NCBI GenBank assembly: GCA_018650165.1
Contig: JABIGM010000050.1
Location: 46,119 to 110,118 of the forward strand
Direction: 5' to 3'
DNA length: 64,000 bases
DNA from: Methanobacteriota archaeon
GTDB lineage: Archaea > Thermoplasmatota > Poseidoniia > Poseidoniales > Poseidoniaceae
Notes under the pieces: model-generated
What the model saw: the letters and a program-made list of their open reading frames with translations, nothing else
What the model was told of the DNA's origin: nothing
The model's database searches: none
Made by a program: the position numbers and the translations under genes
In this document: positions 1 through 64,000 of the stretch, one piece after another
How the letters are laid out: each line of letters begins with the position of its first letter
Position numbering within the stretch: position 1 is the first letter of the stretch

Positions 1-959
1 TCACTCTCTTTGGAGAGTCTCATGGCCCCGCAGTAGGCGCACTTATAGAAGGAATGCCACCAAATATCGAACTTGATTTAGAACAATTAATCGACGACAT
101 GGTGTCGCGTAGACCTGGTTCAGGTCTTGCAAGCAAAAGGAAAGAAACCGACGATGTTGAAATTATGTCAGGTGTCCATGCTGGTAAGACCACAGGGATG
201 CCAATTCTCTTATTGATAAAGAATGAAGATGTTCGCTCTAAGGATTATTCATTTTTACCTTATCAACCACGTCCGGGACATGTTGATCATCCAATTAATG
301 TCAAGACCGAAGGTGCTGCAGATTTACGAGGTGGTGGCTCTTTTTCTGCTAGGCTAACAGCCGGGCTTGTCGCAGCATCGTCAATTTCTAGAAAAGTAAT
401 TCCAGATGAATGGGTTGTTGAAGCAACTATAGGTGCACTAGGTGGTAAAGAAGGTGAAGATGGTATTGCACTTGCTGAACAAGCACGAAAAGAGGGAGAT
501 TCGCTTGGAAGTAGAGTCGATCTAGTAATTTCAGGTTTGCCAGTTGGTCTAGGAGAACCGTGGTTTGATGGCCTTGAACCCGCTTTAGCAAGAGCGTTGA
601 TGGCAATACCTGCTGCTAGAGCTGTTGAGTTTGGCAGAGGTGTTCGCGCAGGCGAAATGCGAGGGAGCCAGCACAATGACAAATGGGGTAAAGGCATGAC
701 TCTTTCAGAGGGCGCTGATGGTGCACTTGGAGGAATGGCTAGTGGAGCGCCGATTAGGGTAAGAATAACCTTCAAACCACCAAGCGGTATATCTTTGCCA
801 CAAAAAACATTCAATGAAATATCAGGAGTAATGGAGGAGTTAGCAATCAAAGGAAGGCATGACCCTGTCATCGCTCCACGCGCACGACCTGTTGTCGAAG
901 CAGTTGCACGACTTGTCATTGCAGATTTGGCGATTCGCGGAGGATATATCGATGAGTGA
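1..959 (+). CDS. aroC: Chorismate synthase. Partial at the 5' end: the reading frame is open to base 3 of the window.
   Basis: The frame continues upstream of the listed Met as 'TLFGESHGPAVGALIEGMPP', which matches the N-terminal FGESHG motif. Further motifs: 'RPGH.D', 'RGGGSFSARLTAGLVAA' (conserved GGGRSSARET-type loop), 'PSG'. Confidence 0.85.
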   Translation, partial: TLFGESHGPAVGALIEGMPPNIELDLEQLIDDMVSRRPGSGLASKRKETDDVEIMSGVHAGKTTGMPILLLIKNEDVRSKDYSFLPYQPRPGHVDHPINVKTEGAADLRGGGSFSARLTAGLVAASSISRKVIPDEWVVEATIGALGGKEGEDGIALAEQARKEGDSLGSRVDLVISGLPVGLGEPWFDGLEPALARALMAIPAARAVEFGRGVRAGEMRGSQHNDKWGKGMTLSEGADGALGGMASGAPIRVRITFKPPSGISLPQKTFNEISGVMEELAIKGRHDPVIAPRARPVVEAVARLVIADLAIRGGYIDE

Positions 960-2196
960 TATTGTAGTTCACAAATTTGGCGGTTCCTGTCTTCGAGAAG
1001 GCAGTGATATCGACAGAATTGCTGAAATTATACAAAAAACACCAGGTAAGCCATTGATAGTAGTATCTGCCCTCTGGGGAATGACTGACCGGCTATACAG
1101 GGCAGCCAGAGAACCTCATTATGCTGGACGATTAGTTCAGGATGTCACATCTCAGCACCTACTGTTTGCACCAGGGCTAGATTCCGGCGATTTCAGTCAA
1201 TTATTCAACCAAGTAATTTCTGGTATTTCTATGGAATTGGTTAAATTATCAGGTGGTGAACCATCATTACGATCTGAAAATTTAATTTTAGCCGCAGGAG
1301 AAAGACTGAGCGCCCTTGCTGTTGCACATCGACTACGTTCGATGGGAATGAATGCTCATCCTGTTGGTGCAGAAGATATTGGGTTAAAACTCAAAGGAAC
1401 TGGACGTGCAAGTCAGATTGATATTGAAGCGTCATCCCAGAGTTTAAAGCGCGGGAATTTGATTGGCATTCCAATACTAACTGGATGGTTTGGTGAAGGG
1501 TCGGATGGTGATATTGCGATACTCTCAAGAGGAGGATCGGACCATTCTGCTGCTGCTTTTGCAAATTTAATGAATGCAAAGAAATTGATTCTTTGGAAAG
1601 ATATTGATGGAATAAAACAATTGAATCCAAGATGGGGAATCGATACTCCAGCGATACCTTACCTCGGCTATGGGCAAGCCGCTGAATTATCGATACATGG
1701 CACACCTGTGATTCACCCAGCGACAGTCACTCCACTCATTGAACAAGGAATTCCTCTTGAGGTTCGCAACATAAATGCTCCATTCGTAAAGGCACCTACA
1801 GTAATTGGACCGGACATCACCCCTTCATCTGCAATTGCAATTGGTTGTCATCCAGGCGTAGCAGTAATAACGCAAAGGAATTCAATCAATAGCGAATTAT
1901 TGGCCCGATTGGAACAGGCTGATGTTCACCCGTGGTTGATGAACTCAACACCAGAGGAAATGCGGATGATCATCCCTACGCATGAAATAAAGCATATCTC
2001 TGATTTGATAGAGGGCAGCATTGAGTACAAAACTGCAGTCATATCGATAATTGGTAGTTTTGATTATACCTCGATTGATTATGAGGTTGTATCTACTAAC
2101 GAATATGGAACTCGATATATCATAGAAACAAAGGACTTACATCAAGCCCTACGTAACTTGTATCAGTCCTTGTTTTCTCTCCAAGATTGCAAGTGA
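952..2196 (+). CDS. Aspartate kinase-like amino-acid kinase. The likely start is the internal Met 'MSDIVVHKFGG'. The track ORF begins at 859 and overlaps aroC.
   Basis: 'VHKFGGSCL...LIVVSALWGMTDRL' is the amino-acid-kinase N-terminal glycine loop plus the VVSA.G.TD motif. The C-terminal half is regulatory-like. The 8-bp overlap with the aroC stop suggests coupling. Confidence 0.6.
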   Translation: MSDIVVHKFGGSCLREGSDIDRIAEIIQKTPGKPLIVVSALWGMTDRLYRAAREPHYAGRLVQDVTSQHLLFAPGLDSGDFSQLFNQVISGISMELVKLSGGEPSLRSENLILAAGERLSALAVAHRLRSMGMNAHPVGAEDIGLKLKGTGRASQIDIEASSQSLKRGNLIGIPILTGWFGEGSDGDIAILSRGGSDHSAAAFANLMNAKKLILWKDIDGIKQLNPRWGIDTPAIPYLGYGQAAELSIHGTPVIHPATVTPLIEQGIPLEVRNINAPFVKAPTVIGPDITPSSAIAIGCHPGVAVITQRNSINSELLARLEQADVHPWLMNSTPEEMRMIIPTHEIKHISDLIEGSIEYKTAVISIIGSFDYTSIDYEVVSTNEYGTRYIIETKDLHQALRNLYQSLFSLQDCK

Positions 2197-3083
2197 GTTG
2201 GAAGGTCTAAGATGAAAAGACCGCCAACGATTATGAATACAAAGAGAGTACCTAGTGCCACTCCATAAACCGAAATCAATTCTACTGATTCTTCCATTCG
2301 AAGGGCGGTTTGTTCCGAGAATAGGCTAATGAAGGCTGGTAGAATTGTATTTACTGAAAGTACCAGCATTGCAAGCGTTCCAGCAATTAGTGGATTGATA
2401 ACTAATGAACGGTGGTATTTACCAATAATTTTCTTGACATTCATGACATAAACTTCACGGGTTCTGATAGAAGTATCAAGCATACTGAATCGGAGTACAC
2501 CATTAGATAGTTCGAAATACATTACAAGGAGGACGGCATAGATTACCACAAGAATAGTTAGCATCAATTCACTTTCCATAAATGCTTCACCAAACAAGTC
2601 TTGTGAAAATGAAACCTTTGAAGATGCAAATCTCATTACAGATAGGATGAATAAAACATAAGATACTAACAAGAATCTAGCATCTCTGAACATTGTGCCC
2701 CAGAATCCAGTTCCTACTGCACAGACTACAACCATTATTTGGAGTATACTTGCTACTGTCATTGAGCCTGTTACTGTAAACCAAATAGTTCCGACTGCAG
2801 GTGTAACGATGTAAGTTAGAATACCCAATGCGATGAGAACGCCATAGCACCCAAGTTGAAGGTTTTGCACCATCTTATCCGCAGGTAAGAATTTCATTTT
2901 TGGGACTAGGGGGCCACCCAATAAGCTCTCAATGAAAGTAGGAATCTCGACTGTTGGAATTGCATCCTTCGGGATTTCTCCTGAAGAAGAAGAGGTTCCT
3001 GCAAGCTTCTTTCTAGAAGGTGCAGAAGAGCGGACGGTTTTTCCGTCATATAGATGGGCTGTGTCACCGGACTTTGTCGCCAT
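2163..3083 (-). CDS. Polytopic membrane protein, the last gene of the MoxR operon.
   Basis: About 7 hydrophobic helices after a soluble N-terminal 60 aa. It sits directly downstream of the DUF58 gene with a 12-bp gap. Confidence 0.5.
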   Translation of the reverse strand: MATKSGDTAHLYDGKTVRSSAPSRKKLAGTSSSSGEIPKDAIPTVEIPTFIESLLGGPLVPKMKFLPADKMVQNLQLGCYGVLIALGILTYIVTPAVGTIWFTVTGSMTVASILQIMVVVCAVGTGFWGTMFRDARFLLVSYVLFILSVMRFASSKVSFSQDLFGEAFMESELMLTILVVIYAVLLVMYFELSNGVLRFSMLDTSIRTREVYVMNVKKIIGKYHRSLVINPLIAGTLAMLVLSVNTILPAFISLFSEQTALRMEESVELISVYGVALGTLFVFIIVGGLFILDLPTHLQSWRENKD

Positions 3084-3095
3084 AATATTCCCTCC

Positions 3096-4418
3096 TCAGA
3101 ATCCTCTTGCACCTGCTAGTGCGGTAGATAGAAGCATATCTGGCTCCCAATCCATGATGTTGACTCCCAAACTGCTCAGTTCGCTAATCAGTACATCTCT
3201 TTCGGTTTTCAGAACTTCATAACCAGTACGGTCGAGTCTCTTAGCATCGAATTCAAATTCGAGGCTTGAAGGTGAAAGTACAGTAACATCGAAATTACGA
3301 GCTCTGAAATCACGTAGTGCACTAATAATCGTAGGATCATCTTCTAAATTTGAAAGTACGATAATTGGACTTCCCTTATTGATATGCGGTAATATTCGGT
3401 TAACTACCACTTGAAGTGGTACGTTTCCACGAGCCATTGCGCCTGCTAATTTAGTTAGTATGACGTACAATTGTTTCTTACCAGTGTCACGGTCTACACT
3501 TACAACTTCATCACCGTAGGTGATAAGTCCAACCGAATCTCGTCGACCAAGGAAAAACTTAGCAAGACTAGCGGCCGCCCTTGTCGAGTAAACCAATGCA
3601 TTTCGTGAAACAGGACCTGTTTCGGAAACTGCACGTGAATCCACAATCAGAATGATATCACTGACTGCATCTCTCTCACGCTCATTGACCATTAATTTAC
3701 CACTACGGGCATATGCAGACCAGTTAATCGCTCGGAATGAATCTCCTTCGAAATACTCACGGAGTGAGTAAAACTCGGAACCAGGTCCTGGTTGACGGAT
3801 ATTTACCGCACCTGTGAAAATTTTCGGAACACGTGATTTGACGAATGTATCTTTCAATTCTTCCATCTTCGGGAACACAAGGAAGTCGTTGTAGACATGC
3901 AGCTCTTTTTCCTTGTGGAATAACCCGAATGGGTCTTGAACACGGACAGCAACCGGGCCAAGGCTGTAGAATCCTCTCAAGGGGCATTCGACTGTGTATT
4001 CGATGAAGGTTTCACGGCGTGGACCAAGTTCCATTAAGATGTAATTTGCACCATCTTTGATGCGCATTACTTCAGGTACTCGGTCACGTACTTCCAGAAT
4101 CTTTCCTAGTGCAGAGTGATTTTGCATACGCAAAGTCACTCCAACTTCACCATCTTCGAAAATTCGGGCACTAGAGAGTTTGCGCATTGCAGAGACATTA
4201 GAAAGAGCAACTCCTTCTTCACCTGTCCATTCATCAGCACGACGACCACTTGCAGATACATCTGCGTGGCTGCCGAATAATGCGGCCCATGTAAGGAATA
4301 CAAAGATTACCACAGCAATGGTAACCAGTTGAGAATTCCTCAAGGTTAGACCTAGCAAATACATTGCTACTGCCAGGGATCCCAGCATTGCACTCTTACG
4401 ACTCCACATGCTACGCAC
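3096..4418 (-). CDS. DUF58 family protein (VWA-like MoxR partner) with an N-terminal TM hairpin.
   Basis: Two N-terminal TM helices, then the DUF58 signature region 'YSLREYFEGDSFRAINWSAYARSGKLMVNERE'. It lies immediately downstream of MoxR. Confidence 0.7.
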   Translation of the reverse strand: MRSMWSRKSAMLGSLAVAMYLLGLTLRNSQLVTIAVVIFVFLTWAALFGSHADVSASGRRADEWTGEEGVALSNVSAMRKLSSARIFEDGEVGVTLRMQNHSALGKILEVRDRVPEVMRIKDGANYILMELGPRRETFIEYTVECPLRGFYSLGPVAVRVQDPFGLFHKEKELHVYNDFLVFPKMEELKDTFVKSRVPKIFTGAVNIRQPGPGSEFYSLREYFEGDSFRAINWSAYARSGKLMVNERERDAVSDIILIVDSRAVSETGPVSRNALVYSTRAAASLAKFFLGRRDSVGLITYGDEVVSVDRDTGKKQLYVILTKLAGAMARGNVPLQVVVNRILPHINKGSPIIVLSNLEDDPTIISALRDFRARNFDVTVLSPSSLEFEFDAKRLDRTGYEVLKTERDVLISELSSLGVNIMDWEPDMLLSTALAGARGF

Positions 4419-4445
4419 TCTCTCTATTTCCGATCATTAATTTAA

Positions 4446-5621
4446 TCAAACGGTTGGTACAGGTACTTCGCGTAAGATTGCTTGGATAACTTCACCAGGT
4501 TCTAGACCTTTGATCTGGTGTTCAGGCTTCAAGATAATTCTGTGTGCTAGAGCTAATTCTGCAACGGTCTTAATGTCATCAGGAGTGATGAAATCGCGAC
4601 CACGTAGAGCTGCTGCTGCGCGTGAAGTCTTCAGGAGAGCCTGAGAACCACGAGGTGAAGCGCCGACTAGAACACGAGGATCTTCACGGGTTCTTGTTAC
4701 AACTTCAACCATGTACATGCGTAGAGCTGGGTCGACATAAATGTCTTCACATGCTTGTTGCATAGCGATAACACGCTGTGGGTCTGTGATAACATCGACA
4801 TCGACGGCATCCTTTCCACGTTCAATACGACGGCGCAGAATTTCATCTTCATCTGCACGATCTGGGTAACCTACGCTCATCTTGAACAGGAAACGGTCAA
4901 GTTGTGCTTCAGGTAGTGGGTATGTTCCTTCTTGTTCGACAGGGTTTTGTGTTGCCATAACAATAAATGGCGCTGGGAGTTTGTGAGTGACTGTACCGAT
5001 AGTCACCTGCTTCTCTTGCATAGCCTCAAGCAAAGCAGCTTGAGTCTTTGGAGGAGCACGGTTAATCTCGTCAGCTAGTAGCAGGTTACAAAATAGTGGA
5101 CCTGGTTTGAAGGTAAATTCTCCCTTCTTAGCATCGTAGATGTTTGTACCGGTAATGTCTGCTGGTAGCAAATCCGGAGTAAACTGCACACGCTTGAAGT
5201 CACAACCTAACGCATCTGCGAAAGTATTGGTCATCAAAGTCTTAGCAAGTCCTGGATAATCTTCGAACAGTAGGTTACCGTTTGATAGAATATTGATCAG
5301 AACGTTGTCAATAACGTGTGCCTTACCGATAATTACCTTCTGGACTTCGGCGCTAATCGCTGACGATATCGCTCCGACGGCCTGAAGACGTTCACGGACC
5401 TCTGGGCTACTCTGGTGTTTAGGCTGTGCCTGTGCCGGGGCTGGTGCTGCGGGTGCAGGTGCTGCAGGGGCTGGGGCCGGTGCTGCTACTGGCATAGGTG
5501 CCGGTGCTGCAGGTGCAGGCGCTGGTGGCGCTGCTGGGGCCGGGGCCGGTGCTGGCGGTGCTGCTGGTGCAGGTGGTGCCGGCGCAGGGGGGGCTGCGGG
5601 TGGTGGTGGTGCTGGCTGCAT
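4446..5621 (-). CDS. MoxR-family AAA+ ATPase with a 65-aa N-terminal Pro/Ala low-complexity extension.
   Basis: 'VLLEDYPGLAKT', 'VQFTPDLLPADITG', 'LLADEINRAPPKTQAALLEAMQE', 'VMATQNP.E.EGTYPLPEAQLDRF' are the MoxR Walker A/B, sensor and arginine-finger regions. The N-terminus is (PA)n. Confidence 0.85.
   Translation of the reverse strand: MQPAPPPPAAPPAPAPPAPAAPPAPAPAPAAPPAPAPAAPAPMPVAAPAPAPAAPAPAAPAPAQAQPKHQSSPEVRERLQAVGAISSAISAEVQKVIIGKAHVIDNVLINILSNGNLLFEDYPGLAKTLMTNTFADALGCDFKRVQFTPDLLPADITGTNIYDAKKGEFTFKPGPLFCNLLLADEINRAPPKTQAALLEAMQEKQVTIGTVTHKLPAPFIVMATQNPVEQEGTYPLPEAQLDRFLFKMSVGYPDRADEDEILRRRIERGKDAVDVDVITDPQRVIAMQQACEDIYVDPALRMYMVEVVTRTREDPRVLVGASPRGSQALLKTSRAAAALRGRDFITPDDIKTVAELALAHRIILKPEHQIKGLEPGEVIQAILREVPVPTV
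5425..5620 (-). repeat. In-frame (PA)n / APAPAA coding low-complexity repeat at the MoxR N-terminus.
   Basis: DNA is GC-rich 'gctggggccggtgctgc' iterations. It translates to about 65 residues of Pro/Ala only. Confidence 0.8.
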
Positions 5622-5641
5622 GTCTTTTTTACCTCCTTAGG

Positions 5642-7222
5642 TTATTTCCCCCAAAGTCGAATTTGCTGCAAAATTTGCCTCAGTTCTTCGTTGGAGTATG
5701 AACGCTGTTGTGAATACAACAACTCAATCAGGCGTGGGTCCTTTACCATGGACTGGATTTCACCTGGTGTTTTCCTGGCCATTTCATCACGGGTCAGGTC
5801 GCTAACTTGGCGCACTTTGGCCATCATGGCCTCCCGCACGCGGGTAAGATATAGATTCGGATCTACTTTGTTTGGTCTTTCCCTGAATCTCGTAAGGTCG
5901 AATACATGGCGCCAATTTTCTTTCTCTGGAACCACCATAATTGCAATAGATAGCAAAGCCATCAGATTCAGTACAATCAACCACTTCAACAAGGTATCAC
6001 TTGTTAACATTACAATTGCACCCATCGCCTCTGTGAATGGAGATGAAATCGCTGAAGTTATGTGGCGTGATTCATCGAATACAATGTAGAAGTTTTTATT
6101 TTCACGAGTTATTGTCAACGAAATTTCGTCATTCTCGTGCTCCATCATATCCCTGATTAGTGTGACAAAATAATCTTTATTGCCTTTCCAATCAGTTTCG
6201 CTCCCATCTTGGGAAGAAAGTAATGATTCCCAGCATGACCTTCCGTCATAGTGGATTGAATCACATTGTTGCTTACCAGTAACTTCTGCATCTGCAATAT
6301 CCCAAAGATGGTTAGCAAATACGGAGTGGTCGGAAATGAATACAATACTTCCAGTTACATCGACTTCTCCTTCTCGAATACCCTTGACTTGGTCAATAGT
6401 TTCGATTCCAGGATAATCCATACGTACAATTAGCCCGGTGTTATTACCTCCGAGAATCGGATTGTCTTTGTCGTTTGCGTCCATGTTTTCTCTAGCTATG
6501 AAAGCAGAGCCTGAAGCATGAGCCAGTACCTTCACATTACGTGAACTATCTTCATTATCTAGAACCTGAATCGCAGTAGGCCTGTGGAAGAGAATCGGTA
6601 GCGCACAATCATCGAATTCACCTGCGTTTGAAAGGTTAGAATCGCTGCAGTACGGTCGCCTCTCATACTGGTCTTCCCATACTTTGTTTACTCCAGCAAC
6701 TGCCCATAACTTTCGTGCATCTGGCGCCTCTTGTACACCAGTTTGGCTAGCTACCTCGTAGTATCTGTTTGGATCGACGACTGGGGCATCAAAAAATTTC
6801 ACATCGAACTTATCTGCAACTGTTTGAGCATTGGTAGAGTTTGATGCGATTATGACCTTGCCACCGTTCTGAGTGACGAAATCATAAATTGCATCAGCTT
6901 CAGAATTATCAAATGGTTTCTCAGGTGCTGCAATGATTAGCATTGTGCGGTGAGGTTCCCTCCAATCATTCACCAACATTGGAGTAGACATTGTATTTGC
7001 AATAACATAATCCAGTCCGTCATCACCAAGATCTCCTCTCATGGTAGATATCTGCTGATACTGAAGATTAGTATCCTCACTATCTGTAACATAAGCAGAA
7101 TACACGGTCTCCTTACCAGAAGCTGTTACAATGATGACAGTTGTTGAAAGTAGCATGGCTGCGACGAAGCCAACTAGTAACCAAGTTTCTAACTTGACCC
7201 CTGTTGTCTCTTCATCAGCCAT
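5642..7222 (-). CDS. DUF4350-like bitopic membrane protein, the first gene of the MoxR operon.
   Basis: N-terminal TM, a roughly 400-aa extracytoplasmic domain, a C-terminal TM and a cytoplasmic tail. Its position and architecture match the DUF4350 partner in the conserved DUF4350-MoxR-DUF58-membrane gene order. The family assignment rests on context only. Confidence 0.4.
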   Translation of the reverse strand: MADEETTGVKLETWLLVGFVAAMLLSTTVIIVTASGKETVYSAYVTDSEDTNLQYQQISTMRGDLGDDGLDYVIANTMSTPMLVNDWREPHRTMLIIAAPEKPFDNSEADAIYDFVTQNGGKVIIASNSTNAQTVADKFDVKFFDAPVVDPNRYYEVASQTGVQEAPDARKLWAVAGVNKVWEDQYERRPYCSDSNLSNAGEFDDCALPILFHRPTAIQVLDNEDSSRNVKVLAHASGSAFIARENMDANDKDNPILGGNNTGLIVRMDYPGIETIDQVKGIREGEVDVTGSIVFISDHSVFANHLWDIADAEVTGKQQCDSIHYDGRSCWESLLSSQDGSETDWKGNKDYFVTLIRDMMEHENDEISLTITRENKNFYIVFDESRHITSAISSPFTEAMGAIVMLTSDTLLKWLIVLNLMALLSIAIMVVPEKENWRHVFDLTRFRERPNKVDPNLYLTRVREAMMAKVRQVSDLTRDEMARKTPGEIQSMVKDPRLIELLYSQQRSYSNEELRQILQQIRLWGK

Positions 7223-7376
7223 TTAGTGTCACCTCGAATTCGGCTACGAGCAAACGCAACATCTTTCGCAACTTCGGACCATTCATATAGATTCTCGTGG
7301 CTTGCTCAATAATAATATTGGAATATCATTCCCGATGAAGCGGTATCATTCCCTATTTGAGCACAAATAACGCCGA

Positions 7377-8303
7377 TTAACGACGAATTGTGGCAGCAAA
7401 CATTACCGTTAAAATACAAATAAAGGCTGAAATTGCAGGAAGTGAATTTTCTTTAACTTCAAAATCAGAAGAGTCCGTACTATCATTTCCTTCATCTTCT
7501 TCTTTGACCAAAACGTCTGGCGCATCAACATTAAATTCCAATTCACCCTCATACGAGATGCCGTTTCCTTCACTGGTAATAGTTACAATAAATTTGCAGG
7601 TTTTATCTGGGTGGCTAGAAGGAGCAAGTAATTTGACTGTACCTGCTTTGCTAACAGATATCGCTTCGCCTGTGTTCAAGGCTGTTATTTGTTCAAAGTT
7701 CATCTGAGGGCAACCTTTGAACGAAAGCCCTATTTTCGTTAAAGCATCGTCTACATTACCAATATTTAGTACACGGATTGTTACTTCTTCATGGGTACCA
7801 GATTTTATTTCAGGCCCTTTACCATTAACCACTGGTTCAAATTCAATTTCAAATCCAAAGACTGATGAAAATTGAACTTGCTTTTCTATTTCTTTTTCAC
7901 CAATACTCTGATCTCCAAAGAGAAGGGTCGCTTTCAAAGTAACAATATCGTAATGAGACTGCCTCGCATCTATCAATTCGCCATTACTATTCAATCCACT
8001 TCCTGAGATCATTAATTCAAATGTCTCATTCGAGTTTGCCGAAACCGATACTTTCCCAGGGTCATCGACAATGAATAAATCATTGGTCTCTATTTCAAAA
8101 TCAAGGTCTGCAGGCACAGGCCGAGAATTGTCCACCCAGAATTTGATAACTAATTCAAAATTATAATTTGAATCTAATTCCATAATCATAGGTTCTTTAT
8201 CGCTATCCCATCCAATTTCCCAATCAGGGACACCTACATCTTGGGCACTTACAACAGGGCTGAGTATTGCCAATAGCAAAATAGATGAGATGATTTTCTT
8301 CAT
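7377..8303 (-). CDS. Secreted protein with a cleavable signal peptide and a C-terminal hydrophobic anchor plus RR. The likely start is 'MKKIISSILLLAILSPVVSA'; the track ORF extends to 8333.
   Basis: Signal peptide, then a beta-rich soluble domain, an acidic S/T/D linker, and 'LPAISAFICILTVMFAATIRR' at the C-terminus. It starts 4 nt after the CoxM stop. Confidence 0.5.
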   Translation of the reverse strand: MKKIISSILLLAILSPVVSAQDVGVPDWEIGWDSDKEPMIMELDSNYNFELVIKFWVDNSRPVPADLDFEIETNDLFIVDDPGKVSVSANSNETFELMISGSGLNSNGELIDARQSHYDIVTLKATLLFGDQSIGEKEIEKQVQFSSVFGFEIEFEPVVNGKGPEIKSGTHEEVTIRVLNIGNVDDALTKIGLSFKGCPQMNFEQITALNTGEAISVSKAGTVKLLAPSSHPDKTCKFIVTITSEGNGISYEGELEFNVDAPDVLVKEEDEGNDSTDSSDFEVKENSLPAISAFICILTVMFAATIRR

Positions 8304-8307
8304 TTTA

Positions 8308-9252
8308 TCACTCCTCACATGCTCTTTTGACAAGTATTTTGATCATATTTCTTCGATACCTTGGCGGTAAAGCAGTATTGTTAACCGGTTTCGTTGAATC
8401 GTAGATTGCATTACAAATTGCTTTAACATCGCCATTAGAGATTGCTACTTCCTCATCATGTCTGCGAGGAATACTTTCCAAAGCAGTTGTTGCAACTCTT
8501 AGTGTACTTCTGTCACCCTTCTTCCATGCGGCTGCTGCGCCAGCTTCTGGAAAATCCCATGACTCTCTAACTCGTAACTTGCGATAGGCTCCAATCCAGT
8601 CCTCTACATCATCGGGTAGAGTTACTTTCAGCATAAATTCACCAGGCTGCAGAATATTTCGCGTCATTCCATCTAGTTGATAGAACTCATTTACCAATAC
8701 ATTTCGAGGGCCATTTGGGCCAATCAGATGTGCTGTAGCATTCAAAACCATCAACGTTGGAGCGATATCTCCTTGGTAAGTAGCGACACACAACTCATTT
8801 TGGTTAGGAATCACTCGGCAATCAGAGCCTGTTCCACAATCACACTTGTGGCACCAATCAATACTACTTCGCCACTCTTCTGTTTGATTATACCAGAAAC
8901 ATCGAGTATCCAAGCAAAGATTTCCGCCAAGAGTGGCGTTTCTTCGAATTAGCGAGGAAGCCACTTTACTAGCGGCTTCCGCTACAAGTGGGTGAGCATT
9001 GCCACCTTCTGCGAGGTCATGTAATCGTGCCATACAGCCTATTTCGGTCAGAGAAATAGAATCGATTCCTGCGATTTTTGCGAGTGAAATCACATGAGGT
9101 TTAGTATTAATGTGCCATTTGTAATTTGGAATTAAATCGGTGCCTCCTGCGACCCAATCAAATTCTTCACCTGCTTCTAACAGTCCAGCGGCTATTACAC
9201 AGGCATCTTCCACAGATTGAGGATGGTGTAATTCAAACGGTGGCATCAGCAT
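8308..9252 (-). CDS. Molybdenum hydroxylase FAD-binding (medium, CoxM/XdhB-like) subunit with a Cys-rich insertion.
   Basis: 'FELHHPQSVEDA...AGGTDLIP' is the FAD-binding PCMH motif, and 'ATLGGNL' also matches. A 45-aa insert carries 7 Cys: 'CLDTRCFWYNQTEEWRSSIDWCHKCDCGTGSDCRVIPNQNELC'. Confidence 0.8.
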   Translation of the reverse strand: MLMPPFELHHPQSVEDACVIAAGLLEAGEEFDWVAGGTDLIPNYKWHINTKPHVISLAKIAGIDSISLTEIGCMARLHDLAEGGNAHPLVAEAASKVASSLIRRNATLGGNLCLDTRCFWYNQTEEWRSSIDWCHKCDCGTGSDCRVIPNQNELCVATYQGDIAPTLMVLNATAHLIGPNGPRNVLVNEFYQLDGMTRNILQPGEFMLKVTLPDDVEDWIGAYRKLRVRESWDFPEAGAAAAWKKGDRSTLRVATTALESIPRRHDEEVAISNGDVKAICNAIYDSTKPVNNTALPPRYRRNMIKILVKRACEE

Positions 9253-12053
9253 TACTTACCATCCTCCATTTTTCTTTGCTCGATTTTAGTCCAAGCACTA
9301 CCTGCAAGGCCAAGCCCCTCTAATTGTTCAGAGGTAGGCCTCACTGCGATTTTCCAATCTCCATCTTGGTCCTCGGGGGGAACGGTTGGGTCAAATCCAA
9401 ATAATACTCCATTGATGTAAGGGTCGGTATCTTCTGAACGCTGACGGCGACTATCTCTTCCTCCGTGTTGTGAAGAACGCTGAACAATTTTTTGCTGTAA
9501 CTCAGAGAAATCTAAACGTGGCGTAGGTAGGTCTTGGGCCTCAGCAATGTCTTCTCTCTTCATTTTCTTTGCAATTGCTGCCCAAACCTTGTCTGGTGTC
9601 AAAGGTAAATCATTGATTCTGATTCCAATTGCATCGTAAACTGCATTTACCACTGCAGGGAGAATTGGTAGAAGTGGGCCTTCTCCTGCTTCTTTAGCCC
9701 CGAATGGCCCTTCTGGGTCACATGATTCAATTATTATTGGAGTTACATTTGGCATTTCGTGAACACTTGGGATCTTGTAATCAAGTAAATTTGGATTCTG
9801 TAGATGACCGGTTCTCCCATACACCATTTGTTCTGAAAGCACCTGACCCAGACCCATATGGCAAGAACCGATGATTTGCCCTTCTACTGCGAGTGGATTC
9901 AGTGCTTTACCACAATCATGAGCGGCCCAAACATCTGTACATTTGATGAGTCCTGTTTCAACATCAACATCAACTTCGGCAACATAGGCTGAAAACGAAT
10001 ATGCAGGAGCAAGGCCCGCTGCTGCACCTTTGTGAACTCCTCCCATCGGCGGTGTTCTGTACGCACCACTAGCAATTAGCGCACCTTTGTCCTCTTGTGA
10101 TTTATGCAATGCCTCGAGATAAGAAACTCCAATCGCGGGGTCTCTTTTACTGTAAATTCTCCTGTCGTTCAGTATCAAATATTCCGCCGGCATATCCAAT
10201 ATGCCACTCGCCGCATCCACCAATTGCTCACGAATTTCGAGTGCTGCACTGATGGCAGCATTCGCATTCATGAATGTGACTCGAGATGAATATGAGCCTA
10301 AATCAACTGGACTAGTATCGCTTTCATGGGAGCGAACATGTATCATTTCCAATGGGAGTGCTAACACTTCTGCAACCACTTGGGCTATAGCAGTAGTAGA
10401 CCCTTGTCCAATATCTGCAGCACCGGTATGAACTGTAACGCCTCCATCCATATCAATCTGGATATGTACGGTCGCATGAGGGAATTTATTTGGATCCCAA
10501 TGAATAGGAAGTCCAGACCCTGATATGAAGAAACCACATCCGATTCCGATTCCCTTTCCTAAAGGTAATTTCCTGAACTTAGAATCCCACTGGCTACCTT
10601 CGCGCACTCGCTCTAATGCTTGCCGCATACCATTCGATGTAATTCTGAATCCAGTAATTGTTTTTGAATGTGGAGGTAATAAATTTGCTAACCGTAAATC
10701 GATAGGATCTACTTGTAATTTTTCAGCCAAATCATCCATACCTACTTCGATTGCACATCTAGTGTTCACAGCACCATGGCCGCGCATTGCTCCACTAGCC
10801 GGTTTGTTTGTCCAAACACGAGCACCGGTATAATGGAAGGAACCTAACTCGTATGGAGCGGTTGCTAAAACACCATTGTAGTAAGAAGTGACGTGGCCAA
10901 AAGACGCAAATCCGCCTCCGTCAATCAAAGCATCAATCTCAAATCCGGAAATTCTCGCATCCTCATCTGCAAACATTTGTACTTCGATGTGAGAGGGATG
11001 GCGTCCACGATTTACCCAAAAGACCTCTTCTCTGTCAAAAGTAATTCTAACTGGGCGCCCCGCTTTTCTGGCTAAAATCGCCGCACACATTTCATGCGGG
11101 AAAGGATCTGACTTTCCACCAAATCCACCGCCAACAAATGTTCGTATCACGTTGACCTGGTGCATTGGGACATCTAGAACAGTCGCTAGAGCTCTGTGTG
11201 CATAGTGCGGTACTTGCTGGGGGGTGTACAGTTGTAGACGCCCGTTTGAATCCCAATGAGCAACAACAGCATGGGGTTCGGTGAAGCCATGATTGACACC
11301 CATGAATTTCCATTTGCCATGGTGTGTTGCTCTGGCTTGTTCTAATTTGGAACGGTCACCAAACTCTTGGAAAACTCTTTTTTGAACATTGGTGGAGCCA
11401 ATGTGATATTGCCCGCGCCAATGGATTGGATCATCAACGTCCAATAATCCCTTTTTGGGGTCATGAACCGCATCTAGAACTTCATATTCCACTTCGATTA
11501 ATGCCGCCGCTTCACGAGCAGTTGGTTCGTCAATTGCAGCAACACAAGCCACAAGGTCCCCTACATGCCTGACTTTTTCAACAGCCATTGCGTGTTCATC
11601 TTTTGTCACCGGTAGTACACCAAAGCGCTGCGGTGCATCAGCACCTGTAGACACCGCTAAAACGCCCGGTAGTGCTTCGGCTTTGGAAGTATCAATACTC
11701 TTAACCTTAGCATAATGATGAGGTGAACGAACAATTCTTCCAATTATTTCATTTGGCAATCGCACATCATCACCATACCATGCCTGGCCCGTAACTTTGG
11801 CATTACCATCAACTAAAGGAGTTCTTTTTCCAACAGATGTTCCAGTCCTGTATTTATCATGAAGATGTTGACCTGCCGGCTGTGATTCATTTCCGCCTTC
11901 AACTTCTGGGATGAAATCCATGTCTCTATCGGCCATTTCGGGCCTTGAACCACCTGAACCGGGAGGATTAAATTTAATTTTACCTGCAACACGCTTTCCA
12001 TCAACACGAACATCAGTGTTGCTTCCAGGTTGTTGAACATAGCCATCAGTCAT
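9252..12053 (-). CDS. Molybdenum hydroxylase large (CoxL/XdhA-like) molybdopterin-binding subunit with N- and C-terminal extensions.
   Basis: a/b hammerhead region 'GKRTPLVDGNAKVTGQAWYGDD', 'GGGFGGKSD', 'GQGSTTAIAQVVAEVL', 'NPLAVEGQIIGSCHMGLGQVL'. There is about 120 aa of extra C-terminal sequence. Confidence 0.85.
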   Translation of the reverse strand: MTDGYVQQPGSNTDVRVDGKRVAGKIKFNPPGSGGSRPEMADRDMDFIPEVEGGNESQPAGQHLHDKYRTGTSVGKRTPLVDGNAKVTGQAWYGDDVRLPNEIIGRIVRSPHHYAKVKSIDTSKAEALPGVLAVSTGADAPQRFGVLPVTKDEHAMAVEKVRHVGDLVACVAAIDEPTAREAAALIEVEYEVLDAVHDPKKGLLDVDDPIHWRGQYHIGSTNVQKRVFQEFGDRSKLEQARATHHGKWKFMGVNHGFTEPHAVVAHWDSNGRLQLYTPQQVPHYAHRALATVLDVPMHQVNVIRTFVGGGFGGKSDPFPHEMCAAILARKAGRPVRITFDREEVFWVNRGRHPSHIEVQMFADEDARISGFEIDALIDGGGFASFGHVTSYYNGVLATAPYELGSFHYTGARVWTNKPASGAMRGHGAVNTRCAIEVGMDDLAEKLQVDPIDLRLANLLPPHSKTITGFRITSNGMRQALERVREGSQWDSKFRKLPLGKGIGIGCGFFISGSGLPIHWDPNKFPHATVHIQIDMDGGVTVHTGAADIGQGSTTAIAQVVAEVLALPLEMIHVRSHESDTSPVDLGSYSSRVTFMNANAAISAALEIREQLVDAASGILDMPAEYLILNDRRIYSKRDPAIGVSYLEALHKSQEDKGALIASGAYRTPPMGGVHKGAAAGLAPAYSFSAYVAEVDVDVETGLIKCTDVWAAHDCGKALNPLAVEGQIIGSCHMGLGQVLSEQMVYGRTGHLQNPNLLDYKIPSVHEMPNVTPIIIESCDPEGPFGAKEAGEGPLLPILPAVVNAVYDAIGIRINDLPLTPDKVWAAIAKKMKREDIAEAQDLPTPRLDFSELQQKIVQRSSQHGGRDSRRQRSEDTDPYINGVLFGFDPTVPPEDQDGDWKIAVRPTSEQLEGLGLAGSAWTKIEQRKMEDGK

Positions 12054-12070
12054 TGTAACACCTCATTTGA

Positions 12071-12658
12071 CTAATTTGGACCTGAAGGATGGGGGTCAGA
12101 GTGGGCTGAACTCGCAGGCTTTGCCGGTGAAGCATCTCCTCTATGGATCTCAGCCGCTGCTTGGATTGATTGAATTATTTGCTGATATCCTGTACAGCGA
12201 CAAAGATTACCTTCGATAGCAGTTGATATCTCTGCATCGGTAGGATTAGGATTCTTATCGAGCAGTGCTTGAGAGGAAATTAAGAAACCAGGCGTACAAA
12301 AGCCACATTGGGAACCTCCATGCTCTGCAAAACATTGCTGAATCGGTGCGAGGTGAGCGCCATCAGCAAGCCCTTCAACTGTCGTGATTGTGCTGCCTTG
12401 TACATCTTGAGCCATGGTAAGGCAAGATAAACGTGGTTGGCCATCTACCATCACTGCGCAGCAACCACATGTCCCCATGTCACAACCGCGCTTCACTCCG
12501 AGGCATCCAACTTTATCTCTAAGGACATCTAGTAAGACTGCATTAGAAGGGGCTAACACCTCTTGAGGTTGCCCATTAACCTCTGAGTTCCAAACTTTAG
12601 TATGTGCCGCTGGAATCATAGAAACATGCTCATCACCTACCATCTGAGACACCAACAA
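12071..12658 (-). CDS. Molybdenum hydroxylase [2Fe-2S] small (CoxS-like) subunit. The start is probably the internal Met at about 12619.
   Basis: 'CDMGTCGCCAVMVDGQPRLSCLTMA' is the plant-type 2Fe-2S site. 'GSQCGFCTPGFLIS...LCRCTGYQQI' is the second 2Fe-2S site. Confidence 0.85.
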   Translation of the reverse strand: MLVSQMVGDEHVSMIPAAHTKVWNSEVNGQPQEVLAPSNAVLLDVLRDKVGCLGVKRGCDMGTCGCCAVMVDGQPRLSCLTMAQDVQGSTITTVEGLADGAHLAPIQQCFAEHGGSQCGFCTPGFLISSQALLDKNPNPTDAEISTAIEGNLCRCTGYQQIIQSIQAAAEIHRGDASPAKPASSAHSDPHPSGPN

Positions 12659-12738
12659 CCCATGGGAAGTCGAATCACCCTTTCAGCGTTGGCACGATTG
12701 GATAATAATTTGAGATGATGAAAAACAATAGTTCTAGA

Positions 12739-14214
12739 TTATTTTCTTGATGAAACTACCGTGTAATCTTCTGACCCGGCCTTTGGATTATCCCAATCAT
12801 CATCTCCCGGCAATACTAATCCATCTCCAATTGCTACCAAATCAAATGCTAGTTTAATTTGGTCGCTACAAAGTTTACTCCAATCGAAGGATGGGTCTCT
12901 CCATTTCATCCACAATCGCATTCTTCTCCACGCGATTGTTCCTCTAGAATAGAGTTTCATCTGTAATTTACCAGCCATAGGCATCCACCATAGCATCAAC
13001 GGGAATACCGCATAAGCGGGAAGTGAAAACAGAAATTCGAGAGTTACACTATATTCTGCAAACTGGGCAATAGGACTTGTATCTGAAAGTAAAGCCCAGG
13101 TGAATACACCTGCTGCAAGCATCCACCAGATTGGATAAACTACAAATGCAGTATAGAGTTTCAAAGCACCTCGGCTAGATTCTTTGAATCTTGGCCCAAA
13201 TATTCTATCACCTGAAAATACCATTAGGTAGGGTGGAATTGAACCAATTATTGCACTCAAGGTAACAAACCCAACCATAAATGACCATGCAAATAGCCAC
13301 CACCAAATCGATATCAGAAATCCTTTACTCGTTACAGATTTTGGTCGAGAATCAACATGTCTCGGTTTGAGATTATAGGAATCAAGTAGTTCGACGTGCT
13401 CTCTAGTGCGCTGTTCTAACGCCTTACTTTTTGCAGCATCGTTTAGTGCCAGCCATTCCCAGGCTGCTCTGACTCTTCTTGCACCAAGTATGTCTTCTCC
13501 ATAACTAGAGCGCTGTTTTAGATCGGGGGTTTTACGCAAGCGTTCAGCGCGAATAATTGAGCGAGCATTCCAAATTAATTCCCTATCATTCCAGTTCTCT
13601 CTTGAAAGTGATGCACGCGATATCTCACCTGAAATTATTTCGCTCAATCCTTCTACTGAGCCACTAATTTCTATAGGCCTTTCAACTGTCAGAGCGACCC
13701 GTTCACGGAAGTAAGACTTGCGGCTATAATGAATCCCGACTGGAATTACTACAGGCTTTTCATCACCAGCTAATTCATTGGCGCGTAATGCAATTTTCGC
13801 TGCACAATCTCGAATCGCTTTTGCACGGGGAAGGTCGTGAGATTCGCCCTCTGGAAATACAACTACACTTGACCCTGCAGCGATTTGTGATGCGATTACT
13901 TCTAATTCCTCGTCATCATCTACCACTCCGTCGAATTTGACCTGGTCACCTCTTAGTAGCCCCTTGGTCAACATTTTATCAAACAAGCCACCTGGGTGCC
14001 AAGATACGATAATTGAGCCTCTGTCTTTTGAAATGTTATCTGCATCTATTATGCTTATTTCACGAAACCACGTGGCCATCAAAACTCGACTAAACCAGTT
14101 TTGCAGCCCCATGATTGGTCCTGTGCGGCTGAGGCTTTCACTTCTCGCCCGTTTTAGCAATAAATAAGAGGGTTCAAACAGTATTGCCGGTTCGAGCGAA
14201 TCAGAGTACAACAA
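12739..14214 (-). CDS. Membrane-bound acyltransferase of the PlsC/GPAT family: an N-terminal acyltransferase domain and a C-terminal multi-TM domain.
   Basis: 'SWHPGGLFD' is HX4-5D-like and 'VVVFPEGESH' is FPEG-like motif III. The C-terminal 180 aa are hydrophobic. Confidence 0.5.
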   Translation of the reverse strand: MLYSDSLEPAILFEPSYLLLKRARSESLSRTGPIMGLQNWFSRVLMATWFREISIIDADNISKDRGSIIVSWHPGGLFDKMLTKGLLRGDQVKFDGVVDDDEELEVIASQIAAGSSVVVFPEGESHDLPRAKAIRDCAAKIALRANELAGDEKPVVIPVGIHYSRKSYFRERVALTVERPIEISGSVEGLSEIISGEISRASLSRENWNDRELIWNARSIIRAERLRKTPDLKQRSSYGEDILGARRVRAAWEWLALNDAAKSKALEQRTREHVELLDSYNLKPRHVDSRPKSVTSKGFLISIWWWLFAWSFMVGFVTLSAIIGSIPPYLMVFSGDRIFGPRFKESSRGALKLYTAFVVYPIWWMLAAGVFTWALLSDTSPIAQFAEYSVTLEFLFSLPAYAVFPLMLWWMPMAGKLQMKLYSRGTIAWRRMRLWMKWRDPSFDWSKLCSDQIKLAFDLVAIGDGLVLPGDDDWDNPKAGSEDYTVVSSRK

Positions 14215-14250
14215 CCTGTACTACAGATTCCTCCTAATGGCGGTGAAGTT

Positions 14251-16185
14251 ATGAACAACTACAAGCAAATTTTCAGTTTATTCGGAATTGCAATTCTTTT
14301 GGCGCCCTTGGCTGTTGCGACTGTTCCAGTTTCAACATCAACTAATGGTGATGAAGAGCCATTAGGATGGTGGACTGAGACAACTGTTGACCGAAATAAA
14401 AACAAGGTTGGAGACATGGTTGAGCTTCATATCGACAATCCTATTTTCTTAGATGAAGAAAATACATTACCTTTGATTATCGACTTTCACTATACACCTG
14501 GCCAAGATGAAATAGACATGCTAAGGGTTAGTGTAGATTATCAACATCAATTCATTCTCCACGGAATCGATGCACTAGCAGGAAGAGTCCCAGTAACTGA
14601 ATTGCTTACACTGAGAGACCTTCCGGGAGTTGTAATGGTCGAATTAGATGGTGTCCTCACTATTGCAAATGCAGATGCTCGTGCTGGTCATGGCGTTGAT
14701 ATGGCATTCGAAGAAACCGGATATGATGGCTCGGGAACAACTGTTGCTATTATTGACACAGGCCTAGATGGCAATCATACCAGTATTGATGATCAAGACG
14801 ATGACCCGGTGACTGATGACCCTAAAATTCTGGCATTCTATGATGCAGTTGCTAATGCTGGTAATACCAATGGCACTGATTTCCCATACGATGACCATGG
14901 ACACGGTTCACACTGTGGAGGAACAACTGCAGGAACTGGAGCTCCTACCTACGAGCATGTAGGGATGGCACCTCAAGCCCATCTAGTTGGCGTCAAAGTT
15001 CTCGATGGAGGTGGCTCAGGGTCTTTCGCTGGAGTTATGGCGGGGATGCAATGGACTATCGATACAATGCACCAATACAATACAAGAGCCGCTTCTATGA
15101 GCCTAGGTGGCCCAGGTGGAATCGAATGGACTTCATCAGAAGAAGACAGTGTTAATCGCCAAGCCAATGAAATGGTACGCGCCGGTATTGCGCTATTTAT
15201 TGCAGCCGGTAATACTGCATTTAGTGCCCAAATCGGAACTCCTGGTTCGGCTGAAGATGTAATCACCGTTGGTGCTTTAGACAAGAATACTGCTATTGCA
15301 ATTTATTCGAGCCAAGGCCCAACTGAAGAAGGGCGTGTCAAACCTAACATCGCATACATGGGTAGTGACATTATGTCTGTTGCAGCAAATACTGGCGACC
15401 AATACACCGGTATGAGCGGTACAAGTATGGCTACACCGGGAGCCGCTGGTGTTGGAGCATTGATGTTACAGGCGAACCCCGATTTATCTCCATTCGATAT
15501 TAGAAATATTATGCAAGAAACCGCTACATATCGACAATGTCATTACATGGGTGCAAATGAGCCTTGTCCTGAAGATTTGATCCCTAAAAATCGGCAAAAC
15601 AATGTTTATGGCCACGGCCACGTCAATGCTCTTGAATCGGTAATAGAGGCTGCTGAATATCAGCAGCAATGGAACTTTGATCGCAATATTACCCTGAATG
15701 TAAGTAATTCATTGAATTCAAATGGCCATGTATACTTAGGCCCTGGAGATTCGATTGAGATAAGATTGAACCAAGGTGTAGACACCGTCCAATGGATGAG
15801 CAATGATTTGAGAGATTCATGGTCTAACATTCATTCATACGACCACGGCAGCACGGTTATTCTCGAATATGATGAAATTGTTCACGAACTCGAACATCTC
15901 CCCGGAATTATGCTAGAAGGCAATCACACACTATCGATGAGAGGACTAGAGGGGACTAGTTCAAGTCCTTTGATTTCTATCGACATTATGTTAGGTGAAA
16001 ATATCCCAGTAGAAGATCCCGCAGAAGGTTCAACGAATTTCGTGCTATATGGTTCTGTAATTGCGGCCATATTACTTACAATAATCATTCTTGCGGCGAC
16101 ATTAACCAATAGGAATGAATCTGAATTCAACACTAGTGACGACTCTGATATCCAAGAAGTGGTGGATGCTGAAATAATCTCCTAG
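14251..16185 (+). CDS. Subtilisin-like (S8, halolysin-like) serine protease with a signal peptide, a C-terminal TM anchor and an acidic tail.
   Basis: Catalytic triad motifs 'VAIIDTGLD' (Asp), 'HGHGSHCGGTTAG' (His), 'GMSGTSMATPGAAG' (Ser). Signal peptide 'ILLAPLAVATVP'. C-terminal TM 'VLYGSVIAAILLTIIILAATL'. Confidence 0.85.
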   Translation: MNNYKQIFSLFGIAILLAPLAVATVPVSTSTNGDEEPLGWWTETTVDRNKNKVGDMVELHIDNPIFLDEENTLPLIIDFHYTPGQDEIDMLRVSVDYQHQFILHGIDALAGRVPVTELLTLRDLPGVVMVELDGVLTIANADARAGHGVDMAFEETGYDGSGTTVAIIDTGLDGNHTSIDDQDDDPVTDDPKILAFYDAVANAGNTNGTDFPYDDHGHGSHCGGTTAGTGAPTYEHVGMAPQAHLVGVKVLDGGGSGSFAGVMAGMQWTIDTMHQYNTRAASMSLGGPGGIEWTSSEEDSVNRQANEMVRAGIALFIAAGNTAFSAQIGTPGSAEDVITVGALDKNTAIAIYSSQGPTEEGRVKPNIAYMGSDIMSVAANTGDQYTGMSGTSMATPGAAGVGALMLQANPDLSPFDIRNIMQETATYRQCHYMGANEPCPEDLIPKNRQNNVYGHGHVNALESVIEAAEYQQQWNFDRNITLNVSNSLNSNGHVYLGPGDSIEIRLNQGVDTVQWMSNDLRDSWSNIHSYDHGSTVILEYDEIVHELEHLPGIMLEGNHTLSMRGLEGTSSSPLISIDIMLGENIPVEDPAEGSTNFVLYGSVIAAILLTIIILAATLTNRNESEFNTSDDSDIQEVVDAEIIS

Positions 16186-16245
16186 AATCGTAATTTCTCC
16201 ATGTTTACCGGCTCAACATTGAAAAGCCGTTATGCAAAATCATAG

Positions 16246-19200
16246 ATGAGAAATATGTCTAATCTACCATCTCGGCCTCAAAGGCCGACAGGAAAACAGA
16301 ATCTTTCTGCACGAATTGGAAACCTTTCTGCAAATGCAATCCTTGCACCTCCGGTGACTATGGGGACTGTTGGACAAGCACCAGTAAATGCGGTAAACTC
16401 TGGAATGCAAAAATTTGCTCAATTGATTCTATTTGCAATTGCAATGATTGCGATATGGGCAGGACTTCTCTCCATTGCCTTTGGTGGCGATGAACAAACC
16501 CAAATGAATTTCCTAGTCCTTGGAATTGGAGGAATTTTATCAGGTGTTTTGGCGATTAGCCTAGTCGAGTTTCAAGTTAGGAAGGGGGGAAATGAATTAC
16601 AAAATGTCCACGATTATATGCTTGGAGTAGCATTTTTCTTCTTAGCAGTGGGCACTCTATGGGGCACTAGATGGCTTATTGGGTTCTTAGCGGGGCAAGA
16701 GGTACATTGGCTTATTCCCGAGGGAACAGACCCCTTGGATAGTGGCTGGATTCCATCTGCAAATGCAATATATTTGCAAATGGCTGCGACTTTAGCACTT
16801 GCTTTGGCACAGACATTCTACCTCATGCGACTGAAAGGAGTAACTACCTTTGGATGGTCAGTAACAACATTTACTCCTCTTGTAGTAGCCCTTATTGGTT
16901 CAAGCATCTGGATGGAGTGGTCAGATAACATAGTATCATGGGAGTTAGGTATCGCAATGATTTCATTAGCCTCGCTTTCGATGTGGCTATCTCTACGTGC
17001 AAATAGTGGAATAATATTCTCGGTAGTAGCTGTAACCTCAGGCCTATTACCGATGCTCTACGAATATAATAACGAAGATGTAGGGTCGGGCGGAGCTCTC
17101 TCGCTTTTGGTATTCATCATTGCAGTACAGGGAATTCTAGCAGCAGATAGAAGGCTCCGGCAAGATTTGATGCAATGGACTTCAGCTTTATTAGTTGGAG
17201 AAGTTGTACTAGCAATGATACTTGCACGAGATGCAGATTTCGAATTGATTCTTGGACCAATTCGTCAATCGGAACTTGGATCTCTTGAACCATATCTCAC
17301 ATTACAAGTTGGTTTATGGATGACAGTACTAGTTGCATATTTCCCTGCAACTCTCAAGCGGAGAATTCCTTACATGCCAATAGGCCTAGCAGGCTCTCTA
17401 TTCATAATCAGTTCATCCGCAGGCTTAATCCCATGGATTGTAACTTTGGTAATGCTACCGTACCTATTGGTGATATCCAAGGTCACAAGACAGTGGGTGG
17501 CCAATTGTACAATGATCGCTACTGGATTCTCCTTCTTCATACAATCACACTGGATGGGAGGATTTGAGCCAGGTTGGTTGGAAGCAACAATTCTGATTGT
17601 AGTCTTGGCTAGTGGGGAAGTTGGAAGACAAAAAGGCCACCTCTCCGACTGGGCACACTTCGTCACTTTGGGACTTTTAGTAATTTCAAAATCCGTTCTA
17701 TTTGGAGACGACCCGTATGTACCTTGGGCGATATTCATCTACGCTGTTGTTTCATCATACATGATGATGGTCAAATCCGAAGCAAATGGAAGCAAGCAAG
17801 ATGCTTTCGAAGCTTCATCCGCTACTGCTGGCTCGATGGTCATTGCTGTAATCCTCTCTTTATTCGATAGACTGGAAGTCCCACTCCCCTCAAATATTGC
17901 TGAAAATCTAGAAGGTTTCAATGTCACATTAGCATTAGTTGGTTTGATTGTATATGCATCGATGCGTAAATTCAGAACCATTGAATTAGACCTAGGTGTG
18001 ATGTTTAATTGGGCTGAAGGAAAAAGAAAATCAATGATGCCGGTATTTGATACTACCACTAATTCATGGGTGGTTGATAATGGAGGCGCATCTAGTGAGC
18101 CTGCTGATTATTCATGGGGGCCACTGGGGCGAATGAGTCTTATTGGACCAATGATTCTCTTCACGGTAGCACTTACTGCAGTAGGGCCTACTAACTTAGC
18201 AGAAAATATCATCTGGACCCTCCTATTGATCATTCCAATTGGAATAATTGTAAAGGAAGTTCTAGACGAAGAGCGGGCTTCTTCAACGGGAAGAATGATT
18301 GCCACATTCACAATGATTGCTGTGGCCGCACCTATGGCCTTAAGTTTGAACTTGGCAAGAGGAGAAACTGACGGTTTGATTTATTCTACTATTCTCTTTG
18401 ATTTGATGCTACTTGCTGGGCCATTAGGAGTATCGGTTTTGCTATCTAAAAAGGGTCTCAATGATGATTCGCTTAATCGTACAGCGGACATTGCCACTTT
18501 GATGGGGCTATTGGTCCTAGGATTATTCGATACCAGTGGTGGATTATTGTTCCTAACTATGTACATACTAGTATTCAGTAGAGCTGTGAAACATAGAGTT
18601 AATCTTGTATTATGCATAGCACCAATTGCTATACTATTATTCGGATTTGATTCATATGGAGATAGATTCGTTTCAGATGGTGCAATAGTTGGAGATATCT
18701 TATCCAAATTAGATATTATTTCTTACGACCCAAGTGAAATAACAATACTTGGGTTGAGTAGATTCTCATTCTTTGTTATGGCAACTACAAGTCTAATCAT
18801 ATTGGCACGAGGTGTGTTAGACCGTCAATATGGACTTGATGCAGGTGCCATTGAAGCGCCGATGACAGTACCTGCATTCTGGCTTACTCTTGGAATGTTT
18901 GGTGTATTACCCGAAGCGAGTTGGTTACTGTTAACAATGACAATATTAGTTACAATATACGCTTGGCTTGTTGGAAGAATTGAGATTATTCCATGGATAC
19001 CAACCTTGGCGTTAATTTCATTCCTTATTGGATTCACAAATGATTCTAATTTCAGTCATTTCGATGGAGGAGATGTTTTTGCTCACAGTTTATTGGGAAC
19101 TGGTTTATTCGCATTAACCCTCAATCAATTAAGTTCCAAAGGCTGGCTTTACAAATATGCTGATGAAGCGATTGATGATCAACTTGCCACGGCTACAATT

Positions 19201-20280
19201 TTCAATTTGGTCACTATACAGAATCGTGAACGTCTGACTTCTGTTTTGCGTATTTGGACAATTGTAGGCCTCACCTTTTCGTGGACTGCGTTCAAGGGCA
19301 TTGGTACGATGATTGGAGCAATATGGGCAACTTATGATACATTTGTAAATGGTCAAAAGTATGCGATATTAGCTATGCCATTACTACATGCATTTGCAGT
19401 TTGGAATATGCTAGAACAATTCGAACAAAATGGAAACGTACAGGATGCTTTGGTCGGAACTGTTCTGATTCTAAGTGGTCTATTGTTTACCCTAATTGCT
19501 TCTAAGGCCGAAATAGCATGGAATTGGGAAATATTTGATTGGAGCCATGAGAGTGAATACTACGGCTGGATAGATAGAGTCGGCCAATTAGGTATCACTT
19601 ACTTCCTAATTGGAATAACATGGGCGATAGGTGAGGCTGACCAAGAAGGTATGCTATGGGCTATTTGGGCTGTATTCCTATCCGGAGTTGCAATTCAAGG
19701 ATTCAGGGATGAAACTGAAACACCTTGGCGCAGAGGCATTGGCTCAATTGGCTGTATCTTTGCACTGTTCATGCTATCATTTACCTTTGAAACTGACCTT
19801 TACCAATCCATCAATTGGATGTTCATGGGTGTTGTCGCACTAGGGTTTGGTTTTGCATATATCTCTCGAATGGGCGAGGTTTCAACACTGTATGATCAAT
19901 CCTATACAGATGCTAAAGATGCAATCCAAATCGATTCTAATGATGGTGACAAATACGTAACAATACCTGAACCAATCACTGAAGAAACTGAAGAAATAGA
20001 GGAAGTAAACGAAGAGACTGTTGAAGATGAAGACGATCTTAGTGAAGATGAACTCGAGCAGGTGCTGGATGAAGTAGGTGAAGACGAAGATACACACACA
20101 GATGGAGAACCTGCGCCGCAATTACAGACTCCATTGCATTACAATTATGATTTGCAACTAGACCAAACGGTTCTTCATGCGATTCAGTCATCCCTTGCAG
20201 CAACACCGCATGCAGGATTTAAACCGGTTGTTTCAATTGCGAAAAATGGGAATTTGAAAATTGATTTCATACCGCTTTGA
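16246..20280 (+). CDS. Very large integral membrane protein (1344 aa; I estimate about 30 predicted TM helices) with a C-terminal acidic low-complexity tail. Function unknown.
   Basis: Hydrophobic helices run continuously from about aa 60 to 1230. The tail is 'EPITEETEEIEEVNEETVEDEDDLSEDELEQVLDEVGEDED'. I recognised no enzymatic motif. Confidence 0.6.
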   Translation: MRNMSNLPSRPQRPTGKQNLSARIGNLSANAILAPPVTMGTVGQAPVNAVNSGMQKFAQLILFAIAMIAIWAGLLSIAFGGDEQTQMNFLVLGIGGILSGVLAISLVEFQVRKGGNELQNVHDYMLGVAFFFLAVGTLWGTRWLIGFLAGQEVHWLIPEGTDPLDSGWIPSANAIYLQMAATLALALAQTFYLMRLKGVTTFGWSVTTFTPLVVALIGSSIWMEWSDNIVSWELGIAMISLASLSMWLSLRANSGIIFSVVAVTSGLLPMLYEYNNEDVGSGGALSLLVFIIAVQGILAADRRLRQDLMQWTSALLVGEVVLAMILARDADFELILGPIRQSELGSLEPYLTLQVGLWMTVLVAYFPATLKRRIPYMPIGLAGSLFIISSSAGLIPWIVTLVMLPYLLVISKVTRQWVANCTMIATGFSFFIQSHWMGGFEPGWLEATILIVVLASGEVGRQKGHLSDWAHFVTLGLLVISKSVLFGDDPYVPWAIFIYAVVSSYMMMVKSEANGSKQDAFEASSATAGSMVIAVILSLFDRLEVPLPSNIAENLEGFNVTLALVGLIVYASMRKFRTIELDLGVMFNWAEGKRKSMMPVFDTTTNSWVVDNGGASSEPADYSWGPLGRMSLIGPMILFTVALTAVGPTNLAENIIWTLLLIIPIGIIVKEVLDEERASSTGRMIATFTMIAVAAPMALSLNLARGETDGLIYSTILFDLMLLAGPLGVSVLLSKKGLNDDSLNRTADIATLMGLLVLGLFDTSGGLLFLTMYILVFSRAVKHRVNLVLCIAPIAILLFGFDSYGDRFVSDGAIVGDILSKLDIISYDPSEITILGLSRFSFFVMATTSLIILARGVLDRQYGLDAGAIEAPMTVPAFWLTLGMFGVLPEASWLLLTMTILVTIYAWLVGRIEIIPWIPTLALISFLIGFTNDSNFSHFDGGDVFAHSLLGTGLFALTLNQLSSKGWLYKYADEAIDDQLATATIFNLVTIQNRERLTSVLRIWTIVGLTFSWTAFKGIGTMIGAIWATYDTFVNGQKYAILAMPLLHAFAVWNMLEQFEQNGNVQDALVGTVLILSGLLFTLIASKAEIAWNWEIFDWSHESEYYGWIDRVGQLGITYFLIGITWAIGEADQEGMLWAIWAVFLSGVAIQGFRDETETPWRRGIGSIGCIFALFMLSFTFETDLYQSINWMFMGVVALGFGFAYISRMGEVSTLYDQSYTDAKDAIQIDSNDGDKYVTIPEPITEETEEIEEVNEETVEDEDDLSEDELEQVLDEVGEDEDTHTDGEPAPQLQTPLHYNYDLQLDQTVLHAIQSSLAATPHAGFKPVVSIAKNGNLKIDFIPL

Positions 20281-20282
20281 AT

Positions 20283-21506
20283 CTAATCTTGCTCAGCAGG
20301 ATAAGCGCCCCAATATGCTTCACGTGATGCTTGATTCGCAGCCATACAGGAATTGACATCACTACTACGAGAAGGTAGTGTAGAACTACCATTTAGATGA
20401 TTGATCATCGGTTCGATATTTGACCAATTTAGAACACCCCACCCAACTTGAGTGCATGGTAAAATAGGACTAATCGGAGTTGTACCCCCTGTTGGGTCCC
20501 AGGTTGCTGCGGAGGGGTACCATCCTGAAAGATTCAAGGCATTGCGGATATCTGAATTAGAAATCTCAACATCTCCATCCACGAGATATCCATCTCTGCC
20601 CCCGGAACTTGAATCATTGAATTCGGCTCTGAGTGTGGTCATGATGTGGCCCAAAAATCCGGCTGTTCGTGGTGTTGCAAAGGATGTTCCCGAAGTTTCA
20701 TGATAGCCATCTGTATCCTGGTGATTGGGTAATGATTGTGTCCAATCTGACGCCATATCTGGGTAAGAACCAGACATTGTCTCTTTTTGGTCGTCATCCC
20801 CCTCTGCATATCCTGAAACTCCAATTGACCATGGCGGGCCTGCAGTGGCATCTTGTACTGCGGGTGAAGGTGAGTTATCAGCAGCGCCTGTGTGAATCTT
20901 GTGATTTTCGACCACAGCGATCTTGGTAGCATCTTCGATTCCAGGCACAGGTACTGAACCAGGTGCTCCAAATGAAGTTGTAATGACATCTACCATTGGG
21001 TGGGTTCCAGCAGTAATAACGGCATTTTCACTAAAGCCTTCAACAAAGAAAATTATTGCATCGGGGTCGGCATCAAGAACGGCCCCTGTTACTGCAGTTC
21101 CATGACCATCATCCGGGTCATCAAGAATCATCGTGGGTGTACCACCATCAGGAGATTGTGCAAATATTCGTGTTCCAGGGAAATATACAATATCGCTTGC
21201 AGTAATCGTATCCCAACAAGTTGTGCGATCGTTATCAACACGCTCTTGATAGGTTCCTTGGTTAGTTAAATTACAAATTATAGTTGTTCCCATGGCCTCA
21301 ACAAACCAGTCTGGGAGAATCTCTTCGGTTTGGAAATGGTCGTGATAAGGATTTATTCCAGTATCGATAGGAGCTATCACGGTATAGGGTCTGAAGTTAT
21401 CCCCATTCGCCATTTCTGTCTCTTTCGGTACGACTTCTTCTTCGCTGAAGCACCCTGCAAGACTAGCACTTGCCATCAAGATGGCTAGCAGTAAGGCGCG
21501 AGACAT
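20283..21506 (-). CDS. S8-family serine peptidase, a lipoprotein-like secreted protein.
   Basis: 'LAILMASASLAGC' is a signal peptide plus lipobox-like Cys. 'VIAPIDTGIN' (Asp), 'DGHGTAVTGAV' (His), 'ETSGTSFATPRTAG' (Ser). Confidence 0.75.
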   Translation of the reverse strand: MSRALLLAILMASASLAGCFSEEEVVPKETEMANGDNFRPYTVIAPIDTGINPYHDHFQTEEILPDWFVEAMGTTIICNLTNQGTYQERVDNDRTTCWDTITASDIVYFPGTRIFAQSPDGGTPTMILDDPDDGHGTAVTGAVLDADPDAIIFFVEGFSENAVITAGTHPMVDVITTSFGAPGSVPVPGIEDATKIAVVENHKIHTGAADNSPSPAVQDATAGPPWSIGVSGYAEGDDDQKETMSGSYPDMASDWTQSLPNHQDTDGYHETSGTSFATPRTAGFLGHIMTTLRAEFNDSSSGGRDGYLVDGDVEISNSDIRNALNLSGWYPSAATWDPTGGTTPISPILPCTQVGWGVLNWSNIEPMINHLNGSSTLPSRSSDVNSCMAANQASREAYWGAYPAEQD

Positions 21507-21577
21507 AGATTACCGCGGGAGCACCTCATTGAATAATCATCCGCCATAATGAAACACTCAATACACGTGGGATTAGC

Positions 21578-22111
21578 ATGGCGGGAGAAATGGTTTGGAT
21601 TGATCTCGAAATGACGGGATTAAATCTTGATAGTGAATCTATTATTGAAATTGCCACAATTGTCACTGATGGTGAATTGAATATTACTGCCATGGGCCCA
21701 AATCTGGCAATCAAAGTAAGCGAAGAGTTGCTGGGAAATATGGATGAGTGGAACACAACTCATCACACAGCCTCTGGACTTGTTGATAGAATAAGGAGCG
21801 AAGGTGTTAGTTTAGAAGAAGCGATTAAGCAAACTTGTGCCTTTCTAAAAGAAAATATAGATACAGGTGCTTCTCCACTCTGTGGCAATTCAATTCATAC
21901 TGATAGAGCATTTTTGGCAAAAGAAATGCCTGAAATTCTAGACCTGTTACACTATCGTATTGTCGATGTATCTTCAATCAAAGAGTTATCCAATAGATGG
22001 TATCCAAATAATCCAAGATATGACAAAAAAGAAGCACACCGTGCTTTGGATGATATTATCGAATCTATCGAAGAACTTCGCCACTACAGGGCTACTTTAT
22101 TCAGAGATTAA
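21578..22111 (+). CDS. orn: Oligoribonuclease (DEDDh 3'-5' exonuclease).
   Basis: 'MVWIDLEMTGL' is Exo I with the DxE. 'GNSIHTDRAFL' and 'HRALDDIIESI' are Exo II/III with His and Asp. 177 aa is the typical Orn size. Confidence 0.8.
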   Translation: MAGEMVWIDLEMTGLNLDSESIIEIATIVTDGELNITAMGPNLAIKVSEELLGNMDEWNTTHHTASGLVDRIRSEGVSLEEAIKQTCAFLKENIDTGASPLCGNSIHTDRAFLAKEMPEILDLLHYRIVDVSSIKELSNRWYPNNPRYDKKEAHRALDDIIESIEELRHYRATLFRD

Positions 22112-22904
22112 TTCCTTTGAACCCGGCAATAATTTCTGCGATTACTGCAATTGCAATCTCTTCGGGGCTCTCTGCCCCAATCTCAAGTCCAATTGGGCAG
22201 TTCACCCGGTCTAACCTCTCTTGAGTAATCCCTGCATCGAGAGCGACTTCAGAGAAAGTTTTCCATTTTGATTTTGAGCCTATTACTCCTAATCTCCCCG
22301 AATAACCTGCAAATAGTAAGCCGAGTAATCTTTCTTCATCTTCTTTCCAGTCGTGACCTAGAAGCAAAATATCACTAAATCTAGCCAAGGAATCGGTGTT
22401 TTCAGCCATCAAGAAATCTTTGGGACAGGAGTGATGTGACTCTTTAGCTCCTTCAATCGTGGCAAATTCCGCTCTCGAATCCTGAACTGAGAAACTCCAA
22501 TTCAAAGGACCACATGCTTCTGCAATCGCCTTAGCACAATGACCTCCTCCCATCAGTAGAATATGTGGCATCGGCATCAGGATCTCCATTGCAACGGTAA
22601 CGTGGCCGCCACATAAACTATCCAGAGGTGTTACCTCATAGCCCTTGGCTCCTTTATTCAATCCAAATGTCACGACCTTACCGCATGGCTTGATGGCATT
22701 TTCCAGCATCTCTCTAAGTTGTGATATCACTTTCAGTTCAAGTCCAGCACCGCCAACGGTACCTACTATGCCATGATTATTCAATGCTAATTTAGCACCT
22801 TCTTTTCCGGGTACTGAACCTGTAGTTGAAATCACAGTTGCAATTGCAACCCCTCGATTTTTGGAAAGTTCATCAAGAGACCAGTGCAAAATAGATGCCG
22901 TCAT
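22101..22904 (-). CDS. xdhC: XdhC/CoxI-family molybdenum-cofactor insertion chaperone.
   Basis: N-terminal XdhC_CoxI region 'VAIATVISTTGSVPGKEGAKL', then a Rossmann-like 'ILLMGGGHCAKAIAEA'. It overlaps mocA by 4 nt. Confidence 0.7.
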   Translation of the reverse strand: MTASILHWSLDELSKNRGVAIATVISTTGSVPGKEGAKLALNNHGIVGTVGGAGLELKVISQLREMLENAIKPCGKVVTFGLNKGAKGYEVTPLDSLCGGHVTVAMEILMPMPHILLMGGGHCAKAIAEACGPLNWSFSVQDSRAEFATIEGAKESHHSCPKDFLMAENTDSLARFSDILLLGHDWKEDEERLLGLLFAGYSGRLGVIGSKSKWKTFSEVALDAGITQERLDRVNCPIGLEIGAESPEEIAIAVIAEIIAGFKGINL

Positions 22905-23476
22905 TGCAATGCCTCCAAATCGGCGGGAGTGTCTATGTTCATATGCACGCCGGGAGCAGAAATCCTAGTGATTTCTAATTGTTCACGTAATGAAGACTCT
23001 TTACTGAGGGCAAGGACCTTATCAATTTCACACAGTAAAAGTGGATGGCCACTTGGGTCTGGAGATGCATTAGAATGGTTCTCCAATAATGCGGGAATAG
23101 TTTCTTTATTCCAACCACATCTATCAACCGGAGAAATCAAAACGCGCCGAGGAGTTCTGCCTAATTCGCTCAGAAGTGAAAGTAATCCGACCTGTAAGGT
23201 GCCTGTCCTGCCATCTTCAGGATTTGGATTTACAACAATTGTTGCATCTTTGCATGAGAGCATCACATCGATTTGTAATTCAGAGCGAGTTACAACGATA
23301 ATAGGTTTGCAACCACTCTCCTGAAGGAGACGTACTGCCCTGCCAACCAAGGTTTCACCATTCCATTCGACCAATGCTTTAGGTTGTCCCAATCGAGATG
23401 ACGACCCCGCAGCCAGAACAATGGCTGGTACACACTTGGCCATTAGATCACAGGTCCTTGGTAATCTCACGCCCAA
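22901..23476 (-). CDS. mocA: MobA-like NTP transferase, a candidate molybdenum cofactor cytidylyltransferase. The start is probably the internal 'MAKCVPAIVLAAG' at about 23443.
   Basis: 'AIVLAAGSSSRLGQPKAL' is the nucleotidyl-transferase glycine-rich loop of the MobA/MocA family. It is adjacent to xdhC. Confidence 0.65.
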   Translation of the reverse strand: MGVRLPRTCDLMAKCVPAIVLAAGSSSRLGQPKALVEWNGETLVGRAVRLLQESGCKPIIVVTRSELQIDVMLSCKDATIVVNPNPEDGRTGTLQVGLLSLLSELGRTPRRVLISPVDRCGWNKETIPALLENHSNASPDPSGHPLLLCEIDKVLALSKESSLREQLEITRISAPGVHMNIDTPADLEALQ

Positions 23477-24596
23477 TTATCATACGTTGGACCTGACTGC
23501 TTCCTTCATAGATTTGCATTACTTTAGCACCACGCATTAAACGAGCCACTGGGTACTCTTCAGAATAACCATATCCACCATAGACCTGTACTGCATCTGT
23601 AGTAACTTCCATGGCAGTATCTGCTGCAAAGCGCTTCGCATGGGCTGCGGATTCAGTATTACTGATTCCCGCATCTGATTCTGAGGCTGATTTCCAGGTT
23701 AACATCCTTGATGCTTCAATCTTAGTCTTCATATCCGCAAGCATGAATTGAATTGCTTGGTGTCGATGTAGAGGTTTGCCAAACGTTTGGCGTTCTCCTG
23801 AATATTGTAATGCGTGTTCGTAAGCAGCACGAGCTAGTCCTGTTGCATGAGCTGCAATGTTTGGCCGACTCATGTCGAATGCCTTCATCGCATTCATCCA
23901 CCCACCTGATTCTGAAGCACCACACAGGTTTTCAACTGGAATCCTCATGTCATCGAATGACATAGAACGGGTATCAGAACACCTTTGGCCCATATTATTC
24001 TCTTTCTTTCCTAGAGAAAGACCAGGGGTGTTAGCATCGACAATGAAACCAGACATCCCACGATATCCCGCATTGGGGTCGGTCTTTGCCAAAACGAAAA
24101 ACCAATCTGCTTTTCCGGCACCTGTGATCCACATTTTTGAACCGTTGATGACATATTCATCACCATCTTTTACTGCCAGAGTTTTACAAGCAGCCACGTC
24201 TGAACCCGCACCTGGTTCGGTAACTGCATAGGATGCGAGAGCACCTTCTTCAGCAACCATTCGCAAGTATTTGTCCTTCTGTTCATGAGTTGCCCCTGTA
24301 ATCAGTGGAGCACATGCTAGACTAGTGGCATATGCCGCTGTTGCAAAACCGGGGTCACCCCATGCTAATTCTTCATTGACAAGCACTTCTTCCATTGAAC
24401 CAAGTCCAGGTCCACCATACTCTTCAGAAATATGTAAGTTTAGTAATCCCATTTCATTTGCAGATTTTATTGCATCTTTCGGGTATTCCGAATTCAAGTC
24501 CCAGTGTTCTGCATTTGGTCTGATTTCATCCAAGGCAAACTCTCTTGCTAGTTCTTGGAGCATCGTCTGCATTTCATCTAATTGAAAGTCGACCAT
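23448..24596 (-). CDS. Acyl-CoA dehydrogenase.
   Basis: 'YAVTEPGAGSDVAA', 'NGSKMWITGAG', 'QVYGGYGYSEEYPVARLMRGAKVMQIYEGSSQVQR' are canonical ACAD motifs, including the catalytic-base region. Confidence 0.85.
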   Translation of the reverse strand: MVDFQLDEMQTMLQELAREFALDEIRPNAEHWDLNSEYPKDAIKSANEMGLLNLHISEEYGGPGLGSMEEVLVNEELAWGDPGFATAAYATSLACAPLITGATHEQKDKYLRMVAEEGALASYAVTEPGAGSDVAACKTLAVKDGDEYVINGSKMWITGAGKADWFFVLAKTDPNAGYRGMSGFIVDANTPGLSLGKKENNMGQRCSDTRSMSFDDMRIPVENLCGASESGGWMNAMKAFDMSRPNIAAHATGLARAAYEHALQYSGERQTFGKPLHRHQAIQFMLADMKTKIEASRMLTWKSASESDAGISNTESAAHAKRFAADTAMEVTTDAVQVYGGYGYSEEYPVARLMRGAKVMQIYEGSSQVQRMIIGREITKDL

Positions 24597-24639
24597 GCTC
24601 AGCCCACAAGGCCATTGCGCATAAGAAGTGCTATTCTTC

Positions 24640-25779
24640 TCAAATCGAGAGATAGCCTTGGCGTTGTAATTCGATTAGAACCAAGAATAGTAAGTAGAAA
24701 GAAATCAAAATTCCACCTTCCAATCTACTAAATTTAAATCCGGTCCACATCATTACCAAACATAATGCCACTCCAGCAATCGTCGCTGGGATAATCAAGT
24801 ACATTGTTAGGTCATAAGAGGCTTCAGTCAATGTGATTGGGGCCACTAAGGCTGCGATACCAATGGACAATAGTGGGTCTGTAATATTAGAGCCTATCAG
24901 GGTTCCAATCGCAACTCCTTGACTCTTACGTACTGCAACCATTGCGACAGTAAGTTCTGGAAGTGAGGTTCCTAAACCAGACATTGTGGAACCAACAATT
25001 GCATGAGGAACATTCAATTTATAGGCGATTTCACAAGCATAATCCACTAACTGAGTCGCTGAATATACAGCCATACTCAGTCCAATTATGACCATGATCA
25101 TGTATGCAGTTCCACTCCAACTAAATTCTGTTGAAGACTTAATCTCATTTACAATTTCAAGTTCATCTTCTCTAATTTTATTAGTATCACTAAGCAACCA
25201 AAAGATGTACAGCATATAGATTAAACACAGGATTGCCCCCTCTATACGAGTTAGTCCATCTCCCTCCCATAGTAAAGCAGTCAAGACAAGTACTGAAAGA
25301 AGCATAAGAAGGCCATCTCTTCGTAGCCATGCGGGCCTAATCTCAAGCGGTTTGAAAGCGACAACTATGCCCAATACTAGGGTGATTTGAACCAATATCG
25401 AGCCGTAGATATTACCAACTGCTAGATCCATCAGTGCCGGGTCATTTCCTGCAGCTGTTGCCGAAGCAGTAGCAGTAACAAGAATCTCGGGGAGAGAGGT
25501 TCCAATGCTGACAATCGTTAATCCGATTACAACTTCTGCCATTCCGGCTCTCCTAGCGAGTCCTTTAGCACCCTCTACAAAGAAATCAGCAGAGGTAATC
25601 AGCAATGCCAGTGCTATTATTATCAAAACAATTAGGATGCCGATATTTGTCCAATCATTTTTCTCAGTAATTCCTCCAAGAATTGCCAGTGTTACGAACA
25701 GTGCGAATGAAATCAGTAATGCATTCCATTGGAGAAGAGCACCAATGCCTTGCTGCTTAACTTCCCCTCCCATGACCAT
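24640..25779 (-). CDS. CaCA-family Na+/Ca2+ (cation/Ca2+) exchanger.
   Basis: Two alpha-repeat signatures, 'GTSLPEILVT' and 'GTSLPELTVA', with about 10 TM helices. Confidence 0.8.
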   Translation of the reverse strand: MVMGGEVKQQGIGALLQWNALLISFALFVTLAILGGITEKNDWTNIGILIVLIIIALALLITSADFFVEGAKGLARRAGMAEVVIGLTIVSIGTSLPEILVTATASATAAGNDPALMDLAVGNIYGSILVQITLVLGIVVAFKPLEIRPAWLRRDGLLMLLSVLVLTALLWEGDGLTRIEGAILCLIYMLYIFWLLSDTNKIREDELEIVNEIKSSTEFSWSGTAYMIMVIIGLSMAVYSATQLVDYACEIAYKLNVPHAIVGSTMSGLGTSLPELTVAMVAVRKSQGVAIGTLIGSNITDPLLSIGIAALVAPITLTEASYDLTMYLIIPATIAGVALCLVMMWTGFKFSRLEGGILISFYLLFLVLIELQRQGYLSI

Positions 25780-25855
25780 GGCATAATGAACCCCTCTTTG
25801 ATTATTACTTAGGTTTTAGAAAAAACTCATGAATTGAGTCTGATACCACCGGTTT

Positions 25856-26455
25856 GTGTGGTCGCGCTACCTTGCTGAATTTTGCGGGACTTTTCTGATG
25901 GTCCTATTGGGATGTGGATCCGTTGCAATGGGTTGGAGCCCTATTGCAATTAGTGTGACTTTTGGTTTTGCAGTATTCACAGCAATTATGATTTTCCAGC
26001 CAATTTCGGGCGCCCATATTAATCCGGCTGTATCGATTGCATTTGCAGCAAAGGGTGACCTTGAACAAAAAGCGTTACCTGGGTACTTAATCGCACAATC
26101 ACTAGGTGCTTGGCTTGCAGCAATGCTGGTCGTTGATGGAGCAACTATTCCCACTGTCTCGATGCCAAATGCATGGGGAATTGAAATTGCAATTACTCTA
26201 CTTCTAATGTATTCAATACATGTGCTGGTAAGAAGAAATGTGAGTCGATTCAAACTATCACTCGGAGTAGGGACCATGGTTGCATTACTGTCATTCTGTT
26301 TCGGAGATTCCACCGGCGCTAGTATGAATCCCGCAAGAACACTTGGACCAAATATTGTCACGGGCAATGGGAATTTAATTCTATATATCGTGGCCCCTGT
26401 AATCGGGGCCGTAATATCAAACTTCATCCCTGGGCCACTTGACGAAGAGCCTTGA
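25856..26455 (+). CDS. MIP-family channel (aquaporin / aquaglyceroporin-like), short form.
   Basis: Two NPA boxes, 'GAHINPAVS' and 'GASMNPART', with 6 hydrophobic helices. Confidence 0.75.
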   Translation: MWSRYLAEFCGTFLMVLLGCGSVAMGWSPIAISVTFGFAVFTAIMIFQPISGAHINPAVSIAFAAKGDLEQKALPGYLIAQSLGAWLAAMLVVDGATIPTVSMPNAWGIEIAITLLLMYSIHVLVRRNVSRFKLSLGVGTMVALLSFCFGDSTGASMNPARTLGPNIVTGNGNLILYIVAPVIGAVISNFIPGPLDEEP

Positions 26456-29054
26456 TCACATGGTCGAGACTCGGAACGGTGTGGTCCTCAAGAGGTGGAG
26501 CAAACGGTACTGGTGTATCAAGCGCACCGATAATTAGTGGAGCAGATTCTAAAGCATAGAAAGCATCTTCCATGATTCTAGATTGCATAGAATGAGCAAT
26601 ACCGCCAAACCATTGACCTTCTTGTAAAATTACAAGACGTCCAGTTCTGGTTACACTAGATACGCATGTTTTTGCATCGAATGGCACCAGAGTTCTAACA
26701 TCAATAATTTCCACTTCAATATCTTCTTTTGATAATTGATCTGCTGCAAGTTTAGCTACATGCACCATTGAACCCCATGTGACCAGGGTAACATCTCTTC
26801 CCCCACGAATAACTCCCGCTTTACCAATCTTGAGTCTTTCACCCGATGAAATTGCATCTTTGACTGGCTTTGTATCTACTTTTTGATTAATATTTTGGCC
26901 CCAGCCAGTAAGGCCTCCGCGCAACCCATACAAACCAATATGTTCCAAGAAAATTACTGGGTCATCTAGTGCGGCCGCCTCACGTAAAAGGTCGTAGGCA
27001 TCTTGGGGAGTCCCTGGAGCAAGTACTACCAAACCGGGGTCATTTGCATACCATGATTCAATCATATTTGCATGGAATGGTCCACTTCGTGTCTTTGCAC
27101 CCAATGGTATTCTGATAGTAATGGGTACATCAGCACCCCATCTCCAGCGTAGCATTGCTGCATTATTTATTAGCGCGTTGTGGGCTAATGCTGCAAAGCC
27201 ACCAAATTGTATTTCGGCCATTGGCCTCATTCCAGCAAGAGCAGCGCCTGTAGCGGAATGAATTATGACTGCTTCACATAGAGGCATATCGAGTAATTTA
27301 TCTTGATGTCCGTTTGCTTTTAGAGGAATATTCATTCCGAACGCTCCTGCTACTTCCATATCTTCTCCCATGAAAAGTGTGGAATCCCCATATTGCTCAG
27401 CAATATCACACATCGCTTGCTGAATCGCTCTTGAATAAGTCCAACCACCACTCTCGGCATACTCTAGTAAGCACTCACCTACTTCTAATACTGGATTTGA
27501 TTCCCCCATAATTGCAGAACCGGATAAACGTTTCAAATGGTCTTCATGAGTATCGGCATTATGTAGTGATGTTACACCAAGTGTGACTGTTGAAGGGTCT
27601 GCCCATTCCATCTCTTCGACTGAAGAACGGGCAGAATCTACCAATTCTTGTTCCTCTGCTTCCATAACAGAGAGTTCTTTTTCGGTAATTCCTAGAGAAA
27701 GCAGAAGATTTCTATGAGTTGGAATTGGGTCCTTAGCTTCCCAATATGAAAGTAAGTCGCGGTCTACATATCCAGGAGGGGTGCCTGAAGGTGCACCAAG
27801 ATAGAGATCATCATGGTGGTGAGCATGCCCACAACCACGCATGGTTTCAATGTGAATTAGAGTTGGCCCCCCGCCAGACAATGAAAATTCTCGTGCACAA
27901 GCAACAGATGCATGCCAGGATGCAGGGTCTGAGCCATCTATTGTCCACGATGGAATGCCCATTGCCACTGCCTTATCAGCCCATAATTCAACATTTGATT
28001 GATTTACAGGTGGTGTATCAAGTGCAATTTGGTTGTTTTGTAAAATATATGATATTGGTAAGCCGCGGGTTGCAGCTAGATTGATTGCTTCCCACCACTC
28101 TCCTGATGAGGAAGAGCCTTCGCCTATGCATGCAAGGTGGAATCTCTTCTCATTCTTTTTCCATGCTGAAAGTGCCATTCCAGTCATCGTAACCGTAGCA
28201 ATTGGAAGAGGTGCTGTAGGCGGGAGTACGCCTCTGTGGAAGCAACCAACGTGTAAATCTCTACCTCCTGCACCATCGATTCCCCCATTCATTACTGAAT
28301 CGATTTTACCCATCTGTGCAGTCATAATATCCATTGGAGTATCGCCCATTGCCATACATAATCCAATATCTCTAATCATTGGAGCGATGTAATCACCATG
28401 ATATGGTGAATCGGGAGAGTTGTGTTGGTCTCTTTTGAGAGCAGTAGCCGCTGCAACACAACCCTCTTGCCAGGTAGAACGGAAGCCCTTTCCGCCAAAT
28501 TTACCACCATCAGGAGTGTCCATGCCATTTGCAAAAATATCTTTCAGATGAGCATCTAATCCACGAGTTCTTGTCATCATACGTTGCCATTCCATTCGCA
28601 TTTCATTTGTGATTGACATATAGTGTGCCAATCGACGTAAACAGAGTATGACATCAACGATGAAGCGATCACCTCTTCTTTCTAAATGTAAATCCGTATC
28701 TCTTCTTGGAATTATTTCACCTTCAGTCAAACCCTTGACTTTAGTACGCCCGGTCAATCCTTGCTTCAGTGCATCGACAAATCTGTTGGAAAAGTCGTGC
28801 CATGATTCTCCATCATAGGAATTTTCACCGCGATGTACGAAATCCCATACGGCTCCGATAAGTTGTAGGTGGCCATCGTGACGCTCTGCAGTGAAGCGCA
28901 GTAACTCGCCTTTAGCAGCATCTGCTGGTAGTGTATTGGTAAATTCTAATGGGCTTTCACCAATCCAATCAGTACCACGAATCGTCGGTAATTGTCCTTG
29001 AGTCATGGTCCATCCCACCCCTCCGAAGAGGCGTTTTCTTATCAGGCATGCCAT
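26424..29054 (-). CDS. 2-oxoacid dehydrogenase E1 component with fused alpha (TPP-binding) and beta (transketolase-like) halves.
   Basis: The alpha-type TPP motif region is 'ACIGEGSSSSGEWWEAINLAA...LPISYILQNN'. The beta-type region is 'FMGEDMEVAGAFGMN...AEIQFGGFA...'. The two halves are joined in one 876-aa ORF. Confidence 0.75.
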   Translation of the reverse strand: MACLIRKRLFGGVGWTMTQGQLPTIRGTDWIGESPLEFTNTLPADAAKGELLRFTAERHDGHLQLIGAVWDFVHRGENSYDGESWHDFSNRFVDALKQGLTGRTKVKGLTEGEIIPRRDTDLHLERRGDRFIVDVILCLRRLAHYMSITNEMRMEWQRMMTRTRGLDAHLKDIFANGMDTPDGGKFGGKGFRSTWQEGCVAAATALKRDQHNSPDSPYHGDYIAPMIRDIGLCMAMGDTPMDIMTAQMGKIDSVMNGGIDGAGGRDLHVGCFHRGVLPPTAPLPIATVTMTGMALSAWKKNEKRFHLACIGEGSSSSGEWWEAINLAATRGLPISYILQNNQIALDTPPVNQSNVELWADKAVAMGIPSWTIDGSDPASWHASVACAREFSLSGGGPTLIHIETMRGCGHAHHHDDLYLGAPSGTPPGYVDRDLLSYWEAKDPIPTHRNLLLSLGITEKELSVMEAEEQELVDSARSSVEEMEWADPSTVTLGVTSLHNADTHEDHLKRLSGSAIMGESNPVLEVGECLLEYAESGGWTYSRAIQQAMCDIAEQYGDSTLFMGEDMEVAGAFGMNIPLKANGHQDKLLDMPLCEAVIIHSATGAALAGMRPMAEIQFGGFAALAHNALINNAAMLRWRWGADVPITIRIPLGAKTRSGPFHANMIESWYANDPGLVVLAPGTPQDAYDLLREAAALDDPVIFLEHIGLYGLRGGLTGWGQNINQKVDTKPVKDAISSGERLKIGKAGVIRGGRDVTLVTWGSMVHVAKLAADQLSKEDIEVEIIDVRTLVPFDAKTCVSSVTRTGRLVILQEGQWFGGIAHSMQSRIMEDAFYALESAPLIIGALDTPVPFAPPLEDHTVPSLDHVIKALRQVAQG

Positions 29055-29062
29055 TATTCAAA

Positions 29063-30319
29063 TCATTCAGATTCGAGGCGTTTTGACATTTCTGAATTGT
29101 AACAATCACTCAATACCTGACGATTTGAAAGGGTTATCATCAATCCTATGGCCATCGGTATTGCAAGAATTCCTAATGAGATTCCCCAATTGTTAGTGTA
29201 ATCATAAACCGGACCAATAACCATTGGTCCAACTATAGTTCCAGCAGCCCATGCGGTTCCAAAGGCACCAAATGCAAGACCTGCGCCACCTTTACCGTAT
29301 ACTTGAGTAGTTGCCGCATCTACCATTGGAAGCATTGGAACTTGTGCTGCCGAGATTGCAAATTGGAAAACTCCTAAAATTACAATGATACAATATGCTG
29401 CAAGAATGACATCATGTATTGAATATGCAACATATCCAGCCGCAAGCATCGTTATGGTTACAACAGTCCAACCGAATATCATGTAGCGAACGGGGCCATT
29501 GCGATCTACTAGAACGCCCCACAACCAACCGCCTAAACCTTGGGCGACTACCATTACCAACAAGACTGCACCAATCCAGGCAGCATTTAGGCCCAAACTA
29601 TCCTTAAGGAATAATGGAACTCCTGCTTCTAGTGCACCAGTTGCTAATGTAGTCATCATCACCAATAGACCGATTCGGAATAATACAGGGTTCTGAATGA
29701 ATACTTTCAGAGGCACTGAGCCTTGAGCCGGCTCACTACCATGACCCAACTCCTTAGTTGTCACATAGATTATTGGAATGATGACTGCAGTTGCAGATGC
29801 TAGACCAATAAATGCATATTGCGGTCCAATTGTGTAAGCAGCCCCTCCAATTACTGGCCCCATCAAACCGCCAATTGTTGCCATTGCAATCAATTTCCCT
29901 GACATTTCTCCAAATTTGGTTGGCCAAATATCACTCGCTGCAGCAAATCCTGCAGTCAGAATTGCAGCACCTGATGCGCCATGTATCAACCTGGCTATTG
30001 CCAAAACAATGAATCCATCAATAGATGTGACTTCCATTGCTACCAAGTAGAGCAAAGATGCTGCAGTTAATGCAACCAATGAGAATAGAATAGTGCGACC
30101 AGGCCCCAGACGGTCGGTCAACCGTCCAGTGTAAGGCCCCAGTAAGAAAAGCGGAACTGCCCAAAGTGAAACTAATGCTGTAGCTTCAGTATTGGATAAT
30201 GCAAACTCTGCTCTCCATGATGGAAGTATTGGAACGATGAACGCATAACCCATGAAATCAACTAAAAATGCACAAGATAAAGCCCAGAAAGCCCACTTCT
30301 TATCCGATTCACTCATCAT
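29063..30319 (-). CDS. MFS transporter.
   Basis: 12 predicted TM helices. MFS motif-A-like 'GRLTDRLGPGRT' sits between TM2 and TM3. Confidence 0.75.
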   Translation of the reverse strand: MMSESDKKWAFWALSCAFLVDFMGYAFIVPILPSWRAEFALSNTEATALVSLWAVPLFLLGPYTGRLTDRLGPGRTILFSLVALTAASLLYLVAMEVTSIDGFIVLAIARLIHGASGAAILTAGFAAASDIWPTKFGEMSGKLIAMATIGGLMGPVIGGAAYTIGPQYAFIGLASATAVIIPIIYVTTKELGHGSEPAQGSVPLKVFIQNPVLFRIGLLVMMTTLATGALEAGVPLFLKDSLGLNAAWIGAVLLVMVVAQGLGGWLWGVLVDRNGPVRYMIFGWTVVTITMLAAGYVAYSIHDVILAAYCIIVILGVFQFAISAAQVPMLPMVDAATTQVYGKGGAGLAFGAFGTAWAAGTIVGPMVIGPVYDYTNNWGISLGILAIPMAIGLMITLSNRQVLSDCYNSEMSKRLESE

Positions 30320-31365
30320 TCTTCTTCCTCTCTTGATGGAAGTGAGGTCAACACATCCCCTAGCATTTCAGTAACGTCTTCTACACGGGTTGACAATGTA
30401 ATATCTGTGAGATTCCCCGGTCTTCCGATATCCCACATCAATTCATGGGCTGTTTCAGTTACCAGTCTTGTGAATTCAAGAACAGCAGGATCGATTGCAG
30501 CTTGGTTATGTTCTGGAATAATATTGACAAGGTCCGGCTTTTCATCGAGTATACTATCCATTACTCCCTCAATGTCAGATGCTATTACATCCGCTTGGTT
30601 TTGTAGAATATCTTCCATTGAACCTCCCCCCAATTTACTAGTTGTAGATTTTGAACCCAACTTTGAACTCCTCTTTGAGGTGGGTAGATTTCCAGAAACT
30701 GAGCCCGCAGCACCCGCATTAGCAGTGGGGCCTAATTCATTGACAATATTGTTGAGAGCTACACGAAGTACATTCGACATCAAAGAGGGATCTATCTCTT
30801 GTTCGATTTCTATGCCTTCTTCTCCTAACTGAGTTAGTATCTCATTGATGAAGTCGACATTAATTTTTTCCGGAGTGACAATTCCTTTTAGCATCGGAAG
30901 CGCCCATTTAGCATCACCCATCACCATCGATACGTCAAATGTGCCACTTCCGCCTGTACCTGTGGCATTAGAAACGTCTGCTGGTGGCTGAACGAATTGT
31001 TTCTTCGAATGTTTCTCAAGTTGTGCAAGTAACTTATTCATGTCAACCGGTTTTGAAATCACTTCGTTTATTCCTGCTCTGGCAGCAGAAACCAGATAAT
31101 CTTCAGAATTTGACCTTGATAGAATCACGATTCTGCATTTGAATGCAAACTCAGGATCTGACATTAATCTCTGAGATGCATCGATTGCATCACCGGTGTT
31201 CCATTCACCATCAATTAGGACAACCTCGGGCATTGTAGCGAGAGCAGTTCCTTCCGCTTGTCGTAAAGTCCCAGCCCTAGTTACTTCATACCCGGCTCGC
31301 TCTAAAGTTCCTGCAAGAAGATTGCGTCGGCCTTCGTTCTCGTCGGCTACGATAAGTTTCGGCAC
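30316..31365 (-). CDS. Response regulator: a CheY-like receiver plus an uncharacterised 220-aa C-terminal domain.
   Basis: Receiver 'KLIVADENEG...VVLIDGEWN...ISKP' contains an acidic pocket, a phospho-acceptor Asp and a conserved Lys. There is no kinase gene in the window. Confidence 0.6.
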   Translation of the reverse strand: MPKLIVADENEGRRNLLAGTLERAGYEVTRAGTLRQAEGTALATMPEVVLIDGEWNTGDAIDASQRLMSDPEFAFKCRIVILSRSNSEDYLVSAARAGINEVISKPVDMNKLLAQLEKHSKKQFVQPPADVSNATGTGGSGTFDVSMVMGDAKWALPMLKGIVTPEKINVDFINEILTQLGEEGIEIEQEIDPSLMSNVLRVALNNIVNELGPTANAGAAGSVSGNLPTSKRSSKLGSKSTTSKLGGGSMEDILQNQADVIASDIEGVMDSILDEKPDLVNIIPEHNQAAIDPAVLEFTRLVTETAHELMWDIGRPGNLTDITLSTRVEDVTEMLGDVLTSLPSREEEE

Positions 31366-31418
31366 ATGCTACTGGCCAACACTAAACCCCTTGAAGGTTG
31401 ACCCACCATAGGTGGGTC

Positions 31419-32510
31419 TCAGCCATGTATGATACCTTCTGGGTTTGTTTCAGCCCAATCCAAGATTCCACCCGACAGATTATACAATTTTGAGGCATCA
31501 TAACCGGCTTGAATCAATTGCATTATTGCAATTTGAGACCTCATCCCCGATCTACAGTGGACTAAGACATCTTGGTCTTTGGGAATTTGGTCAATGGCGG
31601 ATAATATCTCATCGTGTGGACACATGTACACCGCTTTTGAAATCCGAGCCTGATCCCATTCATTTTGTGAACGGACATCAATAAAACATGGATTCCAGCC
31701 TTCATCCATTTTTTCGATAGCTTTGGAAGGGGGGATTGTGTGGAACATCAATTCATTGGCAGGGATATCTGATTTTTCAACTTGTTCACTATTTGAATTA
31801 CCAAATGAAAGAATTCTTTGCTTAGATTCTAATGAATCATAGATTAGTAATTTACCTGAAAGTGGAGTTCCAATCTCAAGAATTATTTTTATTGCTTCAC
31901 TTGCTTGTATACAACCGATTAATCCCGGAATAACACCGATAACACCTGCATCTGCACAAGATGGAATTAATTCATCCGGTGGTGCCACGGGAAATAAATC
32001 CCGATACCTTGGACCACCTTTGTAATTGAACACTGAGGCTTGGCCTTCGAATCTATAAACCGAGCCATAGACCCATGGAATTCCTAATTCCATACAGGTA
32101 TCATCAATTAAATATCTAGTTGGAATATTGTCAGTTCCATCTATGACTAAATCATGTCCCTTAAACAATTCATTTGCATTTTCCGAGTTCAATCTAACAA
32201 CCTTTGAAGCAACTGAAATATTTGGGTCTAGGTCGTTAACAAATCTCTTTGCTGAATCAGCTTTAGGATGTCCAATGTCTGTACTTCGGTGAATTACTTG
32301 CCGTTGTAAGTTGGAAATGTCAACATTATCATCATCAATAAGTGTGAGGTGACCAACTCCTGCTGCAGCAAGATATTGAATTACGGGGCTTCCTAAGCCG
32401 CCTGCGCCCACGCATAAAATTCGTGCTTTTGCCAGACGTGCCTGCCCTTCTGCTCCGACTTGAGGTAACAGTATATGGCGCGAATGGCGGTCGATGTTTA
32501 CCATTCTCAT
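31419..32510 (-). CDS. moeZ: MoeB/ThiF-type E1-like adenylyltransferase fused to a C-terminal rhodanese domain (MoeZ/MOCS3-like).
   Basis: 'ILCVGAGGLGSPVIQYLAAAGVGHLTLIDDDNVDISNLQRQ' is the ThiF nucleotide-binding fold, followed by the CxxC region. C-terminal 'VLVHCRSGMRSQ' is the rhodanese active-site Cys loop. Confidence 0.8.
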   Translation of the reverse strand: MRMVNIDRHSRHILLPQVGAEGQARLAKARILCVGAGGLGSPVIQYLAAAGVGHLTLIDDDNVDISNLQRQVIHRSTDIGHPKADSAKRFVNDLDPNISVASKVVRLNSENANELFKGHDLVIDGTDNIPTRYLIDDTCMELGIPWVYGSVYRFEGQASVFNYKGGPRYRDLFPVAPPDELIPSCADAGVIGVIPGLIGCIQASEAIKIILEIGTPLSGKLLIYDSLESKQRILSFGNSNSEQVEKSDIPANELMFHTIPPSKAIEKMDEGWNPCFIDVRSQNEWDQARISKAVYMCPHDEILSAIDQIPKDQDVLVHCRSGMRSQIAIMQLIQAGYDASKLYNLSGGILDWAETNPEGIIHG

Positions 32511-32513
32511 GCC

Positions 32514-33491
32514 TCAATGTACATTTTCTTCAAGCCATTTTTCGCAATCTATTGCTGCTTGGCAACCAAGACCTGCTGCAGTGATTGCTTGCTTGTAGCG
32601 CGTATCTACGACATCTCCTGCTGCAAATACTCCTTCTACATTTGTCATGGTATGTTCTCTGTGAATCAAATAACCTTCTTCATTAGTTTCTAATTGACCT
32701 TCAAGGAAGTTGGTAATCGGCGTATGGCCAATTGCGATGAAGGCGCCGCTTACTGCGATTTCTTCAGTGGAACCGTCTCTCGGGTCTTCTAATACAGCAC
32801 CGGTCAATCCAGAATCATCGGAAAGCCATTTCTTTACTTGGCGGAATGTCTTAATCTCAATTTTCTCATGATTAGCGGCACGATCATACATCACTTGTGA
32901 TGCACGAAACACATCTCTTCGATGGACAAGAGTAACCTTTGATGCGAACCGCGTTAAGAAAGTCGCTTCTTCCATAGCAGAGTCTCCTCCACCAACAACC
33001 ATTATTTCCTGTTCTCTGAAAAATGCCCCATCACAAGTTGCACATGTTGAAATTCCTCTGCCCTTTTGTTCCTCTTCACCTTCGACTCCAAGCCAAATCG
33101 ATTCTGCACCTGTTGATACAATGATTGAATGAGTAAGATATTCATCACCTTCTGAATAAACTTTGAATGGGCGCTCTGACAAATCAACACGGTCTACGTT
33201 ACGGTCTTGAACTTCAAGTCCAAATCGTTCAGCCTGTTCGCGCAACTCCATCATCATCTCAGGGCCACCAATTCCTTTAGGGTACCCTGGGAAGTTTTCG
33301 ATGTCACTTGTCAGCATCAATTGCCCTCCAGACATGTAGCCTGCAAACATCAGCGGCTCTAACATTGCACGACCTGTGTACAACCCTGCAGTATATCCAG
33401 CAGGTCCACTTCCGATGATTATTACGTTGCGAATATTGTCGCCCATGTATCTACCAAGGGAATAGCATCCTTGAACATTGCCTCTCAACAT
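32514..33491 (-). CDS. trxB: Thioredoxin-disulfide reductase.
   Basis: 'VIIIGSGPAGYTAGLY' binds FAD. 'CATCDGAFF' is the redox-active CxxC. 'GGGDSAMEEA' binds NADPH. 'FAAGDV' is the C-terminal FAD motif. Confidence 0.85.
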   Translation of the reverse strand: MLRGNVQGCYSLGRYMGDNIRNVIIIGSGPAGYTAGLYTGRAMLEPLMFAGYMSGGQLMLTSDIENFPGYPKGIGGPEMMMELREQAERFGLEVQDRNVDRVDLSERPFKVYSEGDEYLTHSIIVSTGAESIWLGVEGEEEQKGRGISTCATCDGAFFREQEIMVVGGGDSAMEEATFLTRFASKVTLVHRRDVFRASQVMYDRAANHEKIEIKTFRQVKKWLSDDSGLTGAVLEDPRDGSTEEIAVSGAFIAIGHTPITNFLEGQLETNEEGYLIHREHTMTNVEGVFAAGDVVDTRYKQAITAAGLGCQAAIDCEKWLEENVH

Positions 33492-33521
33492 TCAAGAATA
33501 AACTGCAATTCGCAAGTAAAT

Positions 33522-34061
33522 ATGGATGTTTTTTCACATTGGCTCTGGGGCATGGCATTAACCCGTGGGAAAATGTCATGGAAGGTTAGTGGACCAATGA
33601 GTGTACTACCTGACCTCTTGGCATTTATTCCAAACACAATTTATGGATTGATTTATGGAATATCAAGGGTCGATATCGATAACGCAGTTACCGAAGATAT
33701 GCCTTTTGCGTGGTCGATTTACCAGTGGACTCACTCACTAACAATAGTTCTCGTTCTATTTTTGGCAGCTTGGTATATTCTAAAATCTAAGGAACATGAA
33801 AACCCGAGATATATGGCTTGGATTTTTGTATTGCCTTGGTTTTTCCATATACTACTAGATATTCCCGGGCATACTATTGATTTCTTCCCAACACCTTTCC
33901 TTCACCCATTCAGTGATCTCATGTTGGATGGGGTGAGATGGAGTACCTGGTGGTTCTTCTGGCCGCAAGCCATTATTCTAGGAGCGCTGTGGTGGTATAT
34001 TTTGAAGACAGAGAAGGCTCACAGCATAGAAGAAATTGCAGACACTGCCGCCCTAGCATGA
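33522..34061 (+). CDS. Membrane protein, possibly of the DUF457 / YdjM-like membrane-bound metal-dependent hydrolase family. The likely start is 'MDVFSHWLWG'; the track ORF starts at 33471.
   Basis: 4 TM helices, the His-containing N-terminus 'FSHWLWG', and 'DIPGHTIDFFPTPFLHPFSD'. Confidence 0.35.
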   Translation: MDVFSHWLWGMALTRGKMSWKVSGPMSVLPDLLAFIPNTIYGLIYGISRVDIDNAVTEDMPFAWSIYQWTHSLTIVLVLFLAAWYILKSKEHENPRYMAWIFVLPWFFHILLDIPGHTIDFFPTPFLHPFSDLMLDGVRWSTWWFFWPQAIILGALWWYILKTEKAHSIEEIADTAALA

Positions 34062-34414
34062 GGCTCTAGGCGAGGCTCGATGTGCTTCTCTTCTGCGCCG
34101 GGACCAATAATGCCTAAACCAATCGGTTTACCATGTTCTAATTGTAATTCAATTATTGATTTGATAACTGCTTGTCCCATTGCCAGTCCGTGCTTTGTAC
34201 TACCTTTCTCAATTATTCCAAGACATGCTGCACCGTGAATATCGTCACGAGAGATTAAGCGGGAAAGAGCCAATGGAACTTCCATTGCCCCCGGCACCCA
34301 TACGATTTCTACAATCGTCATGTCTTCGCTAGCCGCTTGGTTTTCAGCATAAGCAAGCATTCTCGAAATCTCTGCTTTATGAAAACTCCCACATACAATT
34401 GCAATTTGTGTCAT
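34019..34414 (-). CDS. ribH: 6,7-dimethyl-8-ribityllumazine synthase.
   Basis: 'IAIVCGSFHKAEISRML', 'VWVPGAMEVPLA' (VPGAFE[IL]P-type motif) and 'GAACLGII' fit the lumazine-synthase fold. 131 aa. Confidence 0.65.
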   Translation of the reverse strand: MTQIAIVCGSFHKAEISRMLAYAENQAASEDMTIVEIVWVPGAMEVPLALSRLISRDDIHGAACLGIIEKGSTKHGLAMGQAVIKSIIELQLEHGKPIGLGIIGPGAEEKHIEPRLEPHARAAVSAISSML

Positions 34415-35019
34415 ACTCTTTCCTCCAGAATCTTTTCCACAGTTGAAACAATAGTTTGCGTCATTGAATCGACTTCGATATTAACATGTTCACCAAGTCC
34501 TTTCCCGCCAATCGTGGTTAGTTGAATTGTCTCTGGAATTAGATGTAAGGCAAACCCTCCTTCACTAATGTGACCGACTGTTAAAGAAATACCATCTATT
34601 GCGATGTAGCCTTTTTCTTGAATATATTTCATTATATCATCCGGACAGTCGATGAAGATATCCAAAAACTCATTCCCATCATCCCGTTCAATTATTTCCC
34701 CGACCCCAAATATGTGGCCTGACAGTAGATGCCCTCCTATCTCATCGCCAAATTTGAGGGCGCGCTCAAGATTTACCCAATGGCCCTCGATTTTTTCTCC
34801 TAGTGTGGTCAATGAAAGGGTCTCGGGAATTACGTCGAATGAAATCAATCTATCATCAATATCCACAACAGTAAGGCAGACACCATCGACTGAAACTGAT
34901 GCTCCTTCGACTAACCCGTCTACTGAAACCATTCCAAAATCAATTACTAAACGGATTACTTCCTCGCCTTCTATTTGAGAAATCCGACCCATGCCTGCAA
35001 CAATTCCAGTGAACATCAA
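34411..35019 (-). CDS. ribE: Riboflavin synthase (bacterial/eukaryotic two-barrel type).
   Basis: 'MMFTGIVAGMGRI' is the MFTGI N-terminus. The second-repeat motif is 'GISLTVGHI', and the 'DGVCLTVV' / 'DGISLTV' duplication is present. Confidence 0.8.
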   Translation of the reverse strand: MMFTGIVAGMGRISQIEGEEVIRLVIDFGMVSVDGLVEGASVSVDGVCLTVVDIDDRLISFDVIPETLSLTTLGEKIEGHWVNLERALKFGDEIGGHLLSGHIFGVGEIIERDDGNEFLDIFIDCPDDIMKYIQEKGYIAIDGISLTVGHISEGGFALHLIPETIQLTTIGGKGLGEHVNIEVDSMTQTIVSTVEKILEERV

Positions 35020-35474
35020 TTCACCTCCTTGTCTTTGCTATTGTGGAACGAGGAACGTTCTAGTATCCTAGCAATGATTTTTCGAGTCCCATCCAAATCA
35101 TCGGATAAGCCTTCAACCCTTACAACTTTGATGTGGCCAAGACCTCTCTCCTCAAGCGAACTACGGATTCGTTCTTCAGCGTGTTCTTGGTCATATCCTA
35201 AAGCAATAATATCGGGATTAACCTTTGGTAAAATATCGAATATTGGTATATCAGGGGAGTTTCCAATCACGGCTTCATCAACTGGTTTTAGGCCTTCAAC
35301 CATCCTTCTGCGTAAATCTTGGCCCGTTATTGGATCATGCTTACGCTTTCTGACAGTATCATCATGAGCAACAACGACTACTAGGTAATCACCAAGCGAT
35401 TTCGCTTGCTCCATATAATGCAGATGTCCAGCATGTAATAGGTCGAAGACCCCCACTGCCATCACACGAATCAT
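35016..35474 (-). CDS. ribL: Archaeal-type FAD synthetase (FMN adenylyltransferase, cytidylyltransferase fold).
   Basis: 'VMAVGVFDLLHAGHLHYMEQAKSLGDYLVVVVAHDDTV' is the (H/T)xGH nucleotidyltransferase motif in RibL-like spacing. 152 aa. Confidence 0.65.
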   Translation of the reverse strand: MIRVMAVGVFDLLHAGHLHYMEQAKSLGDYLVVVVAHDDTVRKRKHDPITGQDLRRRMVEGLKPVDEAVIGNSPDIPIFDILPKVNPDIIALGYDQEHAEERIRSSLEERGLGHIKVVRVEGLSDDLDGTRKIIARILERSSFHNSKDKEVN

Positions 35475-35506
35475 ATGTTATCCTCCTTTCATGGGAAAAG
35501 GTACTC

Positions 35507-36205
35507 TCACTTAGAGCCTAGGGCACTAATCAATTCCTCACCGGTCAAGAATGGTATTCCTCTTTCATTAGCCCAAATGCGAGCATCTTCTACAGGCAAT
35601 GCGAGATCCCCGTCAGGTTGTAACATCTCAGCCCCAATGACGACTGGCGTCATTCCGGAGAGACGTGCTAGGCCAACAGCGAGTTCGGTATGCCCTTGTC
35701 GGCGCGACAGGCCGCCTTCTGTCTCTCTACAGACTGGTATATGCCCTGGAGTGCGAAACTCTTCTCCCAGCTTTTCAAGTGCATCATCGCCATCTTTTAG
35801 TTCGGCATATAGTTCAGCAAACCTTCGAGTAGTGAGTGCTCGATCACGATCTGTGATTCCTGTAAACGTATCACGATGATTTAACGATAAAGTGAATGCA
35901 CTGCGAGTATCGTATTGAAGGTCGTTTGTCTGTAAGTGACGAAGTACTGGGTAATCCGCTAATAATCTGGCATCCATGTGCAAATCTTGTAAAAATGGTA
36001 ATGAAAACCTCTCTCCAACTTCATGCCCAATTGCAAGGAAAAGTAACCCTCCACAATCGAATCGTAATTGCCTCATAGTTGCAGCATCGGCACATTGGCC
36101 GGGAAATAATAAATCAGTTTCCCCTTCCCTATTCTCTGCATCGAATAAACAGACTGGATTGCCATGACGGAATGCATTAACTGCGGCCTCCACATGTGCC
36201 TCCAT
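35507..36205 (-). CDS. ribB: 3,4-dihydroxy-2-butanone-4-phosphate synthase.
   Basis: 'PVCLFDAENREGETDLLFPGQ' is the signature acidic loop ('DDEDREGEGDL' in the reference). 'TELAVGLARLSG' also matches. Confidence 0.8.
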   Translation of the reverse strand: MEAHVEAAVNAFRHGNPVCLFDAENREGETDLLFPGQCADAATMRQLRFDCGGLLFLAIGHEVGERFSLPFLQDLHMDARLLADYPVLRHLQTNDLQYDTRSAFTLSLNHRDTFTGITDRDRALTTRRFAELYAELKDGDDALEKLGEEFRTPGHIPVCRETEGGLSRRQGHTELAVGLARLSGMTPVVIGAEMLQPDGDLALPVEDARIWANERGIPFLTGEELISALGSK

Positions 36206-36328
36206 ATTCCGCCCGACCCGGTTCTCTCAAATGAACCAAACCCTCCCTAATTAGAACAATTTTGGTACGAATGACGGAAAGGGGTTAACATAGGACAGCC
36301 CTTCCGCCTGTTCTGCGGGAGTGGGTGC

Positions 36329-37534
36329 ATGGCAGTAAAGTTAGGTCCGGCTGGAGTTCCTCTCTCGTGTAAAGGGCGAACAATCGTTGAAGGAATGGAC
36401 GATATTATCTCTCTCGGATTGGAGACTATGGAGGTACAAACTGTACGCATGGTTTCCCCGCAGCACTTTGAACAGTATTGGCAGGCTGGAGTTCTAGCTC
36501 ACAAAACTGGTTTCGAAATGAACATACACGGGCCGTACTATTCTGAACTACTTGGAGACCGTTTACAACGCAATAGAAGCCTAGCTAAAGTTGAGGCGGC
36601 GCTACAAGCGGCTAAAACAATCAATGCTAGGCACGTTACCTTACATGCTGGCCATTATGGCGAGATGGGGCGAGGGCAAGCAGCAAATGAACAAGTTGCT
36701 AGTGTATTCAAAGGAATTGTTCAGAGGGTTCACGATATTTGGAATGATGATGAAGAAATTTATCCTGTATTCCCATGGTTGAAGGACGGCACTCCTGCTA
36801 AAATCGGAGTCGAGACTAGTGGTCGACAGGAACTTTGGGGTAGCCTAGAAGAAGTTCTCGAAGTGGTCAACCATGTTGAAGGCACAATTCCAGTAATTAA
36901 TTTGGCACATGTTCACGCCCGTGGACACGGTAGATTGCGTACCTCAGAAGATTATGGTGAATTGTTTGATCAAGTTCGAGAGACTATCGGGACTAAACAA
37001 TTCTATTGTCACTTTTCAGGCGTGGAACACCGCATGGGTAATGCAATGCATTACACTCAGATTAAAAAATCAGATTTGAATTTCGAGCCGTTAGCTGAAT
37101 TTATCATCGAAGAAGGCGCTTGGCTAGATATGACTTTGATTTCAGATTCACCATTGCTCGAACACGATGCAATGTATATGGTTCAAAATATTGAGAGAGC
37201 ACGACACCGTCAGCTAGAGAGAAAGGCTCGAGAGGATAGGCGCAAGGCACTTGCAGCCCAGGCTAATATTTCCCCAGAGGAAATGGAAGCAAGAGAAGTT
37301 GAAATCGCAGCAGCACGTGCTAAAGATGCACTTGCTAAAGTTCAACCTGTAAAAGCAACAAAGACTGTTGCCGAACCTGCTAAGGAAGAGGAAACAGTTG
37401 CTGAACCTGCTAAGGAAGAAAAGAAGGTCACTGACGAAAAGAAAGGCGCTGCTAAGGCAAAGAAGTCTGCGGCTAAAAAAGATGATAATGATGATCTATT
37501 CGTCACAGAAGACGATGATGATGATCTATTTTGA
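36329..37534 (+). CDS. AP-endonuclease family 2 / xylose-isomerase-like TIM-barrel protein (endonuclease IV-like) with a 110-aa K/E/A-rich repeat tail ending in 'DDLF...DDDDDLF'.
   Basis: It is collinear with the Nfo metal-site blocks: 'NIHGPYYSELL', 'TLHAGH', 'GVETSG', 'INLAHVHARGHG', 'FYCHFSGVEH'. The tail has 'VAEPAKEE' twice. Confidence 0.5.
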   Translation: MAVKLGPAGVPLSCKGRTIVEGMDDIISLGLETMEVQTVRMVSPQHFEQYWQAGVLAHKTGFEMNIHGPYYSELLGDRLQRNRSLAKVEAALQAAKTINARHVTLHAGHYGEMGRGQAANEQVASVFKGIVQRVHDIWNDDEEIYPVFPWLKDGTPAKIGVETSGRQELWGSLEEVLEVVNHVEGTIPVINLAHVHARGHGRLRTSEDYGELFDQVRETIGTKQFYCHFSGVEHRMGNAMHYTQIKKSDLNFEPLAEFIIEEGAWLDMTLISDSPLLEHDAMYMVQNIERARHRQLERKAREDRRKALAAQANISPEEMEAREVEIAAARAKDALAKVQPVKATKTVAEPAKEEETVAEPAKEEKKVTDEKKGAAKAKKSAAKKDDNDDLFVTEDDDDDLF

Positions 37535-37584
37535 TAAATCGATTCTACTGCAAAATTGATAATTGAAGGCCTGTAACTCGTTTC

Positions 37585-38154
37585 ATGGCCTTACCTATAT
37601 TGTACTCTTTTAGGCGGTGCCCGTATGCAATGCGTGCTCGAATGGCAATAGTACGAACTGGTTTCCAAATAGAGCACCGAGAAGTGATTCTAAGAGATAG
37701 GCCCGACCATATGCTGAAAATATCACCTAAGGGAACGGTTCCTGTAATGCTACTAGCAGATGGTAATGTGATTGAAGAAAGTTTAGAAATTATGGAGTAT
37801 GTCCAATCTTGGAAATTGAATGAAGAAGAGAGAGGTTGGATAAATCGTAATGATAACGAATTCAAATTTCATCTTGATAGATACAAATATCCAAATCGAT
37901 ATGAAAATGTCGATGCAGTTGAACATAGAGATGCTGCAAGTAAATATCTCTTAGATCTCAATGTCAATCTCCCTAAAGGAAATTTAAGTGATGCCATTTT
38001 CCCATTTGTTAGACAATTTGCTAACCACGACAGAGTTTGGTTTGACTCACAAAACTGGACAAGAGTCCACCTATGGTTAAGTGAAAATCTTGAAAGTGAG
38101 GCTTTTGCAAAATGTATGACAAAATATCCTCAATGGCAACCAGAACAAGTCTGA
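37585..38154 (+). CDS. Glutathione S-transferase / glutaredoxin-2-like thioredoxin-fold protein.
   Basis: 'LPILYSFRRCPYAMRARMAI...ISPKGTVPVM...EESLEIMEYV' is a GST N-terminal thioredoxin-like domain with an active-site Cys/Ser position and a cis-Pro. Confidence 0.5.
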   Translation: MALPILYSFRRCPYAMRARMAIVRTGFQIEHREVILRDRPDHMLKISPKGTVPVMLLADGNVIEESLEIMEYVQSWKLNEEERGWINRNDNEFKFHLDRYKYPNRYENVDAVEHRDAASKYLLDLNVNLPKGNLSDAIFPFVRQFANHDRVWFDSQNWTRVHLWLSENLESEAFAKCMTKYPQWQPEQV

Positions 38155-38217
38155 AAATCAAAACCTGGTTCGGATTAAAGGCTCTAATAACTCGCATGTA
38201 AGGGGTAATGATAGGGA

Positions 38218-38235
38218 AATCCCCTAAAGGGGATT
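38218..38235 (+). promoter_or_regulatory. Perfect inverted repeat 'aatcccct-aa-aggggatt' 19 nt upstream of gpsA.
   Basis: Read directly: 8-nt arms, fully complementary. It lies in the 99-bp gap between the GST-like gene and gpsA. It is either a transcription-factor palindrome or a terminator hairpin for the upstream gene. Confidence 0.3.
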
Positions 38236-38253
38236 GGTAAGCCACGGGATACT

Positions 38254-39252
38254 ATGGCTCATATTGCGGTACTCGGATTGGGTAATTGGGGAAGTGCTAT
38301 TGCACGCTTGTGGCTTCTAGACGGACACAATGTCAAAGGGTGGACTGTTGAACAAGAAGTGTATGAATCAATTACGATGGAAGGTATGAATCACAAATAC
38401 TTACCAGAACATTCTCTTGAGGGGCTTGAAGCCACAATGCATGTCGAAGAGGTTCTTGAAGGCAGTGAAATTATTGTACTTGCATTACCATCATCGGTTA
38501 TCTTGAATGTTGTTGAGGATATTATAGAGCATCTGAGACCTGGCCATGTACTTCTTGACCTTGCTAAAGGATTAGCACCTGGAAAGAGATTGATTAGCGA
38601 AGCAATTCACCAAATGTTGAACGAGAAAAATATGCATAACCCGTTAGCTGTACTTACAGGTCCGACGATTGCACCTGAAGCCGCTGGTGGCGTTATGACC
38701 ACTGCATTAGTTGCCAGCGAAGATATGTCCGTTGCAGAGAACCTTGCTGCAACACTCACAACACCTACATTCATTCTTCATGCAGCATCAGATCCTGTTG
38801 GAGCGGAGTTATGGGGTGCTTTCAAGAATGTAGTGGCCCTTGCTTGTGGCCTTGTTGATGGACTAAAACAAATCGGCTCTTTGGGTGGTGACAATCTGAA
38901 AGCAGCAATTTTCAATGCTGGATTCCGCGAGGGGTGTCTCTTACTTCCACAACTAGGAGCAAGAGCGGAAGTTGCATTTGGCCCAGCTGGTCTTGGAGAC
39001 CTCTATGTCACAGCAACTTCACCGCACGGAAGAAACAGAAAGATGGGCGAAAAATTGGGTAGTGGATTGACTCTGGAACAAGCACTCGAAGAGATGGTAA
39101 TGGTCGCTGAAGGAGTTAGGGCGGCTCGAATGTTTAGAGACAGGGCTATCGATATGGGTATTGATATACCATTTGTCAAGGCCCTCAATACCCTGCTTGA
39201 TGGTTTCATTGATGCTGAAGAGTGCTGCAGAAGAATGGTAATTCTTTCGTGA
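38254..39252 (+). CDS. gpsA: NAD(P)H-dependent sn-glycerol-3-phosphate dehydrogenase.
   Basis: 'IAVLGLGNWGSAIARL' is a Rossmann GxGxxG. 'GAFKNVVALACG', 'NAGFREG' and 'AEGV' are GpsA catalytic-domain motifs. Confidence 0.85.
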   Translation: MAHIAVLGLGNWGSAIARLWLLDGHNVKGWTVEQEVYESITMEGMNHKYLPEHSLEGLEATMHVEEVLEGSEIIVLALPSSVILNVVEDIIEHLRPGHVLLDLAKGLAPGKRLISEAIHQMLNEKNMHNPLAVLTGPTIAPEAAGGVMTTALVASEDMSVAENLAATLTTPTFILHAASDPVGAELWGAFKNVVALACGLVDGLKQIGSLGGDNLKAAIFNAGFREGCLLLPQLGARAEVAFGPAGLGDLYVTATSPHGRNRKMGEKLGSGLTLEQALEEMVMVAEGVRAARMFRDRAIDMGIDIPFVKALNTLLDGFIDAEECCRRMVILS

Positions 39253-39265
39253 TGGTAGCCTTGAT

Positions 39266-39502
39266 GTGCTTGGCCACGCTGGGAGTGTCATGGCAGACCT
39301 CACTGAATTCGAGTTACGTCTTTTCGAATGGATTAAACAGTCCGATTTTGAGGTCGTAGCTTGGTCTACTAAAAAAGCGGCTAAATCATTCAAATGCAAA
39401 GAAGATGAGATCTATGAAGGAGTTGCTTCTTTGACCAAAAAATTACCAAATAGAATCCAGGTATACTATGAAGAAGGGAATGTACACATCGCTGCAGAAT
39501 GA
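39266..39502 (+). CDS. Small hypothetical protein (78 aa).
   Basis: The ORF sits tightly between gpsA and the DCC gene and overlaps the latter by 4 nt. No motif recognised. Confidence 0.3.
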   Translation: MLGHAGSVMADLTEFELRLFEWIKQSDFEVVAWSTKKAAKSFKCKEDEIYEGVASLTKKLPNRIQVYYEEGNVHIAAE

Positions 39503-39831
39503 GCATGGATAAAGATACCTTACTCATCGATGGTCTTTGCGGCCTATGTACTAAAACTGGGAAATTTATTTCAAATCGCCTGTCTCGTTATTTGGAAATA
39601 ACCGAGCAAGAATCAGAGATTGGAATCGAATTGCTAAATCGCTATCAAGTCAACACAGATACACTTGTTTTAATCAGAAAAAACAAGATGTATTCGCATT
39701 CTTCTGCTGCGATTAGGTGCTTACTATACATGAGGTGGAATTGGATTTGGTTGTTCCCTTTCGCATGGATAATCCCTCGCCCTATCCGAGATTTCGTTTA
39801 CAATATTGTTTCCAGTTTTAGGGAGCCCTAA
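39499..39831 (+). CDS. DCC-family thiol-disulfide oxidoreductase (DUF393).
   Basis: 'LLIDGLCGLCTKTGKFI' is the N-terminal CxxC of the DCC1-like family. The size is about 110 aa. Confidence 0.55.
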   Translation: MSMDKDTLLIDGLCGLCTKTGKFISNRLSRYLEITEQESEIGIELLNRYQVNTDTLVLIRKNKMYSHSSAAIRCLLYMRWNWIWLFPFAWIIPRPIRDFVYNIVSSFREP

Positions 39832-39862
39832 TCTTTATTAGGCTAGCCTAAAACCGACCGGC

Positions 39863-40732
39863 ATGGCGACAACCCTAATGGCAGACTTGTGGACAGGTGG
39901 ACTCATTGGGTTTAGAGAAGCTCTTGAAGCGACAATGATTGTTGTAATACTAGTGCTGATACTAAAAAACGGCAAGCGAGACGATCTTATTCCTAATATT
40001 TGGAAAGGTGTTGCAGCAGGTGTTGGAGCAAGTGTCGTCACCGCTCTGATTTTTGAATTAGTAATTGGGAATTTTGAAGATAATGAAGCTTGGTTCGAAG
40101 GTATTCTGATGGTTGCATCTTCAGTATTAATTGCAGTAGTAATCTTTCACTTAATCAAGCATCATTCCAAAAATGAATTAGAAAATCTTGCTGAAAAGGC
40201 GATGCTTGACTCTACTAGTGGGGCGAAGTCCCTCTCGGTTATTGCATTCCTTTCAGTATGGAGAGAAGGCTCTGAAACCGTAGTGTTCCTCGGAGCAAGT
40301 ACCGATACCCTTTGGGCCATTCTGGGATTGGTCATCGGTATTGGTATCGCAATCTCACTAGGATGGTTAATGATGGCGAAGGGTGTTAAAATTGACATCA
40401 AAAAAATGTTTACAATTTCTACCGTGTTCCTAATATTCGTCGGTGCTGGTTTGTTTGCTCATGGGATTCATGAATTACAAGAAGACGATGCCGGATTAAT
40501 CCCTGTTTACAATGAAGAAATTTGGGATTTGAATCCCGAATGGGATGGAGAAGGTGATGCCCCTATTATGCATGATAAAGGTACAATTGGTGGTTTATTC
40601 CGCGCCATTATTGGCTGGAATGGAGATCCTACATTGCTCGAGTTTTGCGGATGGGTGACTTACCTTGGCGCCATGGCTGCATTGATGAAAAGAGATTCCA
40701 TGGCCCATACACCTGCTGAAGAAAGTGTTTAA
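39863..40732 (+). CDS. FTR1/EfeU-family high-affinity iron permease.
   Basis: Two RExxE motifs, 'FREALEA' and 'WREGSETVVFL', with 7 TM helices. Confidence 0.75.
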   Translation: MATTLMADLWTGGLIGFREALEATMIVVILVLILKNGKRDDLIPNIWKGVAAGVGASVVTALIFELVIGNFEDNEAWFEGILMVASSVLIAVVIFHLIKHHSKNELENLAEKAMLDSTSGAKSLSVIAFLSVWREGSETVVFLGASTDTLWAILGLVIGIGIAISLGWLMMAKGVKIDIKKMFTISTVFLIFVGAGLFAHGIHELQEDDAGLIPVYNEEIWDLNPEWDGEGDAPIMHDKGTIGGLFRAIIGWNGDPTLLEFCGWVTYLGAMAALMKRDSMAHTPAEESV

Positions 40733-41533
40733 TCACAGCGAATCAATGTATTCGAGTACTATTTTTTCTTCGAAAATATCTTCTTGAAAAGAGAGAGTTG
40801 GGCGTGTAATCGATAGTAATGTTACCTCGCCGCCAGCGTTAGGAAATCCTACGATTATCACTGTTGCTAGAGTCGTTTCAAATCCATCCCTCTTTACATT
40901 AAATCGGGCTATAAATTGAGTATCTTCACCGTACTGGTGGTTTCCTTCTGTTTCGACCTCTTCTAACCAAAACGCATCAGGATCAATACTAAAACCACTA
41001 ATCATTGAATTCATTACATCTATTGATTGACGCATTCTTTTATCATGCATTCCAAGCATAACCCCTAATGTTACACTGGACGAATCTTGTGACCAAGAGC
41101 AGAATGTGTGCGGTGTTCTTGTGCTGAGTATTCCAATCACTGCGCCATCATGAAGCCAAGTATATTGTTCACTGGCGGGCCAGGAAGGGGCATGTGGATT
41201 TTCAGTAGTAATTGGCTCACCCCACTCTTCTGCTCCACTTGGAGTTGAGACCGGATACAATGCAAATAAATTTAATAAAATTAGCAAAACAAGACTTGTT
41301 GCAATTCTTCGGCTCCGATACCTCACCCATTCTTCTCTACCTGCGGGACTAACTAACGAAATTATAATCGCTAAAGGTAGGATAACAAAAATCCCCCATG
41401 GAATTATCCAGAGAAGTAAAACCCCTACTGATAATGAAATCATTGAGGTTTTGTCAAAATCTTCACTTCGCCATTTGAGGAGTCCAAACAAGCATGCCAC
41501 AAGGGCTGTAGATGCGAGAAGACCGCCTAACAC
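40733..41533 (-). CDS. Membrane protein with 3-4 N-terminal TM helices and a C-terminal extracytoplasmic domain. Hypothetical.
   Basis: Hydrophobic helices in the first 100 aa. No motif recognised. Confidence 0.35.
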   Translation of the reverse strand: MLGGLLASTALVACLFGLLKWRSEDFDKTSMISLSVGVLLLWIIPWGIFVILPLAIIISLVSPAGREEWVRYRSRRIATSLVLLILLNLFALYPVSTPSGAEEWGEPITTENPHAPSWPASEQYTWLHDGAVIGILSTRTPHTFCSWSQDSSSVTLGVMLGMHDKRMRQSIDVMNSMISGFSIDPDAFWLEEVETEGNHQYGEDTQFIARFNVKRDGFETTLATVIIVGFPNAGGEVTLLSITRPTLSFQEDIFEEKIVLEYIDSL

Positions 41534-41622
41534 GTCCCCCCCTGAACTGTTGTAAGCATAAGTTCAACGCAAATGATGGCCGATAAGCGGCACATTGTAA
41601 TGGGTGTACGCTGGCTTCGAGA

Positions 41623-42432
41623 ATGATGGAGACTAGTTTAACTCTAAATGATGTGTCGTGGCGGCACACTGTTAGAGATTATTCTTCTTGGAAACCTTGG
41701 GCTAAGAAAGATGGTCCCGGTATACATTCTATCAATCTAGAAATTCACAAAGGTCAGATTCTCGGGTTAATCGGGCCAAATGGTGCAGGAAAGTCGACCC
41801 TGATGAAAGCAATATGTGGCCTATATGATTGCAAAGGGTTCGACAAAACATGTACATCGCGTCGTATTGGAATTGGCTACATGCCAGAACAAGTTCGCTG
41901 GGAAGGCCGGATAAGTGTAAGGAACACTCTCAAAACAATTTCCCTAATGCGAGAAGAAACTGTTGATGTGGGAAGTATAATTCAAATTGTTGGCCTTTCC
42001 TCAAAATCAGATCATCACCTCGATAATCTATCACAAGGAATGCGCCAACGCCTTTCCTTGGCTTGTGCACTTATTGGGAATCCAAAAATATTGGTTCTAG
42101 ATGAGCCGCTGAATGGTTTGGATCCGCTTGCACAGAGAGCTTTCAGTAATCTGTTAGAAAGTCTTGCATCAAAGGGTGTTTCAATAATAATTTCTTCACA
42201 TCAAGTTGCCGACCTTGAGATGCTTGCAGACCGAGTTGCACTTCTGCATCACGGTCAATTATTGATTGAAGGCACGCTTTCCACTGTCAGAGAAAATCTT
42301 GGATTAGATGATAACTCGGGCATATTGGAAATGATTTGTTCAGCCACTGGAATCGACCCTGGTGATGTGAGTCTTGAACTTTCAAATGACGACTTACTGC
42401 CATTCAAACAATTAGGAGGTGAAGAAGAATGA
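41623..42432 (+). CDS. ABC transporter ATP-binding protein.
   Basis: Walker A 'GPNGAGKST', signature 'LSQGMRQRLSLA', Walker B 'ILVLDEP', H-loop 'SSHQ'. Confidence 0.85.
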   Translation: MMETSLTLNDVSWRHTVRDYSSWKPWAKKDGPGIHSINLEIHKGQILGLIGPNGAGKSTLMKAICGLYDCKGFDKTCTSRRIGIGYMPEQVRWEGRISVRNTLKTISLMREETVDVGSIIQIVGLSSKSDHHLDNLSQGMRQRLSLACALIGNPKILVLDEPLNGLDPLAQRAFSNLLESLASKGVSIIISSHQVADLEMLADRVALLHHGQLLIEGTLSTVRENLGLDDNSGILEMICSATGIDPGDVSLELSNDDLLPFKQLGGEEE

Positions 42433-43247
42433 GTGCCTTCACCCTTGGCTGGCATATCATGAAAGAACGCCTTTCAGCAGGCAGAATGTTGGTTATTTGG
42501 CCACTACTTGCGATATTCATTATCTTCTCGAGTTGGGGATTATCCGACCCTAAAGCGGATTTGTTATCGGGACTTACTATCGATTCCGCATATGATGTGA
42601 TGTTCGCATCAACAGCATTCATCGGGCTTTCTGCTACGATGGGAGCGGTGTTAATCTCATTTGACGGCATAAGTCGCGACCGTTTATCAGGAGTTTTAGA
42701 AATCAAATTGTCGCAGCCAATTGAACGGTCAAAGTATGCAAGGTCCCTTCTAATTGGACATTGGGGCGCTATTTTCTTCCCTGTATTGATATTGAATTTA
42801 TTCAGTCTTGCGATAATTTGGCACAGAATGAATGAATTACCCAGTGTTGAAGAATTTTTCATCTATACCCTAGGTACAGGATTACTATTACTTTGGTACA
42901 CTTCGATTCAACTCTTGGCCTCTTCTTGGGCGAAAGATATGGGTTCATCGATTGCTATTGGATTGGGTGTTTGGATGACATTCACACTACTGTGGCTAGT
43001 TCTAACCACTGTAGTTGCAGGTCTATCAGGGGTTGGAGTTGAAAATCTAAACTCTTCCGAATATGTCGAAATTGGGGGAATGGTGGATTTGTTTTCACCG
43101 AATGGTGTTTACAACCATCTCTTAGAATTACCACTTACTGGTGTCGATAGAGGGATTTCGCCATTAGCATCTACCATTGCTGCAATCGTATGGAGTGTAC
43201 TGCCACTACAACTATTCATTCGTAGAATAGAACGTATGCATCCATGA
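42429..43247 (+). CDS. ABC-2-type permease (6 TM).
   Basis: It overlaps the ATPase stop by 4 nt and has six hydrophobic helices typical of ABC-2 exporters. Confidence 0.6.
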   Translation: MSAFTLGWHIMKERLSAGRMLVIWPLLAIFIIFSSWGLSDPKADLLSGLTIDSAYDVMFASTAFIGLSATMGAVLISFDGISRDRLSGVLEIKLSQPIERSKYARSLLIGHWGAIFFPVLILNLFSLAIIWHRMNELPSVEEFFIYTLGTGLLLLWYTSIQLLASSWAKDMGSSIAIGLGVWMTFTLLWLVLTTVVAGLSGVGVENLNSSEYVEIGGMVDLFSPNGVYNHLLELPLTGVDRGISPLASTIAAIVWSVLPLQLFIRRIERMHP

Positions 43248-43293
43248 TAGTGTAAAGCAACACACTAAGTATATTCTGTTCATAGGACAAGCC

Positions 43294-45210
43294 ATGAAGG
43301 AGAGAATTCCAGCACTGTTGCTAGCAATCCTGATGGCAACAATGTCATTCACAACTGTAACAAGCGCCGAAGATTCAGGACGACAAGCGATGGACGTAGA
43401 TTGTTCAGGCTATACATTTGAAGACCTTTTTGAATACAATAATGCTGTCTTTATGTTTGAAATTTTAGATGATTGGGCGACCTCTGATTTGTACGCTAAT
43501 TCATGGGTCAATGAGAGCCGCGCTTCTGTTGTTAGAGATAATCTGGACAGTTTGTTCGAAGGCCTACCTGGAGGAAATGACAACTGGATTTCAACTGATG
43601 AGAGAGATGCTGTAAGAGAAATCGGTGCCAAGTGTATTGCAGACATGTACACTCGAATTGGAATTCGTGAAGGGCTCCCACATCGTGGAGATGTAGATTG
43701 GAATGATGTGACGTTCGTCGAAGAAGGTATTGGGCTAGAAGAAGTTAACTTAGTTCCAGAAGGGCATCCAGACGAGAGGGTTTGCCCCGCTAGTTCAGGA
43801 CGTATTCCAAGTGATGATTGTAAAGAAGTTCCAACTACTGCAACCAATAACCTTGAGATCTCGATGTTTACAAAAGAAGATGAAACGCACAATACTAGAT
43901 TCAATCAACTTCCAAATTTCGGAAATGGAGATTATGAAAACCAAACATTCACAGTCGCCATGAATGCAACAAATGTAACAAGCGCCACTATGGTGTTCTC
44001 ATTCCCATACGTTGACGGCCTTAGAATGGCAAACTGGACCATCGAAGATGATGGCGAAACCAATCTAGAAGCAGGGTCTATTATTGAAACACACCTTCCT
44101 GATGGAAGCGTTAGAGTAACCCTAACCATCGGTTACGACAAAGCAGATTACCCAATGATTCGAAATATCTTCTTTGACATGACGACCACTCCTCCTGAAG
44201 AAAATGATATTCCAGTTTGGAGTTCTTATGCTCCTGAAGATAATACAATTATCCCAATTATCAAAGATGGTAGTGAAGTTGTTGCAATCACTGGAAACAC
44301 GATGGAAAACTGGGCTAGCGATGATAACGCATGGGGCCTAGACTGTGAATTTGCTGAAACCGGCTGGTCCAGTAGAATGAATTCCGATGGTGAACTTTTA
44401 GTAACATCTGGCTCTTCTGAATCTGGAACTGCAGAGTGCTCTATTGTCGACCCATATGGTGCTACAAACAATGAAACTCACACATGGAGGTTTGGCCAGC
44501 CTGCGAGTTTTTCAGCAGTAGCAGGTAGTTATTCTGATTCGGTTGATATCGATGCAAATCCGACACTGTTAGTGCAAAGCCTCGCTGTTGGAATGGCTGC
44601 ATACCAAAATGGTGGAGATGGGCCGGTAACCAATTTTAATCTCGGCACAACTTCATCCTCAAACTCCGTTAGCTTATCTGGGATGTCACCTGGTGAATTC
44701 ATGATTCACGTTACTGCAAGTTCGGATGGAATGTTAGATTGGAATACAATGTTAGACCTTTCATTAGAAAAGAAGAACACACCTCCTGTAATTACTGTCA
44801 AAACTGACGAAATCGACGGGACTCAGGCTACTTGGGCATCAGACCAGTACTCGTTCAGTCTATCAGGTACTGCAATTGACCCCGATGGAGGTGTAGTAAC
44901 CCTATCTGCAAATATGTGTGGAGAAACCACTACTGCATTCACTAGAGATGGTGAAAATTGGGATGTTAGCCTATCAATCGCAAAGTGTGTATCCGATGGA
45001 GTAACTCAGTATGATGTCATCATTACGGCTACCGACCCCGTTAATGGGATAGCCACTGCAGATGTAAGTGTCCCAGATCCATTTGCTGGTTCTAACACAG
45101 ACACAGGCGACACAGATACCTCAGCCGAAGAGAGCGGCCTACCTTCAATCGGCATGTTTGCAACAATCATTTCGATGCTAGGTGCTGCACTTTTACTACG
45201 CAGAGACTAA
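43294..45210 (+). CDS. Secreted 638-aa protein with a signal peptide, a Thr/Asp-rich linker and the C-terminal hydrophobic tail 'GLPSIGMFATIISMLGAALLLRRD'.
   Basis: Signal peptide 'ALLLAILMATMSFTTVTSA'. The mature domain has no recognisable enzymatic motif. C-terminal anchor plus RR. Confidence 0.6.
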   Translation: MKERIPALLLAILMATMSFTTVTSAEDSGRQAMDVDCSGYTFEDLFEYNNAVFMFEILDDWATSDLYANSWVNESRASVVRDNLDSLFEGLPGGNDNWISTDERDAVREIGAKCIADMYTRIGIREGLPHRGDVDWNDVTFVEEGIGLEEVNLVPEGHPDERVCPASSGRIPSDDCKEVPTTATNNLEISMFTKEDETHNTRFNQLPNFGNGDYENQTFTVAMNATNVTSATMVFSFPYVDGLRMANWTIEDDGETNLEAGSIIETHLPDGSVRVTLTIGYDKADYPMIRNIFFDMTTTPPEENDIPVWSSYAPEDNTIIPIIKDGSEVVAITGNTMENWASDDNAWGLDCEFAETGWSSRMNSDGELLVTSGSSESGTAECSIVDPYGATNNETHTWRFGQPASFSAVAGSYSDSVDIDANPTLLVQSLAVGMAAYQNGGDGPVTNFNLGTTSSSNSVSLSGMSPGEFMIHVTASSDGMLDWNTMLDLSLEKKNTPPVITVKTDEIDGTQATWASDQYSFSLSGTAIDPDGGVVTLSANMCGETTTAFTRDGENWDVSLSIAKCVSDGVTQYDVIITATDPVNGIATADVSVPDPFAGSNTDTGDTDTSAEESGLPSIGMFATIISMLGAALLLRRD

Positions 45211-45246
45211 CCGTCACACTGAAAAGCAGAACGCCGAGGGCGTGTT

Positions 45247-46398
45247 ATGTTCAAAGGCAGGGTGGAGAGTGTCAGCCATGAAGGCGGCTTACTCGTATCA
45301 TACTCAGGTGCTTGTCCTGCTCTAGGGTCGGTTATGATCGATTCTGGCGAGACATATATCGGCAAAGTTGATGGAGTAATTGGTAATCTAAAAGAGTCAC
45401 TGGTACACATTGCTCACCTCGACAGAAAATCAAATCCCGAAGCTATGCTTGGTCTAGAAATTACAATTAGAACTCGTAAACCGAGGGATAAACAACACTC
45501 GAGTGATGGTCGTCGCGACCGAGATAATCGGGGCGAGCGGGGTGACCGGGGAGGTCGAGATGACAATCGTGGAGACCGCAGGGGACGCGATAACCGCGGA
45601 GACCGAGATAATCGAGATAATCGAGGTGGGAATTCAAACCATCAAAACCGGGATTGGGATTGTCCTAAATGTAATAATTCTAATTTTTCTTTCAGAACAG
45701 AATGTAATCGCTGTGGCGAGCAAAAAGGAAGAGGCGGTTCTAACTTCCAACGCGATGACAGGCGTGGAAGAGACGACAGGCGTGGAAGAGACGACAGGCG
45801 AGATAATGACCGCCGTGACAATCGTAATACTCACGGCGATAATGATTGGGATTGTCCGAAATGTAAAAATTCCAATTTCGCATTCCGAACAGAATGTAAT
45901 CGCTGCGGCGAATCTAAGGGCAGAGGTGGCTCAAATTTCCAACGTAACGACCGCCGAGGAAGTGATGAGCGACGTGGCGGTAATGATCGCCGAGGAAGAG
46001 ACGATAGACGCGGAGGTAATGACCGACGTGGAAATGGTAACACTCACGGAGAAAATGACTGGGACTGTCGAGAATGTAAGAATTCTAACTTTTCATTCAG
46101 GAATGAATGTAACAGATGTGGCGCACCTAAAGGAAGAGGGAGTGCACCAACTCAAAAATGGGAAGGTAATGATCGTAGGGCCGGAGATAGAAATGAATCA
46201 TCTCAGCCTAGAGCGGGTGATTGGGATTGTCCACAATGTGGTAAATCCAACTTTGCAAAACGCAATGATTGCTTTGGCTGTGGACGCTCAAAAAGGGTTG
46301 GCGGCCCTCGAAATAAAGGACACCACCGCAAATTACGCGACCCCCCGAAATTGCAATCTGCTAAGTACGGTCGCGGTGAGCGGAGGAATAACGAATGA
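45247..46398 (+). CDS. Gar1-like H/ACA RNP domain protein fused to RD/RG low-complexity repeats and four RanBP2-type zinc fingers.
   Basis: The N-terminal 78 aa align to archaeal Gar1 ('GLLVSYSGACPALGSVMIDSGETYIGKVDGVIGNLKESLVHIAHLD...NPEAMLGLEITI'). Four copies of W-x-C-x2-C-x3-N-x6-C-x2-C (for example 'WDCPKCNNSNFSFRTECNRCG') are separated by 'DRRGRDDRRG' repeats. Confidence 0.7.
   Translation: MFKGRVESVSHEGGLLVSYSGACPALGSVMIDSGETYIGKVDGVIGNLKESLVHIAHLDRKSNPEAMLGLEITIRTRKPRDKQHSSDGRRDRDNRGERGDRGGRDDNRGDRRGRDNRGDRDNRDNRGGNSNHQNRDWDCPKCNNSNFSFRTECNRCGEQKGRGGSNFQRDDRRGRDDRRGRDDRRDNDRRDNRNTHGDNDWDCPKCKNSNFAFRTECNRCGESKGRGGSNFQRNDRRGSDERRGGNDRRGRDDRRGGNDRRGNGNTHGENDWDCRECKNSNFSFRNECNRCGAPKGRGSAPTQKWEGNDRRAGDRNESSQPRAGDWDCPQCGKSNFAKRNDCFGCGRSKRVGGPRNKGHHRKLRDPPKLQSAKYGRGERRNNE
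45490..46330 (+). repeat. Tandemly repeated coding modules (RD/RG low-complexity plus RanBP2 zinc finger) of about 190 bp, 3-4 copies.
   Basis: Near-identical DNA blocks 'gattgggattgtcc(t/g)aaatgtaa...aattc(t/c)aa(t/c)tt...agaacagaatgtaatcgctg(t/c)ggcga' recur at about 45655, 45845 and 46055. Confidence 0.75.
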
Positions 46399-47426
46399 GT
46401 GCTGAAAGCCATTATCTTGATGCAATTGAAGCAGAAGAGAATGGTGAAATTGACAGTGCCTTAGAGCATGCTAGGCTTGCTGTCGAAGCAGACCCTGAGC
46501 ATTCAAACGCATGGTGGATGATTGCATGCCTCCTTTCGCCCGAAGGAAAATATCCAGATATCGAGCAAGCATCAAAGGCAGTAGTTGCATGTAATAAAGT
46601 CATAGACATCGATCCTTCTAGAGTTGATACATGGGTCAAATGTGGACGCTTGATGGTTGATCATTTGGGTCTGCACGAAGATGCTCTCGCATGGTGGCAG
46701 CGCTGCAGAGAAGCTGCTCCACTAGAATCGGTTCCGATTATAGAACAAGTAACAATTCTTTCAGACCTGGGAATGTATGCTGAAGCAAGAGACCGCTTAA
46801 GTGCGCTTTTCGAAGAGAATTTAGATATTGCAAATTCGCAACTTGCACGAATTACACATCTGCACAAAACTCTCGAGCGTTCGGCTCAACAGGACCCGAA
46901 AGTCCATTTCAAACCGTGGCAAAAAAATCATGGAGGATGGACTGCAATTAAGATGCGAGCAAACAAAGCACCTGTTTCGGAAAACATGTTGTTTATGTTG
47001 TCCACAGTTCCATTTTTGATGATGGAAGTTTTTGCTGCAAGGGCATTATTTGGTTCGGGATGGGGTGCATTTTGTCTGACAAGCCTGCTTATTTTAGTGA
47101 CCGTAATAATCGGTATGTCCTTCACAAGAAAATTGTATCAACGAGTGAATAGACCAGGTTTCAACTTACTAAGAGCGATTCAATTTGAGGCGAGTTGTGG
47201 AAAAGTCGTAATCCCTGAAGATATTCGAGCCTCGAAATTATACATGTTCCTATTCGCTCGACATCCACCTGCATTTCAGCAAAGATTAGAGAAAATTGTC
47301 GAGGCAGACCGTAAACTTCCAAGGAATTGGAAAATGAATCTGCCTGATTTTGAATCACATTACGATGAGATAGGATACATCGATGATGAACAAGAAGAAG
47401 ACTTGACTTCGTACGAAGAAGAGTGA
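46395..47426 (+). CDS. TPR-like N-terminal domain protein with two central TM helices and an acidic C-terminus. Hypothetical.
   Basis: 4-nt start/stop overlap with the upstream gene. TPR-like helical repeats 'ALEHARLAVEADPEHSNAWWMIA'. Hydrophobic segments 'MLFMLSTVPFLMMEVFAA' and 'FCLTSLLILVTVIIGM'. Confidence 0.45.
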   Translation: MSAESHYLDAIEAEENGEIDSALEHARLAVEADPEHSNAWWMIACLLSPEGKYPDIEQASKAVVACNKVIDIDPSRVDTWVKCGRLMVDHLGLHEDALAWWQRCREAAPLESVPIIEQVTILSDLGMYAEARDRLSALFEENLDIANSQLARITHLHKTLERSAQQDPKVHFKPWQKNHGGWTAIKMRANKAPVSENMLFMLSTVPFLMMEVFAARALFGSGWGAFCLTSLLILVTVIIGMSFTRKLYQRVNRPGFNLLRAIQFEASCGKVVIPEDIRASKLYMFLFARHPPAFQQRLEKIVEADRKLPRNWKMNLPDFESHYDEIGYIDDEQEEDLTSYEEE

Positions 47427-48743
47427 TCATGTCCCAGCAGTATAATCTGTTGCGTATGTGGTTTGCTCTTGGGTTAACTCATCAATAGAGAATCCAAGTG
47501 TGCTCAATTTTGTATTTGCCAAATCCATATCCTGTTCCAGTGAGATGTCGTAGACCTTTGCATCCATGTCTGCGCCTTCTGCAGCAAGCCTGCATAGAGA
47601 TAGGAATTGATTTGCAAAACTCATATCCATTACTTCCGAAGGGTGGCCTTCGGCTGCGGCTAGATTGACTAATCTACCGTCTGCTAGAAGATATATGCGG
47701 CGCCCATCAGCCAGAGTATATTCATCGTTTTCGGGACGTATTGTTCGCATTGAAATAGACCTTTCTTTCAATTCTTTAATGTTAATTTCACAGTCATAGT
47801 GACCTGTGTTTGAAACTAATGCACCGTCTTTCATTGTGTCAACATGGCGTCCCAAAATTACATCTTTCATGCCAGTAGCAGTACAAAATATGTCACCAAG
47901 AGGAGCTGCATCATCCATACGCATTACTCGGAAACCATCCATCACTGCCCTTAGAGCAGGTAGTGGATCAATCTCTGTGATTATGACATTAGCACCCATT
48001 CCGCGTGCTCTCATAGCAAGACCACGTCCACAATGACCGTAACCTGCTACGACAAACGTTTTGCCAGCAATCAGTACACTGGTTGCTCTGATGATTCCAT
48101 CTAAGGTCGATTGCCCGGTTCCATACACGTTATCGAAGTCCCATTTTGTGATTGCATCATTAACTGCGATTACTGGGTACTTCAAATCGCCAGCATTTGC
48201 CATAGCACGAAGCCGGTGAACTCCTGTCGTTGTTTCCTCTGTTCCTCCAATGACGGTATCTGCAAATTCAGATTTATCACCATGAACACGAACAATCAAA
48301 TCTGCACCATCATCAAGGGTCAGAGTTGGTTTCAACTCTAGTGTTCGGTCTATACACCAATAAAAGTCCTCAACTGATTGCCCATGCCATGCATGTACTG
48401 CATAACCCTCACGAGCCAACCAGGCCGCTACATCATCTTGTGTAGAAAGTGGATTACATCCAGACCATGATACCTCAGCGCCTGCTGCTCGAATGGTTTC
48501 AATGAGAACTGCTGTTTCCTTAGTGACATGGAGGCAACCAGTTACTCTCATCCCTGCAAGGGGTTGGTCTATTTCGGCTTGTGATTTCAAAGCGGCTAAT
48601 ACTGGCATTCGGGAGCGTGCCCAATCCACACGTAATGCACCTTGGTCAGCTAGGCTCATGTCGGCAACTGTGTAGAACTCGCCTTTGTCCATGGACTGGC
48701 CCGTGTGGACACACCTCATAGGTGAATCGGTCACAAGGCTCAC
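47427..48743 (-). CDS. ahcY: Adenosylhomocysteinase (S-adenosyl-L-homocysteine hydrolase). The start is probably the internal Met at about 48692.
   Basis: 'YTVADMSLADQG', 'GCLHVTKETAVLIETI', 'VAGYGHCGRGLA' (NAD-binding GxGxxG) and 'NTGHYDCEI' are all canonical SAHH blocks. Confidence 0.9.
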   Translation of the reverse strand: MSLVTDSPMRCVHTGQSMDKGEFYTVADMSLADQGALRVDWARSRMPVLAALKSQAEIDQPLAGMRVTGCLHVTKETAVLIETIRAAGAEVSWSGCNPLSTQDDVAAWLAREGYAVHAWHGQSVEDFYWCIDRTLELKPTLTLDDGADLIVRVHGDKSEFADTVIGGTEETTTGVHRLRAMANAGDLKYPVIAVNDAITKWDFDNVYGTGQSTLDGIIRATSVLIAGKTFVVAGYGHCGRGLAMRARGMGANVIITEIDPLPALRAVMDGFRVMRMDDAAPLGDIFCTATGMKDVILGRHVDTMKDGALVSNTGHYDCEINIKELKERSISMRTIRPENDEYTLADGRRIYLLADGRLVNLAAAEGHPSEVMDMSFANQFLSLCRLAAEGADMDAKVYDISLEQDMDLANTKLSTLGFSIDELTQEQTTYATDYTAGT

Positions 48744-48780
48744 CTCAAAAGAAGTGGAGCCCGGTGATCAACTAACCTCG

Positions 48781-51700
48781 CTATTGCTGTTGTTGGAAGT
48801 GACCAGCATATTGTTGGGCATAGGTCCTCGCAGTTTCTTCAGGATATCCTTGGGCAATCAATTGTTGTACATATTGCTCCATCGGGTCCATTTGTGCTAC
48901 TCCAGCATATCCTGCCGCAGTTGCAGTGAAGTCGCCACCCATTTGTGTATCAATTCCCATTGTTTCATCTTCAGTTCCGCCACGCATTACAAAGAATAGT
49001 GATAATAGTACAATTAACAGCAGACCAATTCCTCCACCGAGATATAGCATCAAATTAGAATCTTCTCCTGATTCAATAGCATCAGAATTTGGTGCCTTAT
49101 CCGGGATTCCATCATTATCTGAATCGGTATATTTACCGGACCAACTACAAGATTCGGTTTCATCGTCCCAAATCCAATAAGCATCAGGTTCAGCATCAAG
49201 AACCTCAACTGGAACTTCTAGACCTTGACATGCAGGTAGAGTGAGTTCTATCCAATAGATAATCGGCCATCGCTTGTCATCTCCTTCGTATACCTTGACG
49301 AAGACTCTCTTGGATTTGGTTTCATTATCGAATAGGTCCTCAATATTCAGAGTTAATTCGAATCCGTCTCCGTCTCCAAGGGCATCCGATCTAGCCCATT
49401 TCTTTTCTAAAGAAAGTGTGTACTTAGCGACTGCTGTTTCATCAAAAGTAGTTTCGAGTAAAGCAACTTCGACATATACATCTCCTTGCTCTGCACCATC
49501 TACAATGTTTCCAGCCAAGGTAATTGTATCGCTCATAACCTTTGAACCATTCAGTGACAAATCAATTTGTACAGTAGGTTCAGCATCGCCGAACCCTTCT
49601 GGAACCACTGAGAAGTACATCTTGTACTTGTCAGAACTCTTTCCAGCTTGGTCGTATACTACTAATTCGATACGAATTAGTGATTCTGTCTGCCCACTTG
49701 GGTCAACTGTAACGTTGCTGAAAGTGTAAGCCCAAGCACCATCACTGGAATCAGGTATCACGAAATTATGACCTTCCAACTTGTAATTATCTTCATTGTA
49801 AGGCTTGTCAAACAGTACAGTCCATTCATACGACTCTATTCCAGAACCTGTCAGTGCATCTGCATCTGAGGAATTACCTGCATCGAAATGTACGGTTAGT
49901 GAACCTGTATCATCCAAATGAATACGTTGTAGTGGCCAATCTATTCCAGATACGGATTTTACTCCTCTGTCTTCGATTAAGTCCTCATACTCTTGTCTCA
50001 TATCGATTACTGCATCTGCATCAGGACGGTACTCATCTGCTCTTGTATCATCTGTCATAACTGTAACAGAGATTGAGCGAGAGTGTCCTGCTGCATCGTG
50101 TAGGTAAAGTGTAATCTCCCAAGTTGCGCCTTGCAAACATCCTGTTGCAGATTGTAGGTCAACTTTACAGAATTCAACTGTAGGAGTTGCCACATCTGTG
50201 TGGTCAGTTCCACTAGCCATAGAGGAACCTTCCCAATCAGTTGGTCCATTGATTACCCAATCTGTAGACAAAACCTCAGAGGTACTTGTTGTGTGAGCGA
50301 AAGTAATCTCTGAATCACTCTTCATGTAGTGGTATGCATACCCTGCTGTCGAAGGATCGAATGCAGGTACTTCTCCATTAATAGTCAAGTCAAGTCCACT
50401 TCCAAGTGTACCAAATCCGTTAGGATAAGGAGATACCTGGTATGAAAGCATGTTACCCAGTAGTGGGAAGGTAGAACTGTCTGCTCTATCAGAAACACTT
50501 GCAACGTCGATTGTTGTAACGATTAATCCACCATCAACATAGCTACATACTCCCAATACAGTATCTTGGACATCTGCTTCAGATTGAAGGAGTCTCTGGA
50601 ATGTACCACCTTCTTCGGAGTATCCATTACATGCACGAGGTACAGAGGTCGCAGAAGCGCTCTTTGTGTTGATAATAGATTCTGTAACTGTTCCGAATTG
50701 ATCAAATCCTTGGAATGCTGCTAAATCAATTCCATCAAGTATAGGATGGAATGGGTCTGCAACTTCCATATTGCTGTATGTAACTCGAGTCTCTGGGGTG
50801 TTACGAGGTTGGATATTCATATCGAATGGAAGCAAACTCTCTCCTGTAGATGATGAATAATCATAGTAATCTGTTGCTCCGGAGAGGTGAATTTGTACCG
50901 TACCTCCAGATGACATGAAACTCTTCAGAATATTCTTGTTCGAATCTGTACCAACCATAGTGAAGTACTCTTCAGCATTACTTGCACCCTGCCAAGGCAT
51001 AATCACCTTATCATAATGAGTTAACCAGCCAAGGTCGAGATAATTACCCCAATCATTGACATCATATTGGGTGTAAGTCATTCCAAGAATTACCAAGTCT
51101 TCTTTGATTGAAGCTACTCTAGTGGAATCTCCTGATAATATTGCGATGTCTATATGCGCTGCAAATGTTGCATGGAAGTAACGTACGTTTCCTGAAGTAC
51201 TACCATCTGGTAATGTTGCATGGTAACTAATATTGTAAGAGTGTCCATCTTGCCATCCATTCCATGGTGTAAAGGAAACAATGGTCCGCTGATGAGCACT
51301 CAATGTTTGGCTAGGCCCCGCAGTAGTTGTGTGAACTTGACTTCCATCTGCTTCATCAACAACTGTCATGTGGAAGGTGTAATCTCCTTGAAGAACACCA
51401 TTTGTTGCAGAGAGTGCCCAATCGTGCATCTTTGCACTGTCGATTGGTAGTACACAATCCAATACCACATCATCGAGACATGAAATTTGGTCTGGTTTTC
51501 CAAGGGTGATATCTACACTTTCTACAGAGAAAATCACTCGGCCTAAATTGTTAGCCAGTGACACTTCTTCCATTCCGTACCATGTTGTTCCTTGAGTTGT
51601 ATTGTCGAAAACTGATTCAACTTCAATCTTGTAGACTCCAGATACGAAGTCGTGGTTTGAAATTGAAATTGTTCGGTTCTCCTCAGCATCTAAATCGATT

Positions 51701-54700
51701 ACAGATGTACTGTATACTGCATCTTGGCTGAAGGTAAACTCCTCTAGGGTGATGTTATCGAATCCAACACCACGTACACCATCATTTTGGCCATTGTGGC
51801 CGTCATCGTTCGAACGGAATTCGAAATTGAGGTCTAGAGTTGATCCTGCTAGACTGATACACTCATCAGTCCACTGGTTACTATCAGGAGCGGTTGTATT
51901 TACAACATAAAGGTGAGTCAAATCTAGACTTCTGCTCTGAACTAATCCATCGGTGTTGAAGAATACATTGTATGATCCTGAGCCACCATTAACATTTGTT
52001 GGGTCTCCGATATATTCGATTTCAGTATTGTCTAGAGTTGTTTCATTGACAGGGTCGATGAAACCATTTCCATCTTCATCAACGATACAGAATCCATCTT
52101 CATTGTAATCAATCCACTGTCCATAGATTAGCCCATTGTAATCAGAACTACCTTGTGTCCAATCTACCGTTAGAGCAGCATAATCGTTCACTGAAGATGT
52201 TTGGCCAGACTGAGAAATCTCGAACCAAGTTTCAGCATAGTACTCGAAGTTAAGAGCAACATAGTCACCAGACATGTTTGTCAAATCAATTCCAGGGATA
52301 GTTAGGGTTTCGTTCTCCCAGACATCGCCGAAACTGTTTGCAGTATTACATGGATGACCGAACCAGTATGCATGTGAACCGAAAATCTTCTCAGTACAAC
52401 TGGAGTCATCTAGGATTCCTCCATTTGCATTGTTGTCATCTGTATATCTAAATCCAGATGCACCGCCTTCGAATCCTTCTTCACAGACGACTAGAGGTGA
52501 GCCACAGTATACATCTGTTGGTAAAGCGCTGTAGACCTTTGCTTCAACATCGAATGAGACATTGGTATTACCACGATGTTCGACTTTAACTTCAATTGGG
52601 AAGTTTCCTTCCGCATACAATCCTCCGGGATTGAATGATTCAATTCCCATGACAGCTGGGTCGAAAATATTGAATGCTGTAATGTAACCTACGATTTCGT
52701 CATTTGCAGGCTGTTCATCTTGTCCATAATTCAGAACTGCGGATATACGGTATGTGGTTCCATTCACGAAATCAGCAGTAATTGCTGCTGTGTAATCGCT
52801 ATTAGGTGCCAGATTGTTCATGTTGATCGGTGCTTGAAGGGTCTGAACATTACTGGTAAAAGCGGTGTTTTGCTTCCAGATTGTAATGTTGTCAATTGCG
52901 AATCCATCTAGACCAGACCAACGTGATTCATTTGCGCCAACAGAGCCTTCGAATCCAGACTTAAAGCGGAATCTAATATCGATTGTATCTCCTGCGAATC
53001 GGGAGAGGTCAAATGCCCCAAGGTCGTCTTCTGTGAAATTACCCCAACTGTACTGTGTTCCTGGAATTGCACCACCGTAGCGATAGATAGATTCAGCGAA
53101 ATTGGTATTTTGGAGGTTTTCGATACGTCCATTGTCATATCCACCCCAATAACTGATTCCAGATGCACACTGTGCTCCGAAATATGCCCCATTAGGACAA
53201 GCGATTGTTACCCAGCCTTCGTCTTCTGTGAAGACTTCGATAAGAGCCATGTCGTCCCAAACTTCACCAAGGTAGAAGCCGTTAGCATCTTGATAATACA
53301 AGTCAGCTAGACCGAGTTGCCTGAATAGTTCAACACTCATCCAAGCACGGTCTGCTCCTGTCAAGTCGATATCATTCAGGACAAGCCCTTCATCCCAATT
53401 TGCTCCGTATCCAGACCATTCGCTCCCACTTGAATTGGTTTTCATTACTCCAGACCACATGAAATCAGTAGGGTTGTTTGCGTTTGCAGATTCCGATGCA
53501 GCATTGTTTCCGGAAGTATGTCCACTGGAACTGTTTGCTGCAAATTCTTCATGCCAATGACTTGGCCCATAGTATGACTCAGTAGTCCAAGAACATCCTG
53601 AACTGCATCCGGTCTTAACCTCTGGGTTATCCCAATCCATTGCGTATACTGTTACATTGCTAGAAGCACTTTCATCAACTTCCTTAATCTCAACATCAAG
53701 GGTTGCTTGTCCGTTTAGAATATCCATCCCAGTGTTTGTGACAGTAACTTCAACCTCACGCTCACCTTCTCCTAAAGCACCGATATAAACATCGGTTGGA
53801 GAGATATCAATGCTTGCAACCGCTAGATCTTTGTTATCCATTTCGATAACAACGATTCGGTCGTATGCGCCATCCCAGCCGAAGTTATCATCCCATGTTT
53901 GTTGGTCATATGCTCCATGCCCTACAACGAGGTCAGGTGCACTGTTTGTACCTCCAATTACTTGCCCAACTGTGACAGTAGTTGGCCGCATTGCACCGAA
54001 ATATTCCAGTGGGTTCATGTGACCACCAGCGCCGTTAGAAAGCGTCACTTGGACACTTGTTGGCAAGTTAAGGAAAAAGTTCGTAGTAGTGTCTCCGGTA
54101 GAAGATGTTGAGTTTGATGCTTTGAACTTTCCAGCGTGGATGAAGTCTACTTCTCCATCACCGTTCAATTCAGCAATAGTAACTTCCCAAGCAATATATG
54201 GTCCGAAATATACTGTATTAGAACTAGCATAGGTATGGGTTGTTGGATTGATTGTAGCGTAAGTTACATTCTCGGTATTTCCATCGTTAATTGCAACAAC
54301 ATCGATTACACCATCATTATCCAAATCTCCAATATCAAATCCACCAAATTGAGGACCTAGTGCATGTACGTGCAATCCAGTTCCACCAGATGTACTCCAT
54401 GCAATTGTAGCAGGGAATGTGTTTGTAAGACAATTGAATTCGATAACTGTGACGTTGTCGGATTTACCAGGGTTTGTTGCAGCCCCGGTTAGATAATCGA
54501 CACCTTGTGACCTAACTAGCCACAGGTCATTATCATCACAACTTCCACTAACAGGATTGGTTTGACTTGGTTCTCCCCAATCCCCTAATTCAAGTTCTGT
54601 GTAAGAGTTTTGAGTTGAATCACCAAGACTGGTAATTTGTGCCTGTGTGTTTGAAGTGATTGGTCCGCGGTATGTAACAACACGCTGGTTCTTTAGGTCG

Positions 54701-55287
54701 GCAAGCAATTCGAGTGTGACGATATCGTCGTTGCCATCTTGGTCTAAATCAGCTACTGCTAGGTCCCACATCCAAATTACATCGAATTGTTCACCGATAG
54801 TGAAAGTATCAACGCTACATCCATCGTTTTCGATGATAGTTACGTTTCCGGGCTTGTCAACAACGATTGCACCGCTTGCATCTTGTTTTAGAGGCCTGTT
54901 TCGAGCATAGATTACGATGTCAATAGCATTGTCTCCGGTGAATTCTCCAACCTCGACTTGCTGAGTATTTGAGTGATCTTCATAATCAGCATCTTGGCTT
55001 GGGTTTCCTGAAGTCCATACATCAGAACGCTTCTGGAAGTGTCCATTTTCATTCCACAGAATGGAAATCCTTGTACTTCTATCATTTGCAGTTACAATAT
55101 CCAAATCGCCGTCACAATCGAAATCACCTAAGGCGACATCGACAGGGTCTGTGTCAGTAGTATATGTCCTCGAAGTTGAAGCAGATACTAGGTTTGCGGC
55201 AGTTGTTGAAAGTAACATTACTAAGACTAGGAAAATCGCTCTTGTGCGTCCGTCCTTGTTCATTGTGTTCCAAAACATCATCATCAC
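48781..55287 (-). CDS. Giant (2168 aa) cell-surface adhesin-like protein: signal peptide, FG-GAP/VCBS-like Ca-binding repeats, many beta-rich domains, a C-terminal TM and a Q/Y-rich cytoplasmic tail.
   Basis: Repeated 'DxDxDGxxD' loops ('DFDCDGDLDIV', 'DLDQDGNDDIV', 'DLDNDGVIDVV', 'ELNGDGEVDFI'). N-terminal signal peptide. C-terminal 'IGLLLIVLLSLFFV' TM. Confidence 0.8.
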   Translation of the reverse strand: MMMMFWNTMNKDGRTRAIFLVLVMLLSTTAANLVSASTSRTYTTDTDPVDVALGDFDCDGDLDIVTANDRSTRISILWNENGHFQKRSDVWTSGNPSQDADYEDHSNTQQVEVGEFTGDNAIDIVIYARNRPLKQDASGAIVVDKPGNVTIIENDGCSVDTFTIGEQFDVIWMWDLAVADLDQDGNDDIVTLELLADLKNQRVVTYRGPITSNTQAQITSLGDSTQNSYTELELGDWGEPSQTNPVSGSCDDNDLWLVRSQGVDYLTGAATNPGKSDNVTVIEFNCLTNTFPATIAWSTSGGTGLHVHALGPQFGGFDIGDLDNDGVIDVVAINDGNTENVTYATINPTTHTYASSNTVYFGPYIAWEVTIAELNGDGEVDFIHAGKFKASNSTSSTGDTTTNFFLNLPTSVQVTLSNGAGGHMNPLEYFGAMRPTTVTVGQVIGGTNSAPDLVVGHGAYDQQTWDDNFGWDGAYDRIVVIEMDNKDLAVASIDISPTDVYIGALGEGEREVEVTVTNTGMDILNGQATLDVEIKEVDESASSNVTVYAMDWDNPEVKTGCSSGCSWTTESYYGPSHWHEEFAANSSSGHTSGNNAASESANANNPTDFMWSGVMKTNSSGSEWSGYGANWDEGLVLNDIDLTGADRAWMSVELFRQLGLADLYYQDANGFYLGEVWDDMALIEVFTEDEGWVTIACPNGAYFGAQCASGISYWGGYDNGRIENLQNTNFAESIYRYGGAIPGTQYSWGNFTEDDLGAFDLSRFAGDTIDIRFRFKSGFEGSVGANESRWSGLDGFAIDNITIWKQNTAFTSNVQTLQAPINMNNLAPNSDYTAAITADFVNGTTYRISAVLNYGQDEQPANDEIVGYITAFNIFDPAVMGIESFNPGGLYAEGNFPIEVKVEHRGNTNVSFDVEAKVYSALPTDVYCGSPLVVCEEGFEGGASGFRYTDDNNANGGILDDSSCTEKIFGSHAYWFGHPCNTANSFGDVWENETLTIPGIDLTNMSGDYVALNFEYYAETWFEISQSGQTSSVNDYAALTVDWTQGSSDYNGLIYGQWIDYNEDGFCIVDEDGNGFIDPVNETTLDNTEIEYIGDPTNVNGGSGSYNVFFNTDGLVQSRSLDLTHLYVVNTTAPDSNQWTDECISLAGSTLDLNFEFRSNDDGHNGQNDGVRGVGFDNITLEEFTFSQDAVYSTSVIDLDAEENRTISISNHDFVSGVYKIEVESVFDNTTQGTTWYGMEEVSLANNLGRVIFSVESVDITLGKPDQISCLDDVVLDCVLPIDSAKMHDWALSATNGVLQGDYTFHMTVVDEADGSQVHTTTAGPSQTLSAHQRTIVSFTPWNGWQDGHSYNISYHATLPDGSTSGNVRYFHATFAAHIDIAILSGDSTRVASIKEDLVILGMTYTQYDVNDWGNYLDLGWLTHYDKVIMPWQGASNAEEYFTMVGTDSNKNILKSFMSSGGTVQIHLSGATDYYDYSSSTGESLLPFDMNIQPRNTPETRVTYSNMEVADPFHPILDGIDLAAFQGFDQFGTVTESIINTKSASATSVPRACNGYSEEGGTFQRLLQSEADVQDTVLGVCSYVDGGLIVTTIDVASVSDRADSSTFPLLGNMLSYQVSPYPNGFGTLGSGLDLTINGEVPAFDPSTAGYAYHYMKSDSEITFAHTTSTSEVLSTDWVINGPTDWEGSSMASGTDHTDVATPTVEFCKVDLQSATGCLQGATWEITLYLHDAAGHSRSISVTVMTDDTRADEYRPDADAVIDMRQEYEDLIEDRGVKSVSGIDWPLQRIHLDDTGSLTVHFDAGNSSDADALTGSGIESYEWTVLFDKPYNEDNYKLEGHNFVIPDSSDGAWAYTFSNVTVDPSGQTESLIRIELVVYDQAGKSSDKYKMYFSVVPEGFGDAEPTVQIDLSLNGSKVMSDTITLAGNIVDGAEQGDVYVEVALLETTFDETAVAKYTLSLEKKWARSDALGDGDGFELTLNIEDLFDNETKSKRVFVKVYEGDDKRWPIIYWIELTLPACQGLEVPVEVLDAEPDAYWIWDDETESCSWSGKYTDSDNDGIPDKAPNSDAIESGEDSNLMLYLGGGIGLLLIVLLSLFFVMRGGTEDETMGIDTQMGGDFTATAAGYAGVAQMDPMEQYVQQLIAQGYPEETARTYAQQYAGHFQQQQ

Positions 55288-55405
55288 TCGTTTCTGCGGA
55301 AACCACCTACCACTTTAATTCCTTTGGGAAGGTGCGTTTTATGTTAAGTAGAAAATGTAATTCAGTACAGCGTTTTTACCAAAAACAAAAATTTACCAAA
55401 AACAC

Positions 55406-56083
55406 TCAAAGTCCAGAAGATAACCATGCTGGAGAGGGGCCCCAACCAGTGGCAATTCCTCCGTGAACCTTGACTATTTTTCCAGATCTAAACATCGCTT
55501 CAAGGAATAATTCTAATTCAAGACCTTCTCTATCTCCCAAATAATCGCTTGCAGCTAAAGCGATGGTTTCAGTCGAAATTGCTGTTACTCCATGATTCCT
55601 AACTACAATTCGTAACAACTCTTTCAACCAAGATTCAGCCATAGGGTCCGTGACCATTGGACCTTGTGCCGGGTGAGGTTCTTCGACCTCTGCAAGTTGT
55701 GTTCTTAATTCATCAGAAGTAGGCTTCATTGGATGTTCAAGTCCTACATCTACGAGTTTAGCAATTAGATCCAACTGCCCAATTGGGCGTCGGATGATTG
55801 GAATGCGAGAAGGGTCGGGTTCCGGCCCCATATCCTTTGGTTTGCCTGAAGGTTCATCCGGATTATCACTAATGATTCCCGAAGTGGGATTACCTGACCT
55901 ATCAACAGCCATTGGCATCATCCAACCAACGTTACGCAGGCCGAGTTCGGCAACAACGCCTCTTACCCAATCAGCATCGCCTTCCAGCATGACATCTACG
56001 TCATCCTCTTCACCGCGGAAGCGATAGCGAATGTAACCACTTAACTCCTGCATGTAATCACCCAATGATAAGAAGGAAATCAA
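55406..56083 (-). CDS. Hypothetical cytoplasmic protein (225 aa) between the two giant surface-protein genes.
   Basis: ORF with no signal peptide and an acidic/proline-rich middle. No motif recognised. Spacing to the flanking genes is 9 nt and 118 nt. Confidence 0.35.
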   Translation of the reverse strand: MISFLSLGDYMQELSGYIRYRFRGEEDDVDVMLEGDADWVRGVVAELGLRNVGWMMPMAVDRSGNPTSGIISDNPDEPSGKPKDMGPEPDPSRIPIIRRPIGQLDLIAKLVDVGLEHPMKPTSDELRTQLAEVEEPHPAQGPMVTDPMAESWLKELLRIVVRNHGVTAISTETIALAASDYLGDREGLELELFLEAMFRSGKIVKVHGGIATGWGPSPAWLSSGL

Positions 56084-56092
56084 TCCACCGGT

Positions 56093-59000
56093 TCAGACCC
56101 TTTCGAACCTACCGTCAGGATGGCGCCACCACCAGACGCCTTCAGAAGTCTCGTACCACATTCCGTCGTCTCTATCGTGGTATTCACCACCGCCAGGCAA
56201 TCCGTCCCAAGATTCAATGAACTTAGATGGCTCCTCTAATGAAATCTCTGTGATTGGAGTTTCTATTTCCTCCTTATCGAGAAGATTGATTTCTTCCGCT
56301 CCGAATTCATCCTCTTCTCTGCGTTTCATAAATGCAAATATTAGGAGGCCGGCAATCAGCAAAGTCATTGCACCCAGAATTCCTAATGTAGTTCCGGTAA
56401 ACATAGAACCGGCCGTTTCATCGGTCGGTGTTTCATCATCTTCGACTTCAACTGGTTCTAGTTCAGGTTCTACAACCTCAAAGGTATGGTTTCCTTCTTC
56501 TAGTAAGAGCCAGTATCCCCCTCTATTTTGAGCCTCTAGGCGCCAATCAAGAACATAATTGCCAACTTCCTTTCCATCCTTCAACATACAAGAGACATCT
56601 AGGGTTAGTGAAGGATCGACTACTGTCTCATTGCAATTATAATCTGCAGAGGGTTTTGAACTAATCATTCGCAATGTTGTTGGATAATCTCCCGCATTGG
56701 TTGAAGAACAATTGGCTTCACTACAAAATGCAATGATTTCGATATTCCACCAAGGTGTTGCATCAATAATTTGCGAATAATTTTCACATTCACCAATGCT
56801 ACATATTTCCAAAACAATATTGTGAGATGAATTACTCAGATTTGATAAAGATAATTGTTCGAAAAGAGACCCGTCCATTATTGGAGTTACAAGCCACACT
56901 TCATCATCTACAACCCAATTTAGAGTCCCTTCACCGGTTCTAAAAATTACATCGCCAGATAAAATGACACTCTCTTCAACAGCAGATAAGGATAGATTTG
57001 TAGAATTTATTATTGGTAGAGGCACTGGTATATCAACCAAATTTATCGTAGTATTAACCTCATTACCAAAATTATCTCTCACATGGATTTCAGCGGTATA
57101 AGCACCAGGAGATAGAGTGTTTTTGTCCAGTGTTGTATAACCAATTCCATTACTGGTTTGATCGATGATTTTGGTTGCAATATTCTCACTATTGGGCCCG
57201 AAAATGAACGCCCAAACACTTACCGTATCTCCCGGTTCTATTTCCCACTGGACATCGATTCTGACCTCGTCGGTAGTCTCGGTTGATGTTGCTGAAAGTA
57301 TCACTGGAGGGATGCCATCTATGAGATAAAAAGTAGCATCTATACCATTATGTAACCCATCTTCATCAATTTCTCCACCATTTGGCTCCTCGGCATAAAC
57401 CTCTACGTCCCATGAACCAAGGTCGGAAAATTCAGGTTCCCAAATTACAGAATAGGCAGAATCTGTTGTATTCCATACCATCTGAAGTATCTGAGTTGAC
57501 GATTCTGAATTCAATTCTATTTCGACATTAAGGTCGCTTCTATCATTTGCGTCTTTAACTAAGAATCTAAGATTGTCAGGAGTGCTGAAATTACTATTTT
57601 CAGCAAGTTCTCCATCAACAGTCATTATCGCAAGTTGACTAACCGAAGGAATGGCAGGTAATACTGTTATTGAATCTGCATTTAACAGTATAACTGAGTT
57701 CCCTTGCGCATCATACAATTCAACACTGAACCATATAGAATGGTCGATGCTTGCATCCAATTGGAAAGTAGAAACACTTCCCCAATATTTTTGGATTTGC
57801 GAGTTCCAAATCAATGGGTTTGGGCTAAGATTCGCAAGTTCAATCCAAGTTGTAACGGGAGAAGTGTGTGCCCAAATTTTGCCTTGTAAGTCGTCTTCTG
57901 CAAGTTTATCATGCACTATAACCACGATAGTTTCGCCATGTCTAGCATCAGCATCGTCCACACCGTTGACCCTATGTGAGACCGATTGGATTTGGGGCTC
58001 GATATCATCAACCCATGCAATATTCAAGTTGCTAAGTTCTAATGTTTGATTCCACATTTCACCTTCGGGGTCACCTTTGACATCAATAGAATATGCATCA
58101 AGGCATGATTCTGTAGCATCGTACCACGAGCCGCATTGTGAAGTTGCATGATTTTCCATTTCTGAGGAAAATTCGAGGTTACCTGTAATTGTATGATGGA
58201 AACTAACATTTGTAATGCCAAATGCTTGTAGATTTGATGTACTCAAACTAAAGTTAAGATTCGTCCACTCAATACCTTCAGAAGTTGAATTGTAAACTGT
58301 TGGCCATTCATTTTGCATCACGCTCATTGGAATAATTAGGTCAATTCCCCCTGCAACAACATCTGCTGACGACCACGAAATTGTGTATCCGCTATTGAAT
58401 GTAGCTGTGACGCTGCCTGTGATGTTATTGTTCGCCAGATCCATCCACATTGCAAAATCGGAAATCGCAGTTCCGTTCAATGGAACATCTAACGATAAAG
58501 GAACAGTAAGAGGGTTTGCTTTCGTTAAAGGGCCGTCCTCCTCTATCCACCCAAAAACCAAATCGGGGTCTAGAGGGCCTAGAATGGATTGGCCCTCTAG
58601 TTCAATACTGAGATTCTCCATGTGTTCGATATTCGTTGAACCGGGAACAATCGCGGTCAGAATCGGAGATAACCCAGCACTCGACCTCTCGAAATCATAG
58701 AGAAAACTGATGTTGGAAAATCGTGGCAATTCCTGGTGAGAAAGGTTGCCATTTAGCCACCCAGACCAGTCTACTCCATTCATTGTGTAATTATACTTCA
58801 TGTCCAATACGGCACCTGCTGGAACTGACGCAGTAGTATTAATCCATGCCCTTTCGACATTATCGTCATCCCCTAACCCAGGAATTAAGAAACTGCCATA
58901 ATTTGAGGTATTATTACTACTAGAAATAAACCCTGGGAAGGTCGAATAAGTGGTACTTCCAACTACACTATTTGACCCTGCAATCCCGTCCGAGCCAGTT

Positions 59001-60121
59001 CCTAATTTCAGACCATAGTCGCCACCAGACCCTGCTGAAACATCAACTGTACCAGAGTTGGATACTCCGTTTGAAGGAGTAGTCATTGTGATGAAGCCGC
59101 CAGAGCCGCCTCCACCGCCGTCACCCCCATGGTAAAGGAAGAGAGAAGGTCCTGTTGGCCAAACTGCATCTGCACCATCGCCTCCATCGCCACCTGCGGA
59201 ACTAACAATTCCATATGAGCCGATTGAAATGGTATTTGCTTTGAGAATAATTGAGCCGCCAGAGCCGCCTCCTGCAGCATTACCGCCGTTACCACCATTA
59301 GGTGGAGTGGGGCCATTATCACCAACTCCTCCCTCGCTTGTGACCGAGCCATTAATCGTGATTGAGCCTGCTACTATTGTAATTACTGACCCACCATTTC
59401 CACCAATAGTGGATGCACCATTGGGATGTGAATTTCCGCCTCCAGGGGAGCCGGGTTCTGTGCCATTTCCGTACGATGAGCCCCCGTTGGTAGAGGAACC
59501 ACCGCCATTGCCTCCTGCGCCAACGTGCCCACCACCACCGGCTCCATCTCCAGTCCAACTATTAGTTGCGGACTCTGAACCACCATTGCCAAGATAAGTG
59601 TTCACACGATCGCTTCCTGAAATTGTAGTAGAGACATCAATTACCACTTCATTTGCATGAATTGTTAAATTACCAGTTGCAGTAATTGAACCACAACTTA
59701 TGATTCCACAGGATAATTGTAGAGTGTCGTAAGCATGGAATCCTTGTAGATTAGAATTATTGAACAGATGAAGATTTGTAGTTCCTGCTGTGGTGGGTCC
59801 AGTTGTCGATTGATTTAGGATGAGTCCATTAGAAGTTGAAGTCAAATTAGTTGTATTTCCAATAGATGAAGAGTATGTCGCCATGTCAAGACTCCATGTT
59901 TCGTCAATTATCTCTGGTGATAATTCCCAATCAAATGAAGCTGAATCCACACGATATCCCGCTTTGTGAGGAATAGCCGTGGATTCATTCAATCCAGGGA
60001 ATAGCACTACTTCTTTCTGAAATAATTCAAACTCATCAGCGACTATTGGATTAGCCGAAAATACTGGTATAAACGCTGAGAGTACCAAGATGGCTGTGAT
60101 AGAGAGGGTATGGGTTTTCAT
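56093..60121 (-). CDS. Giant (1342 aa) surface protein: signal peptide, a Gly-rich parallel-beta-helix-like region, Ig-like domains, a C-terminal TM and a Trp-rich cytoplasmic tail.
   Basis: Signal peptide 'ITAILVLSAFIPVFSA'. Glycine-rich repeats 'GGNGGNAAGGGSGGS...GGDGGDGADA'. C-terminal TM 'TLGILGAMTLLIAGLLIFAF'. Confidence 0.75.
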   Translation of the reverse strand: MKTHTLSITAILVLSAFIPVFSANPIVADEFELFQKEVVLFPGLNESTAIPHKAGYRVDSASFDWELSPEIIDETWSLDMATYSSSIGNTTNLTSTSNGLILNQSTTGPTTAGTTNLHLFNNSNLQGFHAYDTLQLSCGIISCGSITATGNLTIHANEVVIDVSTTISGSDRVNTYLGNGGSESATNSWTGDGAGGGGHVGAGGNGGGSSTNGGSSYGNGTEPGSPGGGNSHPNGASTIGGNGGSVITIVAGSITINGSVTSEGGVGDNGPTPPNGGNGGNAAGGGSGGSIILKANTISIGSYGIVSSAGGDGGDGADAVWPTGPSLFLYHGGDGGGGGSGGFITMTTPSNGVSNSGTVDVSAGSGGDYGLKLGTGSDGIAGSNSVVGSTTYSTFPGFISSSNNTSNYGSFLIPGLGDDDNVERAWINTTASVPAGAVLDMKYNYTMNGVDWSGWLNGNLSHQELPRFSNISFLYDFERSSAGLSPILTAIVPGSTNIEHMENLSIELEGQSILGPLDPDLVFGWIEEDGPLTKANPLTVPLSLDVPLNGTAISDFAMWMDLANNNITGSVTATFNSGYTISWSSADVVAGGIDLIIPMSVMQNEWPTVYNSTSEGIEWTNLNFSLSTSNLQAFGITNVSFHHTITGNLEFSSEMENHATSQCGSWYDATESCLDAYSIDVKGDPEGEMWNQTLELSNLNIAWVDDIEPQIQSVSHRVNGVDDADARHGETIVVIVHDKLAEDDLQGKIWAHTSPVTTWIELANLSPNPLIWNSQIQKYWGSVSTFQLDASIDHSIWFSVELYDAQGNSVILLNADSITVLPAIPSVSQLAIMTVDGELAENSNFSTPDNLRFLVKDANDRSDLNVEIELNSESSTQILQMVWNTTDSAYSVIWEPEFSDLGSWDVEVYAEEPNGGEIDEDGLHNGIDATFYLIDGIPPVILSATSTETTDEVRIDVQWEIEPGDTVSVWAFIFGPNSENIATKIIDQTSNGIGYTTLDKNTLSPGAYTAEIHVRDNFGNEVNTTINLVDIPVPLPIINSTNLSLSAVEESVILSGDVIFRTGEGTLNWVVDDEVWLVTPIMDGSLFEQLSLSNLSNSSHNIVLEICSIGECENYSQIIDATPWWNIEIIAFCSEANCSSTNAGDYPTTLRMISSKPSADYNCNETVVDPSLTLDVSCMLKDGKEVGNYVLDWRLEAQNRGGYWLLLEEGNHTFEVVEPELEPVEVEDDETPTDETAGSMFTGTTLGILGAMTLLIAGLLIFAFMKRREEDEFGAEEINLLDKEEIETPITEISLEEPSKFIESWDGLPGGGEYHDRDDGMWYETSEGVWWWRHPDGRFERV

Positions 60122-60169
60122 GATAAGTCCTCTTTAATTGTAGCATATATACTGTCTGATATTAAGCGT

Positions 60170-62824
60170 TCATTGTGCAAGTTTACGGAGAACCGTATGA
60201 AGGATTCCTCCATTGCGGTAATAGTCTACCTCAACTGGAGTATCGAGCCTAATGTCTGCCGTGAAGTTAACCATACTACCGTCAGATTTGTGTGCTGTAA
60301 TGGATATCTCTTGAAGTGCTTGGACATCATCTGTAACTGGTATGTCAAAGGATTCAGTTCCATCGAGTCCGAGAGAATCTGCATCTTGGCCGTCTTTGAA
60401 AGTAAGAGGTAGTACACCCATCCCAACTAGATTCGAACGATGAATGCGCTCAAATGAAGTTGCGATTACTGCTTTTACTCCAAGTAAATATGTACCTTTA
60501 GCAGCCCAATCTCTGCTACTCCCAGTTCCATATTGGGAGCCTGCTAAAACAACCATTGGTGTGTCACTGTTCATTGCAGCTTCAAACACCGAGGTTACTT
60601 CTCCAGAATTGTGATCTAGAGCATAACCACCTTCGGTGCCTGGTGCCATTTGGTTTCTTACTCTAACGTTTGCGAATGTTCCACGCATCATGATTTCATG
60701 GTTTCCACGGCGACTACCAAAGGAATTGAAATCACCTTGCATTACACCTCGCTCAATCAACCATTTACCAGCAGGTCCGTCCGCAGGGAATGCACCCGCT
60801 GGAGAAATGTGGTCAGTGGTAATAGAATCACCCAGTTTTAGCAATACCTTTGCCCCACTAATCGGTTGGATTGGTTGTGCTTCCTTGGATAATCCTTGGA
60901 AGAAACTCGGCAATCGAATGTAGGTTGAATCATCTTGCCAAGGGTAAAGTGGTGATGCTTCACTAGGTATTGAATCCCATCTTGGTTCTTGCATTACAGT
61001 TGAATATCGTTCACGGAACATTTCAGGAGTAATGTTGGCTACTGCAGCAGATAATTGTTCATCACTTGGCCAAATATCGCTAAGCATTACTGGAGCACCA
61101 TCACTTCCAATCCCAATGGCCTCTGTAGTCAAATCTACATTCAAACTACCTGCTAGTGCATATGCTACTACCAATGGGGGGCTTGCCAGATATGAGGCCT
61201 TGACCTTCTGGTGAACGCGTCCCTCGAAGTTACGGTTTCCTGAAATTACAGAACCTACAATCAACCCAGCATCATCAATTGCTGATTCAATCTCTTCAGG
61301 TAATGGGCCAGAGTTTCCAATACAAGTTGTACATCCATAACCCACATTGTTGAAACCTAATGCTGCTAAATCTTCATCCAAACCATTTGCTTCAAAGTAA
61401 TCTGTTACGACTCGTGACCCTGGTGCAAGTGATGTCTTGACCCATGGCTTGACGCTGAGGCCTCTAACTCTAGCATTGCGTGCGAGTAGTCCTGCTGCCA
61501 ACATAACTCCGGGATTAGACGTATTTGTACAGGATGTGATTGCTGCAATTACGACGTCGCCGTGATTCAAATCATAATCAGTTCCAATAAGTGCTGAATT
61601 AGAAAGTTCAGATTCTTCTAATCCATGCCCTTGATGTCCTAACTCATGAGTTAGACTTTCGCTGAAATGAGAAGCCATTTGCGAGAGGTCTACTCTATCT
61701 TGTGGGCGCTTAGGCCCTGCCAATGCCGGTTCAACAGTCGAGATATCCAATTCTAGAACGGTTGTGTAACTTTTCTCGGAATCTGATGAACTGTACCATA
61801 GGCCTTGGGCCCTACAATATGCTTCCACACCAGCAATATCTTGTTCTTCACGGCCGGATAAGCGCATGTACGATAATGTGTTTTCGTCAACAGGGAAGAA
61901 ACCACAAGTTGCTCCATATTCAGGAGCCATATTTGCAATGGTGGCTCTGTCTGGCAAAGAAAGGTCCGCCATTCCTTCTCCGAAGAATTCTACGAATTTT
62001 CCTACAACACCTTGCGCACGAAGCATTTCCACGATTCGAAGAGTCATATCGGTAGCAGTAACTCCGGCCTTAAGTGAGCCAACTAATCTGAATCCTACTA
62101 CATCAGGAGCCAGCATGTAAATCGGCTGGCCCAGCATTACAGCTTCAGCCTCGATTCCGCCGACCCCCCAACCTAGAACTCCAAGTCCATTGATCATTGT
62201 TGTATGTGAATCGGTTCCGACTAAAGAATCAGGAAGCCAAATACCATTTTCTTGTCGAGCAACTGTTGCTAACCATTCGAGGTTTACTTGGTGTACAATA
62301 CCTCTTGAAGGTGGGACTGCACGGAAATTTTCTAATGATTTCTGGCCCCACTTCAAGAAAGTGTAGCGCTCCATATTTCGGTGGTATTCAATGTCAAGAT
62401 TCAGGTCAAGTGCATTTGCATTAGAACCGGATACATCGACTTGAACTGAGTGGTCGATAACTAAGTCTACTGGAACTTGAGGATTCACTTTCTCAGGGTC
62501 ACCGCCCATTTCGACCATCGCATCTCTCAATGCGGCTAAATCTACAACCGCCGGAACTCCTGTGAAGTCCTGAAGGATTACCCTAGATGGTCTGAAAGGT
62601 ATCTCTCCGCGCTCACCATCTGCCTTCCATCCTGCAATATTTCTAACATCTTTTTCTGTAATCAGAAAACCATCACAGTTCCTTAGTGCCCCTTCTAGGA
62701 GGACTCTAATCGAATAGGGAAGGGTTTGCGTATCCAAGCCTGCATCATCAAGGGAATCAAGGGAATGAAAATGCCCGCCTAGTGAAAATTCTCGCTTTGA
62801 AGAGAGGGGGTCCGAGTCGCTCAT
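60170..62824 (-). CDS. acnA: Aconitate hydratase (AcnA/IRP-type).
   Basis: 'NFEGRVH', 'SGNRNFEGR', Fe-S ligand regions 'CTNTSNP' / '[10 protein letters not shown]', '[14 protein letters not shown]'. 884 aa. Confidence 0.9.
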
Positions 62825-62875
62825 AGAGCGACTGCGGATGGCCGAATCATATCAACATGCCTTTGAAAAACAAAA

Positions 62876-63934
62876 TCACCAGAATTGGTACCAAGGGTTA
62901 CCTTCTTTGATTCCATCATCTGTAATTTCGATTGAAACTATTGTAACAGCGTTGTCTGGCTTGTCATCTCCATCAGTTGCAACAGCGGCGATTGCATCAA
63001 TATGCTCTTGGCCATCTGTAACTGTTCCATACACGGTATGGCAAGACTGCGATGAACAATCCTTGTTCTTATCTTCTGCGCATGAACCCCCGCCAGCGGA
63101 GACTTGATCACCATCTAACCAGCAAGGGTCAGAACCGGTTGGAACGATGTAAAATTGGCTACCATCTGTATTCAAGCCTGCGTGAGCAGCAGCCAAAGAA
63201 CCGACACTATGCCTTAGACCGTTGGTGTGCTCCCCAGGAACTGACCACTGATTTACTTCACAGGTTTCTGCAGTATATTCAACGCCCTCGGCATTGGTTG
63301 TTTTTCCATTACAGTATCCATACCACTTAGCAGCATAGCCACCAGAGCCGCTATTTAACTCAAAGTCGCCACCCTGAATCATAAATGGATCAAAGGAGGG
63401 GGTTTGCGCATTATCGCCAATAACTCTGTGGAAAATTACATTATCATACTTACCAGTTTCAGAAAGCATAATGAAATTCTCAACATGCAGTGGGGCTTCA
63501 TCCCTGTGTAGAGCAATAGTTATCTTTTCATCATGAAATACTCCACTATTATCGGTCCAAGTAACTCTCATTACTGCCTCACCATCTTCATACTCGCTAA
63601 CAGAGCTAGCCAGTTGCAAAGCGCCAAGGATGAGTAATAGTGCCGCAACAATCGCAAAAATACCTGCTGGAGTCGGTGTTCCTTCATTCATTAATCGAGG
63701 AATGACACTTTCTGAAATGTGTTTATCTTGCATCTCATTTCGAATTTGATTGTAGAGAGCGCTCGATTGCTTATCACGTGGATTTGCATTTACTGCATCA
63801 CGAAGTAATTTTGCTGCTTTTCGGTATTCCGATTTAGAATTGGATTTGGATGCCATAGAATACACCGCTTGTCCTGCGATTCTGAGAGTTGTTGCCTCTT
63901 TGCCTTCGGGGTCAACTTTGCGTAATAGATCCAA
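62876..63934 (-). CDS. Cyclophilin-type peptidyl-prolyl cis-trans isomerase with an N-terminal helical (TPR-like) region and a TM anchor. It may extend beyond the window edge.
   Basis: 'IFHRVIGDNAQTPSFDPFMIQGGDF' and 'HSVGSLAAAHAGLNTDGSQFYIV' are the cyclophilin catalytic core. TM 'IFAIVAALLLILGAL'. Confidence 0.75.
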   Translation of the reverse strand: MDLLRKVDPEGKEATTLRIAGQAVYSMASKSNSKSEYRKAAKLLRDAVNANPRDKQSSALYNQIRNEMQDKHISESVIPRLMNEGTPTPAGIFAIVAALLLILGALQLASSVSEYEDGEAVMRVTWTDNSGVFHDEKITIALHRDEAPLHVENFIMLSETGKYDNVIFHRVIGDNAQTPSFDPFMIQGGDFELNSGSGGYAAKWYGYCNGKTTNAEGVEYTAETCEVNQWSVPGEHTNGLRHSVGSLAAAHAGLNTDGSQFYIVPTGSDPCWLDGDQVSAGGGSCAEDKNKDCSSQSCHTVYGTVTDGQEHIDAIAAVATDGDDKPDNAVTIVSIEITDDGIKEGNPWYQFW

Positions 63935-64000
63935 GGCTCCATTCGTTTTACCTTTGGTCAGAAGAGCTTCTGCTTCCTTCCATGCTGCAGCGGTTGATTC

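What the first reader, a model, noticed from the sequence alone, without database searches (positions are those of the whole stretch)
45247..46398. Archaeal Gar1 core fused to RGG/RD repeats and four RanBP2-type zinc fingers
The first 78 aa align convincingly to the archaeal H/ACA-RNP protein Gar1. The remaining 300 aa are Arg/Asp/Gly low-complexity ('DRRGRDDRRG') alternating with four perfect RanBP2-type Zn fingers (W-x-C-x2-C-x3-N-x6-C-x2-C).

By established knowledge, archaeal Gar1 normally lacks the GAR tails of eukaryotic Gar1. In eukaryotes, RanBP2 zinc fingers with RGG boxes are a hallmark single-stranded-RNA-binding module (FUS/EWS/TAF15, ZRANB2). A prokaryotic Gar1 carrying this module would be a eukaryote-like RNA-binding architecture in an archaeon.

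I infer that it could give H/ACA pseudouridylation guides an extra ssRNA-recognition surface, or that it marks a separate RNA-chaperone function.
Basis: partly seen in the sequence, partly recalled or inferred. Interest (0 to 1): 0.85.

Follow-up and report, generated by a model that had tools for sequence, protein, structure and literature searches.

The report
Archaeal Gar1 with RNA-binding zinc-finger tail
In the abundant marine archaea Poseidoniales, the small pseudouridylation-complex protein Gar1 carries a long disordered Arg/Gly/Asp tail with one to four FUS/ZRANB2-like RNA-binding zinc fingers, an arrangement otherwise typical of eukaryotic nuclear RNA-binding proteins.

Summary
ORF 45247-46398 (+, 383 aa) has four exact RanBP2-type fingers (Pfam PF00641, E=2e-29) separated by R/G/D/N-rich linkers that are predicted disordered.

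It is not a misassembly. 178 species genomes encode the domain. Of the 80 loci kept, 63 of 66 complete ORFs carry 1-4 fingers, and the other three are frameshifts with fingers in another frame. Gene order around the locus is fixed.

The ZRANB2/FUS RNA-contact positions (D68, N76, aromatic 79, R82, N86) are essentially invariant in 178 fingers.

Best reading: this is the Poseidoniales Gar1, extended by a multivalent single-stranded-RNA-binding tail that is functionally analogous to eukaryotic GAR domains. Whether it binds Cbf5, what RNA it binds, and whether a second Gar1 exists were not tested.

I found no prior description. Public annotation calls it either 'zinc finger protein' or 'Gar1', never both. 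It is a new variant of a known kind.

The parts
45247..46398 (+). Complete gene for the Gar1-ZnF protein (383 aa plus stop)
   Evidence: ORF list. Third-codon-position bias of substitutions against orthologues. Full-length orthologues such as P0200, 376 aa and 95% identical over the tail.
45247..45480 (+). Gar1-type six-stranded beta-barrel (aa 1-78)
45481..45648 (+). Linker 1, R/D/G/N-rich and predicted disordered (aa 79-134)
   Evidence: pLDDT about 30 in the full-length model. Composition.
45649..45729 (+). RanBP2-type zinc finger 1 (aa 135-161; motif W137-C156)
   Evidence: Motif match. Pfam PF00641. pLDDT 70-75. RNA-contact residues D, N, F, R, N present.
45730..45840 (+). Linker 2 (aa 162-198), containing a perfect 18-nt x 2.4 tandem repeat at 45757-45800
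   Evidence: TRF, the repeat finder family D2, pLDDT about 30.
45841..45921 (+). RanBP2-type zinc finger 2 (aa 199-225; motif W201-C220)
   Evidence: PDB ZNF265 1n0z_A E=1.1e-5 aligns here. The finger-plus-linker unit repeats with a 192-nt period, 75% identical over 151 nt to unit 1.
45922..46053 (+). Linker 3 (aa 226-269), containing a 36-nt x 2.5 tandem repeat at 45944-46033
   Evidence: TRF, pLDDT about 30.
46054..46134 (+). RanBP2-type zinc finger 3 (aa 270-296; motif W272-C291), orthologous across the whole clade
   Evidence: ZRANB2 2k1p_A E=7.3e-5 and FUS 6g99_B E=7.7e-5 align here.
46135..46215 (+). Linker 4 (aa 297-323)
   Evidence: pLDDT below 50 for residues 297-319.
46216..46296 (+). 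RanBP2-type zinc finger 4 (aa 324-350; motif W326-C345). This is the variant last finger, with K at the N76 position, K at the R81 position and F at the N86 position.
   Evidence: RBM5 and RBM10 fingers align here. Nearly invariant within the window's clade.
46291..46377 (+). Conserved C-terminal peptide KRVGGPRNKGHHRKLRDPPKLQSAKYGRG (aa 349-377); function unknown
   Evidence: Conserved in all complete orthologues. The window's clade has KRVGGP..GHH..DPPPL.SAKYGR; the other clade has FRKA.GK..GHAHNRPP.
46395..47426 (+). Downstream TPR/membrane protein gene whose start overlaps the Gar1-ZnF stop by 4 nt (ATGA). It is a conserved neighbour, given as context only.
   Evidence: ORF list. Weak TPR Pfam hits. 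Found downstream in 67 of 80 loci.

Best explanation
This gene encodes the Gar1 subunit of the box H/ACA pseudouridylation RNP of a Poseidoniales (Marine Group II) archaeon.

Shown here:
- An N-terminal Gar1 beta-barrel is followed by about 300 residues of disordered R/G/D/N-rich linkers, in which four small RanBP2-type zinc ribbons are embedded. The protein ends in a conserved short peptide.
- The fingers belong to the ZRANB2/FUS single-stranded-RNA-binding subclass, and their RNA-contact residues are under strong purifying selection.
- The architecture is ancestral and general in the order. The number of fingers varies between 0/1 (degenerate) and 4 through duplication and loss of finger-plus-linker units.

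Inferred:
- The barrel docks on the catalytic domain of Cbf5 and handles its thumb loop, as in Pyrococcus.
- The tail, which canonical archaeal Gar1 lacks, gives the RNP a multivalent, low-specificity ssRNA-binding arm. The fingers would read GGU/GGN-like triplets and the RG/RGG/RD segments would bind RNA non-specifically.
- This arm would tether or concentrate the RNP on nascent rRNA or other substrates, or help load and release substrate. That is the role attributed to the GAR domains of eukaryotic Gar1.
For: Fingers:
- PF00641 E=2e-29, four stretches.
- Closest solved relatives are the RNA-binding fingers of ZNF265/ZRANB2, FUS and RBM5/10.

Gar1 barrel:
- AF2 pLDDT 89.9 without templates.
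- Foldseek agrees.
- Family profile A2 hits Pyrococcus Gar1 at E=1.1e-4 and yeast Gar1 at E=0.011.
- Pfam Gar1 is the only recurrent family, matched by 27/34 members.
- JGI independently names relatives 'rRNA processing protein Gar1'.

Conservation:
- 178 species genomes carry the domain.
- 63 of 66 complete ORFs have 1-4 fingers. The other three are frameshifts with fingers in another frame.
- Synteny is fixed.
- Distant finger-poor forms occupy the same slot, so they are orthologues and not paralogues.
- 103 of 110 best matches to the finger module also carry the Gar1 domain.

RNA-contact residues (defined in PMC11789483) across 178 fingers:
- D68 equivalent: 100%.
- N76 equivalent: 100% in non-last fingers.
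- Aromatic 79 equivalent: 100%.
- R82 equivalent: 100%.
- N86 equivalent: 99% in non-last fingers.

Disorder and folded islands.

Literature: archaeal Gar1 lacks GAR domains and does not contact RNA (PMC1865073). Gar1 acts through the Cbf5 thumb loop (PMC4551948). The RG/RGG repeats of GAR1 matter for sub-nucleolar organisation and fitness in C. elegans (PMC9633708).
Against: - The sequence match to Gar1 is below the curated Pfam and NCBIfam cut-offs. A profile built only from the closest relatives found no Gar1 in the PDB.
- No interaction with Cbf5 was tested, and no cbf5, nop10, l7ae or H/ACA sRNA lies in the window.
- I could not scan a whole Poseidoniales genome for a second, canonical gar1.
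- The linkers are RD-rich polyampholytes (R 26%, G 18%, D 15%; 6 RGG), not classical G-rich GAR domains.
- The R81 position is F, as in FUS (which has W there), not R.
- The last finger lacks the N76 and N86 equivalents.
- RNA binding and its specificity are inferred from residue conservation only.
Confidence: 0.6

Rival explanations
1. The protein is a neo-functionalised Gar1-like RNA-binding protein. The barrel has been kept only as a protein-interaction or scaffold module, in the way Naf1 uses the Gar1 fold. The protein would work mainly as a general RNA chaperone, ribosome-assembly factor or mRNA-binding regulator outside the H/ACA RNP, while a separate canonical Gar1 (or none) serves Cbf5.
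For: - Sub-threshold similarity to Gar1 family models.
- About 80% of the protein is RNA-binding tail.
- The genomic neighbours are unrelated to RNA modification.
- A conserved C-terminal peptive of unknown partner is present.
Against: - The domain occupies one syntenic locus per genome across at least 80 species loci and is very strongly conserved. This is what is expected of an essential core subunit.
- Distant forms in the same slot have short tails that look like ordinary Gar1 plus a basic extension.
- No second Gar1-like family surfaced in the representative search, although a canonical one would be too distant to be seen there.
Confidence: 0.22
2. The fingers are not RNA binders. They would mediate protein-protein contacts, as the Ran-binding Nup153/RanBP2 fingers or the ubiquitin-binding NZF fingers do, or they would bind DNA.
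For: - RanBP2-type fingers include protein-binding classes; Nup153 and RanBP2 fingers appear as weaker hits.
- The last finger departs from the RNA-binding consensus.
Against: - The best solved relatives are the RNA-binding fingers (ZRANB2, FUS, RBM5/10), at E 1e-5 to 1e-3. Nup153 scores 0.015-0.6.
- The aromatic residue used to select putative RNA binders (position 17; PMC6384913) and the D68, N76, R82 and N86 equivalents are invariant.
- From my own knowledge, the NZF ubiquitin-binding T-F dipeptide that follows the second Cys is absent; the window has N-N, K-N or G-K there.
- The fingers are embedded in RG/RGG/RD linkers, which is typical of RNA-binding proteins.
Confidence: 0.08
3. The fusion is an assembly chimera or a pseudogene: a gar1 gene misjoined to an unrelated repeat protein across about position 45480.
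For: - The repeats break many public assemblies. Many homologues are truncated within the linkers or run into adapter-like sequence.
- Polished long-read contigs carry frameshifts here.
Against: - The same N-domain-to-linker-to-finger junction is seen in independent assemblies (P0008, P0010, P0016).
- It is present in 63 of 66 complete ORFs from different species genomes, in fixed synteny.
- Full-length near-identical proteins exist elsewhere (P0200, P0202).
- The codon-position substitution pattern shows selection along the whole ORF.
Confidence: 0.01

Closest known systems
Archaeal Gar1 (e.g. Pyrococcus furiosus Gar1; PDB 2EY4, 2HVY, 3HAY)
   Same: Six-stranded beta-barrel of about 75 residues that superposes at 1.5 A with 26% identity. 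The central G-K-V-D-x-V-x-G block aligns with the Gar1 core.
   Different: Canonical archaeal Gar1 is 73-104 aa as crystallised, has no GAR tail and does not contact RNA (PMC1865073). The window protein is 383 aa with a 300-aa RNA-binding tail. Its sequence lies below the curated family cut-offs.
Eukaryotic Gar1/GAR1 with N- and C-terminal GAR (RGG) domains
   Same: A Gar1 core plus arginine/glycine-rich disordered extensions. Some orthologues (P0117, P0108, P0122) have true RGG-rich tails. The presumed role is extra RNA contact or local concentration of the RNP (PMC1865073, PMC9633708).
   Different: The extension is C-terminal only. In the window it is RD-rich (R 26%, G 18%, D 15%) and not G/F-rich. 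It contains zinc fingers, which to my knowledge no described eukaryotic Gar1 has. It most likely arose independently, because Poseidoniales are Thermoplasmatota and not close to the eukaryote stem.
FET proteins (FUS/EWS/TAF15), with the RGG-ZnF-RGG module
   Same: A RanBP2-type finger flanked by RG/RGG segments. The finger sequence is very close to FUS at the functional positions (D-W-x-C...C-x-N-x-N-F-S-[FW]-R-x-E-C-N-x-C; FUS 6g99_B E=7.7e-5).
   Different: There is no prion-like domain and no RRM. The window has four tandem fingers where FET proteins have one, and the module is attached to a Gar1 barrel.
ZRANB2 (ZNF265), two tandem RanBP2 fingers that bind GGU in ssRNA
   Same: Tandem fingers of the same subclass (1n0z_A E=1.1e-5; 2k1p_A E=7.3e-5). 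The D68, N76, R82 and N86 equivalents are conserved.
   Different: W79 is F and R81 is F. The linkers are RD/RGG and not an RS domain. The context is archaeal.
Naf1 (Gar1-domain assembly factor of eukaryotic H/ACA RNPs)
   Different: The fold similarity is lower than to Gar1. Naf1 is eukaryote-specific and has no zinc fingers.

Membership tests
Gar1 (PF04410 / COG3277; H/ACA RNP subunit) | Six-stranded Gar1-type beta-barrel | tested here: met
Gar1 (PF04410 / COG3277; H/ACA RNP subunit) | Sequence match to the family model at the curated threshold | tested here: not met
   PF04410 scores 15-19 bits against a cut-off of 29.3. NF009629 scores 20.5 bits against a cut-off of 132. Below threshold the signal is specific: Gar1 is the only recurrent family (27/34 members, best E=2.8e-5), and profile A2 hits PDB Gar1 at E=1.1e-4.
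Gar1 (PF04410 / COG3277; H/ACA RNP subunit) | Binds the catalytic domain and thumb loop of Cbf5 within the Cbf5-Nop10-L7Ae-sRNA particle | not testable with these tools
   No multimer prediction is offered and no Poseidoniales Cbf5 sequence was in hand. The role is known from PMC4551948.
Gar1 (PF04410 / COG3277; H/ACA RNP subunit) | Is the (sole) Gar1 orthologue of its genome | not tested
   Whole genomes could not be scanned. Indirect support: one syntenic locus per species genome in 178 genomes, and divergent forms sit in the same slot.
RanBP2-type zinc finger (PF00641) | W-x-C-x2-4-C-x3-N-x6-C-x2-C signature and a Pfam score above the gathering cut-off | tested here: met
   Four exact matches. 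101 bits against a cut-off of 27, E=2e-29. The four segments fold as small hairpin pairs with pLDDT 70-80.
ZRANB2/FET-type ssRNA-binding subclass of RanBP2 fingers | Aromatic residue at finger position 17 (ZRANB2 W79), which stacks on the two guanines | tested here: met
   F in all four window fingers. F or Y in 178/178 fingers of the orthologues. The criterion comes from PMC6384913 and PMC11789483.
ZRANB2/FET-type ssRNA-binding subclass of RanBP2 fingers | Base-contacting R81, R82 and N86 (plus D68 and N76) | tested here: inconclusive
   R82, D68, N76 and N86 equivalents are present in fingers 1-3 and are 99-100% conserved in non-last fingers. The R81 position is F (FUS has W there). Finger 4 has K, K and F at the N76, R81 and N86 positions.
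ZRANB2/FET-type ssRNA-binding subclass of RanBP2 fingers | Binds GGU/GGN in single-stranded RNA | not testable with these tools
   Needs EMSA, RBNS or SELEX.
GAR / RGG domain (as in eukaryotic Gar1, fibrillarin, nucleolin) | A long run of RGG/RG repeats that is glycine-dominated with few other residues (about 10 or more RGG+RG; PMC9957100) | tested here: inconclusive
   The window has 6 RGG, 18 RG and 12 GR, but the linkers are R 26%, G 18%, D 15% and N 12%, which makes them RD-rich polyampholytes. Some orthologues carry classical RGG runs (P0117, P0108, P0122), with up to 29 RGG.
NZF (ubiquitin-binding RanBP2-type fingers) | T-F dipeptide immediately after the second Cys, plus a hydrophobic residue about 11 positions later (from my own knowledge of the Npl4/TAB2 NZF) | tested here: not met
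   The residues after the second Cys are N-N, K-N, K-N and G-K.

The most novel reading that the evidence does not exclude
The multivalent tail (one to four ssRNA-binding fingers alternating with RG/RGG/RD disordered segments) makes Poseidoniales Gar1 a scaffold that condenses with nascent rRNA. This would give these archaea a nucleolus-like, phase-separated ribosome-biogenesis compartment, evolved independently of eukaryotes or seeded by a FET/ZRANB2-type finger acquired from a planktonic eukaryote.
Probability: 0.12. Interest if true: 0.88.

Novelty: new variant of a known kind. Interest (0 to 1): 0.62.

Why it matters
GAR/RGG tails on snoRNP proteins, and RGG-plus-RanBP2-finger modules, are treated as eukaryotic inventions tied to the nucleolus and to nuclear RNA processing. 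The reviews state that archaeal Gar1 lacks such tails and does not touch RNA.

Here an entire order of archaea, among the most abundant in the surface ocean and not close relatives of eukaryotes, has put exactly this kind of module on Gar1 and kept it under selection. That has three consequences:
- It offers a natural experiment on what an RNA-binding tail adds to an H/ACA RNP, and the question can be tested with recombinant proteins.
- It shows that eukaryote-like RNP features can arise, or be acquired, outside the Asgard/eukaryote line.
- It exposes an annotation gap. Pfam-based pipelines see only the fingers, so these genomes appear to lack a recognisable Gar1.

Tried and rejected
- A profile of only the closest relatives (A1) against PDB sequences found no Gar1. 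A broader profile (A2) was needed.
- Rfam at gathering thresholds found nothing in the window, so no H/ACA sRNA or other RNA gene gives context.
- Pfam annotation of 40 window ORFs found no cbf5, nop10, l7ae or any other RNA-modification gene.
- The short-Gar1 reading of public hits was rejected. The hits of 174 aa or fewer are truncated at contig ends within the repeats, or run into adapter-like sequence. P0006, the 97-aa call on a 748-kb contig, is a frameshift split. The three zero-finger loci have fingers in other frames.
- The paralogue reading of distant, finger-poor members was rejected for P0140 and P0093, which have the same synteny.
- Two loci per MAG (MED870, SP143, SP3054) were considered as paralogy. 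They were rejected because both copies share the full synteny, which points to mixed strains in one bin.
- Literature searches for Gar1 with RanBP2 and archaea, Gar1 with Poseidoniales, and RanBP2-type with archaea and Marine Group II found nothing relevant.
- I did not use the third large protein search to look for a canonical Poseidoniales Gar1. Only the best 120 hits are listed, and these would be dominated by other archaea.
Full report
**What is there**

The ORF at 45247-46398 (+) starts with ATG and encodes 383 aa. A regular-expression scan finds four exact W-x-C-x2-C-x3-N-x6-C-x2-C motifs, at residues 137-156, 201-220, 272-291 and 326-345. After residue 80 the protein is dominated by R (63), G (44), D (40) and N (38). 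Pfam gives PF00641 (Zn_ribbon_RanBP) at E=2e-29, 101 bits against a cut-off of 27, in four stretches. The closest solved relatives of the fingers are the RNA-binding fingers of ZNF265/ZRANB2 (E=1.1e-5 and 7.3e-5), FUS (7.7e-5) and RBM5/RBM10 (3e-4 to 7e-4). The Ran-binding Nup153 fingers score far worse. The descriptive part of the finding is therefore confirmed.

**Is the N-terminus Gar1?**

By plain sequence the match is weak:
- PF04410 gives 15 bits for the full protein and 19 bits for the isolated domain, against a cut-off of 29.3.
- The NCBIfam Gar1 equivalog NF009629 gives 20.5 bits against a cut-off of 132.
- Pyrococcus Gar1 2hvy_B gives E=0.037.
- A profile of the 16 closest homologues (A1) found no Gar1 among PDB sequences.

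Three independent lines then settle it.
2. An exhaustive profile search of 1.84 billion representatives found only 121 family members. A profile of 34 diverse N-domains from these (A2) puts four Pyrococcus Gar1 sequences on top of the PDB search (E=1.1e-4 to 2.4e-4), followed by yeast Gar1 (0.011).
3. When the 34 members were scanned individually, 27 matched Pfam Gar1 at E of 0.01 or better. The only other family, matched by one member, was PF25455.

JGI's pipeline independently names several relatives 'rRNA processing protein Gar1'. I conclude that the domain is a divergent but true Gar1 barrel.

**Not a chimera; an order-wide architecture**

Homologues of the N-domain in the 5.8-billion-protein collection all come from Poseidonia/Poseidoniales or from marine metagenomes. 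They looked short (174 aa or less), but their sequences show why. Contigs break inside the repeats or run into adapter-like sequence. Several independent assemblies (P0008, P0010, P0016) read straight from the Gar1 domain through RD repeats into a finger.

A scan of one genome per GTDB species found 178 genomes encoding the domain, and 80 loci were kept. Of 66 complete ORFs, 63 carry fingers: two fingers in 28, three in 22, four in 8 and one in 5. The three exceptions have fingers in a shifted frame. A 97-aa call on a 748-kb polished long-read contig is likewise a frameshift split.

Gene order is fixed across the loci: ABC ATPase, ABC-2 permease, a roughly 640-aa secreted protein, Gar1-ZnF, then a TPR/membrane protein. 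In the window's clade, SAH hydrolase and a giant surface protein follow on the other strand.

Searching with the finger module alone returns full-length orthologues (P0200: 376 aa, 95% identical). Of the 110 newly returned proteins checked, 103 carry the Gar1 domain. Five of the other seven are fragments of the same gene, and only two (P0279, P0292) are unrelated multi-finger proteins. In these archaea the module is thus essentially specific to Gar1.

Substitutions against orthologues fall overwhelmingly at third codon positions in the N-domain, in finger 3, and in finger 4 plus the tail.

**Anatomy**

The full-length model is beads on a string:
- Folded islands lie at residues 1-78, 135-161, 199-225, 270-296 and 320-351, with pLDDT of about 55-80 (the fingers at the top of that range).
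- The linkers (79-134, 162-198, 226-269, 297-319) have pLDDT of about 30.

The linkers are polyampholytes: 55 R, 38 G, 31 D and 25 N of 209 residues, net charge +27, with 6 RGG, 18 RG and 30 RD/DR junctions.

At the DNA level, the finger-plus-linker units repeat with periods of 192 and 213 nt, at 64-76% identity. The linkers also contain a perfect 18-nt x 2.4 repeat and a 36-nt x 2.5 repeat. This explains both the copy-number variation among species and the frequent assembly breaks.

The alignment of full-length orthologues shows that the last two fingers and the tail are orthologous throughout, while the upstream fingers come and go. After the last finger every complete orthologue has a conserved peptide. 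In the window's clade it reads KRVGGP..GHH..DPPPL.SAKYGR. In the other clade it reads FRKA.GK..GHAHNRPP. I could not assign it to any known motif.

**Are the fingers RNA binders?**

In the ZRANB2 C'-finger, W79 stacks on the two guanines of GGU, R81 contacts G1, R82 contacts G2, and N86 contacts G2 and U3 (Loughlin 2009, as summarised in PMC11789483). An aromatic residue at this position (finger position 17) was the criterion used to select putative RNA-binding RanBP2 fingers (PMC6384913).

I collected 178 fingers from 79 proteins (78 orthologous ORFs plus the window's) using a pattern that fixes only W, the four Cys and one Asn. The positions that were not fixed came out as follows:

| ZRANB2 position | State in the Poseidoniales fingers |
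|---|---|
| D68 | D in 178/178 |
| N76 | N in 107/107 non-last fingers |
| W79 | F or Y in 178/178 |
| R82 | R in 178/178 |
| N86 | N in 106/107 non-last fingers |
| R81 | F, W or R (the FUS arrangement is N-F-S-W-R) |

The last finger of the window's clade is a separately conserved variant, with K, K and F at the N76, R81 and N86 positions. The ubiquitin-binding NZF signature (T-F after the second Cys, from my own knowledge) is absent. Fingers 1-3 are therefore predicted to bind GGU/GGN-like triplets in ssRNA. This is an inference from conserved contact residues and not a measurement.

**Range within the order**

More distant family members carry the labels Thalassarchaeaceae, Poseidoniaceae or Thermoplasmatota. 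They have the same Gar1 domain with varied tails:
- P0117 has a classical RGG/GAR-like run.
- P0108 and P0122 have RGG linkers plus two fingers.
- P0140 and its relatives have one degenerate finger.
- P0103 has only a basic R/K/S/G tail.

P0140 and P0093 sit in the same syntenic slot as the window gene. They are therefore positional orthologues, not paralogues. A basic or RGG tail on Gar1 is general in Poseidoniales, and the fingers are a variable elaboration of it.

**Mechanism**

Established knowledge: in Pyrococcus, Gar1 binds the catalytic domain of Cbf5, does not touch RNA, and controls substrate placement and product release through the thumb loop (PMC1865073; PMC4551948). Eukaryotic Gar1 adds GAR domains, which have been proposed to account for its RNA cross-links (PMC1865073). 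In C. elegans these domains are needed for sub-nucleolar organisation and for fitness (PMC9633708).

My best explanation (confidence 0.6) is that the barrel keeps the Cbf5-binding role. The tail would provide a multivalent ssRNA-binding arm that tethers or concentrates the H/ACA RNP on nascent rRNA or other substrates, or assists loading and release.

Rivals:
- A neo-functionalised Gar1-like RNA chaperone acting outside the RNP (0.22).
- Fingers that do not bind RNA (0.08).
- An assembly chimera (0.01).

The steps that remain inferred are Cbf5 binding, RNA binding and its specificity, and the absence of a second canonical gar1. The window itself gives no functional context: its other genes are metabolic, transport or surface proteins, and Rfam finds no RNA gene.

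**Novelty**

The held literature has no paper linking Gar1 with RanBP2-type fingers in archaea or in Poseidoniales. Public annotation is split. NCBI calls these proteins 'zinc finger protein' or 'hypothetical'. JGI calls them 'rRNA processing protein Gar1'. The precomputed Pfam column shows PF00641 only, for every orthologue.

The components are all known kinds, so I rate this a new variant of a known kind: an archaeal Gar1 with a eukaryote-like RGG-plus-RanBP2-finger tail. It contradicts the textbook generalisation that archaeal Gar1 lacks such tails.

Interest is 0.62. The finding is real, order-wide and conceptually notable for RNP evolution. It is still a domain-architecture finding in uncultured organisms, with function untested.

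Noticed in passing
window 46291-46377 (aa 349-377); also the C-termini of L001-L080: A strongly conserved peptide follows the last finger. The window's clade has KRVGGP..GHH..DPPPL.SAKYGR and the other clade has FRKA.GK..GHAHNRPP, with a shared G-H-(A)-H...P-P core. It matches no motif I know and may be a docking peptide for an unknown partner.
   Followed up: partly
window 41623-47426; L001-L080: The gene order ABC ATPase, ABC-2 permease, roughly 640-aa secreted protein, Gar1-ZnF, TPR/membrane protein is conserved across the order. Junctions are tight: ATGA stop/start overlaps at 42429-42432 (ABC ATPase/ABC-2 permease) and 46395-46398 (Gar1-ZnF/TPR), and a 36-nt gap upstream of gar1. This looks like an operon of functionally unrelated genes.
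   Followed up: partly
L058 (CAXRAI010000013.1): A contig in a public MAG labelled Salinimicrobium sp., a bacterium, carries the complete Poseidoniales locus: ABC transporter, secreted protein, Gar1-ZnF with three fingers, and the TPR gene. The contig is probably mis-binned.
   Followed up: no
L006/L009 (MED870), L007/L017 (SP143), L023/L024 (SP3054): Three MAGs each contain two copies of the whole syntenic locus on different contigs, in two of the three pairs with different finger numbers. This suggests mixed strains in one bin and not paralogy.
   Followed up: partly
P0001, P0003, P0004, P0033, P0035, P0039, P0040: Several public protein predictions end in peptides such as LSLIHI(SEPTRPY), CLLYTSPSPRD(G) and VSYTHLTLP. 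From my own knowledge these look like translated sequencing-adapter sequence. The contigs appear to stop in the gar1 repeats and run into adapter.
   Followed up: no
window 45503-46405 (+, other frame) and several minus-strand ORFs across 45414-46412: Long shadow ORFs of up to 300 aa overlap the gene. They result from its repetitive, codon-biased composition and are not supported by the codon-position substitution pattern.
   Followed up: yes
window 48781-55287 (-), 56093-60121 (-), 60170-62824 (-), 16246-20280 (+): A cluster of very large predicted surface proteins of 2168, 1342, 884 and 1344 aa. The 2168-aa protein has FG-GAP-like repeats in its orthologues. Its C-terminus is only 31-52% identical between genomes, although its position is conserved.
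   Followed up: no
window 8308-12658 (-) and 22101-23476 (-): A xanthine dehydrogenase / CO-dehydrogenase-type molybdoenzyme set, comprising FAD-binding, molybdopterin-binding and 2Fe-2S subunits. The XdhC and MobA-like maturation genes lie about 10 kb away.
   Followed up: no
P0100 (1361 aa): An unrelated long protein matches positions 12-39 of the Gar1 N-domain profile in nine repeated stretches (E=3e-14). I did not examine it. It is probably a repeat protein with a similar beta-hairpin motif.
   Followed up: no
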